Assembly: GCF_016903815.1 (NCBI RefSeq)
Contig: NZ_CP069970.1
Source of the DNA: Escherichia coli
GTDB lineage: Bacteria; Pseudomonadota; Gammaproteobacteria; Enterobacterales; Enterobacteriaceae
Reading direction: 5' to 3' (one strand)
Length of the DNA stretch: 39,407 bases
The notes under the pieces were generated by a model. It did no database searches, had not been told where the DNA came from, and worked only from the letters and a program-made list of their open reading frames with translations. A program made the translations under genes and the position numbers. This document shows, piece after piece, positions 1 to 39,407 of the stretch (position 1 is the first letter of the stretch; every line of letters starts with the position of its first letter).

Positions 1-1255
1 ATTCCGTTGATTTTACGGATTCACGAAAAAACTTTCTCAATTCATAATGGAATGAATCGCTGAAAGTATGGCTAAAACCTGATTCTTTTACTTCATCCAG
101 ATAATTTTTATCGACCTCGTAATTGTAACTTCTTTTGATAGAGGTATAGGTATCTGTTAATCGTTCAATCCCTGTTCTGAAGACGCTAATATTTTTATCG
201 TTAAGCGCATCGTAAGCCTCACCAAAGAAATCAAAAGTAATATCATCCAGATCCCTTTTGTTCTCAGGGCGCCCTGTTACAATACAACGACGCAATAACC
301 ACCGCCACAATCCTGAAACAGGCTTGACATTTCTCGATGACAATAAAGTCAGTTCACCAGAACGAACACCAAAGGAGGGCAGAATGATAATTTCCGCATC
401 CTGCCCATCTACCGCCTCTAGCCTTCTCAGTAGGAATAAAAAAGGCCTTATATAAATATCAGTAACAACATCACCTTTACTGATATTAGATTTAACATGA
501 AGCATATCGTCTTTCTCAGAAATTGAGTAAGGCAGTATTTTAATATTACCGAGGTAATTTTGACCTACATGACCCCCCGGGTAACGCAGCCACGCCTGAA
601 TATATGCTTTTTGAATGTAGTCATCCACTATCTGAGATAAAAAAAACTTATTCATTAGTCGATCGCGTTTGCTCTCATCCAGGACATTCAGACTGGAGAC
701 GAAGAACCAGATAGACAGAATAATATTGAAAAGCATCCACACAAAAGCTGTTACGGCAAAAGAAGTATTAAGATATCCGTCACCTATAGATAACGTCATA
801 CCGCCCAGCACGACAAATGCAGCCAGTGAAAGACCACTCAGGCCCGCAAACATATATCCGGAATGAAGTTGATACGCGGACTGAATATGGATCCTTGCTG
901 ATTTCTTTTGAAATAAAACACTTATAAGCCCCACAACCAGCGGAAATACAATACCGATTATAGTCAACTGGCTACCCAGTAAATTAGACATCCAATCTGA
1001 AAGCTTGGTAATGCCCTTAAAATGCTGCACAGCGAAAGGTAGCAATACAGGGCGAAAATATTCGACCACGCCAACAGCCCCGAAGGCTGCGGACCATAGA
1101 ACCAGCATAGCCCGGACGTAATGGGTGGAGCAGGAAACAAGTATTCTCTCCACCGGGTTCCAGCGAAGTTTTTTGTAATCCCGGTTCGACTTCAGGCTCC
1201 GTCGGAGTTCAGCTCTCACCTGCCATGAGACACTTTTCAGAAGTTTTCCAAACAT
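1..1255 (-). CDS. membrane protein, N-terminal part (gene runs off the window start)
   Basis: Hand translation of the minus strand: ATG at 1255-1253 (MFGKLLKSVSWQVRAELRR...), frame open to position 1 (at least 418 codons). Four hydrophobic helices in the first ~190 aa, then a soluble domain. AGGA lies 6 nt upstream of the ATG. Absent from the ORF track because no stop lies inside the window. Confidence 0.45.
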   Translation of the reverse strand, partial: MFGKLLKSVSWQVRAELRRSLKSNRDYKKLRWNPVERILVSCSTHYVRAMLVLWSAAFGAVGVVEYFRPVLLPFAVQHFKGITKLSDWMSNLLGSQLTIIGIVFPLVVGLISVLFQKKSARIHIQSAYQLHSGYMFAGLSGLSLAAFVVLGGMTLSIGDGYLNTSFAVTAFVWMLFNIILSIWFFVSSLNVLDESKRDRLMNKFFLSQIVDDYIQKAYIQAWLRYPGGHVGQNYLGNIKILPYSISEKDDMLHVKSNISKGDVVTDIYIRPFLFLLRRLEAVDGQDAEIIILPSFGVRSGELTLLSSRNVKPVSGLWRWLLRRCIVTGRPENKRDLDDITFDFFGEAYDALNDKNISVFRTGIERLTDTYTSIKRSYNYEVDKNYLDEVKESGFSHTFSDSFHYELRKFFRESVKSTE

Positions 1256-1414
1256 AGATATCCTGCGTATTACATAAGAAATTTTATGAATAATAAGCGG
1301 TAGGAACCTTTTTTTCTCTGGAAAATGTCACCCGATACCCTTCATACAGGCTTTGTCATCCTAAAATCCGGTTTAACCTTTTTTCGGATCTCCGATAAAA
1401 AAGAAAGAAATAGA

Positions 1415-1545
1415 GATATGCATAAACATATGCCTGGCATCTACATATGCTACCGCTATACATATGCCACACATCTGCCTATACTAAACATATGCACACA
1501 CCCGGTGCTTTGAATATTCCGGATATGTTTCACATATCCATATGC
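1415..1545. repeat. array of five ACATATGC-type direct repeats (CATATG cores near 1427, 1444, 1461, 1489, 1539) upstream of vapB
   Basis: Seen directly: the first three copies are spaced 17 bp apart, iteron-like. The array ends ~20 bp before the vapB start. Confidence 0.4.
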
Positions 1546-1561
1546 TCGGGAGAGAAAGAAC

Positions 1562-1792
1562 ATGAGAACCGTATCGATATTTAAAAATGGCAACAACCGC
1601 GCCATCCGTCTGCCTCGTGATCTGGATTTTGAGGGGGTGAGCGAGCTCGAGATCGTCCGGGAAGGGGACAGCATCATCCTGCGCCCCGTCCGGCCAACCT
1701 GGGGATCATTCCTAGAGTACGAAAAAGCCGATCCAGATTTTATGGCGGAGCGCGAGGATGTTGTCAGCGACGAAGGGCGATTTAACCTGTGA
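1562..1792 (+). CDS. vapB: VapB/VagC-family antitoxin (AbrB/SpoVT-type)
   Basis: 76-aa protein MRTVSIFKNGNNRAIRLPRDLDF..., closely resembling plasmid VagC antitoxin. Its stop overlaps the start of the next gene (GTGA). Confidence 0.85.
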   Translation: MRTVSIFKNGNNRAIRLPRDLDFEGVSELEIVREGDSIILRPVRPTWGSFLEYEKADPDFMAEREDVVSDEGRFNL

Positions 1793-2205
1793 ACAAGACT
1801 TATATGCTTGATACCTGTATCTGCTCGTTCATCATGCGTGAACAGCCAGAAGCCGTCCTGAAGCGTCTGGAGCAGGCGGTGCTACGCGGCCACCGTATAG
1901 TGGTCTCGGCCATCACCTACTCTGAAATGCGCTTCGGGGCTACCGGCCCAAAGGCCTCACCACGTCACGTCCAACTGGTCGATGAATTCTGCGCCCGCCT
2001 CGATGCCATCCTGCCCTGGGATCGCGCCGCAGTAGACGCCACCACGAAGATTAAAGTGGCACTGCGGCTGGCCGGGACGCCGATCGGCCCGAACGACACG
2101 GCGATTGCCGGGCACGCCATCGCCGCCGGGGCGATACTGGTAACGAATAATACAAGAGAATTTGAGCGAGTGCCTGACCTGGTGCTGGAAGACTGGGTGA
2201 AGTAA
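1789..2205 (+). CDS. vapC: VapC/VagD-family PIN-domain toxin
   Basis: PIN signature: N-terminal MLDTCIC (Asp), internal acidic residues, C-terminal TNNTREFERV. GTG start overlaps the vapB stop by 4 nt. Confidence 0.85.
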   Translation: MNKTYMLDTCICSFIMREQPEAVLKRLEQAVLRGHRIVVSAITYSEMRFGATGPKASPRHVQLVDEFCARLDAILPWDRAAVDATTKIKVALRLAGTPIGPNDTAIAGHAIAAGAILVTNNTREFERVPDLVLEDWVK

Positions 2206-2242
2206 GACACTCTTTTCAAAGTCAGGAGATAAGGGCACCAAG

Positions 2243-2267
2243 AAACAGCCCGTATACGGGCTGTTTT
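2243..2267. terminator. hairpin AAACAGCCCG-TATA-CGGGCTGTTTT between convergent vapC and ATPase genes
   Basis: Perfect 9-10 bp stem with A-run upstream and T-run downstream, placed between two convergent gene ends (2205 and 2367). Confidence 0.6.
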
Positions 2268-2366
2268 AACAGATATCTACAGTAAGCGGTCCTAAACTGT
2301 AGGGTATCTTCGAAGATCAGACTATCAGGGAGCTAAAGCCTATCTTCCGGCGGCAAAAACAGTGGC

Positions 2367-4505
2367 TCAAGCGATACGGGCAACCGAGCTCTGGTTTGCT
2401 GCCGGTGGCAGGGCGATGAGCTTGTCACATTCCATAATCACGTACTCCGGGATGAGATCGAATCTGGACGGATCTAGTTGACAGATGAACTCATTTTCAA
2501 TGTGGTACGTTTCGTTAACGAATTTTCGTATTACCGGATGGTCCTGATCCAGTTCCAGTAAACGGAATACCTGCAGTTTTTCATAGCCGTTACGACAGCG
2601 ACGGTACAGGTTTTTTATTTCATCTGGGCTGCTGACGAGAGCCTGAAGTCGCGGGTAATCAAAACTGTCCACATACTCCCGGATATCCCGCAAGGCCTGC
2701 TGAATTTTCTCAGGAGCCATTTTGGGATAGCCCGAGCCCGCAGCGGCAGGCTCGCGATAATCCAGCGGGGCGACGCGTCGATGGAATAGATTGGATAGAA
2801 GCTGATAAGCATCACCACGTTCGTCAACGATTTCAAAGTAGCGACGAAGATAGATGAGCTTAATGATCTCCTCACAGTCTGCTGACGCGGTGATGGATTT
2901 GCAGATCTGCATGAATGTCATGATATCGCCGTCGTTAACAGGTAATTCTTCTATGACTCCAGCAGACAGGCGCAGGCAGGAGGCGGTCACCTGATTACTG
3001 AACAACCTTCTGACTGACTTCAGCGTGTCAATCACAGGCTCCACGTCATGCGTCAGCATAAGTACAGTCCGGTTCTTCAGGCATTCACCACTTGCACGTC
3101 TGAACAGCATTTCAAGAATGGCAAACTTCTTGTTTTTATCAAAAGAAGATATGGGATCATCAAGGATAATCAGTCCCGGGTTTTTTGACAGGCATTCATA
3201 CATGAATAACACAATCGCAAAGGCGTTCCGTTCTCCATAGCTGAGATGCTGGCTACCGCCGCTGACGTACCCGTCAAAATCTATGTGTCGTAGCCTGAGT
3301 TTTCTCTGCTCTCCCTCGCCGGCTATATCCACCCTGTATTTATAGCCTGCATAAGTGAGGAAATTATTGATGTTTGTTTTGTGCTGTGCGATCAGCCGGA
3401 TCATGCTGTCCCGGTGCCGGTTAATTTTTCCCTGCAGCGGTCCGGCAAGGTTTATCAGGTCCATAAGGGCCGCGTTCAGTCTGTCGGTGATCCCCTGCAT
3501 GAGTTCGGATTGCAGATCAGGGAAGAACTGCAGGTCAATCAACCTGGCAGTGAGCACCTCCCGAACGTTCTGCTGTTCCTGCAGGCTGAAAACATTCAGG
3601 CCTCTCAGCGCAGTGAGTTTCTCTGTCAGCGTATCGGTCTGGCGTTTCAACGCCACTAGGTACTCGATATGTTCGGCTTCCGGACCGTTCTGAAGCATAG
3701 TAATGGCCAGAAGGCGTTCTCTGGCGCTCTCCGTCAGGTAATTACCGAGGTTTTCCACCAGTCTGATGATAGCGGTCAGGTTTTTAATGGTGGATTTATC
3801 GTATTCCTCTCTGACTTGGCGAATTTGTGCTTCCTTTCCCGTGATATCACCGGTACAGAACGGACAGCAGCCATCCGAAAGGGGCGAAAACTCGAGTCCC
3901 TTTGTCTGCCAGTCAATCCATTCCACGCGGCGTTCACTGCGGATGTAGGGTTGATAGTTCTCAAGACCAGCCGGAATGTGGTGTATTTTATTTCCGCCTG
4001 ACAGACCTCTCATGCCGGTTGAAGAACGTGAAATCCCGGAACTGGTTGATTTGAAAGCATTACTGAGTTCCTGTAGATGGTCTATCAGAGAGTTCAGCTC
4101 AGTGTGATCCGTGAAAACAGCCCGGATCTTTTGCGTCATTTCTTCTATTTCACGCTCTCTTTCCGCATGGGCTTGATTGCGGATAAGAATATTAAAGCTG
4201 TCACTGATGAGCTCGTCCGGTTGGAACGTAAACTGACTGACGTACTCCTCGTTGAAGCACATCACGTCCCCAATCCCGTCAGCACCGATGACAATGGGCC
4301 CGGTGCTATCGGGGTTTTCTCCGCGCAGCCGGAAGGGCATCAGTGCCTGTAGTCCCTGAATGTCGTCCCGCGCCGCACAGCTTATGGCCCGTGACAGCGT
4401 ACTTTTTCCAGTACCATTTGGCGCAAACTTAATGTTCAGTTTATCGGCAGTGAGGGTGATATGTGCTCGTACGATGTTATTGCAGTGGCGTATTTCAATG
4501 TCCAT
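2367..4505 (-). CDS. ABC-type ATPase with coiled-coil zinc hook (AAA_13 family; RloC/PrrC-like candidate)
   Basis: 712 aa. Walker A FAPNGTGKST (aa 27-36), CCPFC zinc-hook-like motif inside a long predicted coiled-coil insert, ABC signature-like LSYGERN, Walker B LIILDDP, H-loop LTHD. C-terminal region has R-x3-E (LRRYFE) followed by His (LFHRR), reminiscent of the PrrC/RloC anticodon-nuclease triad. Confidence 0.6.
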   Translation of the reverse strand: MDIEIRHCNNIVRAHITLTADKLNIKFAPNGTGKSTLSRAISCAARDDIQGLQALMPFRLRGENPDSTGPIVIGADGIGDVMCFNEEYVSQFTFQPDELISDSFNILIRNQAHAEREREIEEMTQKIRAVFTDHTELNSLIDHLQELSNAFKSTSSGISRSSTGMRGLSGGNKIHHIPAGLENYQPYIRSERRVEWIDWQTKGLEFSPLSDGCCPFCTGDITGKEAQIRQVREEYDKSTIKNLTAIIRLVENLGNYLTESARERLLAITMLQNGPEAEHIEYLVALKRQTDTLTEKLTALRGLNVFSLQEQQNVREVLTARLIDLQFFPDLQSELMQGITDRLNAALMDLINLAGPLQGKINRHRDSMIRLIAQHKTNINNFLTYAGYKYRVDIAGEGEQRKLRLRHIDFDGYVSGGSQHLSYGERNAFAIVLFMYECLSKNPGLIILDDPISSFDKNKKFAILEMLFRRASGECLKNRTVLMLTHDVEPVIDTLKSVRRLFSNQVTASCLRLSAGVIEELPVNDGDIMTFMQICKSITASADCEEIIKLIYLRRYFEIVDERGDAYQLLSNLFHRRVAPLDYREPAAAGSGYPKMAPEKIQQALRDIREYVDSFDYPRLQALVSSPDEIKNLYRRCRNGYEKLQVFRLLELDQDHPVIRKFVNETYHIENEFICQLDPSRFDLIPEYVIMECDKLIALPPAANQSSVARIA

Positions 4506-4653
4506 TTATCTGTCCTTTGCCAGTTATTCCGGGGGGATTCATATCCTGCCGCAAAATGTGCCCGCATGCTGTGATGCAGATACATAATACATTTCGTTTA
4601 TACCATTGCTTACACCTCTCCGAGATGTTCATATCAGAAACAAAGATTAGGTC

Positions 4654-4679
4654 GATCCGACTTTTACTTTTTTCGGATC
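4654..4679. promoter_or_regulatory. inverted repeat GATCCGA-N12-TCGGATC in the divergent ATPase/NTase intergenic region
   Basis: Seen directly. Its right arm and T-run (TTTTTTCGGATCTC, ~4668-4681) recur nearly identically at ~1379-1392 upstream of vapB. Confidence 0.3.
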
Positions 4680-4969
4680 TCTGGAGAGGGGAAGAAGGAT
4701 TTGTGCTGATGATGCAATACTAATGATATATTTTGAACTTAATTGCATTATTGCTTATCTGGCATTAATAACTGAAATACTTTGCATAATTATCAATGAA
4801 AGAACGAGGCTCATATTTCCCATGTAAATTATATGCCCTTGCAGAGAGCGAGACGGTAGTGAACTTGCGGCACTAATAATAAACTGTACCGACTCTTCCC
4901 GGGCACTGGAATGTTCAGATGTACGACAGAGCCCCGCGCCTTTTGCAATAAATAATTAAAGGACTGAAC

Positions 4970-5965
4970 ATGGCGACCACAGTAATAGCTGCCTTTAACG
5001 AATTTATGAAAGATACCGTGAATCTCAAAAAGGCAGATACCGATGACGCGCGTGCAAGTCGCGACTGGCTTATCGGTAAGATGAATGATTTTGAGAAGGA
5101 CGATAAATTTCCGGTGAGTTTTCCAGCGATCCATATTGCCTTTGGCTCCTTTGCCAGAAGAACCAAAATCCGTCCGCTTGATGATATCGATCTGATGTTT
5201 GGCTTAACCGGGCAAGGTGCCACCTATACCATCCTGAGTGACCGGATAACTGTAACCTCCTCCGGAGAGGGGTCACGTCTGCACAGTTACCGCCATTCCG
5301 GAGCTGACACCGTCTGCTCCGTCAGAATTCTGAATGCCTTTAAAAACCGCCTGCAGGACATTGCCCAGTACGCCCAGGCTGATATCAGGCGTAACCAGGA
5401 AGCTGTCACGCTGAAACTGGTCAGCAAGGACTGGAATTTTGACATCGTCCCCTGCTTTATTACCAGCGAAGATGCCTTTGGACGGACTTACTACCTGATC
5501 CCCGATGGCAACGGCCACTGGAAGTTTACCGACCCCCGTAAAGACAGGGACAGAGTCACTACTATCAATGTGCAGAATAACGGCAATGTGCTCAATGTCA
5601 TCAGAGCAGTCAAATACTGGCAGCGGCGACCGACGATGCCATCCATGAGTTCCTACCTGCTGGAAACGCTGATTCTGGACTATTACGCTGGCAGGACATC
5701 CTGCTCATCGTTTGTTGACATGGAGCTGGAAGCGCTTTTCCGCCACCTTGGTCAATCCGTGCGGTACTCTGTCAACGATCCCAAAGGCATACAGGGTGAT
5801 ATCAACTCACTTTCAGCCGAGGCACGTAAGGCGATATCGGACAGATGTTATCTCGATGCGCAAAAGGTATCGGAGGCGAGATGGTTTGAAAATAATAAAG
5901 AGTATGAAAAATCCATCAATAAATGGCGCGATGTGTTCGGGCCATTCTTTCCTGTTTACGGGTGA
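4970..5965 (+). CDS. Pol-beta superfamily nucleotidyltransferase, SMODS / cGAS-DncV-like (CD-NTase-like)
   Basis: 331 aa. Active-site pattern G59-S60, then D72-x-D74 (HIAFGSFARRTKIRPLDDIDLMF), third Asp D158 in NFDIVPCF. Good SD (AAAGGA) before the ATG. Confidence 0.65.
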   Translation: MATTVIAAFNEFMKDTVNLKKADTDDARASRDWLIGKMNDFEKDDKFPVSFPAIHIAFGSFARRTKIRPLDDIDLMFGLTGQGATYTILSDRITVTSSGEGSRLHSYRHSGADTVCSVRILNAFKNRLQDIAQYAQADIRRNQEAVTLKLVSKDWNFDIVPCFITSEDAFGRTYYLIPDGNGHWKFTDPRKDRDRVTTINVQNNGNVLNVIRAVKYWQRRPTMPSMSSYLLETLILDYYAGRTSCSSFVDMELEALFRHLGQSVRYSVNDPKGIQGDINSLSAEARKAISDRCYLDAQKVSEARWFENNKEYEKSINKWRDVFGPFFPVYG

Positions 5966-5968
5966 ATC

Positions 5969-6901
5969 ATGAATGCCATTTACACAAACCAGTCGACCAG
6001 AGAAAACATGGATTTACTGTATGCGCAGGCCCGTGTCTACGACAGGGTAAAAAACTGGAACAGACTGAATTTTCTCTTCAGCATCATCGTACCGCTCCTG
6101 CTTTCTTTCGTTACCGTATACAACCGGAGCCGGGAATTTGTCGATTCAGAGTTGTTGTCTTCGCTGTTGGGGTTATATGGACTCCTGGTGCTTACCTTTA
6201 ACATTGTTATCAGTGGACACATCTCGGCTCTGCGCAGGAAGGCAGCCTCAATCCAGGAAATGTACGACTGCCGGGTACTTGGCATCCGGCGTAATGAACT
6301 GAAGGTGGAGGAGATCCCACGGGATGACATCATCCGGGAAGCTGCATATTTTAGAGACAGCCCGGAAAAAGCACGAAAGCGATTTGGCGAAGAGGGGTGG
6401 TACGTCAGTAAGGTGTATGACGCGCCGCAGGCCGTAATGGCGCTCCTTTGCCACGGAAAAAATCTCGGCTGGGACAAATCGCTCAGGGAGGTTCTGCACG
6501 TATTTTATCTTTCCGCTTTTATTGTCTCGCCTGTCGCGATGCTTGTTTACGGCATCGTCATGAAATCCGGGCTGAATGAGATCCTCTTCTATGTGGTGTT
6601 CACACTGCCGGTCATCCGCTATTTCTTGCTTCAGTTTCTGGATAATCGCAGCAGTATGAAAAGAAGCGAGAAGCTGAAAAAGTACGTTGAGAAGGAATTA
6701 TCCGGCATAAGGGTGTCCGGAAGGGCAGAAGAAGAGCAACTGGCTTATACGCTCCGGAATATCCAAGATGAGATGTTTACCTACCGGGCCTCATGTCCGC
6801 CCGTACCCAACGGTATTCAGCTGATAATGAAGCCCAAAAATGAACGAATTTATGTTGATTACTTTGAAACAAATCTGAAGGAGCTGCACCTTCAGAAGTA
6901 A
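5969..6901 (+). CDS. 4-TM membrane protein, putative effector partner of the nucleotidyltransferase
   Basis: 310 aa. ATG is 3 nt after the NTase stop, with an SD inside the NTase 3' end. Hydrophobic helices at ~aa 33-51 and 62-86, two more at ~175-225, a ~90-aa cytoplasmic insert and an ~80-aa C-terminal tail. Confidence 0.55.
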   Translation: MNAIYTNQSTRENMDLLYAQARVYDRVKNWNRLNFLFSIIVPLLLSFVTVYNRSREFVDSELLSSLLGLYGLLVLTFNIVISGHISALRRKAASIQEMYDCRVLGIRRNELKVEEIPRDDIIREAAYFRDSPEKARKRFGEEGWYVSKVYDAPQAVMALLCHGKNLGWDKSLREVLHVFYLSAFIVSPVAMLVYGIVMKSGLNEILFYVVFTLPVIRYFLLQFLDNRSSMKRSEKLKKYVEKELSGIRVSGRAEEEQLAYTLRNIQDEMFTYRASCPPVPNGIQLIMKPKNERIYVDYFETNLKELHLQK

Positions 6902-7037
6902 TCCCTCCTTAGCTCCGGTGTAGGATTTACGTATGCCGGAGCACATCCGATAAACAATTCTTGGTTGCCTGAGTGTCAGCGTAAACCCATAGTCACCTTC
7001 GCCTCAGACGGTTAGTAACACAGGTAATGACTCCAAC

Positions 7038-7541
7038 TTACTGATAGTGTTTTATGTTCAGATAATGCCCGATGACTTTGTCATGCAGCTCCACCGATTT
7101 TGAGAACGACAGCGACTTCCGTCCCAGCCGTGCCAGGTGCTGCCTCAGATTCAGGTTATGCCGCTCAATTCGCTGAGTGTAACGCTTGCTGATTACGTGC
7201 AGCTTTCCTTTCAGGCGGGATTCATACAGCGGCCAGCCATCCGTCATCCATATCACCACGTCAAAGGGTGACAGCAGGCTCATAAGACGCCCCAGCGTCG
7301 CCATAGTGCGTTCACCGAATACGTGCGCAACAACCGTCTTCCGGAGCCTGTCATACGCGTAAAACAGCCAGCGCTGGCGCGATTTAGCCCCGACGTATCC
7401 CCACTGTTCGTCCATTTCCGCGCAGACGATGACGTCACTGCCCGGCTGTATGCGCGAGGTTACCGACTGCAGCCTGAGTTTTTTAAGTGACGTAAAATCG
7501 TGTTGAGGCCAACGCCCATAATGCGGGCTGTTGCCCGGCAT
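7038..7541 (-). CDS. insB: IS1 InsB reading frame (expressed as the InsAB' frameshift fusion)
   Basis: Protein matches the IS1 transposase InsB; overlaps insA as in canonical IS1. Confidence 0.9.
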
Positions 7542-7735
7542 CCAACGCCATTCATGGCCATATCAATGATTTTCTGGTGCGTACCGGGTTGAGAAGCGGT
7601 GTAAGTGAACTGCAGTTGCCATGTTTTACGGCAGTGAGAGCAGAGATAGCGCTGATGTCCGGCAGTGCTTTTGCCGTTACGCACCACCCCGTCAGTAGCT
7701 GAACAGGAGGGACAGCTGATAGAAACAGAAGCCAC
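7460..7735 (-). CDS. insA: IS1 InsA
   Basis: [30 protein letters not shown]... matches IS1 InsA; GTG start. Confidence 0.9.
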
Positions 7736-7948
7736 AGGAGCACCTCAAAAACACCATCATACACTAAATCAGTAAGTTGGCAGCATCACCGGCATTCAAA
7801 ATCATTATGACCGCGATCTATTTCTGGCTGTTCTCTATCACTTTTGGCGGCATCGTCGCTCATGGGTAAGGGGAGTATATTAGCCATTTGGAACCCCACG
7901 GTCTCTTGCGGGTTTAATTAAGAACCCGCAAGAAAAATACGAATTGGG

Positions 7949-10900
7949 CTATATTTTTCCGCCTACGCCTTTAAACTTCTCAATAAACGAGACGATTTTC
8001 TGGAAAACTGCCTGTTTTTTCGTTTTATATTGCGGATTCAACGGACTAAGTTTTGGTAATGTCTCGTTTAATTCTGTGCCATTTTCGGTGGCGTATTCGC
8101 GTTTTAAAGACGTGCGAATATAGCGTTTTGCTGCATCTTCATTGAGATTTTCTTCTTTAATCAATGCTTCTGCTTCACGTAGCTGTTCGCGTTGAGCAAA
8201 CGTAAAGAATGCCTCAATGATACTGGCTTTGTCTGGTAAATCATCCAGGTTCGTTTGCTGAATAAAATCGACCACCAGGCCCTCTTTCGCCCGGTTCCCC
8301 AGGCTTGAACGAATTAAGCGTTTGACCTCTTCGATCATTTCGCCCTTGCCTTTATTTTGTCTGTTATGTTCGAAAATCAGTCCAAGGATATAATCCAGGT
8401 TTATTTCCTGAGACTTCAGCAAATCGACCTCAAAAACCACGTCATCCCAGTCAGTGGTTGATTTCTCTTTTTTATCAGCTTCTTTCTCGCGGCGCTGCCA
8501 GTCGCGAATATCGTTATAGGCAGAACGATAATCCTGAATCTTGCGATCAGCAGGGAGACGAATCGTTTGCAATTCAGCGAACTTTTCATCATCCACATAA
8601 TGTTCTGCTTTGAATTTTTCTACCTGCAACAGGATCGCTAAGATCGATTTGTTGCAGGGCTTTCAGCGTGGCAAATTCATCATAGTTTTGCAGGATGTTC
8701 TCGGTACGCAGGTATTCACCAAACAGTTTAACGAAGTCTTTCTTCTCTTTTTCACTTTCAATACTGGCAGGGTCAGGGAACCGTTGTTCCAGTTCTGCAA
8801 CTACTGCCATAAAGCCGCGCTTAGCTTCACCAGTAGCAGCATCAGTAAAGCCTTCCATATACTCTGCATAACTCTTTTCTAAAACTACATTTTTGGTGTT
8901 TTTGTCACCAAACAGCGTTATGGCATCAATAGTTGAGCGTTCCAGATCCCGGAAAGTGACGATATTACCGAAGGTTTTAGTGGCATCATAAATACGGTTG
9001 GTGCGGGAAAATGCCTGCATCAGGCCGTGAAAACGAAGGTTTTTATCGACGAATAGCGTGTTCAATGTTGGAGCATCGAAGCCAGTTAAGAACATCCCCA
9101 CGACAATTAGCAGATCGATATCCTGATTTTTAACCCGCTGGGCTAAATCACGATAGTAGTTCTGAAAACCGTTACTGTCGGTGCTGAAGTTAGTTTTAAA
9201 ATAGCTGTTATACTCACGAATTGCAGCGTCCAGAAACTCTTTAGCACTGCTGTCCATTGCGCTGGTATCAAAAGTTTCATCGGAAATCTCACCAATGGCA
9301 TTTTGTTCTTCATTAGCGGCAAAGGAGAAGATTGTCGCAATACGCAGCGGTTTATAGGTAGCCGATTTATTAGCGGCTTCCTCTTGTAACCGTTTAAACG
9401 TCGCATAATAGGCTTTCGCAGCATCCACGCTGCTCACTGCCAACATAGCATTAAAGCCTTTTGAGCCTGGGAAGGTACGGTGAGTTTTCTGGCGGAAGTT
9501 ATTCAGAATATATTGCGTAATTTCCTGTATACGCATGGGATGAAGAAACGCCTGCTGATTTTCAGCCGCACTCAGTTTTTTCTCGTCAGTTTCTGTCTCT
9601 AAAGACTTAAACTGTGGCCGCACATCGTTGTAGTCCACCTTGAATTTAAGCACTTTTTCATCACGAATCGCATCGGTAATTACATACGAATGCAATTCAC
9701 GACCAAATACGCTGGCGGTCGTTTCTGAGCCTAAGGCGTTTTCCGGGAAAATAGGGGTACCGGTAAAACCAAACTGATAATAGCGTTTGAATTTCTTCTT
9801 CAGGTTTTTCTGTGCTTCTCCAAACTGGCTGCGGTGGCATTCATCAAATATAAACACCACTTGCTGATTATATACAGACAGGTCGCTTTCTGCTTTCATC
9901 AGGTTATTGAGTTTCTGAATAGTAGTGACGATAATTTTGTTATCGTCCTTATCCAGATTTCGTTTAAGACCTGCGGTATTTTCCGATCCATTGACACTGT
10001 CTGGCGAAAAACGCTGATATTCCTTCATGGTCTGGTAATCGAGGTCTTTCCTGTCGACCACGAAGAAGACTTTATCAATAAAGTCCAGTTCTGTTGCCAG
10101 ACGCGCGGCTTTAAAGCTGGTCAGGGTTTTACCAGAACCGGTAGTGTGCCAGATAAAGCCACCACTTTCGGGGTTAGACCAGTTTTTCGCTTTATAGGAG
10201 CTGTTGATTTTCCATAAGATACGTTCAGTGGCGGCAATCTGGTACGGTCGCATCACCAGTAGCGTCTGGACTACTGTCAAAAACGCTGTAGTTCACCAGA
10301 ACATTCAGCAGAGTATGTTTCTGGAAAAAGGTAGCGGTAAAGTCTTTGAGGTCTTTAATCAGCGTGTTGTCTGATTTCGCCCAATTCATGGTGAAGTCAA
10401 AACTGTTTTTATCGCGCTTTGTCGTGTTGGCAAAATAACGGGTATCGGTGCCGTTAGAAATGACAAACAGTTGCAGATACTTAAACAGGGAATTTTCGCT
10501 GTTAAAACTCTCTTTACTGTAACGATGTATCTGGTTGAAAGCCTCACGAATCGCCACCCCGCGTTTTTTTAGTTCGATTTGCACCAGCGGTAAACCATTA
10601 ACCAGGATCGTGACGTCATAACGGTTAGCATGAGAACCCGTCTGTTCAAACTGCTGGATAATCTGCACCTTATTGCGCATGAGATTCTTTTTATCTATCA
10701 AATAGATGTTCTCAAGTCGCCCGTCGTCAAAAATAAAGTCGCAGATATAGTCGATATGGATTTTACGGGTTTTATCCAGAATACCATCGCTGGGGTTGTC
10801 CAGATACTGCTCCGTGAAGCGCCGCCACTCGCTGTCATTAAACATCACACCATTGAGGCTCTGAAGCTGTTCCCGAACATTAGACAGCATTGCCGACTGT

Positions 10901-11067
10901 GATTTTACGGAAATAAATTCATAACCCTGATTCCGCAGGTCCTGAATCAGTTCACGTTCCAGGTCCGATTCGCTCTGGTAGCTGTCGCTTGTTTGCTCAG
11001 CTTTGATGTACTTATCAAGGACGATAAAGTTATTGGATTCAGCAATGGTGTGTGTTTGATGAGTCAT
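7949..11067 (-). pseudogene. hsdR: type I restriction enzyme R subunit, split into three frames by two +1 frameshifts
   Basis: Three consecutive minus-strand ORFs in three frames (10225-11067, 8589-10280, 7949-8629) that together read as one ~1040-aa HsdR (N-terminal nuclease region, RPYQ-type helicase start, C-terminal domain). Frame changes coincide with A5/T5 runs at 10279-10283 and 8615-8619; removing one base at each restores a continuous frame. Confidence 0.7.
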
Positions 11068-11188
11068 AGCGCATCCTTTGTGCCGCCTGGCAAGAGCCGG
11101 AAGGGCGTTAAGAGTGACTTCCGGCGCGTAAAAAATAGTCTATATACTGACCGGATGTTAAGGTGAGCCGGTCTGTAGCAATGGTCAA

Positions 11189-12441
<1,253 letters not shown>

Positions 12442-12445
<4 letters not shown>

Positions 12446-14004
12446 TTCTGCACCTCGCAGCCTTCAATTTCAGCCACAATCGCATCAATATCTTTGCGCA
12501 ACTGGTCGATTTTGCTGACCGTGGTTTTCAGCTCAGCATTCAGCTCAGCGATATCGATAATTTCGCGAGTATCTTTCGCTTCCACATAGCTGCTCACCGA
12601 CAGGTTATAGTCATTCGCGACAACAGTCTCAAACGCAACAGATTTCGCCAGATGAGCAACATCTTCCTTGCTGGCAAATACCTGCATAATTTTTTCGATA
12701 TGGGCATCGGTCAGGATGTTGTTGTTAGTCTCTTTTTTGAACAGTTCGCTGGCGTCAATAAACTGAACTTTGGTATCCGTTTTATGTTTAGACAGAACCA
12801 GAATGTTTACGGCAATGGTGGTGCCAAAGAACAGGTTCGGAGCCAGTGAAATCACGGTTTCGACATAGTTATTATCGACCAGATACTGACGGATTTTCTG
12901 CTCCGCGCCGCCACGGTAAAAAATGCCTGGGAAGCAGACAATCGCAGCGCGACCTTTGGCCGAAAGATAGTTCAGCGCATGTAATACAAACGCAAAGTCA
13001 GCTTTGGATTTGGGGGCCAGAACGCCAGCCGGGGCAAAACGTTCATCGTTAATCAGCGTCGGGTCATCGCTGCCAATCCATTTCACCGAATACGGCGGGT
13101 TAGAAACGATGGCATCAAACGGTTTTTCATCTCTGAAGTGCGGCTCAGTCAGTGTATTACCCAGCTTGATATCAAACTTGTCGTAGTTGATGTTGTGCAA
13201 AAACATGTTCATACGCGCCAGGTTATAGGTCGTATGGTTGATTTCCTGACCAAAAAAACCTTCTTCGATGATATGGTCATCAAACTGTTTTTTAGCCTGC
13301 AACAACAGCGAACCGGAGCCTGCTGCCGGGTCGTAGATTTTGTTAACGTGGGTCTGCCCGTGCATAGCCAGTTGTGCAATCAGCTTAGAGACGTGCTGCG
13401 GTGTAAAGAACTCGCCGCCTGACTTACCGGCATTCGCCGCATAGTTAGAAATCAGGAACTCATAGGCGTCACCGAACAGGTCAATCTGATGTTCGTGGAA
13501 GTCACCAAGTTTTAACCCTTCAACCCCTTTCAGAACCGCAGCCAGGCGGGCATTTTTATCCTTAACGGTATTCCCCAGGCGGTTACTGGTTGTATCGAAA
13601 TCAGCAAACAAACCTTTGATGTCAGCTTCTGAAGGATAACCGTAAGCAGAACTTTCGATAGCAACGAAGATGCTGTTTAAATCCGCATTCAGTCTGTCAT
13701 TGGTATTTGCTTTCGCCGCTACGTTGCAGAAAAGCTGACTGGGGTAGATGAAGTAACCTTTGGTTTTGATGGCATCGTCTTTAATGTCATCAGTAATTAC
13801 GCTGTCATCCAGTTTCGCATAACAGATACTGTCATCACCGGCTTCAATATAGCTGGAAAAATTTTCGCTGATAAAACGGTAAAAAAGCGCGCCCAAAACG
13901 TACTGCTTAAAATCCCATCCATCGACTGAACCCCTGACATCGTTAGCAATTTGCCAGATCTGGCGATGAAGCTCTGCACGTTGTTGAATACTTGTCATTT
14001 TCAT
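12442..14004 (-). CDS. hsdM: type I restriction-modification N6-adenine DNA methyltransferase subunit
   Basis: 520 aa with SAM-binding motif [10 protein letters not shown] and catalytic NPPYS; N-terminus [25 protein letters not shown] is typical of HsdM. Confidence 0.9.
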
Positions 14005-14143
14005 CCACTTATTTCAGGTTTAAGTAATTGGATGTGATTCTACAGCAACTTGGATGCTTTAGCAGTTCGGACATTAGGCTACGAATGACCTGCCTAGAGG
14101 TTTGTTAAGCCGCAAAGTGCTGGTGCTTTATGCCTGTGAAGTT

Positions 14144-14171
14144 TATAATTGTGTACACATAACGAGTACAC
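14144..14171 (+). promoter_or_regulatory. phd-doc promoter -10 (TATAAT) with palindromic operator-like sites TGTGTACACA and GAGTACAC
   Basis: TATAAT at ~14144-14149 followed by a perfect 10-bp palindrome and a related half-site immediately upstream of the phd ATG. Phd/Doc autoregulation through palindromic operators is established. Confidence 0.5.
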
Positions 14172-14180
14172 GAGGTATTT

Positions 14181-14402
14181 ATGCAATCCATTAACTTCCG
14201 TACCGCGCGCGGCAACCTTTCTGAAGTGCTCAACAATGTTGAGGCCGGGGAAGAGGTTGAAATCACCCGCAGAGGCCGTGAGCCAGCAGTAATTGTCAGC
14301 AAGGCTACTTTCGAAGCCTACAAAAAAGCGGCGCTGGATGCTGAATTTGCATCCCTGTTTGACACCCTGGACTCCACCAACAAGGAACTGGTTAACCGAT
14401 AA
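14181..14402 (+). CDS. phd: Phd antitoxin (prevent host death)
   Basis: 73 aa, [39 protein letters not shown]..., recognised as P1 Phd; TAATG overlap with doc. Confidence 0.95.
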
Positions 14403-14782
14403 TGAGGCATATATCACCGGAAGAACTTATTGCGCTTCATGATGCGAATATAAGCCGCTACGGCGGCCTGCCGGGAATGTCAGATCCGGGTAGGGCAGAG
14501 GCCATTATCGGGAGAGTTCAGGCCAGAGTTGCCTACGAAGAGATCACCGACCTTTTCGAAGTCTCCGCCACCTACCTGGTGGCTACAGCGAGAGGGCATA
14601 TATTCAATGATGCCAATAAGCGTACCGCGCTAAACAGTGCGCTGCTATTTCTACGCCGTAACGGGGTGCAGGTATTTGATTCACCAGAACTGGCAGACCT
14701 TACCGTAGGGGCTGCGACCGGAGAGATATCTGTATCTTCTGTCGCCGACACGTTACGTAGATTGTATGGTTCCGCGGAGTAG
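14402..14782 (+). CDS. doc: Doc toxin (Fic-fold kinase, death on curing)
   Basis: 126 aa, [25 protein letters not shown]..., recognised as P1 Doc. Confidence 0.95.
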
Positions 14783-14966
14783 ATTAATGGCACGTAAATA
14801 CAACAAATTGTCCCGTGAAGCGTTAAAGATGCTTCTTGATGGCGTGAGTCGCCGCGAGGTAAAGCAATACCTGGTTGGTAAGCAAATTGGTGCTAGGACC
14901 GCTATTGCTGTGTTATGCCGTCAGGAAATGGTTGTGCTTAAACAGAGAATGCCGGGCAGCAGATAA
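14766..14966 (+). CDS. pdcA: post-doc protein A
   Basis: Small ORF directly after doc, as in P1; the real start may be the internal ATG at ~14787 (MARKYNK..., preceded by GGAG). Confidence 0.55.
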
Positions 14967-14993
14967 AGCCCAATCAGTGATGAAAGGTGTGAT

Positions 14994-16037
14994 GTGAAAG
15001 CCGTAATTACTCCCTTTGTACAAAAAGAGCTTGGCGTCGCCACATTCAAAGTGGATCAGGAAGTCAGAAAGCTGGTGGAGGCTGGCCGTAAATTTATTAT
15101 GGAGCCGGTGCCGCGTGAGTTAATCGAGCACATGGACGACGGCCTCGTTGTTTCCGAGCAAACTATGGCAACAAATGAGGCGTTGCAGCCGTTTTTTAAC
15201 AGCGATGAACTGTTTCGCCGTATTGGTGGAATTGACGCGCTGGTGGCGTGGTTGCGCAGGAAAGAGGGGCAATGCCAGGCCGCAGATCGTAGCTGGTGTG
15301 ACAACCATATTGTCCACGCAGAACGAGACAATAGCGCGGTGTTGTTGTGCTGGCATCACGATAACCATTACCGGATGCGTGGTTTTAATGAGCTGAAAGA
15401 AACGCTGCATAATAATCGCGTTAACTGGATACTGGATGTCGCCCGTCAGGAAATGGGGCTTTCAGATGGCCATGTTCTAAGTATTCAGGAACTGTGCTGG
15501 TGGGCTTTCATGCGCAACATGATGCACCTGATGCCTGAAGAAGTTTGCCGTATATCAATAAATAAGATGAAAGCCGCAACGCAGGATAGCGGACCTCTGA
15601 AAGAGGCGGATATTCGCCCGTATGACGATCGCGCTACAGCATATGTTCAGATGATGGAAGAACGCGCCGCGCCGATGCGTGCAAAAGTATGCCCTGTGGA
15701 TGTTGACTCCGACCCTGGCATGGCGCATTTCAAAATACCAAAACTGCAATCGCTAAAATTACCTGAGTACATGGACTTTGTTGCTTCCCGTCCATGCTGT
15801 GGGTGTGGAGCGGCGGGAGCTGGCGCTCACATTACGCCTTATATCGTTCGTCATAGTCGATTATGCGCGCATGACATTTACGCAATTCCTCTGTGCCAGT
15901 CATGCCAGCGTGATATTGAGCGTGACCGCGATAATTGGGAGAAGACGCACGGCAGGCTGGCGATGCATCAACGATTGTTCTTTGATTACGCGCTTGGAGT
16001 CGGCGCTATCACAAGTCACTCGTCGAGCGTTAGATAA
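14994..16037 (+). CDS. pdcB: post-doc protein B
   Basis: 347-aa ORF in the P1 pdcB position between doc/pdcA and lpa; GTG start; Cys/His-rich C-terminal part. Confidence 0.65.
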
Positions 16038-16038
16038 A

Positions 16039-16055
16039 ATTGCTCTAATGTATTG
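16039..16055 (+). promoter_or_regulatory. C1 operator-like site ATTGCTCTAATGTATTG upstream of lpa
   Basis: Matches the P1 C1 operator 17-mer consensus at ~14/17 positions, 2 nt after the pdcB stop and ~70 bp before lpa. Confidence 0.6.
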
Positions 16056-16125
16056 CTATTTCTTTAATCGATGGTATTATATTCGTCGTTGATTAGTTGA
16101 CATGGGCTAATCAGTAGGTGACAGG

Positions 16126-16578
16126 ATGTTACTTAACTGGCAGGGACGCCACTTCATGGAAATAAATCACTCACGAATTACATCGTATGAGATTGCGGAT
16201 TACATGATTCGCACTAAATCTCTTCTATCAGCGAAAGAACTCGCAGCAATCCTTGAAAAGGAATACCCGCATCTGGATGTCGATAAGCGCGATGTTTATC
16301 TGCGCTTAAAGGCTATCGCTGTGTCTAAGTATTCGTCTGTTTTGATTGATGACAGTACACGCCCACGTAGATTTCAGATCCACTCTCTGAATCCTGAATT
16401 CTTTCGCCGTAGCCGCGCTCCGCGCCGGTTTGATGAAAAACTCCAGAACGAACTCTATATGACGCAGGACGAAAAGGAACGCCGGGAGCACCAGCCTTGG
16501 GTAATGGCGCGTCAACTTTTCAATAAGGTGGCCCGTCAGCACCGTCATTACGGTAATGCCACATCCGCACGTATCTGA
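16126..16578 (+). CDS. lpa: late promoter activator Lpa
   Basis: 150-aa ORF immediately upstream of pacA, preceded by a C1 operator-like site; position and size fit P1 lpa (gene 10). Confidence 0.75.
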   Translation: MLLNWQGRHFMEINHSRITSYEIADYMIRTKSLLSAKELAAILEKEYPHLDVDKRDVYLRLKAIAVSKYSSVLIDDSTRPRRFQIHSLNPEFFRRSRAPRRFDEKLQNELYMTQDEKERREHQPWVMARQLFNKVARQHRHYGNATSARI

Positions 16579-16663
16579 TTGATTGCTTGCCCGTTCCGGG
16601 CCTTTTGACATGTGACTTTCGTTACCCTCGCGTCAAAAAGAGTTTTTACGAAAGGAAGCATAA

Positions 16664-17857
16664 GTGACCTGGGACGATCACAAGAAGAATTTTGCTCGCC
16701 TGGCGCGAGATGGTGGTTACACCATCGCACAGTATGCCGCCGAGTTTAATCTTAACCCTAATACTGCACGTCGTTATCTCCGTGCCTTCAAAGAAGACAC
16801 CAGGACAGCGGACAGCCGCAAGCCAAATAAACCAGTCAGGAAGCCACTAAAAAGCATGATCATTGATCACTCTAATGATCAACATGCAGGTGATCACATT
16901 GCGGATGAAATAGCGGAAAAACAAAGGGTTAATGCCGTTATCAGTGCCGCAGTCGAGAATGCGAAGCGCCAAAATAAGCGTATAAATGATCGTTCTGATG
17001 ATCATGACGTGATCACCCGCGCCCACCGGACCTTACGTGATCGCCTGGAACGCGACACCCTGGATGATGATGGTGAACGCTTTGAATTCGAAGCTGGCGA
17101 TTACCTGATAGATAACGTTGAAGCGCGGAAGGCCGCTCGCGCTATGTTGCGTCGGTCCGGGGCCGATGTTCTGGAAACCACTCTTCTGGAAAAGTCTCTT
17201 TCTCATCTCCTTATGCTGGAGAACGCCAGGGATACGTGTATTCGTCTGGTGCAGGAAATGCGCGATCAGCAAAAAGACGATGATGAAGGGACTCCGCCTG
17301 AATATCGTATCGCGAGCATGCTAAACAGCTGTTCCGCGCAGATAAGCAGCCTGATCAACACCATTTACAGCATCCGGAATAACTATCGAAAAGAAAGCCG
17401 GGAGGCGGAAAAGCACGCTTTATCTATGGGGCAAGCTGGCATTGTTAAGCTGGCATACGAACGAAAGCGTGAAAATAACTGGTCAGTGCTGGAAGCAGCT
17501 GAATTCATCGAGGCGCATGGCGGAAAAGTGCCGCCCCTGATGCTGGAGCAAATCAAAGCCGATCTGCGTGCTCCTAAGACCAATACCGATGATGAGGAAA
17601 GGCAAACAGCCGTCGGTGGCCCTTCTCTTGAAGATCTGGACAAAGTTGCGCGAGAACGGGCCGCCAACCGCCGCGCCGATGCCGCATTGTGGATTGAGCA
17701 GCGTAGGGAAGAAATCGCCGATATCGTTGATACAGGCGGTTATGGAGATGTTGATACTGAAGGTGTATCAAACGACCCATGGCTGGAACAAGACCTGGAC
17801 GAAGACGAGGAGGAAGACGAAGAAGTTACCCGCAAGCTATACGGGGATGATGATTAA
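16664..17857 (+). CDS. pacA: terminase/pacase small subunit PacA
   Basis: 397 aa, GTG start after AAAGGAAG; contains the pac hexamer clusters in its 5' part; TAATG overlap with pacB. Confidence 0.9.
16857..17016. other. pac packaging site: four TGATCA(N) elements (16857-16897), then three (16987-17016)
   Basis: Seen directly: TGATCAT, TGATCAC, TGATCAA, TGATCAC, then ~90 bp, then TGATCG, TGATCA, TGATCAC. Each has a GATC Dam site. This is the established P1 pac architecture inside pacA. Confidence 0.75.
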
Positions 17858-19341
17858 TGGCCAGAAGTTGCGTAACGGATCCACGTTGGCGCGAGCTGGT
17901 GGCGCTATATCGTTATGACTGGATTGCTGCCGCTGATGTTTTGTTCGGCAAAACACCTACCTGGCAGCAGGATCTGATTATTGAGTCTGTGCAGGAACAG
18001 GGTAGCAAGACATCTGTTTCGTCTGGTCACGGTACCGGGAAATCAGACATGACTTCTATCATGATCATGTTGTTCATAATCATGTATCCCGGTGCCCGCG
18101 CCATTATCGTTGCGAACAAAATTCAGCAGGTAATGACCGGTATATTCAAGTACATCAAGATAAACTGGGCTACTGCCACCAGCCGTTTTCCATGGCTTGC
18201 TGATTATTTTGTTCTGACAGAAACCGCTTTCTATGAGGTTACTGGTAAAGGTGTATGGACTGTAGTACCGAAGGGCTTTCGTCTGGGAAGTGAAGAAGCT
18301 CTCGCCGGTGAACACGCAGATCATCTTCTGTATATTATCGATGAAGCCTCCGGTGTCAGTGATAGAGCTTTCGGTATCATCACCGGTGCTCTTACCGGAC
18401 AGGATAACCGCATCTTATTGCTGTCACAGCCTACACGCCCAAGCGGCTATTTCTACGATACACACCATAAACTGGCCAAGCGTCCTGGTAACCCTGATGG
18501 CGTTTATACGGCGATCACGCTTAACAGTGAGGAATCACCGTTGGTAACGCCAGCATTTATCAAAATGAAGCTGGCGGAGTACGGCGGGCGTGATAACCCT
18601 ATGTACATGATTAAGGTACGCGGCCTATTCCCTAAATCACAGGATGGCTTCCTTCTTGGACGTGATGAGGTTGAACGTGCAACGCGGCGGAAAGTCAAGA
18701 TTGCCAAAGGATGGGGCTGGCTTGCATGTGTGGACGTTGCTGGTGGTACGGGACGGGATAAGTCCGTTATCAATATCATGATGGTGTCCGGCCAGCGAAA
18801 TAAACGCCGTGTAATCAACTATCGAATGCTGGAATACACAGACGTTACAGAAACGCAGCTTGCCGCCAAAATTTTCGCAGAATGTAATCCTGAGCGATTC
18901 CCAAATATCACCATAGCGATAGACGGCGATGGCCTGGGTAAAGCAACGGCGGATCTGATGTACGAGTATTATGGTATTACCGTACAGCGTATACGCTGGG
19001 GTAAAAAGATGCATAGCCGTGAAGATAAGAGCCTGTACTTTGATAAACGTGCTTATGCCAACGTTCAAGCCGCAGAGGCCGTAAAATCTGGTCGTATGAG
19101 ACTGGATAAGGGTAATGAAACTATTGAGGAAGCGTCGAAAATCCCTGTAGGGATTAACTCCGCAGGTCAATGGAAGGTGATGAGTAAGGAGGATATGAAG
19201 AAAAAACTCAACCTGCACTCACCAGACCATTGGGATACATATTGTTTCGCTATGCTGGCGGATTATGTTCCCCAGGATGAAGTGCTTAGCGTCGAAGACG
19301 AAGCGCAGGTTGATGAAGCTCTGGCATGGCTTAATGAATGA
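17857..19341 (+). CDS. pacB: terminase/pacase large subunit PacB
   Basis: 494-aa ORF translationally coupled to pacA; terminase-like ATPase region. Confidence 0.9.
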
Positions 19342-19344
19342 ATA

Positions 19345-19361
19345 TTTGCTCTAATAAATTG
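19345..19361 (+). promoter_or_regulatory. C1 operator-like site TTTGCTCTAATAAATTG at the pacB 3' end
   Basis: 15/17 match to the C1 operator consensus, 4 nt after the pacB stop and ~190 bp upstream of the c4-like RNA. Confidence 0.5.
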
Positions 19362-19544
19362 TGTTTTTTAACTACCGATGTTACATTGAGCCTGACCTCT
19401 TGCGCCTTGAGGCATTTTCGGTTTATGCTTATCAGGCACCTCATTAAAACGGGTGCCGGGATTGGCCTCCCGCTTAAGTCTAAGGCGATACAGACGCCGC
19501 TCGCGTCTTTTTTTTGTATCGGCGTACACGCACACCTCTACAAT

Positions 19545-19624
19545 GGTGGGCTGTATGGGGCTACCTTCGGGTAGGCTGGTTACCTTGGACGCCAGTAAGG
19601 CCAACTCCGTACAGTCCACCGCCA
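19545..19624 (+). ncRNA. c4: C4-like antisense RNA (tRNA-like acceptor stem with 3' GCCA)
   Basis: 11-bp closing stem GGTGGGCTGTA (19545-19555) pairs with TACAGTCCACC (19610-19620) with one G-U, followed by GCCA. Internal UUCG-tetraloop hairpin CTACC-TTCG-GGTAG. Candidate -10 TACAAT at 19539-19544. Size ~77-80 nt. Internal boxes are complementary to repeated target boxes on both sides. Confidence 0.55.
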
Positions 19625-19628
19625 GCAA

Positions 19629-19672
19629 GATTGGTCTCTTCTGCGGTGGTTACATACCAACGTCTAAGGAGG
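19629..19672 (+). promoter_or_regulatory. icd leader with antisense target boxes (GATTGGTCTC and CGTCTAAGG overlapping the AAGGAGG Shine-Dalgarno)
   Basis: Box CGTCTAAGG (19661-19669) is complementary to RNA segment CCTTGGACG (19583-19591); box TTGGTCT is complementary to RNA AGGCCAA (19598-19604). A second copy of both boxes lies upstream at 19460-19485. Confidence 0.45.
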
Positions 19673-19680
19673 CTGCCAAT

Positions 19681-19902
19681 ATGGCTACTATCCCTACCCC
19701 AACTCATCCTGAATTTATCTGGCGCTTTTACTCCTGCCAAAAACGTCACTATCACTTCGTTATTGCACCGACAGAAGATGAGGCCCGCTCTCAGCTTCCT
19801 GACGCCCCATGTATTTTCTCTGCCCGTTTTTCCACTGATTCACGCAATTCTCTCAGTTACTGGTGCCTCCCTGTTAACGCTTCTGCTCAGGAGGGACTAT
19901 GA
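19681..19902 (+). CDS. icd: Icd-like cell-division inhibitor (73 aa)
   Basis: Strong SD TAAGGAGG 8 nt before the ATG; 73 aa MATIPTPTHPEFIWRFYSCQKRHYHFVIAPTEDEARSQLPDAPCIFSARF... with an Icd-like motif; stop overlaps the next start (ATGA). Confidence 0.6.
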   Translation: MATIPTPTHPEFIWRFYSCQKRHYHFVIAPTEDEARSQLPDAPCIFSARFSTDSRNSLSYWCLPVNASAQEGL

Positions 19903-21017
19903 GAACGTCATTAGTCACCCGTGAAGAGATGATCGAGGCAATTGAACAGCACACTGCCTGTATCAGTACCAGGGATATACCAGGCGTTATTGCCAACTAC
20001 TTCATGATCACCAAACAACTTTACCGGAGAAAGGACAAGAACGCGGTTCACCGTATCCTGTTGTCTGATATCCGCGAATACCTGCTCGAACAGGGTCATC
20101 TGAATTACGCAACCGCCGCAGCCGAAGCACGCAAGGAGGCACACAGAATGAAAGCAACTAACGTTAAATCAGAAAAAATTCATGCACCTTCAGTTCAAGA
20201 ATCGGAGCTGGTGGTTGTTCAGAATCAGTCTGATGAAATTCCCGTTCTGGAATGGCAGGGAGTGCGTGTAGTGACAACCGAGACTCTTGCTAGAGGGTAT
20301 GGGACAGAAACAATCCGTATTCGCCAAAATCATCATGAGAACAAAGTACGCTTTGTTGAAGGGAAGCACTTTTTCAAAGTTGAAGGAGAATCATTGCGCG
20401 AGTTGAAGCACAGAGTAGCTTTAAACTACTCTGTAAAAATTGCTCGCAATGTTCGCTCACTCACCCTCTGGACAGAACGCGGCGCAGCCCGCCACGCTAA
20501 AATGCTCGAAACCGATCAGGCATGGGCATTCTTTGAAAAACTGGAAGACAGCTACTTCCGACAAAAAGAACAGCAACCGATCGCAATCCCCCAGACGCTT
20601 CCTGAAGCCCTACGCCTGGCTGCCGAACTGGCTGAACAAAAGCAACTTCTGGAACAGAAAGCCCACCAGCTAAATCAGCAGCTGGTGGCCGCCGCTCCTA
20701 AAGTCGATTTTGCCGACCGGGTATCAGTAGCTAAAGGGATCCTGATTGGGAATTTTGCAAAGGTTGTTGGACTTAAACAAAACGCGCTGTTTGTCTGGTT
20801 ACGGGAGAACGGCATCCTGATAGCGTCCGGTGGACGTAAAAATGTGCCGTTCCAGCAGTACATCAACGCGGGGTATTTCACGGTGAAAGAAGTGGTGCTG
20901 GATGATGAAGATGGCTACCAGATACGGTTGACGCCTCAATTAACGGGTAAAGGCCAGCAGTGGTTGACGCGTAAACTGCTCGATGCTGGCTTGTTAAAAC
21001 CGGTGGCGGCTGAATAA
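19899..21017 (+). CDS. ant: antirepressor Ant (N-terminal ORF6N/KilA-N-like domain + C-terminal KilAC/ANT domain)
   Basis: 372 aa (~42 kDa) with an in-frame internal Met near aa 83 that would give a ~32 kDa product, like P1 Ant1/Ant2. LEWQGVRVVTTETLARGYG... is ORF6N-type; the C-terminal AAPKVDFADRVSVAKGILIGNFAKVVG... is ANT/KilAC-type. Confidence 0.7.
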   Translation: MRTSLVTREEMIEAIEQHTACISTRDIPGVIANYFMITKQLYRRKDKNAVHRILLSDIREYLLEQGHLNYATAAAEARKEAHRMKATNVKSEKIHAPSVQESELVVVQNQSDEIPVLEWQGVRVVTTETLARGYGTETIRIRQNHHENKVRFVEGKHFFKVEGESLRELKHRVALNYSVKIARNVRSLTLWTERGAARHAKMLETDQAWAFFEKLEDSYFRQKEQQPIAIPQTLPEALRLAAELAEQKQLLEQKAHQLNQQLVAAAPKVDFADRVSVAKGILIGNFAKVVGLKQNALFVWLRENGILIASGGRKNVPFQQYINAGYFTVKEVVLDDEDGYQIRLTPQLTGKGQQWLTRKLLDAGLLKPVAAE

Positions 21018-21049
21018 TGGAAGAATGCCCGGTTGATGCCGGGCATAAT

Positions 21050-21901
21050 TTATTGCGCGCTTTCGGGGTTGTCGTTTACTGGCTGCCCCTTCTTGGTTTT
21101 ACGGCTGCGCGTAACTGATGCGGCTGACTTAACCTTTTTCTCTTCGCGAGTGATGGCAATTTGTTTTTTTACATTTTCAATATCTGCCAGGCGATATATT
21201 TTTGCTTGCGGCCAGCGGTCGCAGATGATCGGTTCTATGGAGTCATAAAGGCTAAATTTTGCTTTTTCGAATTCACCGTTGATGATAATTCCATCACGGA
21301 GAGTTTCATCGCAGATAAACACGCCACACAGTGGCACATGGTAACTAACTGATTTACCATCATTGTAGTTAGGGCTACTGGAAATGTAGTGGACGCGCAG
21401 CATTGTTTCGCTAAAGCCGTGTACGCGCATACGGAATTTTTCATCCTCCGGGTACTGCTTCATTAGCTCTTTTGTTGCTTCCAGGTTCTCTATGTATTTC
21501 GCACTGTGCTCATTGATCCCCGCGCTTTTTTGGATGCGAATGTCCTTATCAATCAGATGAATAATGCGGCCAGCGGTCATGTTGACGCTGTTCACAGCTT
21601 CTGTCTGATAAGTTGTAACCTTACGCACACCGCGAAGGATGTTAGGCACTGGATATAAAATAGTCTTTGGGATATTGAGGTCTGGGTACTGTTCCAGTTC
21701 CCGCGCCATTAAAGTCCATTTATCAATTTCAGCCTGAATGCTGTCAGTTTCTTTGAACGGTAGAACGACAACCGGGCGTACAGGACGACCGTCGCTGGCT
21801 GTATCAACGTGTTGGGCGCGTGCAACAGCTTTTTTTAGAAAGAGATCCCTGAAGCTGACGAACTCCTGGTACAGTTGTTCGCCGTAGACATAATTTATCA
21901 T
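21050..21901 (-). CDS. c1: C1 repressor of lysis (primary immunity repressor)
   Basis: 283 aa, MINYVYGEQLYQEFVSFRDLFLKKAVARAQ..., recognised as P1 C1. Confidence 0.95.
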   Translation of the reverse strand: MINYVYGEQLYQEFVSFRDLFLKKAVARAQHVDTASDGRPVRPVVVLPFKETDSIQAEIDKWTLMARELEQYPDLNIPKTILYPVPNILRGVRKVTTYQTEAVNSVNMTAGRIIHLIDKDIRIQKSAGINEHSAKYIENLEATKELMKQYPEDEKFRMRVHGFSETMLRVHYISSSPNYNDGKSVSYHVPLCGVFICDETLRDGIIINGEFEKAKFSLYDSIEPIICDRWPQAKIYRLADIENVKKQIAITREEKKVKSAASVTRSRKTKKGQPVNDNPESAQ

Positions 21902-21995
21902 TGATCCTCCTCCAGAATTGACATGGTCAATAACGCCCGGCTGAGAAAACCGGTCATTACTGACCTATATTATAGAGGGATCAAACAAAAATAAT

Positions 21996-22012
21996 AGATT
22001 TATTAGTGCATT
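21996..22012 (-). promoter_or_regulatory. C1 operator-like site between c1 and coi
   Basis: AGATTTATTAGTGCATT is a 14/17 reverse-complement match to the operator consensus. Confidence 0.4.
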
Positions 22013-22221
22013 TATTGTGAGTCTAACTGGTTAGTTGCCATGAGATATTCGATTGTGTCAGTGAGGTCATCCAAGTCGTCTTGGGTGATGCGGTACTCCT
22101 GATTGGATATCTTTGAGTAGTGTTCAGCAATGGCGCGGGCAGCGTCGGTTTCGGCAGGGTCTACAGATAAAGCGTTAGAGCAATGTCTAACGTCGTCGAT
22201 GGTTGGTTGAATGAAAGCCAT
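22012..22221 (-). CDS. coi: Coi, C1 inactivator
   Basis: 69 aa, MAFIQPTIDDVRHCSNALSVDPAETDAARAIAEHY..., directly upstream of c1 on the same strand. Confidence 0.9.
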   Translation of the reverse strand: MAFIQPTIDDVRHCSNALSVDPAETDAARAIAEHYSKISNQEYRITQDDLDDLTDTIEYLMATNQLDSQ

Positions 22222-22459
22222 AATTATGCCTCACTGTATTGACAACACAGAGCCTGAAGCTCTGACCTACTGTTTCACCCATGATCCATGCTGGGGTAAT
22301 CTAACAACATTGCGCTGTGTGTAAGATGAGCAATGCATAGCTGTAATGCCGTTGTATAAGGTTTCCCTGTTTGCTCATTTCCTTCTGAGCCGCTCTACAA
22401 CGCTGAAGACACATTAAATAGTGAATCCAAAGTCGTATTACGTAACGGCGGCAAAACTA

Positions 22460-22476
22460 TAATTTATTAGAGCAAT
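22460..22476 (-). promoter_or_regulatory. C1 operator (Op99-type) upstream of the c1 operon
   Basis: The reverse complement reads ATTGCTCTAATAAATTA, a 16/17 match to consensus. Confidence 0.65.
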
Positions 22477-22542
22477 TGTCAAACAACTATGAAAAACAAT
22501 CCAGTTTTTAGCTGGTGGAGTGGGATTTTTCTCTCCAAATTT

Positions 22543-22559
22543 ATTGCTCTAATAATTCT
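22543..22559 (+). promoter_or_regulatory. C1 operator-like site next to loxP
   Basis: ATTGCTCTAATAATTCT, a 14/17 match. Confidence 0.5.
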
Positions 22560-22602
22560 TGATTTTTGTGCGCAGCTGGACGTAAACTCCTCTTCGGACC
22601 TG

Positions 22603-22636
22603 ATAACTTCGTATAGCATACATTATACGAAGTTAT
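22603..22636. other. loxP: loxP recombination site
   Basis: Exact 34-bp ATAACTTCGTATA-GCATACAT-TATACGAAGTTAT. Confidence 0.97.
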
Positions 22637-22817
22637 CTTAAGGGTTATTGAACATGATCAATTTACCTGTAAATCCATACAGTTCAATACCTTATCAGGT
22701 CAAATAGTGATCATTTGATCAAGGTTGCGCTACGTAAAATCTGCGAAATGTTGGCAGTGTTAGTGCTCCAGATTTCGCGTAGCGCACTTAGCACCACCAA
22801 TCAATCAGAGGTGAAAA

Positions 22818-23039
22818 ATGGGATATTCAGCTGCTAAAGTGTCCACTCATCTTGAGCTTGAGAAAAACCGTGGTTACTGGCGGGCAAAAGGGTTTGATCG
22901 TGATAGTTGTCAACTGTCATTATCGCGCGGTGAAGAGAAAATAGAACGCACGCGCGGTCGCTGGCGTTTCTATGACGAGAACCATAAACAGGTAAAGGCA
23001 GAGCCGATCCTGTACACTTTACTTAAAACCATTATCTGA
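22818..23039 (+). CDS. hypothetical small protein between loxP and cre
   Basis: 73-aa ORF with SD GAGGTG 5 nt before the ATG; no recognisable domain; lies in the cre promoter region with two GATC sites and an imperfect inverted repeat upstream. Confidence 0.25.
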   Translation: MGYSAAKVSTHLELEKNRGYWRAKGFDRDSCQLSLSRGEEKIERTRGRWRFYDENHKQVKAEPILYTLLKTII

Positions 23040-23046
23040 GTGTTAA

Positions 23047-24078
23047 ATGTCCAATTTACTGACCGTACACCAAAATTTGCCTGCATTACCGGTCGATGCA
23101 ACGAGTGATGAGGTTCGCAAGAACCTGATGGACATGTTCAGGGATCGCCAGGCGTTTTCTGAGCATACCTGGAAAATGCTTCTGTCCGTTTGCCGGTCGT
23201 GGGCGGCATGGTGCAAGTTGAATAACCGGAAATGGTTTCCCGCAGAACCTGAAGATGTTCGCGATTATCTTCTATATCTTCAGGCGCGCGGTCTGGCAGT
23301 AAAAACTATCCAGCAACATTTGGGCCAGCTAAACATGCTTCATCGTCGGTCCGGGCTGCCACGACCAAGTGACAGTAATGCTGTTTCACTGGTCATGCGA
23401 CGGATCCGAAAAGAAAACGTTGATGCCGGTGAACGTGCAAAACAGGCACTGGCGTTCGAACGCACTGATTTCGACCAGGTTCGTTCACTCATGGAAAATA
23501 GCGATCGCTGCCAGGATATACGTAATCTGGCATTTCTGGGGATTGCTTATAACACCCTATTACGTATAGCCGAAATTGCCAGGATCAGGGTTAAAGATAT
23601 CTCACGTACTGACGGTGGGAGAATGTTAATCCATATTGGCAGAACGAAAACGCTGGTTAGCACCGCAGGTGTAGAGAAGGCACTTAGCCTGGGGGTAACT
23701 AAACTGGTCGAGCGATGGATTTCTGTCTCTGGTGTGGCTGATGATCCGAATAACTACTTGTTTTGCCGTGTCAGAAAAAATGGTGTTGCCGCGCCATCTG
23801 CCACCAGCCAGCTATCAACTCGCGCCCTGGAAGGGATTTTTGAAGCAACTCATCGATTGATTTACGGCGCTAAGGATGACTCTGGTCAGAGATACCTGGC
23901 CTGGTCTGGACACAGTGCCCGTGTCGGAGCCGCGCGAGATATGGCCCGCGCCGGAGTTTCAATACCGGAGATCATGCAAGCTGGTGGCTGGACCAACGTA
24001 AATATTGTCATGAACTATATCCGTAACCTGGATAGTGAAACGGGGGCAATGGTGCGCCTGCTGGAAGATGGCGATTAG
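23047..24078 (+). CDS. cre: Cre site-specific tyrosine recombinase
   Basis: 343 aa, MSNLLTVHQNLPALPVDATSDEVRKNLMDMFRDRQAFSEHTWKMLLSVCRSWAAWCKLNN..., recognised as P1 Cre. Confidence 0.98.
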   Translation: MSNLLTVHQNLPALPVDATSDEVRKNLMDMFRDRQAFSEHTWKMLLSVCRSWAAWCKLNNRKWFPAEPEDVRDYLLYLQARGLAVKTIQQHLGQLNMLHRRSGLPRPSDSNAVSLVMRRIRKENVDAGERAKQALAFERTDFDQVRSLMENSDRCQDIRNLAFLGIAYNTLLRIAEIARIRVKDISRTDGGRMLIHIGRTKTLVSTAGVEKALSLGVTKLVERWISVSGVADDPNNYLFCRVRKNGVAAPSATSQLSTRALEGIFEATHRLIYGAKDDSGQRYLAWSGHSARVGAARDMARAGVSIPEIMQAGGWTNVNIVMNYIRNLDSETGAMVRLLEDGD

Positions 24079-24095
24079 CCGTTCATTTGCGCTTG

Positions 24096-24112
24096 ATTGC
24101 TCTAATCATTTG
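24096..24112 (+). promoter_or_regulatory. C1 operator-like site between cre and cra
   Basis: ATTGCTCTAATCATTTG, a 14/17 match. Confidence 0.5.
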
Positions 24113-24128
24113 ATATTTATGGTGACAC

Positions 24129-24440
24129 ATGCGGAAGGATTTCAAAATAGACGGAAAATATGTGGTGCTGTCTGTAAGCTCTCAAATTCAGTCACCATCT
24201 GTCATTGTCACCGTAAAGTTGAGCGATAGGATGCCTGATATCGACTCGATATCTGTTGCGTTCCCCGTTAAAAGTATGCGGAGTGCTGAACATTTTGTGA
24301 TGAATGCAACGGAGGAGGAAGCGCGGCGCGGGCTTACTAGAGTGATGGCGGAATTTGGCGAACTCCTGGGTAAGGTAAACAATGCCCTTTCAATCAGTTC
24401 AGCAAGATCCAAAGCGTTAACAGCTTCCATGATGAAATAA
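24129..24440 (+). CDS. cra: Cra (cre-associated function)
   Basis: 103-aa ORF immediately downstream of cre, as in P1. Confidence 0.6.
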   Translation: MRKDFKIDGKYVVLSVSSQIQSPSVIVTVKLSDRMPDIDSISVAFPVKSMRSAEHFVMNATEEEARRGLTRVMAEFGELLGKVNNALSISSARSKALTASMMK

Positions 24441-24571
24441 AAAAAGCCTGGCAAGGAGCCAGGCTGCACAAAAGAGCGGGTTTGTATTCCGCATCCAATC
24501 AATCAAGAAGGAGTATAGCACACAGGTACTGAAGTGAAAAAATGTGATTCGCGATTAACAAAATATCTACC

Positions 24572-24595
24572 ATTGCTCTAATTGATTGCTATAAT
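24572..24595 (+). promoter_or_regulatory. C1 operator ATTGCTCTAATTGATTG overlapping an extended -10 promoter (TGCTATAAT) for ref
   Basis: Operator-like 17-mer at 24572-24588; extended -10 TGnTATAAT at 24587-24595. Confidence 0.6.
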
Positions 24596-24655
24596 TAAGC
24601 CGCAGTTTTTGTCAACTACGAAGACGTTGCCATTACTTAACTCCTTGACATCATT

Positions 24656-24681
24656 GGCGGCCATTAGGCCGCCTTTTTTTT
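24656..24681 (+). terminator. leader hairpin GGCGGCC-ATTA-GGCCGCC followed by T8, 6 nt before the ref ATG
   Basis: Perfect 7-bp GC stem with a T8 run, placed between the C1-controlled promoter and the ref start. Confidence 0.45.
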
Positions 24682-24686
24682 GCCAT

Positions 24687-25247
24687 ATGAAAACAATCGA
24701 ACAAAAACTTGAACAGCGCCGCGAGTGGCAGAAGGCTGCCAGAGAACGAGCGATCGCTCGGCAACGGGAAAAGTTGGCTGACCCCGCTTGGCGAGAATCG
24801 CAATATCAGAAAATGCGGGATTCTATCGACCGCCGTATCGCTAAACAGAAAGAGCGCCCACCAGCCAGCAAAACGCGGAAAAGCGCGGTAAAAATAAAAT
24901 CTCGTGGCTTGAAGGGGAGAACACCAACGGCGGAGGAACGGCGCATCGCCAATGCTCTTGGCGCTCTCCCCTGCATTGCCTGCTACATGCATGGAGTAAT
25001 ATCTGAAGAGGTATCTCTGCACCATATCTCCGGTCGTACCGCGCCGGGTTGTCACAAAAAGCAATTGCCCCTTTGTAGATGGCACCACCAGCATGCAGCA
25101 CCGGCTGAAGTAAGAGAAAAATACCCCTGGCTGGTCCCTGTTCATGCCGATGGTGTGGTTGGAGGCAAGAAAGAATTCACCTTGCTGAACAAGTCAGAGA
25201 TGGAGTTGCTGGCTGACGCCTATGAGATGGCAAACATCATGCACTAA
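24687..25247 (+). CDS. ref: Ref, recombination enhancement function (HNH-type endonuclease)
   Basis: 186 aa from MKTIEQKLEQRREWQKAARER...; Cys/His cluster CIACYMHG...HH...CRWHH. The track ORF start at 24582 lies inside the operator and is rejected. Confidence 0.9.
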   Translation: MKTIEQKLEQRREWQKAARERAIARQREKLADPAWRESQYQKMRDSIDRRIAKQKERPPASKTRKSAVKIKSRGLKGRTPTAEERRIANALGALPCIACYMHGVISEEVSLHHISGRTAPGCHKKQLPLCRWHHQHAAPAEVREKYPWLVPVHADGVVGGKKEFTLLNKSEMELLADAYEMANIMH

Positions 25248-25397
25248 TAAATATATTATTTTTAATCTGAAATAATTGACAACTGACAAGTGACTTCAGT
25301 CAGAATCATCACATGCCCGGTACGGATGGATCCCTTTTCAAATATTCCATGGACGGCACAGTCTGAGTACCGGGCGCTACCTTCAGTTGTATTGCTA

Positions 25398-25424
25398 AGC
25401 CGCCGCTGGTGGCTTTTCTTTTTT
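25398..25424 (+). terminator. hairpin AGCCGCC-GCT-GGTGGCT followed by a T-rich run, ~10 nt before the next start codon
   Basis: 7-bp stem (one G-U) plus TTTCTTTTTT. Confidence 0.4.
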
Positions 25425-25436
25425 GTAGGGGGCGCT

Positions 25437-26078
25437 ATGGATAAGAAAATATGCGTTGTGTCGATGAGCGTCGGCAAACCGGCGTCAATGACTGCTGCAT
25501 GGATCAATAACGAGCTGATAATGGCTGAGCGGACCAGCTACCCTGAACGCCGCCGCGATATGGAACTCCAGCTGCTGCGCGAATTGCGAGAAAAAGAGGA
25601 AAAGGGTTTTATCGTGCTGGTGGAAGAGGAAAACAGCTTTATTACTGGTCGAGTTGGCCAGCGTGTAAGGTTGCGCGATCCCTTCATGAACGGCAGGCCG
25701 GTACTAATTGAGGCAATGCAGATTTATAAGGAGCTGGAACGCCAGAAAGCAATCAAGTTACCGCGCAAGGAATCCGGCAAATACATTCTCCACCAAAGCA
25801 TCTTCGATTCCGAACACGATAAAAAAGGCGATGAATTTTTCAACATCAACTGGAGCGAAATAACGACAGAGCATGTTCTGACGTTACTATGTTGCTTTGC
25901 GACGGAATACAACAACGTTGCCAGCGCCGACTACATCAGGGCAATGGCTGGAGAAGTTGAGGCCCGCCAAGAACCATCGTTACTAAGTCCACTGATTAAC
26001 ATAATTCTGGGCACCCAGATACTGGAACAAAAAAAAGTGCCGAAAGGGGTATTAACAGGCAAGCATAATTATTTTTAA
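25437..26078 (+). CDS. hypothetical protein in the P1 mat position
   Basis: ATG at 25437 preceded by GGGGG; 213 aa. The track ORF extends to an upstream GTG at 25290. No recognisable motif. Confidence 0.5.
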   Translation: MDKKICVVSMSVGKPASMTAAWINNELIMAERTSYPERRRDMELQLLRELREKEEKGFIVLVEEENSFITGRVGQRVRLRDPFMNGRPVLIEAMQIYKELERQKAIKLPRKESGKYILHQSIFDSEHDKKGDEFFNINWSEITTEHVLTLLCCFATEYNNVASADYIRAMAGEVEARQEPSLLSPLINIILGTQILEQKKVPKGVLTGKHNYF

Positions 26079-26171
26079 CAATTACATACAGTAATTTTGT
26101 GGTTACATTCTCCATTGATTTTCTAACCGCTTTATCATTAGATGTAACAGCATGTAAATCATTTAAAATGG

Positions 26172-27308
26172 ATGAAAGCAATGGGGAATGAAGTTTATCA
26201 AAGTCAAAAATGCAAGTTGAAATATTCAAAATCTCAAATTGATAGGGCTGCTCAATTGATAAGGCACGGGTGTAGTGACGAAGAAAGGCAGCAATCTATT
26301 GAAATGATACAAAATTTCCGTGAGCTGCATCTTTATCCATTAATGCTCATGAAAAATCATTTAGCAAGAGCAGCTGCTAAGGTTGACAAGGACAAAAAGA
26401 TTCTCGTTGCAAGAAGACTTAAGCGACTTTCTACCATAATAGATAAACTAGAGCGTCCTAGTCTTGATGGAGGCAGAACTAGCAATGCAATTAAATTAAC
26501 ACGGATGCAGGACGTTGGCGGATGTAGGGCCATTGTCAGAAACTTAGACCAGTTGATACAGCTAAAGGAACGTCTTTTAAAAAGCAAATCTGTTCATAGG
26601 ATTGTTAAAGAGTATGATTATCTTACTCCCAAAGACAGCGGCTATAGTGGAATCCACCTTGCATACAGTTGCTTCGATCAGAAAGAGGATCAATATCCGT
26701 GGCGAAAAACAAAGATTGAGATACAGTTAAGAACTCAATTGCAGCATGCTTGGGCTACCAGCCTTGAAATAATTGATACCCTTGAAGGTATCAAGCTGAA
26801 AACTTCAAGTGAAGGGCATCCAGAATGGAGACGATTTTTCTATCTAGCCGGATGTCTTGTAGCGCACGACGAAAAAGCCTGCACTCTTGATGAGCTAGTT
26901 GTATCTCAGTATGAAGGCGAGCTTAAAGAGCTGGAACGGACTTTATCTGTACGGAGGAAACTAAGCACATACACCATCGCCTTAAATTTAACTTCTGACG
27001 CGAATTTGATTAAGAAGTTGCCAAAAAATCATAAGGGGCATTACTTAGTAACAATGAGAAATGCAGAAAACAAGCCCAATACAAAAAACAAAAAAATGTT
27101 CCTAGTGTCTGTTCGCGCATTTAAAACAAAAGAAGCAGATGAAGCCCTTGAGGCCTTAAATAAAGACGATTCTAATCCTAATGTATTGATATCTGTTCTC
27201 GTTGCTACAGATAACATTAAGTCACTAAAAAAAGCCTACCCCAACTATTTTGGCTCAACAAACCAGTTTACAAAATTCTTAGATAAGCATCTTCGTAACG
27301 AAGGATAG
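26172..27308 (+). CDS. capRel: fused toxSAS (RelA/SpoT-like nucleotidyltransferase) with C-terminal extension; CapRel-like
   Basis: 378 aa. RelA/SpoT synthetase-fold motifs: DVGGCRAIV, DYLTPKDSGYSGIHL, IEIQLRTQLQHAWA. ~110-aa C-terminal extension without Cys. No separate small antitoxin ORF adjacent. AT-rich relative to flanks. Occupies the slot between the mat-position gene and lxc where P1 has res-mod. Confidence 0.7.
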   Translation: MKAMGNEVYQSQKCKLKYSKSQIDRAAQLIRHGCSDEERQQSIEMIQNFRELHLYPLMLMKNHLARAAAKVDKDKKILVARRLKRLSTIIDKLERPSLDGGRTSNAIKLTRMQDVGGCRAIVRNLDQLIQLKERLLKSKSVHRIVKEYDYLTPKDSGYSGIHLAYSCFDQKEDQYPWRKTKIEIQLRTQLQHAWATSLEIIDTLEGIKLKTSSEGHPEWRRFFYLAGCLVAHDEKACTLDELVVSQYEGELKELERTLSVRRKLSTYTIALNLTSDANLIKKLPKNHKGHYLVTMRNAENKPNTKNKKMFLVSVRAFKTKEADEALEALNKDDSNPNVLISVLVATDNIKSLKKAYPNYFGSTNQFTKFLDKHLRNEG

Positions 27309-27314
27309 TTGCTT

Positions 27315-27343
27315 AATTTTGCCCGGTAATTCCGGGCAAAATT
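27315..27343. terminator. bidirectional terminator AATTTTGCCCGG-TAATT-CCGGGCAAAATT between the toxSAS gene and lxc
   Basis: Perfect 11-12 bp inverted repeat flanked by A/T runs, between convergent genes. Confidence 0.7.
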
Positions 27344-27344
27344 G

Positions 27345-27593
27345 TCAATCTGCATTCAGGAGCAATGCGTTATCTATGATGATCTGCTCCCATTCTTCGA
27401 ATGCCCGATCGCGGACGCCCTGGGGAACACTGTTAGTTTTGAAATCGACCACCGTCCGCCATTTCCCGTCCGGGCGGTACATGCGCAGAGCTTTACTTCC
27501 CCCTTCCCTGCGCACCTCAACGTTATGCTTATCAGCAAACTCTTGTAATGCTCGTAGCGTCCCATGCTTTACTGTGTAGTATCGCTTTTTCAA
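27345..27593 (-). CDS. lxc: Lxc/Bof, C1 co-repressor
   Basis: 82 aa, MKKRYYTVKHGTLRALQEFADKHNVEVRREGG...; size and position match P1 lxc. Confidence 0.8.
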   Translation of the reverse strand: MKKRYYTVKHGTLRALQEFADKHNVEVRREGGSKALRMYRPDGKWRTVVDFKTNSVPQGVRDRAFEEWEQIIIDNALLLNAD

Positions 27594-28030
27594 GTTTTCT
27601 CTCCAGCCTGTGCCAAGGCTTCAACTTCCAAATCGTAAGACTCAAACTCATAGTCCTGGTCGTCAACTTCTTCAGGCACTGGCAGTAAATGCCAGGCTGA
27701 GTATATCTGACCATTATCAAAACGCTCCTGGCTGTAGAGCGTCGCGGCTATGAGTGTTAGCGCCGGGCGGTCATAACGGTAAATTTTGCGAACGTCACGG
27801 TCAACGAGACGACCGAAATTACCATAACCGCGCTCCAGTAATAATTTTTTAATTTCCGGCCAGTATGGGCCATAGCTGCGGTACAGGCGGGGATTTTTCA
27901 GTAATCGCCCGCGTAGCCCTGACAGGAAGAAATCAACGTATTCGTCTTCTGTCTTTCCTAACAATGCCGTACGCAGTACCGCCTCAAGATATGTTTTATT
28001 CGGTTTTATTGTATCAGATAGTGTGGCCAT
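27590..28030 (-). CDS. ulx: Ulx (upstream of lxc)
   Basis: 146-aa ORF between lxc and darB, as in P1. Confidence 0.7.
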   Translation of the reverse strand: MATLSDTIKPNKTYLEAVLRTALLGKTEDEYVDFFLSGLRGRLLKNPRLYRSYGPYWPEIKKLLLERGYGNFGRLVDRDVRKIYRYDRPALTLIAATLYSQERFDNGQIYSAWHLLPVPEEVDDQDYEFESYDLEVEALAQAGEKT

Positions 28031-28063
28031 ATTATGCGACGCCCGGCGAACCGGGCGCTCCTG

Positions 28064-31000
28064 TTATGCGTATTGTTGGATGACGGCCAGAACGTCCGCC
28101 ACGTTGTGTTTTGTCTCGATAATCCACCAGTTACCCGGGAAATCGCTGTTCTTCGCCTTCGCTGGCAGCCAGCGAGCGCCGAATTTCGCCTTGATTGCGT
28201 CTTTCGCACGGAAAAGAACGCCTTTCATGCCTGAGGCTTCCTGAAGCCCAAATACCTCGCCAGCGGCGAATTTTGGTGCGTACATCATCTTCAGGTCGGC
28301 GGTGGATACGCGATAATTCAGACCAAGAGACTGAGCTATGCTGGTGGCATCACCCTGTATTGATGATAACTCTTCTTGTTTCTCGTTTCTGGCGGCAATT
28401 TCTTCCTCCGTGATGTTGCCAAGGGCCAGGTTTATCCGATCAGCGTCGGCCTGTTTCTCTTCATCGGTGCGTCCGGCAAGAACCGTGTTAACTCTCTGCA
28501 ATATCTCCACATGATTCTTGCGCATGCTGAGCAATTCCGGCGTAACCTCGTTAAGATCCACCAGCCCAAGGATGGCAAGGTCGGAAAACATTGATACCAG
28601 GTTGTAGGTCATGCGATAGCTGAGTTGACCATAGGCTGATGGCAACTTCACCGCATCCATTTGATAGGCATCCATAAATTTAGAGCCGTCGTTTACGACA
28701 TCCGCAATTGCCGGTGTGATTTTTCCTGTGGTGGCGGCCTCCCTGATTGCTGTTACCCACGATTGAGTCAGCGCGGCGACTGCATGATTCAGATTGGCTT
28801 TCCGTTCTGCTGCAATGCGCGCACTTGCTGCGTCCATTGCCTGCTTGATCTCGTCTTTATTGCTGTAAATGCCAATGGTGCCAAACTGTGCTGTGGTGAT
28901 CTCATAATCTGACGCCCGGAACTCATGGGTACCGAAAATGGCATTGGTGACCTCAAGTTCAGAATCCCCGTTACGAGTAGCCCCCTGGCTTGTTTTCTCC
29001 GGCATTTTTGCGATCGCATCCGCTATTTTCTCCTGAATTGCTTCAGGGGATAGCGTATCTCCGTATGACGCGATTACATCGCCATAATTGGAGCCAAACA
29101 ATTCAACCAGGAATGTTTCTGCCGAACGGATCTGGCGGTTATTCCCTTCCGACATCATACCAAGCACCCATTTTGCAATTGACGACTTCAGCGCGCCGTC
29201 ACGGCGATCCGGGTAAACCGCATGCTTCAGTGGGTCCGTATAGGTGCCAACAAAATCAATGCTATAGCCTGACTCTGTAGTCTGAACGCCGTATGAGTCA
29301 GTGATTTTGATCATGCCGCGCTGCTGGAAACGGTAGAAATCGTCACAGGAAATGATGTCGTTAATCCCGGCGATGGAGACGCCACCACTGATTTTCTGCA
29401 TAACAGCATCTTCATCGGGAGTTACATCCACCTGTTTATCCAGCGTCTTCACATCCCAGTTACCCGATTTGGTGCCTTTGAAGGTAAAGATGATCTCCAC
29501 GTCTGCGCGCTGGCTGTCGAAGTCCAGCGACTTAATGCGAACGATATCACCGGCACAATCATAGTATTGGCCTACACGCCATGAGCGATCGCCGATAACA
29601 AGGAACTCATTCGCATGGTTAACCAGATCAGGATCAACATCCAGAATGCCTTTATTTATTGCATCCTCCACCAGCGGGCGCAGGCGTTTGATATCCGTCG
29701 CGGCCTTCTGAGTACGGTTCAATAATTTCTCATAGCGGGAGATGGCCTGAGAGATATTAGCCTTGCGCTGAATGGCGCTTTTCAACGACGCGCGATACTG
29801 TGCTAACAACATACGGTCTGTGTGATGGACGCTACCCCAGCGGGCTTTCCAGTCTGCGTTATCAGCTGCTTTGGCCATTACCGCCTGTTTGAATTTGGCG
29901 ACGTCGGCGGTGGTCTTTTCAAGTTCCGCTTTGCTTCGCTCCAATTCAGCGGTAAGTACCTCCACATCCTCACCAGCTGCGTGCTGCGCCTTGATGTAGT
30001 TCTGAAGGTCGATAGTAGCCTGTTCTTTCTGGCGAGCGCGTTTCGCAGCTTTCGCCTTATCCATTTGAACCTGCATCATTACCAGACGTTCGCCATCATC
30101 CTTAGCGGTATACATCTGCATTTCGATCATATCGTTGGCGTCGGCGTTCTCCATTTCTGACTTATCTGAACGGAGGATATCGGAGATCCAGCCTGCTTTA
30201 CGCTTCAGCGTCTTCAGTCGGTATTCATCGAAAGAACCCTTGCCGCAGTAGTAATGAACGCGAACGCTTGCACGGTTGGAGCCAACTCGAGCACCGCGAC
30301 CGTTACGCTGTGCGATACTGGCTGGTGTCCATGGCAACGTCAGATGATGGATGTCAGTCGTTCCTCGATGCAGGTTGATACCCACCTCTGCCTTTTTGTT
30401 GCAGATGATGATCGGAGTCCGGCCCTCCTGGAAGTCGGCTGCAATCTTTTCCAGACCGCCCAACGACATTTCATTTTGCTGCGCGATATAGGCGTCATAC
30501 AGAGCCATTTGCTCGTTGTATTTCGCTATCTGTGCATCTGTTGGTTCATCCGGTAACTCTTTCGGCGGTTTAACCGCTTTCAGTTTCTTACCGGTTTTAC
30601 CTGCCTCGGCAACCGTCTGAGCATTCAGGATCCCCACCTTTGAAGGTTCAAGGTTAAGAGCATTGCAGATAATGCGCTTGAGCTTCTGGTGCTGCGTTTT
30701 TTCGTCCGTGAAGATGATTTGCTTACCTTCCGGGAAAAACGCCTTCAGCGTGGCGATCAGCTTCGCGTATTTGGGTGTAACGGGGTGAGTTACGGTCTGT
30801 TCGTCAATGCCAAACTTGGCCAGGCGATTATTCACTTCCTGCTCAAATGCTTCCGGTACCTGCAACTGAATAAACTCGCCCTTATCTATCAGGGAGTATT
30901 GCGATTGCTGCGTGATCGAATCATCACTGTCGTCGTCTTCGCTGGTGGCTTGTTTAGGCAAACTGTCCGCCAGCTGCTGCACCGCATCGGCGTACTCCGG

Positions 31001-34000
31001 CAGGAAACGATAGGTGATCCTGCGATAGTACAGGTCCATGTCAGTACATACGCGGTCCATATCCCTGATTATTGAGAAGATCGGACGGGCTTTCTCGTGC
31101 TCAATCACGCCGTCTTCATTGACCGAGGTCGTTACGCCATTGTTGGCTTTGGCTGCCGCTTCCGCCTGCTGACGCAATTCTTCATACGCCGCCAGTTGTT
31201 CTTCCGTAAGTGGTGCATCCTGCTGGTGTTCGTCCAGTTCCGGGATCTCCACGGTATCCTTAACGTCTTCCGCCGTTTTAAGCGTTGTCCAGCGATGGAA
31301 TATGCCGCGCAGCGCATCAAGGTTTTCAAAGCCCACCAGCGCCATTTTTTCTTCAACTTCACCGCTGATTTTCTGTACCGTTTCCAGCCTGGTCTTGCCG
31401 AAGAATTTAACGAAGTCATCAGGACCGTAGATCCCCATCTTCTGCCAGTATTCCTTCGGCAGCACATGAGAAAGCATGTTGTATGCATCGATCGGGGTGT
31501 TAACGACTGGCGTTGCAGTCAGGAGAACCGGTCCGCGCCCACCATTCTTTTTCATCAGGTACGCGTTTTTAATTGCCATATCCCGCGCCGATTGCGCCAC
31601 CGCGCTGGTGGGCAGATAGGCCAGTTGTGACGCTTCGCGACCATTTTTATAGCTATTGCGGTAGTTGTGACCTTCGTCAGCGATCACACTATCGAAGCCC
31701 ATATCCTCAAAGTACGGATACTTCTCTGCTTTTTCGGTGCCGGTATCTGAATACTCCGACAATACCCGGCGACGCGCGGCCTCTTTGCGGTGGGAGTCGG
31801 AGTCCATTGCGCTGGCTACGCGCCCGGCGGCAACGAAGTCATAAAGCATATCCTGTGCATGCTCATCTACGGTGTCATCACGTAGCGGAATGCGGGCGTA
31901 TTGTTCTTTGGTAAACACGACTGCACGGTAATTTGAGTGCGGGATCGCGTTCATCCGCGCCGTGATAGTGGCTTCATCTGCCAGTTTTAGGGCATCGCGC
32001 ATAACTGGAGTGCCATCAGTACCAAGAACAGGTTTACCGTTCTCATCGAGCACCGGCACCTGGCGAATCTGATCGCCATCCATCAGCACATCAAGACCGA
32101 CGAACAGGTAGTTACTGAATGCCTCTTCACTCAGGAATTCTTTTGCTTCGTAATACCAGTTTTCCAGCACTGATTTAGGCACTACATACGCAGTACGGGT
32201 GGAGCGACCGTTCTCATAGTTGAACGCCTCAAGCGCCAGCGCGGTCGTAGTTTTACCCAGCCCGGTGCCGAAGCCCAGGATGCCGCGCCCATCTTCGGAC
32301 AGTCGGCGCACTTCGCTATTCTGGTAATCAAATGGCTGGCGCTTACCGCTTAATCCCTTCAACCCAAGCGGATCGCCAGAGTGTTCATACGGGATATTGC
32401 TATTGAACACATCGTTGTATTTGGCAACCAGTTCATCGTAGCGATCGTGCGTCTTGATCCACTTATTGAACTGGTCCTCAAGCAGTGCCATCTGCTCGCG
32501 GTAGCCGTTCGCCGTCGCGCTATCTTTGCCACCGATACGCGCACCATTGAGATACTTTTCCAGCTGTGCCGGGAACCCGGTCGCGTTTTCACCTGATTTA
32601 CGGTCCCACTCGTAGCGGATCTCGCCTGTTTCTTTATCCTTGCGCTGGACGACACCGTATCGGTGCCCGACGAACAGGCCATCACCACCGTGATAGGTGT
32701 CAGAAACCATTTCGTCGCCTTCCAGCTGCACTGACTGCACATAGCGCAGATCCGGATAGCCGTTTTCCTGCAAAAACTCCAGAATGACGGAGCGGTCGAA
32801 CCAACGGCTATTGAGCTTAAAGCGGATATTCTCTGCTGGCGTCTTGATGCGCTTCTCTTCGATCGCTGCCAGCTGATTAAGGACGTTGTTCTTTACTGGA
32901 CCGTCGGGGAGTGTGGCAAGGAATTCCTGTTTTGGAGCCACTATCTCGTTAATGTCGCCGCTGGTGGCGCGGGCGAACGGAACAATCCCGCCATACGGAG
33001 AAACCGCAATACCAGGAGTGCTGGCCAATAAATTAAGCAACTCTTCATCACTGGCTGGCAGTTCGCCGGTAAACGCAAGGCGGAAATCATCGAGCTGGAT
33101 TGGATCGCGGGTAAGATCGCTATAGAGATAACGCAGGGTGTCCTGATAGCTGGTGGAGTCATAACTGGCGCTGGAATCATGCGTAACCAGCTTTCCTGTT
33201 AGCTCGTCAGAAATAGTGCCATCCAGCTTAATTGCACCACGGAAAGCAAACCAGGCGCGCGCACCGCTTCCCGATAATTTAGCTATCGGACCGCGACCGG
33301 GGTTACCAAAACGGTCAATCTCTGCCTGCAAACGGGACACCAGAGAAAGGCGCTGCTGTTCGATTTGTTCAGCACTATGCCCGGCGGCCTTCATATCCTG
33401 ATATTCAATTAACATCCGGCCAATCATCGCCCCACGATACAAGCGTTCACGGTATTTTTCAGGCTGGCTGTTAATCCAGTCCACCAGCTGCACCATATCG
33501 TCGCTGATTGATGTGGTGTACTTATCGCGGACATTTGCCATCTGGGTAAATGTCATACCGAGACGGCCTTCTGTTGTAGTCAGGTTACGCTGAAGAGCCT
33601 CCCAGCTATCCGCGCCATAACTGGCAGCATCAATCTTAAGCTCCTTACCAGCATCAGCTTCAATCCAGCGACCACCAGCATATTTTTGCCATACGCCATT
33701 AATCAGGCGCATTTCCCCTTCATCAACAACATCTGCGGTCGGTGACGGTTCAGCCATATCGAGCAAAGACCAGTCGATACGACTTTCGAAACGATGAATC
33801 AGCTTCGCTTTAAGAGCCTGGTTATCAATCTGACCGTCGGCACGAACCTCAATACGCCCCTGGAAGCCCTTTTCCTGGGTGCCATGAACAAACCGGCGGC
33901 CATCCTTTTCAAACCACTTGCCAGAAATAAACGTTGGCCAAAGCACATTTGCCGATTCAAGAGTGCTTTCATCCACCAGGGGGATTTTCTCAGCCATCTC

Positions 34001-34831
34001 TGCCGGATGTTTGCGCATCAGCACCACATCAACGACTGTACTGGTCCCGTTTGCGTCAAAAGTACCGGTAGGCAAGCGGTGAGCGCCAAGAAATTCAGCT
34101 TTACGGGATAAGCGCAGGCGTAACCGCTTCATGTTTGAACCTGAAACAATGGACGGCGGCACAATCACGCACATGAATCCGCCTGGCTTTATCTTGTCCA
34201 GCATGCGGAGCATGAAGTAAGAACCCATGTCCGTTTCTTCTGCGTAAGGCTTATCGATGTTGCGTGTGTTATCACGACCGCCGAACGGAACGTTACCCAC
34301 AACATGGTCGAATGAATCGTTAGGCGTGCTTATAGCCAGCTGTTCGAACGGGGAAATCTGTACGCTGTCTTCCGGGTGTAACAACTGGTTTATACGACCG
34401 GAAACACTGCTGATCTCAGTCGCGGTCATCACCGTACCAACCGGTTTTGTCTCATTAAAAACGCCGGTTCCCGCCGATGGTTCCAGAGTGTTACCTACGT
34501 CCGCGCCGTAGAGCTTCATGATCTCCCAGACACCTTCAGCGATCGGCTTTGGTGTGTAATATTCGGAGACGGACCCGCCAATGCCGCCTTCACCGGTGTA
34601 CCCAGCCAGGATCTGGCGCTGTTCATCTGTCAGTGTCGCGCCGTCCACCAGCGAATTAAGCAAATCTATCGCCTTCTGATTCGCCTCCCGGCGCAGTCGG
34701 TCATAGCTTTTGCCTTCCACCTTTTCCACGCCGTATTTAATCGGCGCTCGGTGAGATGTTATTGCCCTAATGTATTTCAATATTTCGCTGACACTTGAAC
34801 AGCGAAACACCCCCATAAATAGCTTGTTCAT
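28064..34831 (-). CDS. darB: DarB, defence against restriction (methyltransferase-helicase, virion-packaged)
   Basis: 2255 aa, the same length as P1 DarB; N-terminal methyltransferase-like region and central DExH helicase motifs. Confidence 0.9.
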   Translation of the reverse strand: MNKLFMGVFRCSSVSEILKYIRAITSHRAPIKYGVEKVEGKSYDRLRREANQKAIDLLNSLVDGATLTDEQRQILAGYTGEGGIGGSVSEYYTPKPIAEGVWEIMKLYGADVGNTLEPSAGTGVFNETKPVGTVMTATEISSVSGRINQLLHPEDSVQISPFEQLAISTPNDSFDHVVGNVPFGGRDNTRNIDKPYAEETDMGSYFMLRMLDKIKPGGFMCVIVPPSIVSGSNMKRLRLRLSRKAEFLGAHRLPTGTFDANGTSTVVDVVLMRKHPAEMAEKIPLVDESTLESANVLWPTFISGKWFEKDGRRFVHGTQEKGFQGRIEVRADGQIDNQALKAKLIHRFESRIDWSLLDMAEPSPTADVVDEGEMRLINGVWQKYAGGRWIEADAGKELKIDAASYGADSWEALQRNLTTTEGRLGMTFTQMANVRDKYTTSISDDMVQLVDWINSQPEKYRERLYRGAMIGRMLIEYQDMKAAGHSAEQIEQQRLSLVSRLQAEIDRFGNPGRGPIAKLSGSGARAWFAFRGAIKLDGTISDELTGKLVTHDSSASYDSTSYQDTLRYLYSDLTRDPIQLDDFRLAFTGELPASDEELLNLLASTPGIAVSPYGGIVPFARATSGDINEIVAPKQEFLATLPDGPVKNNVLNQLAAIEEKRIKTPAENIRFKLNSRWFDRSVILEFLQENGYPDLRYVQSVQLEGDEMVSDTYHGGDGLFVGHRYGVVQRKDKETGEIRYEWDRKSGENATGFPAQLEKYLNGARIGGKDSATANGYREQMALLEDQFNKWIKTHDRYDELVAKYNDVFNSNIPYEHSGDPLGLKGLSGKRQPFDYQNSEVRRLSEDGRGILGFGTGLGKTTTALALEAFNYENGRSTRTAYVVPKSVLENWYYEAKEFLSEEAFSNYLFVGLDVLMDGDQIRQVPVLDENGKPVLGTDGTPVMRDALKLADEATITARMNAIPHSNYRAVVFTKEQYARIPLRDDTVDEHAQDMLYDFVAAGRVASAMDSDSHRKEAARRRVLSEYSDTGTEKAEKYPYFEDMGFDSVIADEGHNYRNSYKNGREASQLAYLPTSAVAQSARDMAIKNAYLMKKNGGRGPVLLTATPVVNTPIDAYNMLSHVLPKEYWQKMGIYGPDDFVKFFGKTRLETVQKISGEVEEKMALVGFENLDALRGIFHRWTTLKTAEDVKDTVEIPELDEHQQDAPLTEEQLAAYEELRQQAEAAAKANNGVTTSVNEDGVIEHEKARPIFSIIRDMDRVCTDMDLYYRRITYRFLPEYADAVQQLADSLPKQATSEDDDSDDSITQQSQYSLIDKGEFIQLQVPEAFEQEVNNRLAKFGIDEQTVTHPVTPKYAKLIATLKAFFPEGKQIIFTDEKTQHQKLKRIICNALNLEPSKVGILNAQTVAEAGKTGKKLKAVKPPKELPDEPTDAQIAKYNEQMALYDAYIAQQNEMSLGGLEKIAADFQEGRTPIIICNKKAEVGINLHRGTTDIHHLTLPWTPASIAQRNGRGARVGSNRASVRVHYYCGKGSFDEYRLKTLKRKAGWISDILRSDKSEMENADANDMIEMQMYTAKDDGERLVMMQVQMDKAKAAKRARQKEQATIDLQNYIKAQHAAGEDVEVLTAELERSKAELEKTTADVAKFKQAVMAKAADNADWKARWGSVHHTDRMLLAQYRASLKSAIQRKANISQAISRYEKLLNRTQKAATDIKRLRPLVEDAINKGILDVDPDLVNHANEFLVIGDRSWRVGQYYDCAGDIVRIKSLDFDSQRADVEIIFTFKGTKSGNWDVKTLDKQVDVTPDEDAVMQKISGGVSIAGINDIISCDDFYRFQQRGMIKITDSYGVQTTESGYSIDFVGTYTDPLKHAVYPDRRDGALKSSIAKWVLGMMSEGNNRQIRSAETFLVELFGSNYGDVIASYGDTLSPEAIQEKIADAIAKMPEKTSQGATRNGDSELEVTNAIFGTHEFRASDYEITTAQFGTIGIYSNKDEIKQAMDAASARIAAERKANLNHAVAALTQSWVTAIREAATTGKITPAIADVVNDGSKFMDAYQMDAVKLPSAYGQLSYRMTYNLVSMFSDLAILGLVDLNEVTPELLSMRKNHVEILQRVNTVLAGRTDEEKQADADRINLALGNITEEEIAARNEKQEELSSIQGDATSIAQSLGLNYRVSTADLKMMYAPKFAAGEVFGLQEASGMKGVLFRAKDAIKAKFGARWLPAKAKNSDFPGNWWIIETKHNVADVLAVIQQYA

Positions 34832-34897
34832 TGGTAATCCTTAACAAGTGACTAGTGTTAAATTCCGTTCAAACACGATGCGAATTATTCTAATTAA

Positions 34898-36628
<1,731 letters not shown>

Positions 36629-37903
36629 ACGGCAAACATTCCCAATTCACAGAGTCCGACCTAAACCACATGAAGCGGCTTAGGAATTACAGACTCTCCA
36701 AGGGCTAACACTGCCAGCCCGGCAGCTTTTATATTACGGGCCGCGTTAATATCACGATCATGCTCTGCGCCACATTCCGGGCAGTGCCATTTACGAATAT
36801 TAAGAGGCATTTTTTGCATGGTGAAGCCGCAACTGCTGCAACGTTTGGAAGAAGGGAAATACTGGTCGATAGCGACAATGCTACGTCCACCCCATTCTCC
36901 TTTGTACTGGAGTTGGCGTACAAGTTCGCTCCAGCCTGCGTCAGCTATTGCTTTAGACAGCTTCGGGTTACGGATCATGTTTTTCACTTTAAGGGATTCG
37001 ACGCAAACAACTTGGTTTTCGTTAATCAGTTTGCGGGACAACTTATGCAGGTTATCCATCCGACAATCGACTATTCTCGCGTGGAGGCGGGCAACCTTTA
37101 AACGTGCTTTGGCGCGGTTCTTTGAGCCTTTTTGTTTCTTGCTCAATCTGCGCTGTAACACTGCTAATCGCTTCGCGTATTTAGCGTTGTGTCGAGGATT
37201 GCCAGTTTTAAAACCGGTATCGGTGACGAACAAATCTTTTAAACCAATATCAATGCCGACCGTGGAAACGGTGATCGGCAGTGATACAGGCTCAAACTCG
37301 CAGAGACAGGATACAAAATATCGTCCGGCAGCATCCCTGGTGATAGTGACAGTGGATGGAGCAGACGGCAACGGACGGCTCCAGCGAACATCTAACGGCT
37401 CTTTGCTCTTTGCCATGTACAGCTTGCCGTCACGGTATTTAAATGCGCTGGCAGTTAGTTCTGCGGCCTGTTTATGCCGCTTGCTCTTAAAAACTGGGTA
37501 TGCAGCACGCCCGGCGAAAAAGTTAGCAAAAGCCGTTTGTTGGTGGCGCAGAGACTGCTGGAGGGGGACGCAGGAAACGTCATTCAGCCAAGCGAATTCT
37601 GGTTCTTTTTTCAGTGCCGTTAATTTGGCGCTGGCTTGTGCATAGCCGACCCTCTCATGGCGTGCGTAGTACGCATCGGTGCGCCAGCGAAGGAGGCTGT
37701 TATAGACAAAACGCACACACCCAAAAGTCCGGGCTAATAGCTCGGTTTGTTCGGGAGTTGGATAGAATCGATATTTATAGGCACGCTTCATGTTCTATAT
37801 AATACATTGAAACTAATGAGTATATAAATGAATACACGGACGAAAATGTTATCAAAGCCAATATACCAACAGACATTAGGTAAGGTAGCTGGAGGGCAAT
37901 ATA
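36629..37903 (-). mobile_element. IS200/IS605-family element carrying only tnpB (IS1341-type), boundaries approximate
   Basis: tnpB fills the whole prt-pro intergenic interval; no tnpA present; exact ends not determined. Confidence 0.5.
36661..37791 (-). CDS. tnpB: TnpB (OrfB) RuvC-like RNA-guided nuclease
   Basis: 376 aa. RuvC-I GIDIGLKD, Glu in VVCVESLK, zinc finger CSSCG...CPECG, RuvC-III HDRDINAARNI. Confidence 0.85.
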   Translation of the reverse strand: MKRAYKYRFYPTPEQTELLARTFGCVRFVYNSLLRWRTDAYYARHERVGYAQASAKLTALKKEPEFAWLNDVSCVPLQQSLRHQQTAFANFFAGRAAYPVFKSKRHKQAAELTASAFKYRDGKLYMAKSKEPLDVRWSRPLPSAPSTVTITRDAAGRYFVSCLCEFEPVSLPITVSTVGIDIGLKDLFVTDTGFKTGNPRHNAKYAKRLAVLQRRLSKKQKGSKNRAKARLKVARLHARIVDCRMDNLHKLSRKLINENQVVCVESLKVKNMIRNPKLSKAIADAGWSELVRQLQYKGEWGGRSIVAIDQYFPSSKRCSSCGFTMQKMPLNIRKWHCPECGAEHDRDINAARNIKAAGLAVLALGESVIPKPLHVV

Positions 37904-38923
37904 ATGACTGATGTTTTGAAAACGGTCACTGACCGCTTTTGTCTCTATAGCAATGCTCGAAAAGGTCGCCAGAACGGGCGACAGTATGTATTAAGCGCGG
38001 TTAAGACCATGCTTGAAAGCAAGGAAACTCAGGAAGGTTTACGCCTTGGAGAGCTTTTCGGCTATTACGGTCACGGTCGCCGACAGCTGACCGGCAAACT
38101 GGAAGTACCAGAAACCAGCGTAATCATGGTGGAAGGTCGCCCGGTCGTAATCGACAATGTTCCAGCGTGCCGCACAGTGGCTATATCCGTTGACGACAAC
38201 GGCATCGTTACCCATACACAGGAAATTCTTAACACAGAGCCGGGTAAAATTGTCGCCGCGATGATCGAAAGCCGAGCTGGTGGCTGGAGCTGGGCCACTG
38301 GCGGGCGTGAGTCCGGGAAAATCGCTGTAACCACCAGCTTCCATGGTGTGGATTATGTGACAACGCCGAACTATATCAGTCTGGATCATCCTGCCAGCGC
38401 CGGAATGTTTGAAAGCGCGGATTCTAAATCTTTACTGGCAGAGTCCCTGGCGGCGCATGGGTACTCCGACGAGTCAGTGCAGGCCGTTATATCCCATTAC
38501 GGCAAAATGGCTGAACTGGAAATGATGGTGGAGGCGACAGAGCGTACGGCAGAACTGGAAACTGCACTACTCGAAAGCCAGGGCCGCCACCTCGAAGCAA
38601 TGGCCAAGATCGCAGATGCTGAAGCGCGAATCGCTTTGCTGGAGGAAACAGCGGGTATCCGCGACGATGTGCTGGCAGCAATGCAAGACGAACTGGATAA
38701 CCTCCCGATCTTCGTCTCCGCCGCCCAAAAAGACGCATTCCGCCTCAAAGAACCTGGTGATGCAAAAATCGTTGCCACACTTTTCGAATCTCTGATCAAA
38801 GTTGGCGCACGCAACTTGCCTGTCACCAAGAAAATTAAGGAGGTTCCGCAAGCGGCTAACGTCCAGGCACCGCGTGAGACAAGCATCATCACGTTTAATA
38901 ATTCAATCAATCCGTTTAAATAA
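37904..38923 (+). CDS. pro: head processing protease Pro
   Basis: 339-aa ORF with SD GGAGGG; N-terminal protease-like region and C-terminal coiled-coil (scaffold-like); position after prt as in P1. Confidence 0.65.
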   Translation: MTDVLKTVTDRFCLYSNARKGRQNGRQYVLSAVKTMLESKETQEGLRLGELFGYYGHGRRQLTGKLEVPETSVIMVEGRPVVIDNVPACRTVAISVDDNGIVTHTQEILNTEPGKIVAAMIESRAGGWSWATGGRESGKIAVTTSFHGVDYVTTPNYISLDHPASAGMFESADSKSLLAESLAAHGYSDESVQAVISHYGKMAELEMMVEATERTAELETALLESQGRHLEAMAKIADAEARIALLEETAGIRDDVLAAMQDELDNLPIFVSAAQKDAFRLKEPGDAKIVATLFESLIKVGARNLPVTKKIKEVPQAANVQAPRETSIITFNNSINPFK

Positions 38924-38934
38924 CCACCAAAAAT

Positions 38935-38962
38935 AACCCCGGCAGCTGCCGGGGTTCTCGTT
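38935..38962. terminator. palindrome CCCCGGCAGCTGCCGGGG flanked by A-run and T-rich run, after pro
   Basis: Perfect 18-bp palindrome between the pro stop (38923) and the stop of a convergent minus-strand ORF (38968). Confidence 0.6.
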
Positions 38963-38967
38963 AACTA

Positions 38968-39222
38968 TTATCGCCTTCGTGCCATATATTTGCGCACCGC
39001 GCGGCGTGGACAATCTGAAGCGGTTTCTTTCTGCTGCATCAATCTCGCAGCCATGCTCAAAAATGTCAGGCACAGCCGAAGCCCGGCATACAATAGCGGT
39101 TCCAGTGGCCACGTCTCATTGAGCACATATACCGCCATGAAAATCGAGTCAAAAACTATCGCCGCCAGCGATAACTTCATTGTCGAAAGTCGGCGGAGCT
39201 GCCGGAGTTTATTCATTGACAA
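38968..39222 (-). CDS. small membrane protein with two hydrophobic helices (holin-like)
   Basis: 84 aa with two TM-like segments (LSLAAIVFDSIFMAVYVL; LLYAGLRLCLTFLSMAARL); convergent with pro and separated from it by the terminator. Confidence 0.35.
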   Translation of the reverse strand: MSMNKLRQLRRLSTMKLSLAAIVFDSIFMAVYVLNETWPLEPLLYAGLRLCLTFLSMAARLMQQKETASDCPRRAVRKYMARRR

Positions 39223-39407
39223 GCCCCGTCAGGCAAAGCTGGCGTTCTTTTTCACGGCGAATCTTTAAACCTCGCAGGGGCACGCCGTTACTGTTCACGA
39301 AATCAGGGAGATGGTTACACATATTCACCCATTCCCCTTTCTGCGCCCACTTGTGGATGGACGTTTCTACTCGCATGCCTCGCGCTTTGCTGTAGTAGGT
39401 CCGTAAG

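Follow-up and report, generated by a model that had tools for sequence, protein, structure and literature searches.

A terminator hairpin in the leader of the C1-controlled ref gene of P1-family phage-plasmids as a probable attenuator of transcription

The stretch of Escherichia coli DNA analyzed here (the window; 39,407 nucleotides from contig NZ_CP069970.1) contains, in the region of interest, the lox-cre end of a P1-family phage-plasmid. Over positions 24441-24720 (280 nt), identity is 100% with phage RCS47 and 97.9% with P1 (AF234172), and the features of the P1 record can be transferred to the window at an offset of +22610 (Table 1). The genes of AF234172 follow each other in the order cra, cre, c8, ref, mat, and the ref CDS is preceded by the promoter P2ref, the overlapping C1 operator Oref and a predicted promoter, P1ref. 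The comparison with the P1 reference that the first-pass annotation of this DNA had called for places Oref, P2ref, P1ref and ref at homologous positions. It also corrects the name of the gene upstream of ref, which had been called cra but is c8 (24129-24440), cra being located upstream of cre. The homologues of the Ref protein carry PF16786.

Table 1. Features of the region from cre to mat, in window coordinates
Feature	Position	Strand	Sequence and description	Source or basis
cre	23047-24078			
c8 CDS	24129-24440	+	103-aa ORF; 'putative lysogeny establishment protein' in RCS47	c8 at the homologous place in P1 AF234172
P2ref	24567-24595	+	weak -35 CTACCA 24567-24572; extended -10 TGcTATAAT 24587-24595	position from P1 record
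C1 repressor operator Oref	24572-24588	+	17-mer ATTGCTCTAATTGATTG	consensus match with 3 mismatches; homologous to AF234172 'monovalent C1 controlled operator Oref'
ref leader	24602-24686	+	~85 nt	extent estimated from the -10 position
Candidate antiterminator	24626-24661	+	GUUGCCA (24626-24632) / UGGCGGC (24655-24661)	predicted nascent-RNA pairing
P1ref (predicted)	24627-24654	+	TTGCCA, 16 nt spacer, TGaCATCAT	consensus scan; AF234172 'predicted sigma 70 promoter P1ref'
Terminator/attenuator stem-loop	24656-24673	+	GGCGGCC-ATTA-GGCCGCC; 7-bp stem, 7/7 G-C pairs, 4-nt loop	
U-tract	24674-24681	+	T8 adjoining the stem on its 3' side; no other notable feature precedes the start, which lacks a Shine-Dalgarno sequence	
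ref CDS	24687-25247	+	186 aa, RecA-dependent HNH nuclease; start MKTIEQKL	
Omat operator	25238-25255	-		AF234172 features
Pmat/LPmat	-35 25276-25281; -10 25301-25306	+	TTGACA; CAGAAT	AF234172 features
Long stem in mat leader	25315-25375	+	GCCCGGUAC (25315-25323) / GUACCGGGC (25367-25375)	
Second hairpin	25397-25424	+	AAGCCGCC-GCT-GGTGGCTT 25397-25415, tail TTCTTTTTT to 25424	
mat CDS	25437-26078	+	ATG preceded by GGGGG Shine-Dalgarno	RCS47 annotation

The 17-mer upstream of ref had been described as a C1 operator-like sequence that overlaps an extended -10 element. This assignment has statistical support, as the window contains 8 matches to the C1 operator consensus at this level where 0.14 are expected, and the site is the annotated Oref/P2ref of AF234172. 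The core of the operator, ATTGCTCTAAT, is invariant in the ref-carrying variants that reach this region, the exception being one in which the left half is unrelated DNA. The TATAAT of P2ref (24590-24595) is invariant across all ref-carrying variants. Judging from the position of this -10, transcription from P2ref would start near 24602.

The control of ref by C1 has been demonstrated by RT-qPCR: inactivation of C1 raises ref RNA 73-fold, and the induced level is lower and slightly later than those of ssb, dmt and kilA (PMC4713147). Binding of H-NS and an additional silencing of ref by it have been reported, and expression of Ref causes host stress, a block of lysogeny and a greater sensitivity of P1 lysogens to ciprofloxacin (PMC4713147). 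How firmly Ref is kept in check is therefore relevant to phage-antibiotic synergy, as well as to the numerous P1-like phage-plasmids with resistance genes.

Between the promoter and ref, the + strand contains a single terminator-like element, the hairpin and T-run at 24656-24681. That a perfect GGCGGCC/GGCCGCC hairpin followed by T8 precedes the ref ATG had been noticed in the first pass and can be read directly from the sequence; the gap between T8 and the ATG (24687-24689), which had been given as 6 nt, consists of the 5 nt GCCAT. Reading the sequence between the T-run and the ATG reveals no AGGAGG-like run, in agreement with the earlier remark that ref has no obvious Shine-Dalgarno sequence. 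The hairpin follows the expected P2ref start at a distance of ~54 nt and lies on the transcribed strand, which is that of c8 and ref, and no T-run follows the stem on the minus strand. Folded alone, the hairpin has an energy of -16.2 kcal/mol (z = -3.4; a fold this stable is reached by 0 of 200 shuffles), and its pair probability in the fold of the full leader is at least 0.995. A strict search of both strands for a perfect 7-bp stem with at least 6 G/C pairs and at least 7 T in the 8 positions directly after it yields 3 sites in the 39-kb window and 0 in 100 first-order random sequences. Of the terminators in the window, the ref-leader hairpin is the most canonical one of the intrinsic type.

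The element combines the properties by which intrinsic terminators are recognized, namely a G/C stem-loop in the range of 5-14 bp with a short loop, a U-run on the transcribed strand and the maintenance of pairing. Its short G/C-rich stem, tetraloop and uninterrupted U8 on the transcribed strand are shared with the classical intrinsic terminators of E. coli and its phages. Classical terminators close an operon and precede the promoter that follows, whereas the ref hairpin comes behind the promoter of the downstream gene, with 5 nt between its T-run and the start codon of that gene. Beginning at 24656, it lies between the -10 of P2ref (24590-24595) and the ATG at 24687, which is the position of an attenuator if the start site estimated from the -10 is correct. 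We infer termination itself, as well as its efficiency, from these features of the sequence. A terminator feature at the ref leader was looked for in AF234172 and is not annotated; a second region of the record that was checked has none either, which makes the record uninformative on whether terminators are annotated in it at all. The lack of this feature is one of two points at which the annotation of the P1 record can be corrected.

The variation of the leader within the P1 family was analyzed in 57 related loci, which were collected from annotated plasmids and from a scan of viral contigs and comprise 22 distinct leader sequences. The scan was carried out with the 15-mer GTCAACTACGAAGAC and returned 120 loci, about two-thirds of which are chance matches and ~50 of which are P1-like. 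This 15-nt leader core is unchanged, which is partly an artefact, as most of the loci were retrieved by that very 15-mer. In the 22 distinct P1-family variants, 99.4% of the cells of the terminator stem are paired. All four one-sided changes that preserve pairing in the stem convert a G-C pair into a G-U pair (C to T), and such pairs are valid only for RNA of the + strand; the one mismatch in the stem is found in a plasmid that lacks ref. The loop occurs in five forms (ATTA, ATCA, GAAA, TAAA and GCAA), and the length of the T-run is 7-10 in ref-carrying and 6 in ref-less variants. The preservation of the stem while the loop varies, together with wobble changes that suit the + strand only, shows that the hairpin is under selection as RNA. 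It is the only hairpin of the leader that RNAalifold keeps. A second candidate for a conserved element, a 5' leader hairpin at 24602-24630, is dropped by RNAalifold and was rejected, the variation in it only breaking pairs.

Homologues of Ref can be traced down to ~45% identity, and ten diverged ref loci were compared. Four of these, with 61-67% Ref identity, are found in different gene neighborhoods: L127 and L136 in Salmonella, L128 in Klebsiella aerogenes and L129 in Pantoea. All four have a C1-type operator core, a -10, a leader, a hairpin, a T-run and a start without a Shine-Dalgarno sequence, in that order. The same operator-leader-hairpin layout was sought in Ref homologues of 58% identity or less and is absent there. 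The hairpins of the four distant lineages have a 6-7-bp G/C stem, a tetraloop and a T-run of 5-8 T, and the spacer between the T-run and the start is 5-13 nt in three of them and ~85 nt in L129. The sequences of their stems are GACGGTC/GGCCGTC, GACGGTC/GACCGTC and GCCGCC/GGCGGC. Three stem pairs have changed on both sides in a compensatory manner, with a wobble intermediate, and 98% of the cells are paired; the observed percentage of pairing and the covariation score are matched by 0 of 500 shuffles and the observed number of two-sided pair changes by 10 of 500, all these pairing statistics being inflated by the anchoring of the distant-lineage alignment on the hairpin itself. The leaders are recognizably homologous, as TATAATTGAGTCGCA is common to L136 and the P1-family variant L106, and the position of the ref start is kept (GTG AAA TTG in L127, GTG ATA CTG in L136 and ATG AAA CTG in L128).

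The title of a study by Windle, Laufer and Hays (1988; PMC211533) reports an attenuator and an antiterminator for P1 ref. As far as can be judged from this title, the P1 ref region of that study is the same locus, and nothing substantive differs at the sequence level. The hairpin described here can be identified with the attenuator of the title because it is the sole + strand terminator-like element before ref. On the strength of the title, the ref-leader hairpin is an attenuator already known from the 1988 work on P1, and the present result is a confirmation rather than a discovery. The literature that was searched for mapped ends of P1 transcripts contains no usable data. What is added here to the old attenuator is the comparative evidence that selection maintains the hairpin and that it is inherited together with ref across lineages. 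Further additions are a dual role that includes the termination of cre-c8 transcription, the boundaries of the ref cassette, the start of mat and the lack of support for a conserved antiterminator helix.

The hairpin with its U8 is probably an intrinsic terminator with two roles, the termination of cre-c8 transcription and the attenuation of the C1-controlled transcription of ref. Transcripts arriving from cre-c8 would end at this terminator. Most transcripts initiated at P2ref would stop prematurely in the U-tract, and the fraction that reads through would constitute the ref mRNA. Acting together with repression by C1, with H-NS and with a start that lacks a Shine-Dalgarno sequence, the attenuator would keep the toxic Ref low and slightly delayed after induction. 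The first-pass proposal that the leader hairpin gates ref beyond C1 repression thus gains support from the anatomy of the terminator, from the conserved pairing and, as far as its title goes, from the 1988 study. A damper of this kind fits the 73-fold rise of ref RNA to a level that is lower and later than those of ssb, dmt and kilA (PMC4713147). However, a hairpin that is predicted for more than 99% of the molecules sits oddly with a 73-fold induction, unless read-through is appreciable or the terminator is relieved.

The relatives without ref provide information on both roles of the terminator. In these P1-like plasmids, the sequence is homologous to the window up to 24679, a position within the T-run, and again from 25239, at Omat. 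The ref segment is replaced by a convergent pair consisting of icd and a KilAC-antirepressor gene, the stop codon of the latter being 2 nt from the end of the T-run. Four of the 5 distinct ref-less variants have an intact hairpin. The hairpin proximal to c8 has no T-run on the + strand, and + strand transcripts should therefore run on to 24656-24681. On the minus strand, an RNA of ~65 nt is predicted at 24440-24505. The retention of the hairpin in ref-less relatives points to a job independent of ref, the ending of + strand cre-c8 transcription. Part of the selection on the hairpin is then independent of ref, which speaks against attributing all of it to attenuation.

These observations could mean that the hairpin is only the terminator of cre-c8 and a module boundary, behind which ref was dropped in, so that it has no regulatory meaning for ref. 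Yet P2ref and Oref are situated upstream of the terminator, and their fate is coupled to that of ref. No point change in the P2ref -10 or the operator core is found in the ref-carrying variants, whereas one or the other is deleted or mutated in 4 of the 5 ref-less ones: the -10 is deleted in L003 and weakened in L004 and L101, and the operator core is mutated in L101 and L120. This decay where ref is absent suggests that P2ref exists for ref and that its transcripts are meant to cross the terminator, and it counts against an accident of the junction. The C1 control of ref RNA likewise implies that transcripts from P2ref must cross the terminator. Furthermore, the distant ref lineages, in unrelated neighborhoods, keep the arrangement of promoter, terminator and ref with different stem sequences. 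A boundary without meaning for ref is for these reasons unlikely, although it deserves some weight.

A different possibility is that the ref mRNA originates mainly from P1ref and does not contain the hairpin, in which case the terminator would merely insulate ref from P2ref and from upstream transcription. P1ref, as predicted in the P1 record, matches the consensus at 9 of 12 positions and has an extended -10. According to this prediction, its transcripts would begin within the 5' arm of the hairpin, at about 24660-24663, and would be unable to form it. They would escape the terminator, and the hairpin may then matter less for the output of ref than is assumed in the attenuator reading. The sequence TGNNATCAT is invariant in all 22 P1-family variants, but it is equally conserved in the ref-less relatives, where there is nothing to express. 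P1ref has no operator, whereas ref depends strongly on C1, the sole operator being that at P2ref. In addition, P1ref is known from prediction only and is missing from the distant ref lineages, which keep the terminator. It is improbable, then, that P1ref is the main source of ref mRNA.

The element might also act mainly on translation or on the stability of the mRNA, as a ribosome standby site, an S1-binding enhancer or a processing or stability site. A Shine-Dalgarno sequence is absent in every lineage, in three of the four distant ones 5-13 nt separate the U-run from the start, and the RNA from the U-tract through the first ref codons is predicted to be unpaired, all of which would suit such a function. 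However, a perfect GC stem directly followed by U7-8 is the signature of a terminator and is not needed for standby binding, and the same element ends the transcription unit in ref-less relatives. We therefore give little credence to a function mainly in translation or stability. Finally, it is very improbable that 24602-24681 represents an independent small RNA of ~80 nt under C1 control, with ref expressed secondarily by read-through. In favor of this reading, the unit is served by a promoter and a strong terminator of its own, and ref-less relatives of 84-95% identity have retained both leader and terminator, with the GTCAACTACGAAGAC core unchanged (a retrieval-biased observation). Against it, the promoter or operator is lost or mutated in 4 of the 5 ref-less variants, where an independent gene would lead one to expect the contrary. 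In addition, no Rfam family is found above threshold, and no structure outside the terminator is conserved.

If the hairpin is an attenuator, it is most likely a constitutive damper rather than a regulated device; regulated relief, to which the 'antiterminator' of the 1988 title may refer, is possible. Until the 3' arm has been transcribed, a candidate antiterminator helix (Table 1) is the lowest-energy pairing predicted for the nascent RNA; on its own it contributes -8.2 kcal/mol, compared to -16.2 for the terminator. In this helix 92% of the cells pair, no covariation is observed, the variation breaks the helix, and the divergent variants L092, L091 and L125 have lost it. A comparable alternative helix of 6-7 bp can be formed in L127 and L136 from a non-homologous segment of the leader, and none in L128 and L129. 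A search of the leader for a sensor revealed no leader ATG or Shine-Dalgarno sequence, and its frames are broken by 1-nt indels and by T-runs of 7-10 among the variants. A leader peptide or an N-terminally extended Ref (stop-free from TTG 24582, or from TTG 24627) was rejected on account of the same frame-breaking indels and differences in T-run length. The Rfam search returned nothing above threshold and two sub-threshold matches, one SorX-like and one suhB/mmgR-like, both driven by the shape of the terminator; the better of them, suhB/mmgR-like, has E = 0.18 and 22 bits against a gathering score of 41. As neither a conserved alternative helix nor a leader peptide nor an Rfam match was found, the constitutive damper is favored. 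With the trp, pyrBI-type and riboswitch or protein-mediated attenuators, the ref leader has in common a terminator in the 5' leader and a possible alternative helix that sequesters the 5' arm. In contrast to the leader-peptide and riboswitch attenuators, it has no conserved ORF, Rfam match or conserved covarying helix.

The arrangement at ref can also be compared with the terminators tR1 and tL1 of phage lambda (N-nut) and with the put system of HK022. In these cases too, terminators are located between an early repressor-controlled promoter and the gene that it serves, and a hairpin of this kind is present ahead of mat as well. It is conceivable, though doubtful, that P1-family phage-plasmids have terminators ahead of at least two genes, ref and mat, which in the lytic cycle are passed with the help of a dedicated phage antitermination factor or RNA. 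If this were true, the later peak of ref would be accounted for by dedicated antitermination, and a lambda-like layer of antitermination would exist in P1. In a lesser variant of this idea, the ~80-nt leader would itself be a C1-controlled regulatory RNA. Unlike the lambda-type systems, the ref and mat leaders contain no nut/put-like element that could be seen by eye, and a visual comparison of the two leaders revealed no shared motif. We know of no antiterminator protein or nut/put-like element in P1.

The hairpin ahead of mat had been described in the first-pass annotation as similar to that of ref and as followed by a T-run ~10 nt before the next ATG. It does exist (25397-25415) and lies ~85 nt downstream of Pmat/LPmat, and its tail ends 12 nt before the ATG at 25437. 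The similarity is limited, however, as the second hairpin is weaker, with an energy of -11.6 kcal/mol that is not better than that of shuffles. Most of it is conserved; the loop varies, and in two variants the stem is broken, by a mismatch and by a deletion. The P1 record starts mat at 25326, and the long ORF that results runs through the second hairpin; this ORF was rejected, since indels of 1-2 nt between 25326 and 25437 break its frame in several distinct variants. As the longer frame is not kept, the second hairpin is located in the 5' UTR of mat. The second correction to the P1 annotation is therefore that mat probably starts too far upstream in the record, the credible start being that at 25437. 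In this position, the second hairpin can serve as the terminator of ref and as a mild attenuator of mat, acting on the transcripts from Pmat/LPmat.

The ref gene behaves as an exchangeable cassette. A convergent module of icd and a KilAC-antirepressor gene replaces exactly window positions 24680-25238 in the ref-less P1-like plasmids (loci L003, L004 and L112), and the swapped ref segment is bounded by the T-run of the leader terminator on one side and by Omat, the operator at 25238-25255, on the other.

P1-type C1 operator cores (ATTGCTCTAAT, ATTGTTCTAAT or TTTGCTCTAAT) lie upstream of the ref homologues in phage-plasmids of Salmonella (L127 and L136), Klebsiella (L128) and Pantoea (L129), where the neighboring genes, encoding NinX, dUTPase, a Tad2-like protein and HigB, are unlike those of P1. 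As these operator cores occur in phage-plasmids with non-P1 gene neighbors, the C1 repressor-operator system seems to be common to phage-plasmids well outside the P1 group.

An operator-like site also precedes c8 (see the table). Its core is perfect in the window and in L004 and reads ATTGCTATAAT in P1, whose record carries no operator annotation at the matching position. The c8 gene may be under C1 control in some P1 relatives.

Features of the region surrounding ref
Feature	Position	Strand	Remarks
Operator-like site ATTGCTCTAATCATTTG	24096-24112		c8 starts 17 nt further downstream
Strong terminator AGCCTGGC-TCCTT-GCCAGGCT + T7	24465 to 24445	minus	small-RNA-like unit; shares sequence with the stop codon of c8
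Promoter-like element: TTTTCA and TGcTATACT, separated by 17 nt	24540 to 24512	minus	small-RNA-like unit
Long-range stem of 9 bp, without mismatches	25315-25323 with 25367-25375		mat leader
378-aa ORF	26172-27308	plus	downstream of mat

In the P1 reference record, the annotated start of mat is an upstream ATG equivalent to 25326. Because 1-2-nt indels between 25326 and 25437 disrupt the frame from this ATG among the relatives, the true mat start is likely to be at 25437, behind a GGGGG Shine-Dalgarno sequence. The mat leader also contains a long-range stem.

The ORF that follows mat contains a RelA/SpoT domain (PF04607, E 3e-12) and is a strong match to PDC-S33, a candidate defence family in PADLOC (E 7e-86). 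It resembles the fused toxin-antitoxin alarmone synthetases of the CapRel type, which have been described from P1-like prophages. Its position is occupied by res and mod in P1 and by lxc and ulx in phage RCS47; past mat, therefore, the window is not RCS47 itself.

The gap between c8 and ref holds a small-RNA-like unit on the minus strand (24440-24540), for which the P1 record has no annotation. The promoter-like element and the terminator are about 60 nt apart. The unit folds at -24.3 kcal/mol (z -3.6), and it gives a SorX-like hit in Rfam that is sub-threshold (E 0.03). Its -10 element and terminator are nearly invariant among 30 distinct variants, ref-less relatives included.

Follow-up and report, generated by a model that had tools for sequence, protein, structure and literature searches.

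The gene studied here lies in a P1-like phage-plasmid and encodes a protein related to RelA/SpoT synthetases, which raises the question whether it serves alarmone synthesis, plasmid maintenance or defence against other phages, or whether it is a passenger. It is located in a stretch of 39,407 nucleotides from Escherichia coli (contig NZ_CP069970.1), referred to as the window in the following. The original prediction, made from the raw sequence, had proposed a fused toxin-antitoxin gene of the CapRel type occupying the position of the res-mod genes of P1. We arrive at the same reading and assign a probability of about 0.9 to the window open reading frame being a functional CapRel-type defence gene. 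Sequence, domain order, conserved residues, the missing partner gene, the slot and conservation in the population can be read directly. The gene would then provide a single-protein abortive-infection defence on a P1-like phage-plasmid and shield the lysogen from other phages.

Open reading frame, domains and functional residues

As predicted, the program-made list of open reading frames contains an uninterrupted frame of 378 codons on the plus strand (26172..27308). The second in-frame ATG at 26181 is the likely start of the capRel-type gene. We have taken it as such because the first methionine of CapRelSJ46 aligns there and the RefSeq entry WP_000526244.1 (375 aa) starts at the same position. 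In the three codons that separate these ATGs, most positions differ between the window and SJ46 alleles, and the sequence TGGATG directly before 26181 is conserved between them. RefSeq labels the window protein 'RelA/SpoT domain-containing protein'. All three synthetase-fold motifs that had drawn attention to the frame (DVGGCRAIV, DYLTPKDSGYSGIHL and IEIQLRTQLQHAWA) are present in the translation, the Pfam family RelA_SpoT (PF04607) matches residues 82-196 with an E value of 7e-12, and the PADLOC model PDC-S33 recognizes the protein with an E value of 7e-86. The C-terminal extension is free of cysteine, as had been noted, but is longer than the roughly 110 residues originally given: the last cysteine is residue 234 of 375, which leaves 141 residues. 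The gene is also AT-rich compared with its flanks, in line with the first impression, since exact counts gave a G+C content of 38.8% for capRel as opposed to 47.2% for mat, 48.8% for lxc-ulx, 51.9% for darB and 48% for the whole window. G+C at third codon positions (GC3) amounts to 35%, and the G+C profile runs at 35-42% over the gene versus about 50% on either side.

Table 1 Features of the capRel locus and its surroundings (positions in the window; residue numbers of the three single codons follow CapRelSJ46).
Feature	Position	Strand	Remarks
cre	23047..24078	+	P1-type backbone
c8	24129..24440	+	P1-type backbone
ref	24687..25247	+	P1-type backbone
mat (maturation control)	25437..26078	+	P1 core gene; left boundary of the slot
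Cassette-specific upstream region	26080..26180	+	68% identical to the capRelSJ46 upstream region
Alternative upstream start	26172	+	378 aa
capRel-type fused toxSAS gene	26181..27308	+	375 aa; 74% identical to CapRelSJ46
Antisense ORF inside the capRel gene	26357..26587	-	ORF list, at least 40 aa
toxSYNTH core (Pfam RelA_SpoT)	26415..26759	+	Pfam match, residue alignment
R79 codon	26415-26417	+	In toxSYNTH core
R116 codon	26526-26528	+	In toxSYNTH core
G-loop Y155 codon	26643-26645	+	In toxSYNTH core
Anchor-1 helix and pseudo-ZFD sensor/antitoxin domain (aa 270-340)	26988..27200	+	Alignment; predicted beta-beta-alpha-beta; no Cys
Antisense ORF inside the capRel gene	27041..27217	-	ORF list, at least 40 aa
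YPNY (YXXY) autoinhibitory motif in anchor-2	27237..27248	+	Invariant in 69 homologues
Inverted repeat AATTTTGCCCGG-TAATT-CCGGGCAAAATT	27315..27343	.	Between capRel stop (27306-27308) and lxc stop (27345-27347)
lxc (modulator of C1)	27345..27593	-	P1 core gene; right boundary of the slot
ulx	27590..28030	-	P1 core gene
darB (2255 aa, anti-restriction)	28064..34831	-	P1 gene

When all PDB chains were searched, 7ZTB and 9ERV, both structures of CapRelSJ46, were matched over the full length (E = 5e-185), with the alignment to 7ZTB extending to residue 370 of 373. BLASTP against the SJ46 protein (from NC_031129), a pairwise comparison that had been proposed as a check, yielded 275 identities in 371 positions (74%) from end to end with a single one-residue gap. 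With this full-length match and with the experimentally defined functional residues retained, the assignment to the fused CapRel-type toxSAS proteins holds. Identical in both proteins are A77, R79, R116, Y155, L280, L307, V338, L339, A341, A351 and Y352-P-N-Y355, and an alignment of 69 homologues revealed the same positions as invariant or nearly so. In CapRelSJ46, R79 and R116 coordinate adenine, the G-loop residue Y155 is required for defence, substitutions in YXXY (Y352, Y355) or of A77, V338, L339, A341 and A351 lead to constitutive toxicity, and activation by the SECPhi27 capsid protein needs L280 and L307 (Zhang et al. Nature 2022, PMC9712102). Among the positions that contact Gp54 of phage Bas11 in CapRelSJ46 (Zhang et al. 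Nature 2024, PMC11578894), L270, D273, N275, L276 and K278 are kept in the window protein, and three are changed (K277I, S279K, R314K). The pseudo-ZFD is the least conserved domain throughout the alignment of the 69 homologues.

An AlphaFold2 model calculated from this 69-sequence alignment (mean pLDDT 82) shows the secondary structure expected of a synthetase core and, behind it, a beta-beta-alpha-beta unit at residues 286-343 (strands 286-294 and 307-315, helix 316-330, strand 335-343) and two terminal helices. A Foldseek comparison of the model with the PDB placed 9ERV and 7ZTB first (E = 1e-41, TM 0.70-0.77) with SAS enzymes far behind, and the match to FaRel2 was weak (E = 3e-3, 17% identity). 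The global rmsd between the model and the CapRelSJ46 crystal structures is 9-10 Å. AlphaFold yields the closed state for CapRelSJ46 while the crystal captured the open state (PMC9712102), and the large rmsd probably reflects another relative position of the two domains in a closed model and an open crystal.

We consider it very improbable that the gene encodes a housekeeping-type small alarmone synthetase similar to RelQ or RelP, which would supply host or plasmid with (p)ppGpp rather than act as a defence toxin. The Pfam RelA_SpoT domain, weak structural matches to RelP, RelQ, YjbM and YwaC (E values from 2e-8 to 1e-4) and the name 'GTP pyrophosphokinase' carried by some copies in RefSeq and GenBank would be in line with such a role, and the synthetase core fold with its G-loop is indeed common to the window protein and RelQ/RelP (PDB 5DEC, 6EWZ). 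However, RelP and RelQ, the runners-up in the PDB search with E values of 2e-8 or weaker, match the core only, and identity to the SAS enzymes is limited to 20-25% over about 120 core residues, against 74% over the full length to the tRNA-pyrophosphorylating CapRelSJ46. Moreover, the RelQ/RelP enzymes comprise about 210-230 residues, synthesize (p)ppGpp, do not modify tRNA and lack a C-terminal sensor domain, whereas the window protein possesses an additional C-terminal stretch of 170 residues with anchors, pseudo-ZFD and YPNY. The sequence and structural features that mark a CapRel protein are present, i.e., a toxSYNTH domain, catalytic and ATP-binding residues, a fused sensor without cysteine, and YXXY with its interface, and the gene is cargo of a mobile element.

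CapRelSJ46 pyrophosphorylates tRNA and acts as a phage defence (PMC9712102), and it is from this 74%-identical relative that we infer toxicity, autoinhibition, tRNA modification and activation by a trigger for the window protein. Judging from the conserved residues and the published mechanism, the resting protein would be closed with YPNY placed in the ATP site. Upon infection, a newly made phage protein may bind to the face formed by pseudo-ZFD and anchor and keep the enzyme open; for CapRelSJ46 such triggers are the major capsid protein or Gp54 of Bas11 (PMC9712102, PMC11578894). By homology, the open enzyme would transfer pyrophosphate from ATP to the 3' ends of tRNAs, so that translation would stop and no phage would be released.

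Gene neighbourhood and the interval between mat and lxc

The original prediction had stated that no small antitoxin gene is adjacent, and this is confirmed by the short intergenic DNA, an Rfam scan and the core-gene nature of the neighbours. The flanking non-coding DNA comprises 102 bp between the mat stop codon and the start at 26181 and 36 bp between the capRel and lxc stop codons. In the list of open reading frames of at least 40 aa, none falls into this intergenic DNA, and the only further frames are the two antisense ones inside the gene. An Rfam search of positions 25200-28100 for an RNA antitoxin gave no match at E<=1. In RCS47, where the slot is empty, mat and lxc adjoin. With gaps of only 102 and 36 bp, an Rfam scan without match and neighbours that are P1 core genes and occur also where the slot is empty, a separate antitoxin cannot be accommodated, and we have rejected both a protein and an RNA antitoxin encoded separately. 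Relatives residing in prophages integrated in other Enterobacterales lie next to unrelated genes, and no partner gene is conserved among them. The bipartite toxSAS systems PhRel/ATphRel of mycobacteriophage Phrann and FaRel2/ATfaRel2 (PDB 8PU3) also rely on a toxSYNTH toxin of the RelA/SpoT superfamily, are prophage-borne and confer superinfection immunity (PMC9712102). Their antitoxin is the product of a separate gene, whereas it is fused in the window protein, and we have therefore dismissed assignment to this bipartite type.

The fusion also bears on the idea that the gene is a plasmid-addiction module, i.e., that it stabilizes the P1-like plasmid by post-segregational killing instead of sensing phages. 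A TA-type protein on a low-copy plasmid prophage would fit this role, and P1 already has phd-doc for plasmid addiction. On the other hand, a single polypeptide contains both toxin and antitoxin, so that the two cannot decay at different rates. Furthermore, most of 701 P1-like plasmids have either nothing or unrelated genes in the slot, so capRel is dispensable for plasmid maintenance, and the homologue that has been tested is a phage defence protein (PMC9712102). We therefore regard an addiction function as highly unlikely.

The position of the gene had been given as lying between ref and lxc-ulx-darB. The downstream part of this statement is correct, with lxc, ulx and darB being 98.3% identical to P1 at the DNA level. 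The upstream part is not, because mat intervenes between ref and capRel, and the slot has to be addressed as mat|lxc. The cassette (26080-27344) occupies precisely the DNA from the mat stop codon to the lxc stop codon, the two genes being convergent. In a blastn analysis of positions 25200-28100, the match to P1, RCS47 and JL22 breaks off at 26072-26079 and sets in again at 27345-27347, and homology to Ro157c2YLVW likewise resumes at the lxc stop codon. The same interval harbours res and an IS5-interrupted mod in P1, one gene for a protein of 316 aa in JL22, two genes in Ro157c2YLVW and capRelSJ46 in SJ46, and in RCS47 it is empty and measures 47 bp. The proposed correspondence to the res-mod position of P1 is thus accurate, and so is the statement that CapRel was described from a P1-like Salmonella element, as SJ46 is a P1-like Punavirus with capRel in the very same position. 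The EcoP1I genes of P1 share the slot and are defence cargo as well, but they form an unrelated type III restriction-modification system that consists of two genes, spans about 6.3 kb including IS5 and is encoded on the opposite strand.

A total of 701 PLSDB plasmids match the flanks formed by mat and lxc-ulx, and 71 of these cover at least 80% of the mat-to-ulx query, which means that they carry either of the two capRel alleles. Among 60 sampled rows of the 701, the other contents of the slot were genes for SIR2-family, YaaC-family, PIN-domain, DUF2971 and GNAT proteins, or nothing. This variety of cargo across P1-like elements supports mat|lxc as a swappable defence slot, as anticipated in the original prediction. 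Literature on a hotspot between mat and lxc was found to be restricted to general statements.

Two capRel alleles and their distribution

The window and SJ46 genes agree in length, domain order, orientation and location in the mat|lxc slot of a P1-like phage-plasmid. They also have homologous upstream regions and a low G+C content (37-39%), and they are identical with regard to catalytic and autoinhibitory residues and L280/L307. They differ in the sequence of the 3' hairpin, at synonymous sites (pS 0.85) and in residues of the sensor domain. DNA identity between the two elements is 93.8% for mat, 97.2% for lxc and 99.1% for ulx, as opposed to 69% for capRel, 68% for the region upstream and 54% for the short region downstream. 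Since synonymous sites are saturated while the flanks are 94-99% identical, the whole cassette is an ancient unit that has evolved on its own within a young backbone common to both elements, and the window allele is no recent variant of that of SJ46. The value for pN (0.17) is much lower than that for pS, which indicates purifying selection between the alleles. By domain, pN amounts to 0.14 for the core and 0.225 for the pseudo-ZFD; owing to saturation (pS 0.71-0.98), dN/dS could not be computed for domains except for one linker segment, where it is 0.10.

Amino acid identity to CapRelSJ46 is 79% for residues 1-70, 79% for 71-200, 71% for 201-269, 63% for 270-339 (the pseudo-ZFD) and 71% for 340-373. 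Altogether, 98 of 373 aligned residues differ, and these cluster in residues 226-270 and the pseudo-ZFD. Within the latter, the changes affect beta6 (F287H, F288Y, R291T), the beta6-beta7 loop at residues 296-305, which has one extra residue, and the start of alpha10 (311-324). Mosaicism or domain swapping was considered as a source of this pattern and rejected, as no homologue has a near-identical sensor domain: in a collection of 5.8 billion protein sequences, no pseudo-ZFD exceeded 66% identity to that of the window protein. The variable pseudo-ZFD sets phage specificity in CapRelEbc from Enterobacter chengduensis, which responds to T7, and in CapRelKp from Klebsiella pneumoniae, which responds to SECPhi18 (PMC9712102). 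These two proteins, which we compared by description only, share the fused CapRel architecture with the window protein and have not been reported from the P1 slot. As the sensor of the window protein differs from that of CapRelSJ46 mostly in beta6, in the loop between beta6 and beta7 and at the start of alpha10, the range of phages recognized is likely to overlap only partly.

The distribution of the alleles in PLSDB is bimodal. A tblastn search returned 51 records with at least 95% identity, 22 with 60-80% (about 74% in those sampled, corresponding to the SJ46 allele) and 31 with less than 60% (about 30% in those sampled). We tentatively propose, at somewhat less than even odds, that two anciently diverged capRel cassettes without intermediates share the mat|lxc slot of nearly identical P1 backbones, respond to different and possibly non-capsid phage triggers, are subject to frequency-dependent selection and are swapped by recombination in the flanks. 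Different triggers would be expected because the sensor faces of the two alleles differ in the elements named above (beta6, beta6-beta7 loop, alpha10). In any case, the window gene is a second, common CapRel allele of E. coli P1-like phage-plasmids, 74% identical to the first overall and 63% in the sensor domain. A comparison of the pair would be a natural experiment on the effect of pseudo-ZFD variation on the recognition of triggers, and it would also bear on the way in which a P1-like phage escapes self-triggering of CapRel by its own capsid protein.

The cassette is at least 99% identical in 51 PLSDB plasmids, all from Escherichia. Among 5,426 complete E. coli genomes, 82 contain it at this level of identity, and 82 of the 86 places at which it occurs are plasmid-borne, typically on plasmids of 92-130 kb. 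The cluster formed by the window protein at 90% identity comprises 313 member sequences. The novelty implied by the original prediction does not stand up to these numbers: the gene is widespread and contained in RefSeq, and a 2025 survey of phage-plasmids from clinical Enterobacteriaceae has already reported CapRel, with CapRel or dGTPase systems being common in P1-like elements of E. coli (bioRxiv 10.1101/2025.09.12.675607). Both the gene and its location belong to known types, already caught by annotation pipelines and by the published survey. In the literature on CapRel and P1-like phage-plasmids, no experimental work on the window allele was found. From the raw sequence, the gene had been recognized correctly as CapRel defence and its site as an accessory slot of P1, and little new biology is added by the locus itself.

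Integrity of the gene, upstream region and 3' hairpin

Defective copies exist. In the record of phage vB_EcoM-673R5, two gaps of one nucleotide each split the capRel gene, so this copy may be inactive or the record may contain sequencing errors. One further copy is interrupted by IS1 (H110) and others are truncated (H72/H73, H116-H118). Four variant copies of the window allele carry no changes other than N332D, E374K, S39A, D170E and I266L, too small a number for a statement on selection.

The promoter and the Shine-Dalgarno sequence are presumed to reside in the cassette-specific upstream region, in which the blocks CCATTGATTT, ATGTAACA, AATCATTT and TGGATG are conserved with the corresponding region of SJ46. 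A promoter tool and a relaxed scan for sigma-70 promoters found at best 8 of 12 consensus matches in these 101 bp. As none of these candidates is convincing, the assumption that capRel is expressed in the lysogen is a prediction from SJ46, for which constructs with the native promoter have been used (PMC9712102).

The missing clear promoter and the split, IS1-interrupted and truncated copies could be taken to mean that capRel is a decaying or silent passenger without a current function in the element. Against this, the window copy is intact with all functional residues kept, and in 75 of the 82 matching genomes a place spans 80% or more of the cassette with an identity of at least 99%. In addition, pN is far below pS when the window gene is compared with its SJ46 counterpart, and the DNA upstream of it is homologous to the region from which capRelSJ46 is natively expressed. 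A mere passenger is thus a very unlikely description of the gene, and a functional CapRel-type defence gene remains our preferred reading.

Downstream of capRel, the original prediction had placed a perfect bidirectional terminator. The hairpin is real and indeed perfect, with arms of 12 bp, a loop of 5 nt and a free energy of -20.3 kcal/mol. Its function as a bidirectional intrinsic terminator is not supported, because the run of T lies in front of the stem and the run of A behind it (TTTT-stem-AAAA), so that no U-tract is situated behind the stem on either strand, and the hairpin was not called in a terminator scan. It may serve termination, protection of RNA 3' ends or another purpose. At the same place, the SJ46 cassette has a different hairpin of 11 bp, and the empty site of RCS47 reads GCCCGG...CCGGGCAAAA and has the same stem core as the window hairpin.

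The mat-lxc slot and its occupants

Each version of the mat-lxc junction carries its own strong hairpin at its end, directly adjoining the stop codon of lxc. The hairpin of the window and that of the empty RCS47 site share the stem core GCCCGG/CCGGGCAAAA, whereas the SJ46 junction stem is unrelated to the window stem. A U-tract following the stem is absent from all three junction hairpins (window, RCS47 and SJ46).

The cargo of the mat-lxc interval was surveyed in 60 sampled rows among 701 plasmids of the PLSDB database and in the fetched loci L004-L006. It proved highly diverse in other P1-like plasmids, comprising one or two genes each. Occupants were a SIR2-family protein, a YaaC-family protein together with a hypothetical protein, a PIN-domain protein, a DUF2971 protein, a GNAT acetyltransferase, an HTH protein and a 316-aa hypothetical protein (JL22 gp7). 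Further P1-like elements carry res-mod in this slot or have it empty. Several of the cargoes are without a recognised defence assignment and could be candidate defence genes.

Features of the window and of the compared junctions
Feature	Location	Strand	Match
ABC/SMC-like ATPase, 711 aa	2367..4505	-	PADLOC PDC-S06, E 1e-285
CD-NTase oligonucleotide cyclase, first CBASS gene	4970..5965	+	PADLOC PDLC00802, E 4e-152
4TM effector, second CBASS gene	5969..6901	+	PADLOC PDLC00717, E 1e-165
hsdR fragment 3	7949..8629	-	model positions 760-973
hsdR fragment 2	8589..10280	-	model positions 236-765
hsdR fragment 1	10225..11067	-	model positions 1-267
hsdS, intact	11189..12445	-	
hsdM, intact	12442..14004	-	
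Icd-like ORF, 149 aa	within 19453..21017	+	NF033153, E 9e-13
Junction hairpin, window	27315..27343		
TnpB, IS200/IS605-family	36661..37791	-	NF040570, E 8e-107
Junction hairpin, RCS47 empty site	L004 3470-3495		
Junction hairpin, SJ46	L001 5100-5127		

Interrupted, partial and possibly inactivated copies of the capRel cassette

The nearest phage record, vB_EcoM-673R5 (ON470615.2, locus L003), is 99.8% identical across 6 kb. Its capRel (L003 4071-5333) contains two 1-nt gaps and is annotated as two ORFs, a 'RelA/SpoT family protein' and a 'hypothetical protein'; the gaps represent either a genuine loss of function or sequencing errors at homopolymers. In one plasmid (NZ_CP050045.1) the cassette is interrupted by IS1A, and two E. 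coli chromosomes (NZ_CP104618.1 and NZ_CP125883.1) have its 3' 450 bp alone, with 36% coverage and 99.3% identity.

An apparent shared defence block and other possible accessory genes

PADLOC identified a two-gene type I CBASS (4970..6901, +), which is oriented divergently to the gene for an ATPase aligning over nearly its full length with the candidate defence family PDC-S06. A type I restriction-modification locus follows (7949..14004, -). Its hsdR is broken into three successive ORFs, implying two frameshifts and thus a pseudogene or sequencing errors. More than 100 E. coli plasmids, 90-165 kb in size, share the region containing these three loci (1..15300) at about 98.6% identity, and it looks like a multi-defence island common to many plasmids.

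Between the gene that we take from its ORF size to be pacB (17857..19341) and the presumed c1 (21050..21901, -), the Icd-like ORF overlaps a 372-aa ORF, for which PADLOC PDC-S05 was the sole, weak match. A gene as large would not be expected in this interval on the P1 gene map. The stretch 19453..21017 could represent a second accessory site or a module resembling immI. The tnpB gene, encoding a member of an RNA-guided endonuclease family, is positioned between the darB start and the next P1 genes.

Follow-up and report, generated by a model that had tools for sequence, protein, structure and literature searches.

TnpB genes are among the most abundant genes of prokaryotes, most copies are solo, and how they survive without a transposase is debated. 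The TnpB of ISDra2 from Deinococcus radiodurans (PDB 8bf8/8exa) has a three-domain architecture, a D-E-D triad and a CxxC..CxxC zinc finger. Its omega-RNA (reRNA) overlaps the 3' end of the gene and runs to the right end of the element, and its guide is taken from the flank. ISDra2 also has tnpA, and its TAM is TTGAT. Enterobacterales elements of the IS1341 group, including a copy between E. coli ybhB and bioA and one named 'ISEc42' by its depositor in a single GenBank record (ON470615), end in GTCAA on the right, are flanked by TCAT and are placed at start codons; their left ends measure 108 nt. One phage-borne relative is gipA of Gifsy-1 (STM2600.1n), a 376-aa solo TnpB that lies antisense between gpZ and gpU, in a late operon of the phage, abuts the downstream start codon and supplies that gene's Shine-Dalgarno. 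Its deposited name is 'Peyer's patch-specific virulence factor' and its published phenotype is virulence-related, not homing.

Two kinds of system show how a nuclease gene may persist by cutting alleles that lack it. In TnpB homing (Meers et al. 2023, PMC10055086) and in TnpB-based gene drive in plasmids (Mears et al. 2025, PMC11870625), the sequence of the insertion site is kept in the guide. Only an empty allele has TAM and target side by side, and cutting it favors the element-bearing allele. The material of these studies was either Geobacillus elements on the chromosome, with TnpA, or multicopy plasmids that had been engineered. The free-standing homing endonuclease genes seg and mob of T4 are selfish nuclease genes between essential phage genes, with presence/absence polymorphism, the empty allele as target, short linked tracts and target-site variation. 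Their recognition is protein-based.

Here we describe a tnpB-only element in a stretch of Escherichia coli DNA of 39,407 nucleotides (contig NZ_CP069970.1; hereafter the window). Its TnpB has the architecture of ISDra2 TnpB, with about 40% identity over the full length, and its predicted RNA and guide are likewise arranged. It differs from ISDra2 in having no tnpA, an inferred TAM of TCAT and a degenerate left end, and in residing in a phage-plasmid. The tnpB of the IS1341-group relatives is 80-86% identical in nucleotides or amino acids, and their right terminus, TCAT flank and start-codon placement are shared. In contrast to these relatives, the P1-borne element has a left end of 112 nt that has lost its hairpin and a right-end hairpin of remodelled sequence, and it is known only from the junction of prt and pro. 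GipA has 84% amino-acid identity to the P1-borne TnpB and shares its antisense setting, but its host is a lambdoid prophage and its left end keeps a perfect 21-bp hairpin. Compared with the described homing and drive systems, whose logic is identical, ours is a natural phage-plasmid population, apparently independent of TnpA and approached by comparison. Unlike that of the T4 genes, its recognition would be RNA-guided, and we infer homing from comparative evidence. At a probability of roughly 55%, we consider it to be now a selfish RNA-guided homing/exclusion nuclease of P1-like phage-plasmids, not a transposon.

A tnpB-only element at the prt/pro junction

Alignment with P1, the route to the element ends suggested in the original prediction, together with termini conserved in the family, placed a 1295-bp element of IS200/IS605 type between prt (34907..36628, plus strand) and pro (37904..38923, plus strand). 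The features discussed below are as follows.

36609..37903, minus strand: whole inserted element, IS200/IS605-family, tnpB-only (IS1341-like); ends from the P1 alignment, right terminus ...GTCAA and left flank TCAT
36661..37791, minus strand: tnpB coding sequence, 376 aa, with RuvC residues D181/E265/D347 and zinc finger C318/C321/C337/C340
37792..37903, minus strand: left end, 112 nt, 32% G+C, degenerate, without the subterminal hairpin kept in relatives
36609..36735, minus strand: right end and predicted omega-RNA scaffold, covering the last ~75 nt of tnpB and ending at the element boundary
36593..36608, minus strand: predicted 16-nt guide, 5'-TATCGTTTCCCTCTTT-3', from prt 3' codons including the old pro Shine-Dalgarno
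37904..37907, minus strand: inferred TAM TCAT, the complement of ATGA, i.e. the pro start codon and one base
36609..36628, plus strand: new, element-encoded prt C-terminal tail and stop (...IDNCPP*)
37891..37896, plus strand: element-supplied Shine-Dalgarno GGAGGG, 7 nt upstream of the pro ATG
37774..37828, both strands: two back-to-back sigma-70-like matches, weak evidence, their count no higher than in shuffles

As predicted, tnpB lies between prt and pro on the opposite strand. The whole element, which had been taken to begin at the end of prt, starts 20 nt to the left of 36629. The last six prt codons and the stop therefore come from the element, and the Prt terminus ...ND* becomes ...IDNCPP*. 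The gap between the stops of tnpB and prt, given earlier as 33 bp, is 32 nt (36629-36660).

The element is missing from P1, P7, SJ46 and RCS47, in line with its predicted absence from canonical P1. In P1, prt and pro are adjacent, as the original prediction states, and in fact overlap by 8 bp (ATGACTGA), so the 'intergenic interval' was made by the insertion itself. The P1 junction shows no target-site duplication. It carries a 3-nt ATA ambiguity, against which the right boundary was set by means of the conserved GTCAA terminus. All but one (L041) of the independent family sites whose left end is intact have TCAT at that flank. The only gene in the element is tnpB. A tblastn search of the 39-kb window with an IS200C TnpA query found no tnpA homologue, which agrees with the predicted lack of tnpA nearby, and no second tnpB was found within the window; the host may carry a TnpA elsewhere.

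The encoded TnpB appears catalytically intact

The protein matched the NCBIfam family guided_TnpB (NF040570) with 358 bits against a cutoff of 100. Its score for the exception-level family IS200_TnpB (NF038281), 393.7 bits, falls under the curated cutoff of 425, so we file it under the broader guided_TnpB family only. The Pfam domains HTH_OrfB_IS605 (PF12323), OrfB_IS605 (PF01385) and Cas12f1-like_TNB (PF07282) correspond to an N-terminal HTH/WED-REC part, a RuvC-like OrfB_IS605 part and a zinc-ribbon TNB, in that order. A PDB search matched ISDra2 TnpB 8bf8 (E=7e-77), and D181, E265 and D347 align with D191, E278 and D361 of that protein. The RuvC D-E-D triad is thus intact, all four zinc cysteines are kept and the protein is full length. 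These results bear out the original reading of a 376-aa TnpB with intact RuvC residues and zinc finger, and the inactivating RuvC substitutions that had been considered as an objection are absent from the alignment. Judging by its residues, the element-borne TnpB is catalytically intact.

Compared with its relatives, tnpB has a dN/dS of 0.08-0.12, and six of the seven SNPs among P1-borne copies are synonymous, with one non-synonymous. This points to purifying selection on tnpB, both within the P1 population and against relatives. At least one deposited copy (ON470615.2) is frameshifted, and L048 has a truncated ORF.

A structured RNA at the right end and its predicted guide

The right ends of 14 family members aligned with 32 consensus pairs, 18 of which show compensatory changes. 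Paired cells made up 96.7% of this alignment, versus 84.5% in shuffles and 34-47% in slid controls. The covariation score was 0.453 versus 0.208 in shuffles, and none of 500 shuffles reached it. The single-sequence fold of the region gave z=-4.4, and the P1 copy retains all helices through compensatory changes. By these comparisons, a conserved structured RNA, the predicted omega-RNA, overlaps the tnpB 3' end and runs to the right boundary.

A search of 36300-38100 against Rfam at a permissive E-value matched no curated omega-RNA family. It returned a sub-threshold match to RAGATH-18 (RF03064) at 36639-36704, with 21.8 bits and E=0.48 against a gathering threshold of 44.9 bits. RAGATH-18 is the reRNA of IS607 TnpBs, and the resemblance is positional and architectural only. 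The omega-RNA expected in the original prediction is predicted here as a structured, covarying RNA at 36609..36735, and not as an Rfam family. We also considered whether 36609-36637, the 29 nt past the megablast similarity, was foreign flank carrying an old guide. This was rejected, as the alignment shows a diverged, structurally conserved terminal hairpin.

The predicted guide adjoins the conserved right terminus on its 3' side. As had been proposed, it would derive from the prt 3' region, whose end the right end abuts. Within the window it matches perfectly only the flank of the element itself, which is preceded by GTCAA and not by a TAM; the next-best matches have three mismatches. The minus-strand sigma-70-like match (37828-37799) ends 8 nt before the tnpB ATG and may yield a leaderless tnpB mRNA, and the plus-strand match (37774-37803) points at pro. 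Overall, the promoter scan was uninformative: its matches are about as frequent as chance would give.

The left end has lost its hairpin

In mobilisable IS200/IS605 elements, the left and right ends bear similar imperfect hairpins in subterminal position, which serve the Y1 transposase TnpA. The P1-borne element has the right-end hairpin. Its left end folds as DNA at only -1.2 kcal/mol (z=+0.8); that of Gifsy-1 reaches -28.5 kcal/mol. The terminal 13 nt (37891-37903) still resemble those of relatives, and the rest is barely alignable apart from the last ~25 nt beside the tnpB start. The element thus departs from a mobilisable one in its left end and in having tnpA neither inside it nor in the 39-kb window.

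Copies with at least 99% identity were found only in plasmids of about 95-100 kb from E. coli, E. albertii and E. fergusonii. All five near-identical copies that we fetched lie in P1-like plasmids at the prt/pro junction. The loss of the left-end hairpin together with the single site suggests that the element probably no longer transposes. The 'active-looking' insertion of the original prediction may be so for its nuclease and guide RNA, and is not so for transposition.

The element is young and empty sites vary in TAM and seed

The element was present in about 38-40 of 491 E. coli records, or roughly 8% of the P1-like plasmids found in complete E. coli genomes; it is therefore far from the universal presence in P1-like genomes that had been weighed as a counter-argument. 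Every copy whose context was read lies at the prt/pro site. The empty sites of P1, P7, SJ46, RCS47 and pE92 read TCAT directly followed by TATCGTTTCCCTCTTT, and the empty-site 59-mer is identical in 269 of the 491 records. Element copies differ by 0-4 nt in 1295 (at most 0.31%) and flanks by 1.8-2.2%, and by this divergence the element appears younger than its backbones. Carriers share flanking haplotypes out to about 100-160 bp from the element, none of the flank SNPs marks them as carriers, and accessory cargo and replicon types differ between them.

Around 169 records fall into a one-mismatch class at the target, and all three sampled have T>G at target position 2. In 13 records, G>A at target position 4 occurs together with TCAT>CCAT. 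No further SNP was found within 97 nt on either side of the empty site in 14 genomes. TAM or seed SNPs are thus seen in about 37% of empty sites, a figure for which the one-mismatch class was read in 3 of ~169 records. The position -2 variant also replaces D by E in the Prt tail, which is conservative, and could be ordinary polymorphism. One fixed site, presence/absence polymorphism and an empty allele that equals the target are traits shared with homing endonucleases. Variation in TAM and seed, and a young element on diverse backbones, fit homing by comparison, without proving it.

Homing and its alternatives

Beyond the observed identity, boundaries, catalytic residues, RNA structure, TAM, guide match and population pattern, we infer expression, cleavage and homing as follows. 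A single past insertion would have occurred 3' of TCAT, between the pro Shine-Dalgarno and start codon at the prt/pro overlap. It would have been tolerated because the termini rebuild what they disrupt, the right end giving a prt stop and the left end a GGAGGG ribosome-binding site for pro. The element encodes TnpB and a predicted omega-RNA whose guide would be the adjoining 16 nt of prt. With TAM and target 1.3 kb apart, carrier genomes should be immune. Element-free P1-like genomes have TCAT directly before a perfect target, so the nuclease should cut them. Were both genomes in one cell, TnpB would cut the element-free one in the last prt codons, and the cut genome would either be destroyed (exclusion) or be repaired from the carrier copy and gain the element (homing/gene drive). 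The element probably persists by this route alone.

The carriage of about 8% is modest for an efficient drive and counts against homing, as do P1 immunity and incompatibility, which limit the co-residence of carrier and element-free genomes. Ordinary recombination in the heavily recombining P1-like genomes could also spread a young element with short linked tracts. A passive passenger, inserted once without harm and shuffled by homologous recombination, with TnpB irrelevant to P1, is an explanation that we regard as unlikely but take seriously. The flanks are indeed mosaic, with block lengths of a few hundred bp, promoter matches do not exceed chance, carriage is only about 8%, at least one deposited copy is frameshifted and L048 has a truncated ORF. 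Termini that rebuild the prt stop and the pro ribosome-binding site would make an idle insertion harmless. A passenger would, however, not be expected to keep its tnpB under purifying selection (dN/dS ~0.1), nor to keep its RNA helices by compensation while the left-end hairpin, unneeded for nuclease function, decayed. It also leaves aside that the guide perfectly matches the empty allele and that empty-site variation is concentrated in TAM and seed.

Much less probable is a non-autonomous IS mobilised by TnpA in trans that inserted repeatedly and independently at one TCAT. Elsewhere the family does transpose: in Yersinia and Chimaeribacter it has several copies, located at different sites. 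Moreover, an IS200C tnpA adjoins pro in one carrier plasmid (L096). Yet the left end is without the subterminal hairpin that relatives keep at both ends, no TnpA was found in the window, and the near-identical copies are confined to plasmids of one size class and, in all contexts read, to one site. A genome contains TCAT thousands of times, which makes it very unlikely that one site would be hit repeatedly. We rejected repeated TnpA insertion on the lost left-end hairpin and the single occupied site. Least probable of all is domestication for regulation, whether by TnpB and its omega-RNA as an RNA-guided repressor of TldR type or through antisense transcription that modulates prt and pro. TldRs are nuclease-dead TnpB-derived repressors whose RuvC residues are lost or whose C-terminus is truncated. 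In its favor, some TnpB derivatives encoded by phages regulate transcription (TldR; PMC13418256), the element lies antisense within a late operon, and the Gifsy-1 relative GipA is reported as a virulence factor (AF246666 annotation). But we rejected a TldR-like reading on the intact triad, in a protein that is full length and keeps its zinc finger. In the window, the one perfect match of the guide is its own TAM-less flank, and all others have at least three mismatches. The homing/exclusion reading thus remains the one that we prefer.

Start-codon placement in the family

Sixteen of 17 independent sites of the IS family fall exactly at a neighbor's start codon. A contig scan with a 23-nt left-end motif, which was over-strict, gave eight loci, six of them new sites. 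The terminal motif GGAGGCATTCTG, directly followed by ATG, is also present in relatives of the P1-borne element. On the gene strand, the right terminus (T-TGA-C) would restore the upstream gene's stop, and the left terminus with this motif would supply the downstream gene's new Shine-Dalgarno. We tentatively suggest, as a possibility that we would not yet favor, that the family termini evolved for harmless occupancy of Shine-Dalgarno-ATG gaps, often at ATGA stop/start overlaps of operon genes, and that the P1 copy shed its dependence on a transposase to become a pure homing/exclusion gene, with resistant target alleles now evolving. A literature search of incomplete coverage found no study of start-codon or Shine-Dalgarno placement in IS605. 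A search for functional work on the element (ISEc42, GipA as TnpB, TnpB in P1) likewise found none; its coverage was also incomplete, and novelty is unproven.

Implications

Resistance genes are spread by P1-like phage-plasmids, and for transduction and delivery P1 serves as a standard vector. The P1 case is a natural, tractable system, offering P1 genetics, E. coli hosts and existing carrier and non-carrier plasmids. If homing is true, the nuclease should cut TCAT+TATCGTTTCCCTCTTT, mixed infections should show biased inheritance, and cutting should fail at the natural -2G and CCAT alleles. A resident RNA-guided nuclease against element-free relatives would then affect competition among P1-like phage-plasmids. 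If the suggestion on the family termini is true, such an element could settle in antisense orientation within essential phage and plasmid operons, and the ~37% of empty sites with seed or TAM SNPs would be resistant alleles evolving in P1-like phages. If start-codon placement proves general, it would add a new means by which insertion sequences can sit in operons without harm.

Insertion at the prt/pro junction

The window carries a tnpB gene between prt, which encodes the portal protein, and the head-processing gene pro. The features of the region are as follows.

34907..36628, plus strand: prt, 573-aa ORF (ORF listing)
36593-36608 (read 36608-36593), minus strand: predicted guide flank TATCGTTTCCCTCTTT, directly 3' of the right end
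52 nt 3' of tnpB, minus strand: right end beyond tnpB (alignment of ends)
36661..37791, minus strand: tnpB, 376-aa ORF (ORF listing)
37799-37828, minus strand: -10-like region 5' of tnpB (sequence, comparison with relatives)
112 nt between the TAM and tnpB, minus strand: left end (alignment of ends)
37891-37896, plus strand: element-supplied Shine-Dalgarno GGAGGG, 7 nt upstream of the pro ATG (left terminus on the pro strand)
37907-37904, minus strand: transposon-adjacent motif (TAM) TCAT (aligned left flanks)
37904..38923, plus strand: pro, 339-aa ORF (ORF listing)

In a megablast search of phage records, one phage, vB_EcoM-673R5 (99.9% identical), had the identical prt-tnpB-pro arrangement; P1, P7, RCS47, SJ46, phi456 and others matched the two flanks only. 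Since prt and pro of P1 overlap by 8 bp (ATGACTGA), the "intergenic interval" in the window was made by the insertion. The original prediction had these genes adjacent in canonical P1, which holds in that no tnpB separates them but is inexact given the overlap.

In the alignment to P1, proposed earlier for defining the ends, the inserted DNA is flanked by ...ACGATA and ATGACTG..., leaving 3 nt ambiguous. The ends were also aligned with relatives, including the Gifsy-1 gipA element, an E. coli chromosomal copy at ybhB-bioA, IMG/VR contigs and copies on Yersinia, Citrobacter, Klebsiella, Serratia and Edwardsiella plasmids. All right ends terminate in a conserved ...GTCAA followed by unrelated sequence, and TCAT precedes the left ends. 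The element therefore spans 36609..37903 (1295 bp). It has no target duplication, in line with expectation for IS200/IS605 elements. TnpB guides consist of ~16 nt 3' of the right end (PMC8612924, PMC10055086), so the flank TATCGTTTCCCTCTTT is the predicted guide. This flank is prt coding sequence, in agreement with the suggestion that the guide derives from the prt 3' region.

TnpB and its predicted omega-RNA

The 376-aa protein scored 358 bits against NCBIfam guided_TnpB (cutoff 100) and contained the Pfam domains HTH_OrfB_IS605, OrfB_IS605 and Cas12f1-like_TNB. Its top solved relative was ISDra2 TnpB (8bf8; E=7e-77, full length). In this alignment catalytic D181, E265 and D347 matched ISDra2 D191, E278 and D361, with all four zinc cysteines kept, confirming a solo TnpB with intact zinc finger and free of inactivating RuvC substitutions. 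The intact triad also ruled out a TldR. No TnpA was found in the 39-kb window by tblastn with the IS200C protein, as the original prediction had it, and the window contained no second tnpB.

The only Rfam match was RAGATH-18 at 36639-36704, a known reRNA motif of IS607 TnpBs (PMC11061315), which at 21.8 bits did not reach the Rfam threshold. We therefore built our own alignment from the 127 nt that end the element in 14 family members. RNAalifold predicted six helices with 32 pairs, 18 of which showed compensatory changes. On this consensus structure 96.7% of paired cells could pair, compared with 84.5% in shuffled alignments and 34-47% with partners slid. The covariation score was 0.453 versus 0.208 in shuffles, and none of 500 shuffles reached it. 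Every helix was preserved in the P1-borne copy, including the terminal hairpin, whose sequence is unlike that of relatives but whose pairing is maintained. The single-sequence fold of the region gave z=-4.4. Thus, the covariance search suggested earlier yielded only a sub-threshold match in Rfam, while our alignment gave a covarying predicted scaffold.

By architecture, catalytic triad, predicted omega-RNA and TAM, the protein belongs to the TnpB family. Its dN/dS against relatives was 0.08-0.12, and the seven SNPs among carrier copies all fell inside tnpB, six of them synonymous. By these measures TnpB and its omega-RNA are functional-looking and under purifying selection.

No Shine-Dalgarno precedes tnpB. 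All family members have a -10-like hexamer whose end lies 7-8 nt ahead of the tnpB ATG (TATTAT in the window, TAGTAT or TAATAT in relatives), which suggests a leaderless mRNA.

Fit of the element to its neighbours

Read on the pro strand, TCAT becomes ATGA, in which the pro start codon is followed by one further base. The insertion point thus falls exactly between the native Shine-Dalgarno of pro and its ATG, and what the termini supply would make the insertion tolerable. The left terminus gives pro the GGAGGG listed above; at the right end, prt continues for 17 nt until a TAA, so that Prt ends in ...IDNCPP* versus ...ND* otherwise.

Relatives have a G+C-rich subterminal hairpin in their left end, similar to the right-end hairpin. 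Such hairpins are the TnpA recognition elements of IS200/IS605 elements. The P1-borne left end is 32% G+C and barely alignable with relatives except for the terminal 13 nt and ~25 nt adjoining the tnpB start. It contained no stable hairpin (-1.2 kcal/mol, z=+0.8), whereas the Gifsy-1 gipA element retains a perfect 21-bp hairpin (L003, ~2655-2762; -28.5 kcal/mol). Lacking both this hairpin and tnpA, two features of mobilisable IS200/IS605 elements, the element has probably lost TnpA mobility. The pro Shine-Dalgarno falls inside the 13 nt still resembling relatives, which suggests that selection retained what pro needs and left the transposition signal to decay. In one carrier plasmid (NZ_CP027133.1, 7405-7863), a tnpA-only IS200C insertion separates pro from the holin region and lies ~115 bp away from the pro stop. 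Its TnpA is of the same superfamily but probably not cognate to the tnpB element.

Start-codon placement extends across the IS family. At 16 of 17 independent sites (window 37904-37907; database loci L003, L004, L006, L008, L011, L032, L033, L038, L040, L049, L108-L110 and L112-L114), an ORF of 116-538 aa on the opposite strand starts at the TCAT beside the left end, which this ORF reads as ATGA. These genes include pro, gpU, ybhB, traX and trbC, as well as Klebsiella, Serratia, Chimaeribacter and viral-contig genes. The family left end is a constant 108 nt terminating in GGAGGCATTCTG immediately before the ATG, and provides GGAGG 7-8 nt upstream of it. At 8 of 11 sites the right terminus (T-TGA-C) provides the TGA stop of the upstream co-directional ORF. 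In the reconstructed empty sites a native Shine-Dalgarno always lay just upstream, often along with an ATGA overlap of stop and start; no flank conservation was found beyond TCAT at family insertion sites. By rough estimate, only ~3% of genomic TCATs are start codons, and loss of all intragenic insertions would raise the expected share of such sites to no more than ~25%, so the observed pattern needs explaining. The element seems built to fit between Shine-Dalgarno and start codon, often at operon ATGA overlaps.

A sister subgroup (L007, L012, L043, L044) also ends in GTCAA but has TTTAT rather than TCAT at its left flank. Its TAM would therefore differ, and start-codon placement is presumably absent.

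The Salmonella phage SJ46, which is P1-like, carries a second, unrelated solo TnpB (insQ, 402 aa, only 34% identical; 17519-18868) with a like placement, antisense between a ddrB-like gene and ddrA. Its left end abuts TCAT, where ddrB starts, and a TGA in its right terminus ends ddrA. IMG/VR contained ~40 large viral contigs (50-100 kb; L051-L092, many from sample 3300045988) with TnpBs 38-41% identical to that of the window; solo TnpBs appear common in another phage group.

Carriers and empty sites among P1-like genomes

On the minus strand, the empty sites of P1, P7, SJ46, RCS47 and pE92 read TCAT directly followed by TATCGTTTCCCTCTTT. Carriers have GTCAA before these 16 nt, with the TAM 1.3 kb off. 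Studies of TnpB homing (PMC10055086) and of plasmid gene drive by TnpB (PMC11870625) describe this self/non-self logic, with TAM and target joined only in element-free DNA. The window contained no other guide match with fewer than three mismatches.

A 59-mer across the empty site matched 491 records among complete E. coli genomes, with positions counted from the junction.

Classes of 59-mer matches
269 records: identical to P1
~169 records: one mismatch; T>G at -2 (target position 2) in all three read
13 records: two changes, G>A at -4 (target position 4) and A>G at +3, the latter turning the TAM TCAT into CCAT
~38-40 records (~8%): right flank and left-end-like bases only (carriers)

An independent count gave 38 records with at least 99% identity to the element. 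Thus, tnpB is absent from canonical P1, as originally predicted, and is not a constant feature of P1-like genomes. Empty-site variants were seen at -2, -4 and +3 only (L103, L104-L106; P1 10006-10013), all in the predicted TAM or seed. Among 14 aligned genomes no other position varied within 97 nt either side of the junction, and 6% of positions varied across the 11-kb region.

Carrier copies on E. coli, E. albertii and E. fergusonii plasmids showed 0-4 nt differences from the window copy over 1295 nt. Flank divergence was 1.8-2.2%, equal to the difference between carriers and non-carriers, and in four carriers identity with the window flanks stopped at -101 to -161 and +98 to +146. No flank SNP diagnostic of carriers was found, and carriers varied in replicon type and in accessory cargo beside ssb. 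Judged by this divergence, the element is younger than the backbones carrying it.

In the closest deposited phage record, ON470615.2, two compensating indels (element ~298-566) frameshift ~270 nt of tnpB, because of which the annotated "ISEc42 transposase" is only 243 aa. These indels are probably sequencing error. The window copy is instead identical to plasmids such as NZ_CP027133 and CP119117.

A candidate role in P1

The element is fixed at one site, and within its own host lineage the empty allele matches its predicted guide. TnpB would accordingly be expected to make an RNA-guided cut at the end of prt in P1-like genomes that lack the element, with either homing through recombinational repair or exclusion of a competitor as the proposed outcome. 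We put the probability of such homing or exclusion slightly above even, at roughly 55%. Empty-site SNPs cluster in the TAM and seed, the pattern that nuclease resistance would give. TAM-proximal mismatches reportedly block cleavage in work on ISDra2, and the -2 and -4/+3 variants may be resistance alleles. A serious alternative is ordinary recombination among these highly mosaic phages, together with tolerated polymorphism of the Prt tail. On the sequence comparisons, RNA-guided cutting of element-free P1-like genomes is the best-supported mechanism.

Public records already annotate TnpB/ISEc42, and the gene itself is therefore not new. The candidate role in P1 and the comparative evidence for it are new as far as the searchable literature goes. 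The nearest named relative, Gifsy-1 GipA (84% amino-acid identity), is like the P1 copy solo and antisense within a late operon, where it abuts the gpU start codon. Its published virulence phenotype might merit re-reading through TnpB biology or effects on gpU expression.

What the first reader, a model, noticed from the sequence alone, without database searches (positions are those of the whole stretch)
38935..39222. Convergent holin-like small ORF immediately after pro, separated by a perfect palindromic terminator
After pro there is an 18-bp perfect palindrome with flanking A and T runs, and then a minus-strand 84-aa ORF with two hydrophobic helices. In canonical P1 I expect lydA/lydB/darA after pro; the strand and size here do not obviously match what I recall, so the region downstream of pro may also be rearranged in this element.
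Basis: partly seen in the sequence, partly recalled or inferred. Interest (0 to 1): 0.3.

Follow-up and report, generated by a model that had tools for sequence, protein, structure and literature searches.

The report
Standard P1 pinholin gene lydD
The small membrane-protein ORF after pro is the known phage P1 pinholin gene lydD, ended by a shared terminator hairpin in exactly the canonical P1 layout, so the finding is ordinary and nothing is rearranged.

Summary
Window 38600-39407 is collinear with phage P1 (AF234172 19710-20523, 98.3% identity).

The ORF is lydD. Its conserved start is the ATG at 39216, giving 82 aa. The listed 84 aa comes from a window-specific TTG two codons upstream. The protein is identical to P1 LydD except for a 6-bp in-frame deletion that leaves 3 of the 5 C-terminal arginines. 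This is a common allele, with the exact sequence on at least 926 public contigs.

LydD has been shown experimentally to act as a pinholin for the SAR endolysin Lyz (PMC9025707).

The palindrome (38935-38956, 22 bp perfect) is a canonical intrinsic terminator for the lyz-lydD transcript. On the pro strand it is only a hairpin, without a U-tract.

The annotated overlapping ORF lydE runs through this hairpin and shows no protein-level constraint.

Verdict: already known, low interest.

The parts
37904..38923 (+). pro (head processing protein), the last gene of the rightward prt-pro late unit
   Evidence: 339-aa ORF. It is annotated Pro in P1 and in vB_EcoM-673R5 at the homologous position. It matches phrog_1801 at E=8e-185.
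38925..38956 (-). Intrinsic terminator of the lyz-lydD transcript. The hairpin is 38956->38935 (9-bp stem, 7 G-C pairs, 4-nt loop), followed by AUUUUUGGUG (38934->38925). On the + strand the same hairpin follows pro but has no U-tract.
   Evidence: Perfect 11+11 inverted repeat. The terminator scan hits on the minus strand only. Hairpin energy is -18 kcal/mol in the + strand fold; z-scores are -3.3 (+) and -2.6 (-). The stems are invariant in P1, P7, SJ46 and Ro157c2, while a loop base varies.
38968..39216 (-). lydD, the pinholin gene. It encodes 82 aa from the conserved ATG. The mechanical ORF extends to a non-conserved TTG at 39222. The protein has two transmembrane segments and a basic C-terminus ending in RRR.
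   Evidence: Identical to P1 LydD (AAQ13988) at all aligned residues apart from two missing C-terminal Arg. phrog_21930 holin, E=1.1e-57. The exact 82-aa sequence is on at least 926 public contigs. Against JK004 there are 32 synonymous and 10 non-synonymous codon differences in this frame.
38971..38980 (.). Site of a 6-bp in-frame deletion relative to P1. One copy of an imperfect CGCCTT/CGCCTG tandem is lost, shortening the LydD Arg tail from 5 to 3. The placement is ambiguous within the repeat.
   Evidence: Alignment with P1. The same deletion is in vB_EcoM-673R5, which is 100% identical here. Alleles with 4 Arg also exist (SJ46).
38903..39112 (-). ORF corresponding to P1 lydE (GTG start, 69 aa). 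It is read in another frame of the lydD 3' half, runs through the terminator hairpin, and extends 21 nt into the pro 3' end. It is probably not a functional gene.
   Evidence: Annotated as LydE 'putative antiholin' in P1. P1 versus JK004 gives 2 synonymous and 22 non-synonymous differences in this frame, like the third frame (4/20). The frame is stopped after 40 codons in JK004. Removing lydE from the cloned lyz operon had no effect on lysis (PMC9025707).
39209..39407 (-). 3' end of lyz (SAR endolysin), cut by the window edge. Its stop overlaps the lydD start by 8 nt (ATGAATAA).
   Evidence: The last 65 codons translate identically to the P1 Lyz C-terminus. Pfam Phage_lysozyme scores 20.5 bits, below the 22.3-bit cutoff, on this fragment; phrog_7 endolysin gives E=4e-16. 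The P1 annotation shows the same 8-nt overlap.

Best explanation
This is the distal end of the phage P1 lyz-lydD late lysis operon, converging on the end of the prt-pro head-gene unit.

Inferred from P1: late in the lytic cycle the Lpa-dependent promoter LPlyz transcribes lyz and lydD leftwards. LPlyz lies beyond the right edge of the window.

Shown by sequence: the lydD start overlaps the lyz stop by 8 nt, which suggests translational coupling.

From the literature: Lyz is a SAR endolysin that is exported and held inactive in the inner membrane. LydD, a small two-TMD protein with a basic cytoplasmic tail, accumulates in the membrane and acts as a pinholin. It depolarises the membrane and so releases and activates Lyz. 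It cooperates with the unlinked LydA/LydB/LydC proteins (PMC9025707).

Inferred from structure: the 9-bp G+C hairpin plus U-tract, 11 nt after the lydD stop, ends this transcript. On the other strand the same hairpin follows pro and may weakly stop or stabilise that transcript.

The allele here differs from reference P1 only in having 3 instead of 5 terminal arginines, a common natural variant. The overlapping lydE ORF is most likely an unconstrained alternative-frame ORF.
For: - Collinear alignment with P1 at 98.3% identity, and 100% with vB_EcoM-673R5.
- The P1 annotation gives pro / lydE / lydD / lyz in the same order, on the same strands, with the same overlaps.
- The LydD protein is identical to P1's apart from the loss of two Arg.
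- phrog_21930 holin at E=1e-57.
- Hydropathy shows two TMDs and a basic tail.
- LydD is conserved next to lyz in Cronobacter phage JK004 (87% identity), and next to a lysozyme in Aeromonas phage 56 (36% identity).
- The substitution pattern shows purifying selection in the lydD frame only.
- 494 plasmids carry the gene, 468 of them at 99% identity or more.
- Terminator scan and fold; the stems are conserved while the loop varies.
- Experimental pinholin evidence for P1/P7 LydD (PMC9025707).
Against: - No experiment was done on this 3-Arg allele.
- The promoter and most of lyz lie outside the window, so operon integrity in this element cannot be seen.
- The nearly identical 673R5 record has a frameshifted lyz about 180 nt beyond the window edge.
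- The + strand side of the hairpin lacks a U-tract, so 'bidirectional terminator' is only half supported.
- Pfam gives only a sub-threshold DUF7940 hit for LydD.
Confidence: 0.93

Rival explanations
1. The region downstream of pro is rearranged relative to canonical P1, and the ORF is a foreign or novel holin-like gene.
For: The element does carry an IS insertion just upstream at the prt/pro junction and a non-P1 immunity module elsewhere.
Against: The stretch aligns end to end with P1 and 18 other P1-like phage records at 96.7-100% identity. The P1 annotation has the same gene order. lydA/lydB/darA are at 27.9-31.2 kb in P1.
Confidence: 0.01
2. lydE (38903..39112, minus strand) is a real antiholin or antipinholin gene that is translated from read-through transcripts and modulates LydD.
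For: It is annotated 'putative antiholin' in P1 and by NCBI in many plasmids. The ORF is open in P1-like elements, including this one.
Against: P1 versus JK004 gives 2 synonymous and 22 non-synonymous differences in its frame, and the frame stops after 40 codons in JK004. Natural alleles show radical changes (Cys->Arg, Lys->Glu) and variable ends. The Cys->Arg change corresponds to the hairpin loop base. Codons 50-58 are the terminator hairpin and U-tract, and the stop codon lies beyond the terminator, inside pro. There is no family hit. There is no hydrophobic segment (read directly from the sequence). Deleting it from the cloned operon had no effect (PMC9025707).
Confidence: 0.1
3. The palindrome is a protein-binding or recombination site rather than a transcription terminator.
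For: It is a perfect 22-bp palindrome with a PvuII-like CAGCTG centre. No terminator feature is annotated at this position in the stretch of the P1 record examined.
Against: The central base differs in P7 and Ro157c2 (CAGC->CGGC), which breaks the perfect palindrome while keeping the 9-bp stems. This is what a hairpin predicts, not a dyad-symmetric binding site. A U-tract follows immediately on the minus strand. The site sits exactly between two convergent stop codons, 11 nt from each. The whole element is absent downstream of lydD in JK004, where the neighbouring gene differs.
Confidence: 0.04

Closest known systems
Phage P1 LydD (AAQ13988.1; PHROG phrog_21930), pinholin of the lyz operon
   Same: The sequence is the same at every aligned residue. 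The position is the same: an 8-nt overlap with the lyz stop, convergent with pro. The downstream hairpin is the same, and so is the overlapping lydE ORF.
   Different: There are three instead of five C-terminal arginines, from a 6-bp deletion. A window-specific TTG lies two codons upstream of the ATG. There are three synonymous nucleotide changes within lydD.
Phage 21 S21-68 pinholin with SAR endolysin R21 (the lambdoid pinholin paradigm)
   Same: It works alike. Both are small two-TMD membrane proteins encoded next to a SAR endolysin. Each supports lysis with that enzyme but not with a canonical soluble endolysin. This comes from the function shown for LydD in PMC9025707 and from established knowledge of S21.
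   Different: Sequence similarity to S21 was not tested here. The gene order is reversed (endolysin first, pinholin second). P1 also carries a separate canonical holin/antiholin pair, LydA/LydB. No dual-start antiholin motif is conserved in lydD.
Cronobacter phage JK004 gene_112 and Aeromonas phage vB_AsaM-56 gp03 holin
   Same: Both are LydD homologues (87% and 36% identity) lying immediately downstream of, and overlapping, a lysozyme gene.
   Different: Their downstream neighbours differ. JK004 has a convergent gene in place of pro and no hairpin. Phage 56 has Rz-like spanin genes. The lydE frame is closed in JK004.

Membership tests
P1 LydD pinholin (phrog_21930) | Sequence homology to P1 LydD over the full length | tested here: met
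   Identical to P1 LydD apart from two missing C-terminal Arg. phrog_21930 at E=1.1e-57, covering profile positions 1-82 of 84.
P1 LydD pinholin (phrog_21930) | [quoted passage not shown] | tested here: met
   The lyz stop (39209-39211) and the lydD ATG (39214-39216) overlap by 8 nt. The visible 65-aa Lyz C-terminus is identical to P1's. Only the last 199 nt of lyz are in the window.
P1 LydD pinholin (phrog_21930) | Two transmembrane helices and a highly basic C-terminal tail | tested here: met
   Kyte-Doolittle peaks of 2.19 (residues ~15-32) and 1.61 (~41-56). The tail is CPRRAVRKYMARRR. It has 3 terminal Arg, against 5 in P1.
P1 LydD pinholin (phrog_21930) | Pinholin activity: it supports lysis by SAR endolysin Lyz but not by the canonical endolysin lambda R | not testable with these tools
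   Shown for the P1/P7 allele in PMC9025707. Not known for the 82-aa allele.
Rho-independent (intrinsic) terminator | G+C-rich stem-loop | tested here: met
   9-bp stem with 7 G-C pairs and a 4-nt loop; -18 kcal/mol.
Rho-independent (intrinsic) terminator | U-tract directly 3' of the stem | tested here: met
   Met on the minus strand (AUUUUUGGUG). Not met on the + strand (CUCGUUAAC), so the + strand use after pro is only a hairpin.
Rho-independent (intrinsic) terminator | Transcripts end there in vivo | not testable with these tools
   No transcript-end data were consulted.
LydE 'putative antiholin' as a protein-coding gene | Purifying selection in its own reading frame and an ORF kept open in relatives | tested here: not met
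   2 synonymous and 22 non-synonymous differences against JK004, and a stop after 40 codons there. Natural alleles have variable ends.
   In P1 these genes lie at 27904-31183, far to the right of pro. The ORF here aligns with lydD instead.

The most novel reading that the evidence does not exclude
The length of the LydD C-terminal arginine tract may be a slippage-prone timing dial. Tracts of 3, 4 and 5 Arg all circulate, arising from contraction or expansion of an imperfect CGCCTT/CGCCTG tandem. Such a dial could tune pinholin triggering, and so lysis time, among P1-like phage-plasmids. This would resemble the way C-terminal charge tunes lambda S timing. A related reading is that lydE is not a gene at all: its 3' half may simply be the terminator hairpin read in frame.
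Probability: 0.25. Interest if true: 0.2.

Novelty: already known. Interest (0 to 1): 0.05.

Why it matters
It matters little beyond correct annotation. The result confirms that this P1-like element keeps the canonical pro / lydD-lyz junction, so no rearrangement needs explaining. Two small points may be useful to annotators. First, lydD should be started at the ATG, giving 82 aa in this allele. Second, the widely propagated 'antiholin' label on lydE has no support from sequence conservation or from the published deletion experiment.

Tried and rejected
- The TTG start at 39222, which gives the 84-aa ORF, was rejected. That codon is TGG in P1 and TCG in JK004, while the ATG two codons downstream is conserved. 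The match to P1's 84 aa is a coincidence of +2 (TTG extension) and -2 (Arg deletion).
- Rfam gave nothing at gathering threshold in this region. There were only sub-threshold chance hits: Leu_leader at 20 bits and PK-repZ at 16 bits.
- Pfam gave only a sub-threshold DUF7940 hit for LydD and nothing for LydE.
- The P1 genome paper (PMC523184) could not be read because it is not held. I therefore could not check whether it lists this hairpin among predicted terminators. The P1 GenBank features in this stretch include no terminator.
- I considered whether lydD/lydE could be an overlapping Rz/Rz1-type spanin pair. This was rejected. PMC9025707 places the P1 spanins at mlp/ppfA, LydE has no lipobox or signal peptide, and its frame is unconstrained.
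- I did not use the large protein-database, structure-prediction or collection-scan tools, because the identity was already unambiguous.

Full report
**Observation**

The last 1.5 kb of the window holds these features:
- A 339-aa + strand ORF at 37904-38923.
- A perfect 22-bp palindrome, AACCCCGGCAG|CTGCCGGGGTT, at 38935-38956.
- A minus-strand ORF at 38968..39222, listed mechanically as 84 aa with a TTG start.

The palindrome sits 11 nt from each of the two convergent stop codons. Only two perfect palindromes of 18 bp or more exist in the whole window. First-order Markov simulations give a mean of 0.185 for 18 bp or more and 0.01 for 22 bp or more.

Kyte-Doolittle scanning of the ORF product shows two hydrophobic segments, about residues 15-32 and 41-56, and a strongly basic C-terminus.

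- The palindrome is 22 bp, not 18 bp.
- Only one homopolymer run flanks it. The A-run on the + strand is the U-tract of the minus strand.
- The 84-aa length is an artefact of the start-codon rule, as explained below.

**Identity**

Window 38600-39407 matches 19 P1-like phage records over its full length at 96.7-100% identity. This includes P1 itself (AF234172 19710-20523, 98.3%) and vB_EcoM-673R5 (100%).

The P1 record annotates this stretch as pro (+, 19014-20033), lydE (-, 20013-20228), lydD (-, 20078-20332) and lyz (-, 20325-20882). The late promoter LPlyz is at 20969-20987, and ssb follows. The convergent arrangement is therefore the canonical one.

- lydC-lydA-lydB-hdf-darA-ddrA-ddrB occupy 24.5-31.5 kb on the minus strand.
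- Within that block, darA to lydA span 27904-31183.
- This is well to the right of pro, beyond lyz, ssb, isaA, IS1, isaB and hxr.

**Details of lydD in this element**

The pairwise alignment with P1 shows seven substitutions in the aligned 528 nt and one 6-bp gap.

The gap removes one unit of an imperfect tandem, CGCCTT/CGCCTG, at about 38971-38980. The LydD C-terminus is therefore ...KYMARRR instead of ...KYMARRRRR.

The annotated P1 start corresponds to the ATG at 39216, giving 82 aa here. The TTG at 39222 that produced the 84-aa listing is TGG in P1 and TCG in Cronobacter phage JK004, so it is not a conserved start. The agreement with P1's 84 aa is a coincidence.

All other residues are identical to P1 LydD.

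Public data on the alleles:
- The exact 82-aa protein is on at least 926 contigs.
- The 84-aa form is on at least 1000 contigs.
- 83-aa (four Arg) alleles also exist.
- tblastn finds the gene in 494 PLSDB plasmids, 468 of them at 99% identity or more.

The protein matches PHROG holin family phrog_21930 at E=1.1e-57. In Pfam it gives only a sub-threshold DUF7940 hit.

The lyz stop and the lydD start overlap by 8 nt (ATGAATAA), as in P1. The 65 visible C-terminal residues of Lyz are identical to P1 Lyz.

**Function**

Bednarek et al. 2022 (PMC9025707) reported the following:
- The cloned lyz-lydD operon lyses E. coli faster than lyz alone.
- A P1 lydA lydD double mutant forms no plaques, whereas lydA and lydA lydC mutants do.
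- LydD does not support lysis when lyz is replaced by the canonical endolysin lambda R.

From this they concluded that LydD is a pinholin serving the SAR endolysin Lyz, and that it is accessory to the main holin LydA in liquid culture.

By identity, the gene here is the same function. The mechanism for this allele is inferred, not shown.

**Terminator**

The minus strand meets the canonical intrinsic-terminator pattern: a 9-bp stem with 7 G-C pairs, a 4-nt loop, then AUUUUUGGUG. The hairpin alone contributes about -18 kcal/mol, with z-scores of -2.6 and -3.3 against shuffles.

On the + strand the stem is followed by CUCGUUAAC. After pro it is therefore a hairpin without a U-tract, and the scan does not call it.

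Across P1, P7, SJ46 and Ro157c2 the two stem arms are invariant. A loop base changes (CAGC to CGGC in P7 and Ro157c2), which breaks the perfect palindrome but not the hairpin. This favours an RNA hairpin over a dyad-symmetric protein-binding site.

In JK004 the lyz-lydD pair is conserved, but the downstream neighbour is a different convergent gene and the hairpin is absent. The conserved module is therefore lyz-lydD.

**lydE**

The P1 record also annotates lydE ('putative antiholin'). Its counterpart here is 38903..39112 (GTG start, 69 aa). Several observations argue against it being a functional gene:
- It is read in another frame of the lydD 3' half. It continues through the hairpin, so that codons GSCRGYFWW are the stem-loop and U-tract. 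It ends 21 nt inside pro.
- Between P1 and JK004, codon differences in the overlap are 18 synonymous and 6 non-synonymous in the lydD frame. In the lydE frame they are 2 and 22. In the third frame they are 4 and 20.
- The JK004 lydE frame is closed after 40 codons.
- Natural lydE alleles show Cys->Arg (the loop base), Lys->Glu and varying C-termini.
- It has no family hit.
- Removing it from the cloned operon had no effect on lysis.

I conclude that lydE is probably not a functional gene.

**Context noticed in passing**

- The window is 99.9% identical over its last 25 kb to vB_EcoM-673R5.
- An IS200/IS605-family element is inserted exactly at the prt/pro junction. Its tnpB-like ORF is at 36661..37791 (-), and it is annotated ISEc42 in 673R5. 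The P1 homology breaks at 36613 and resumes at 37892. The insertion changes the Prt C-terminus and separates the normally overlapping prt and pro.
- Rfam finds isrK and C4 antisense RNA at 19436-19626, downstream of pacB. Icd/antirepressor-type genes lie there, as in RCS47 and JL22. P1 homology in that query ends with pacB.
- A second perfect palindrome (24 bp) lies at 2243-2266, between convergent ORFs.
- The 673R5 record has lyz split by a frameshift about 180 nt beyond the window edge. Its prt is also split, although prt is intact in the window, so sequencing error in that record is plausible.

**Verdict**

This is a known gene in its known place. The novelty class is 'already known' and interest is very low.

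Noticed in passing
window 36613-37892 (tnpB-like ORF 36661..37791, minus strand): An IS200/IS605-family element (annotated ISEc42 in vB_EcoM-673R5) is inserted exactly at the normally overlapping prt/pro junction. The Prt C-terminus changes from ...GNDND* to ...GNDIDNCPP*. pro acquires a new upstream sequence (GGAGGGCAATATAATG).
   Followed up: partly
window 19436-19626 (+): Rfam hits above gathering score to isrK (60.8 bits) and C4 antisense RNA (75.9 bits) lie just downstream of pacB. Icd/antirepressor-type genes are annotated there in 673R5, RCS47 and JL22. P1 homology in this query stops after pacB. This suggests an immunity-region variant different from reference P1.
   Followed up: partly
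window 2243-2266: A 24-bp perfect palindrome, AAACAGCCCGTATACGGGCTGTTT, lies between convergent ORFs (1789..2205 + and 2367..4505 -). It is likely another shared terminator hairpin.
   Followed up: no
L002 (ON470615.2) 4469-4517, about 180 nt beyond the right end of the window: In the nearly identical phage record vB_EcoM-673R5, lyz is split by a frameshift (...CPAG|YGLTGSVIHTG*). prt is also split there, although prt is intact in the window. This may be sequencing error. Whether lyz is intact in the window's element cannot be seen.
   Followed up: partly
window 38971-38980: The LydD C-terminal arginine tract is polymorphic in public data. 3 Arg (this allele) is on at least 926 contigs, 5 Arg (P1) on at least 1000, and 4 Arg in SJ46 and others. 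The variation is generated in an imperfect 6-bp tandem.
   Followed up: partly
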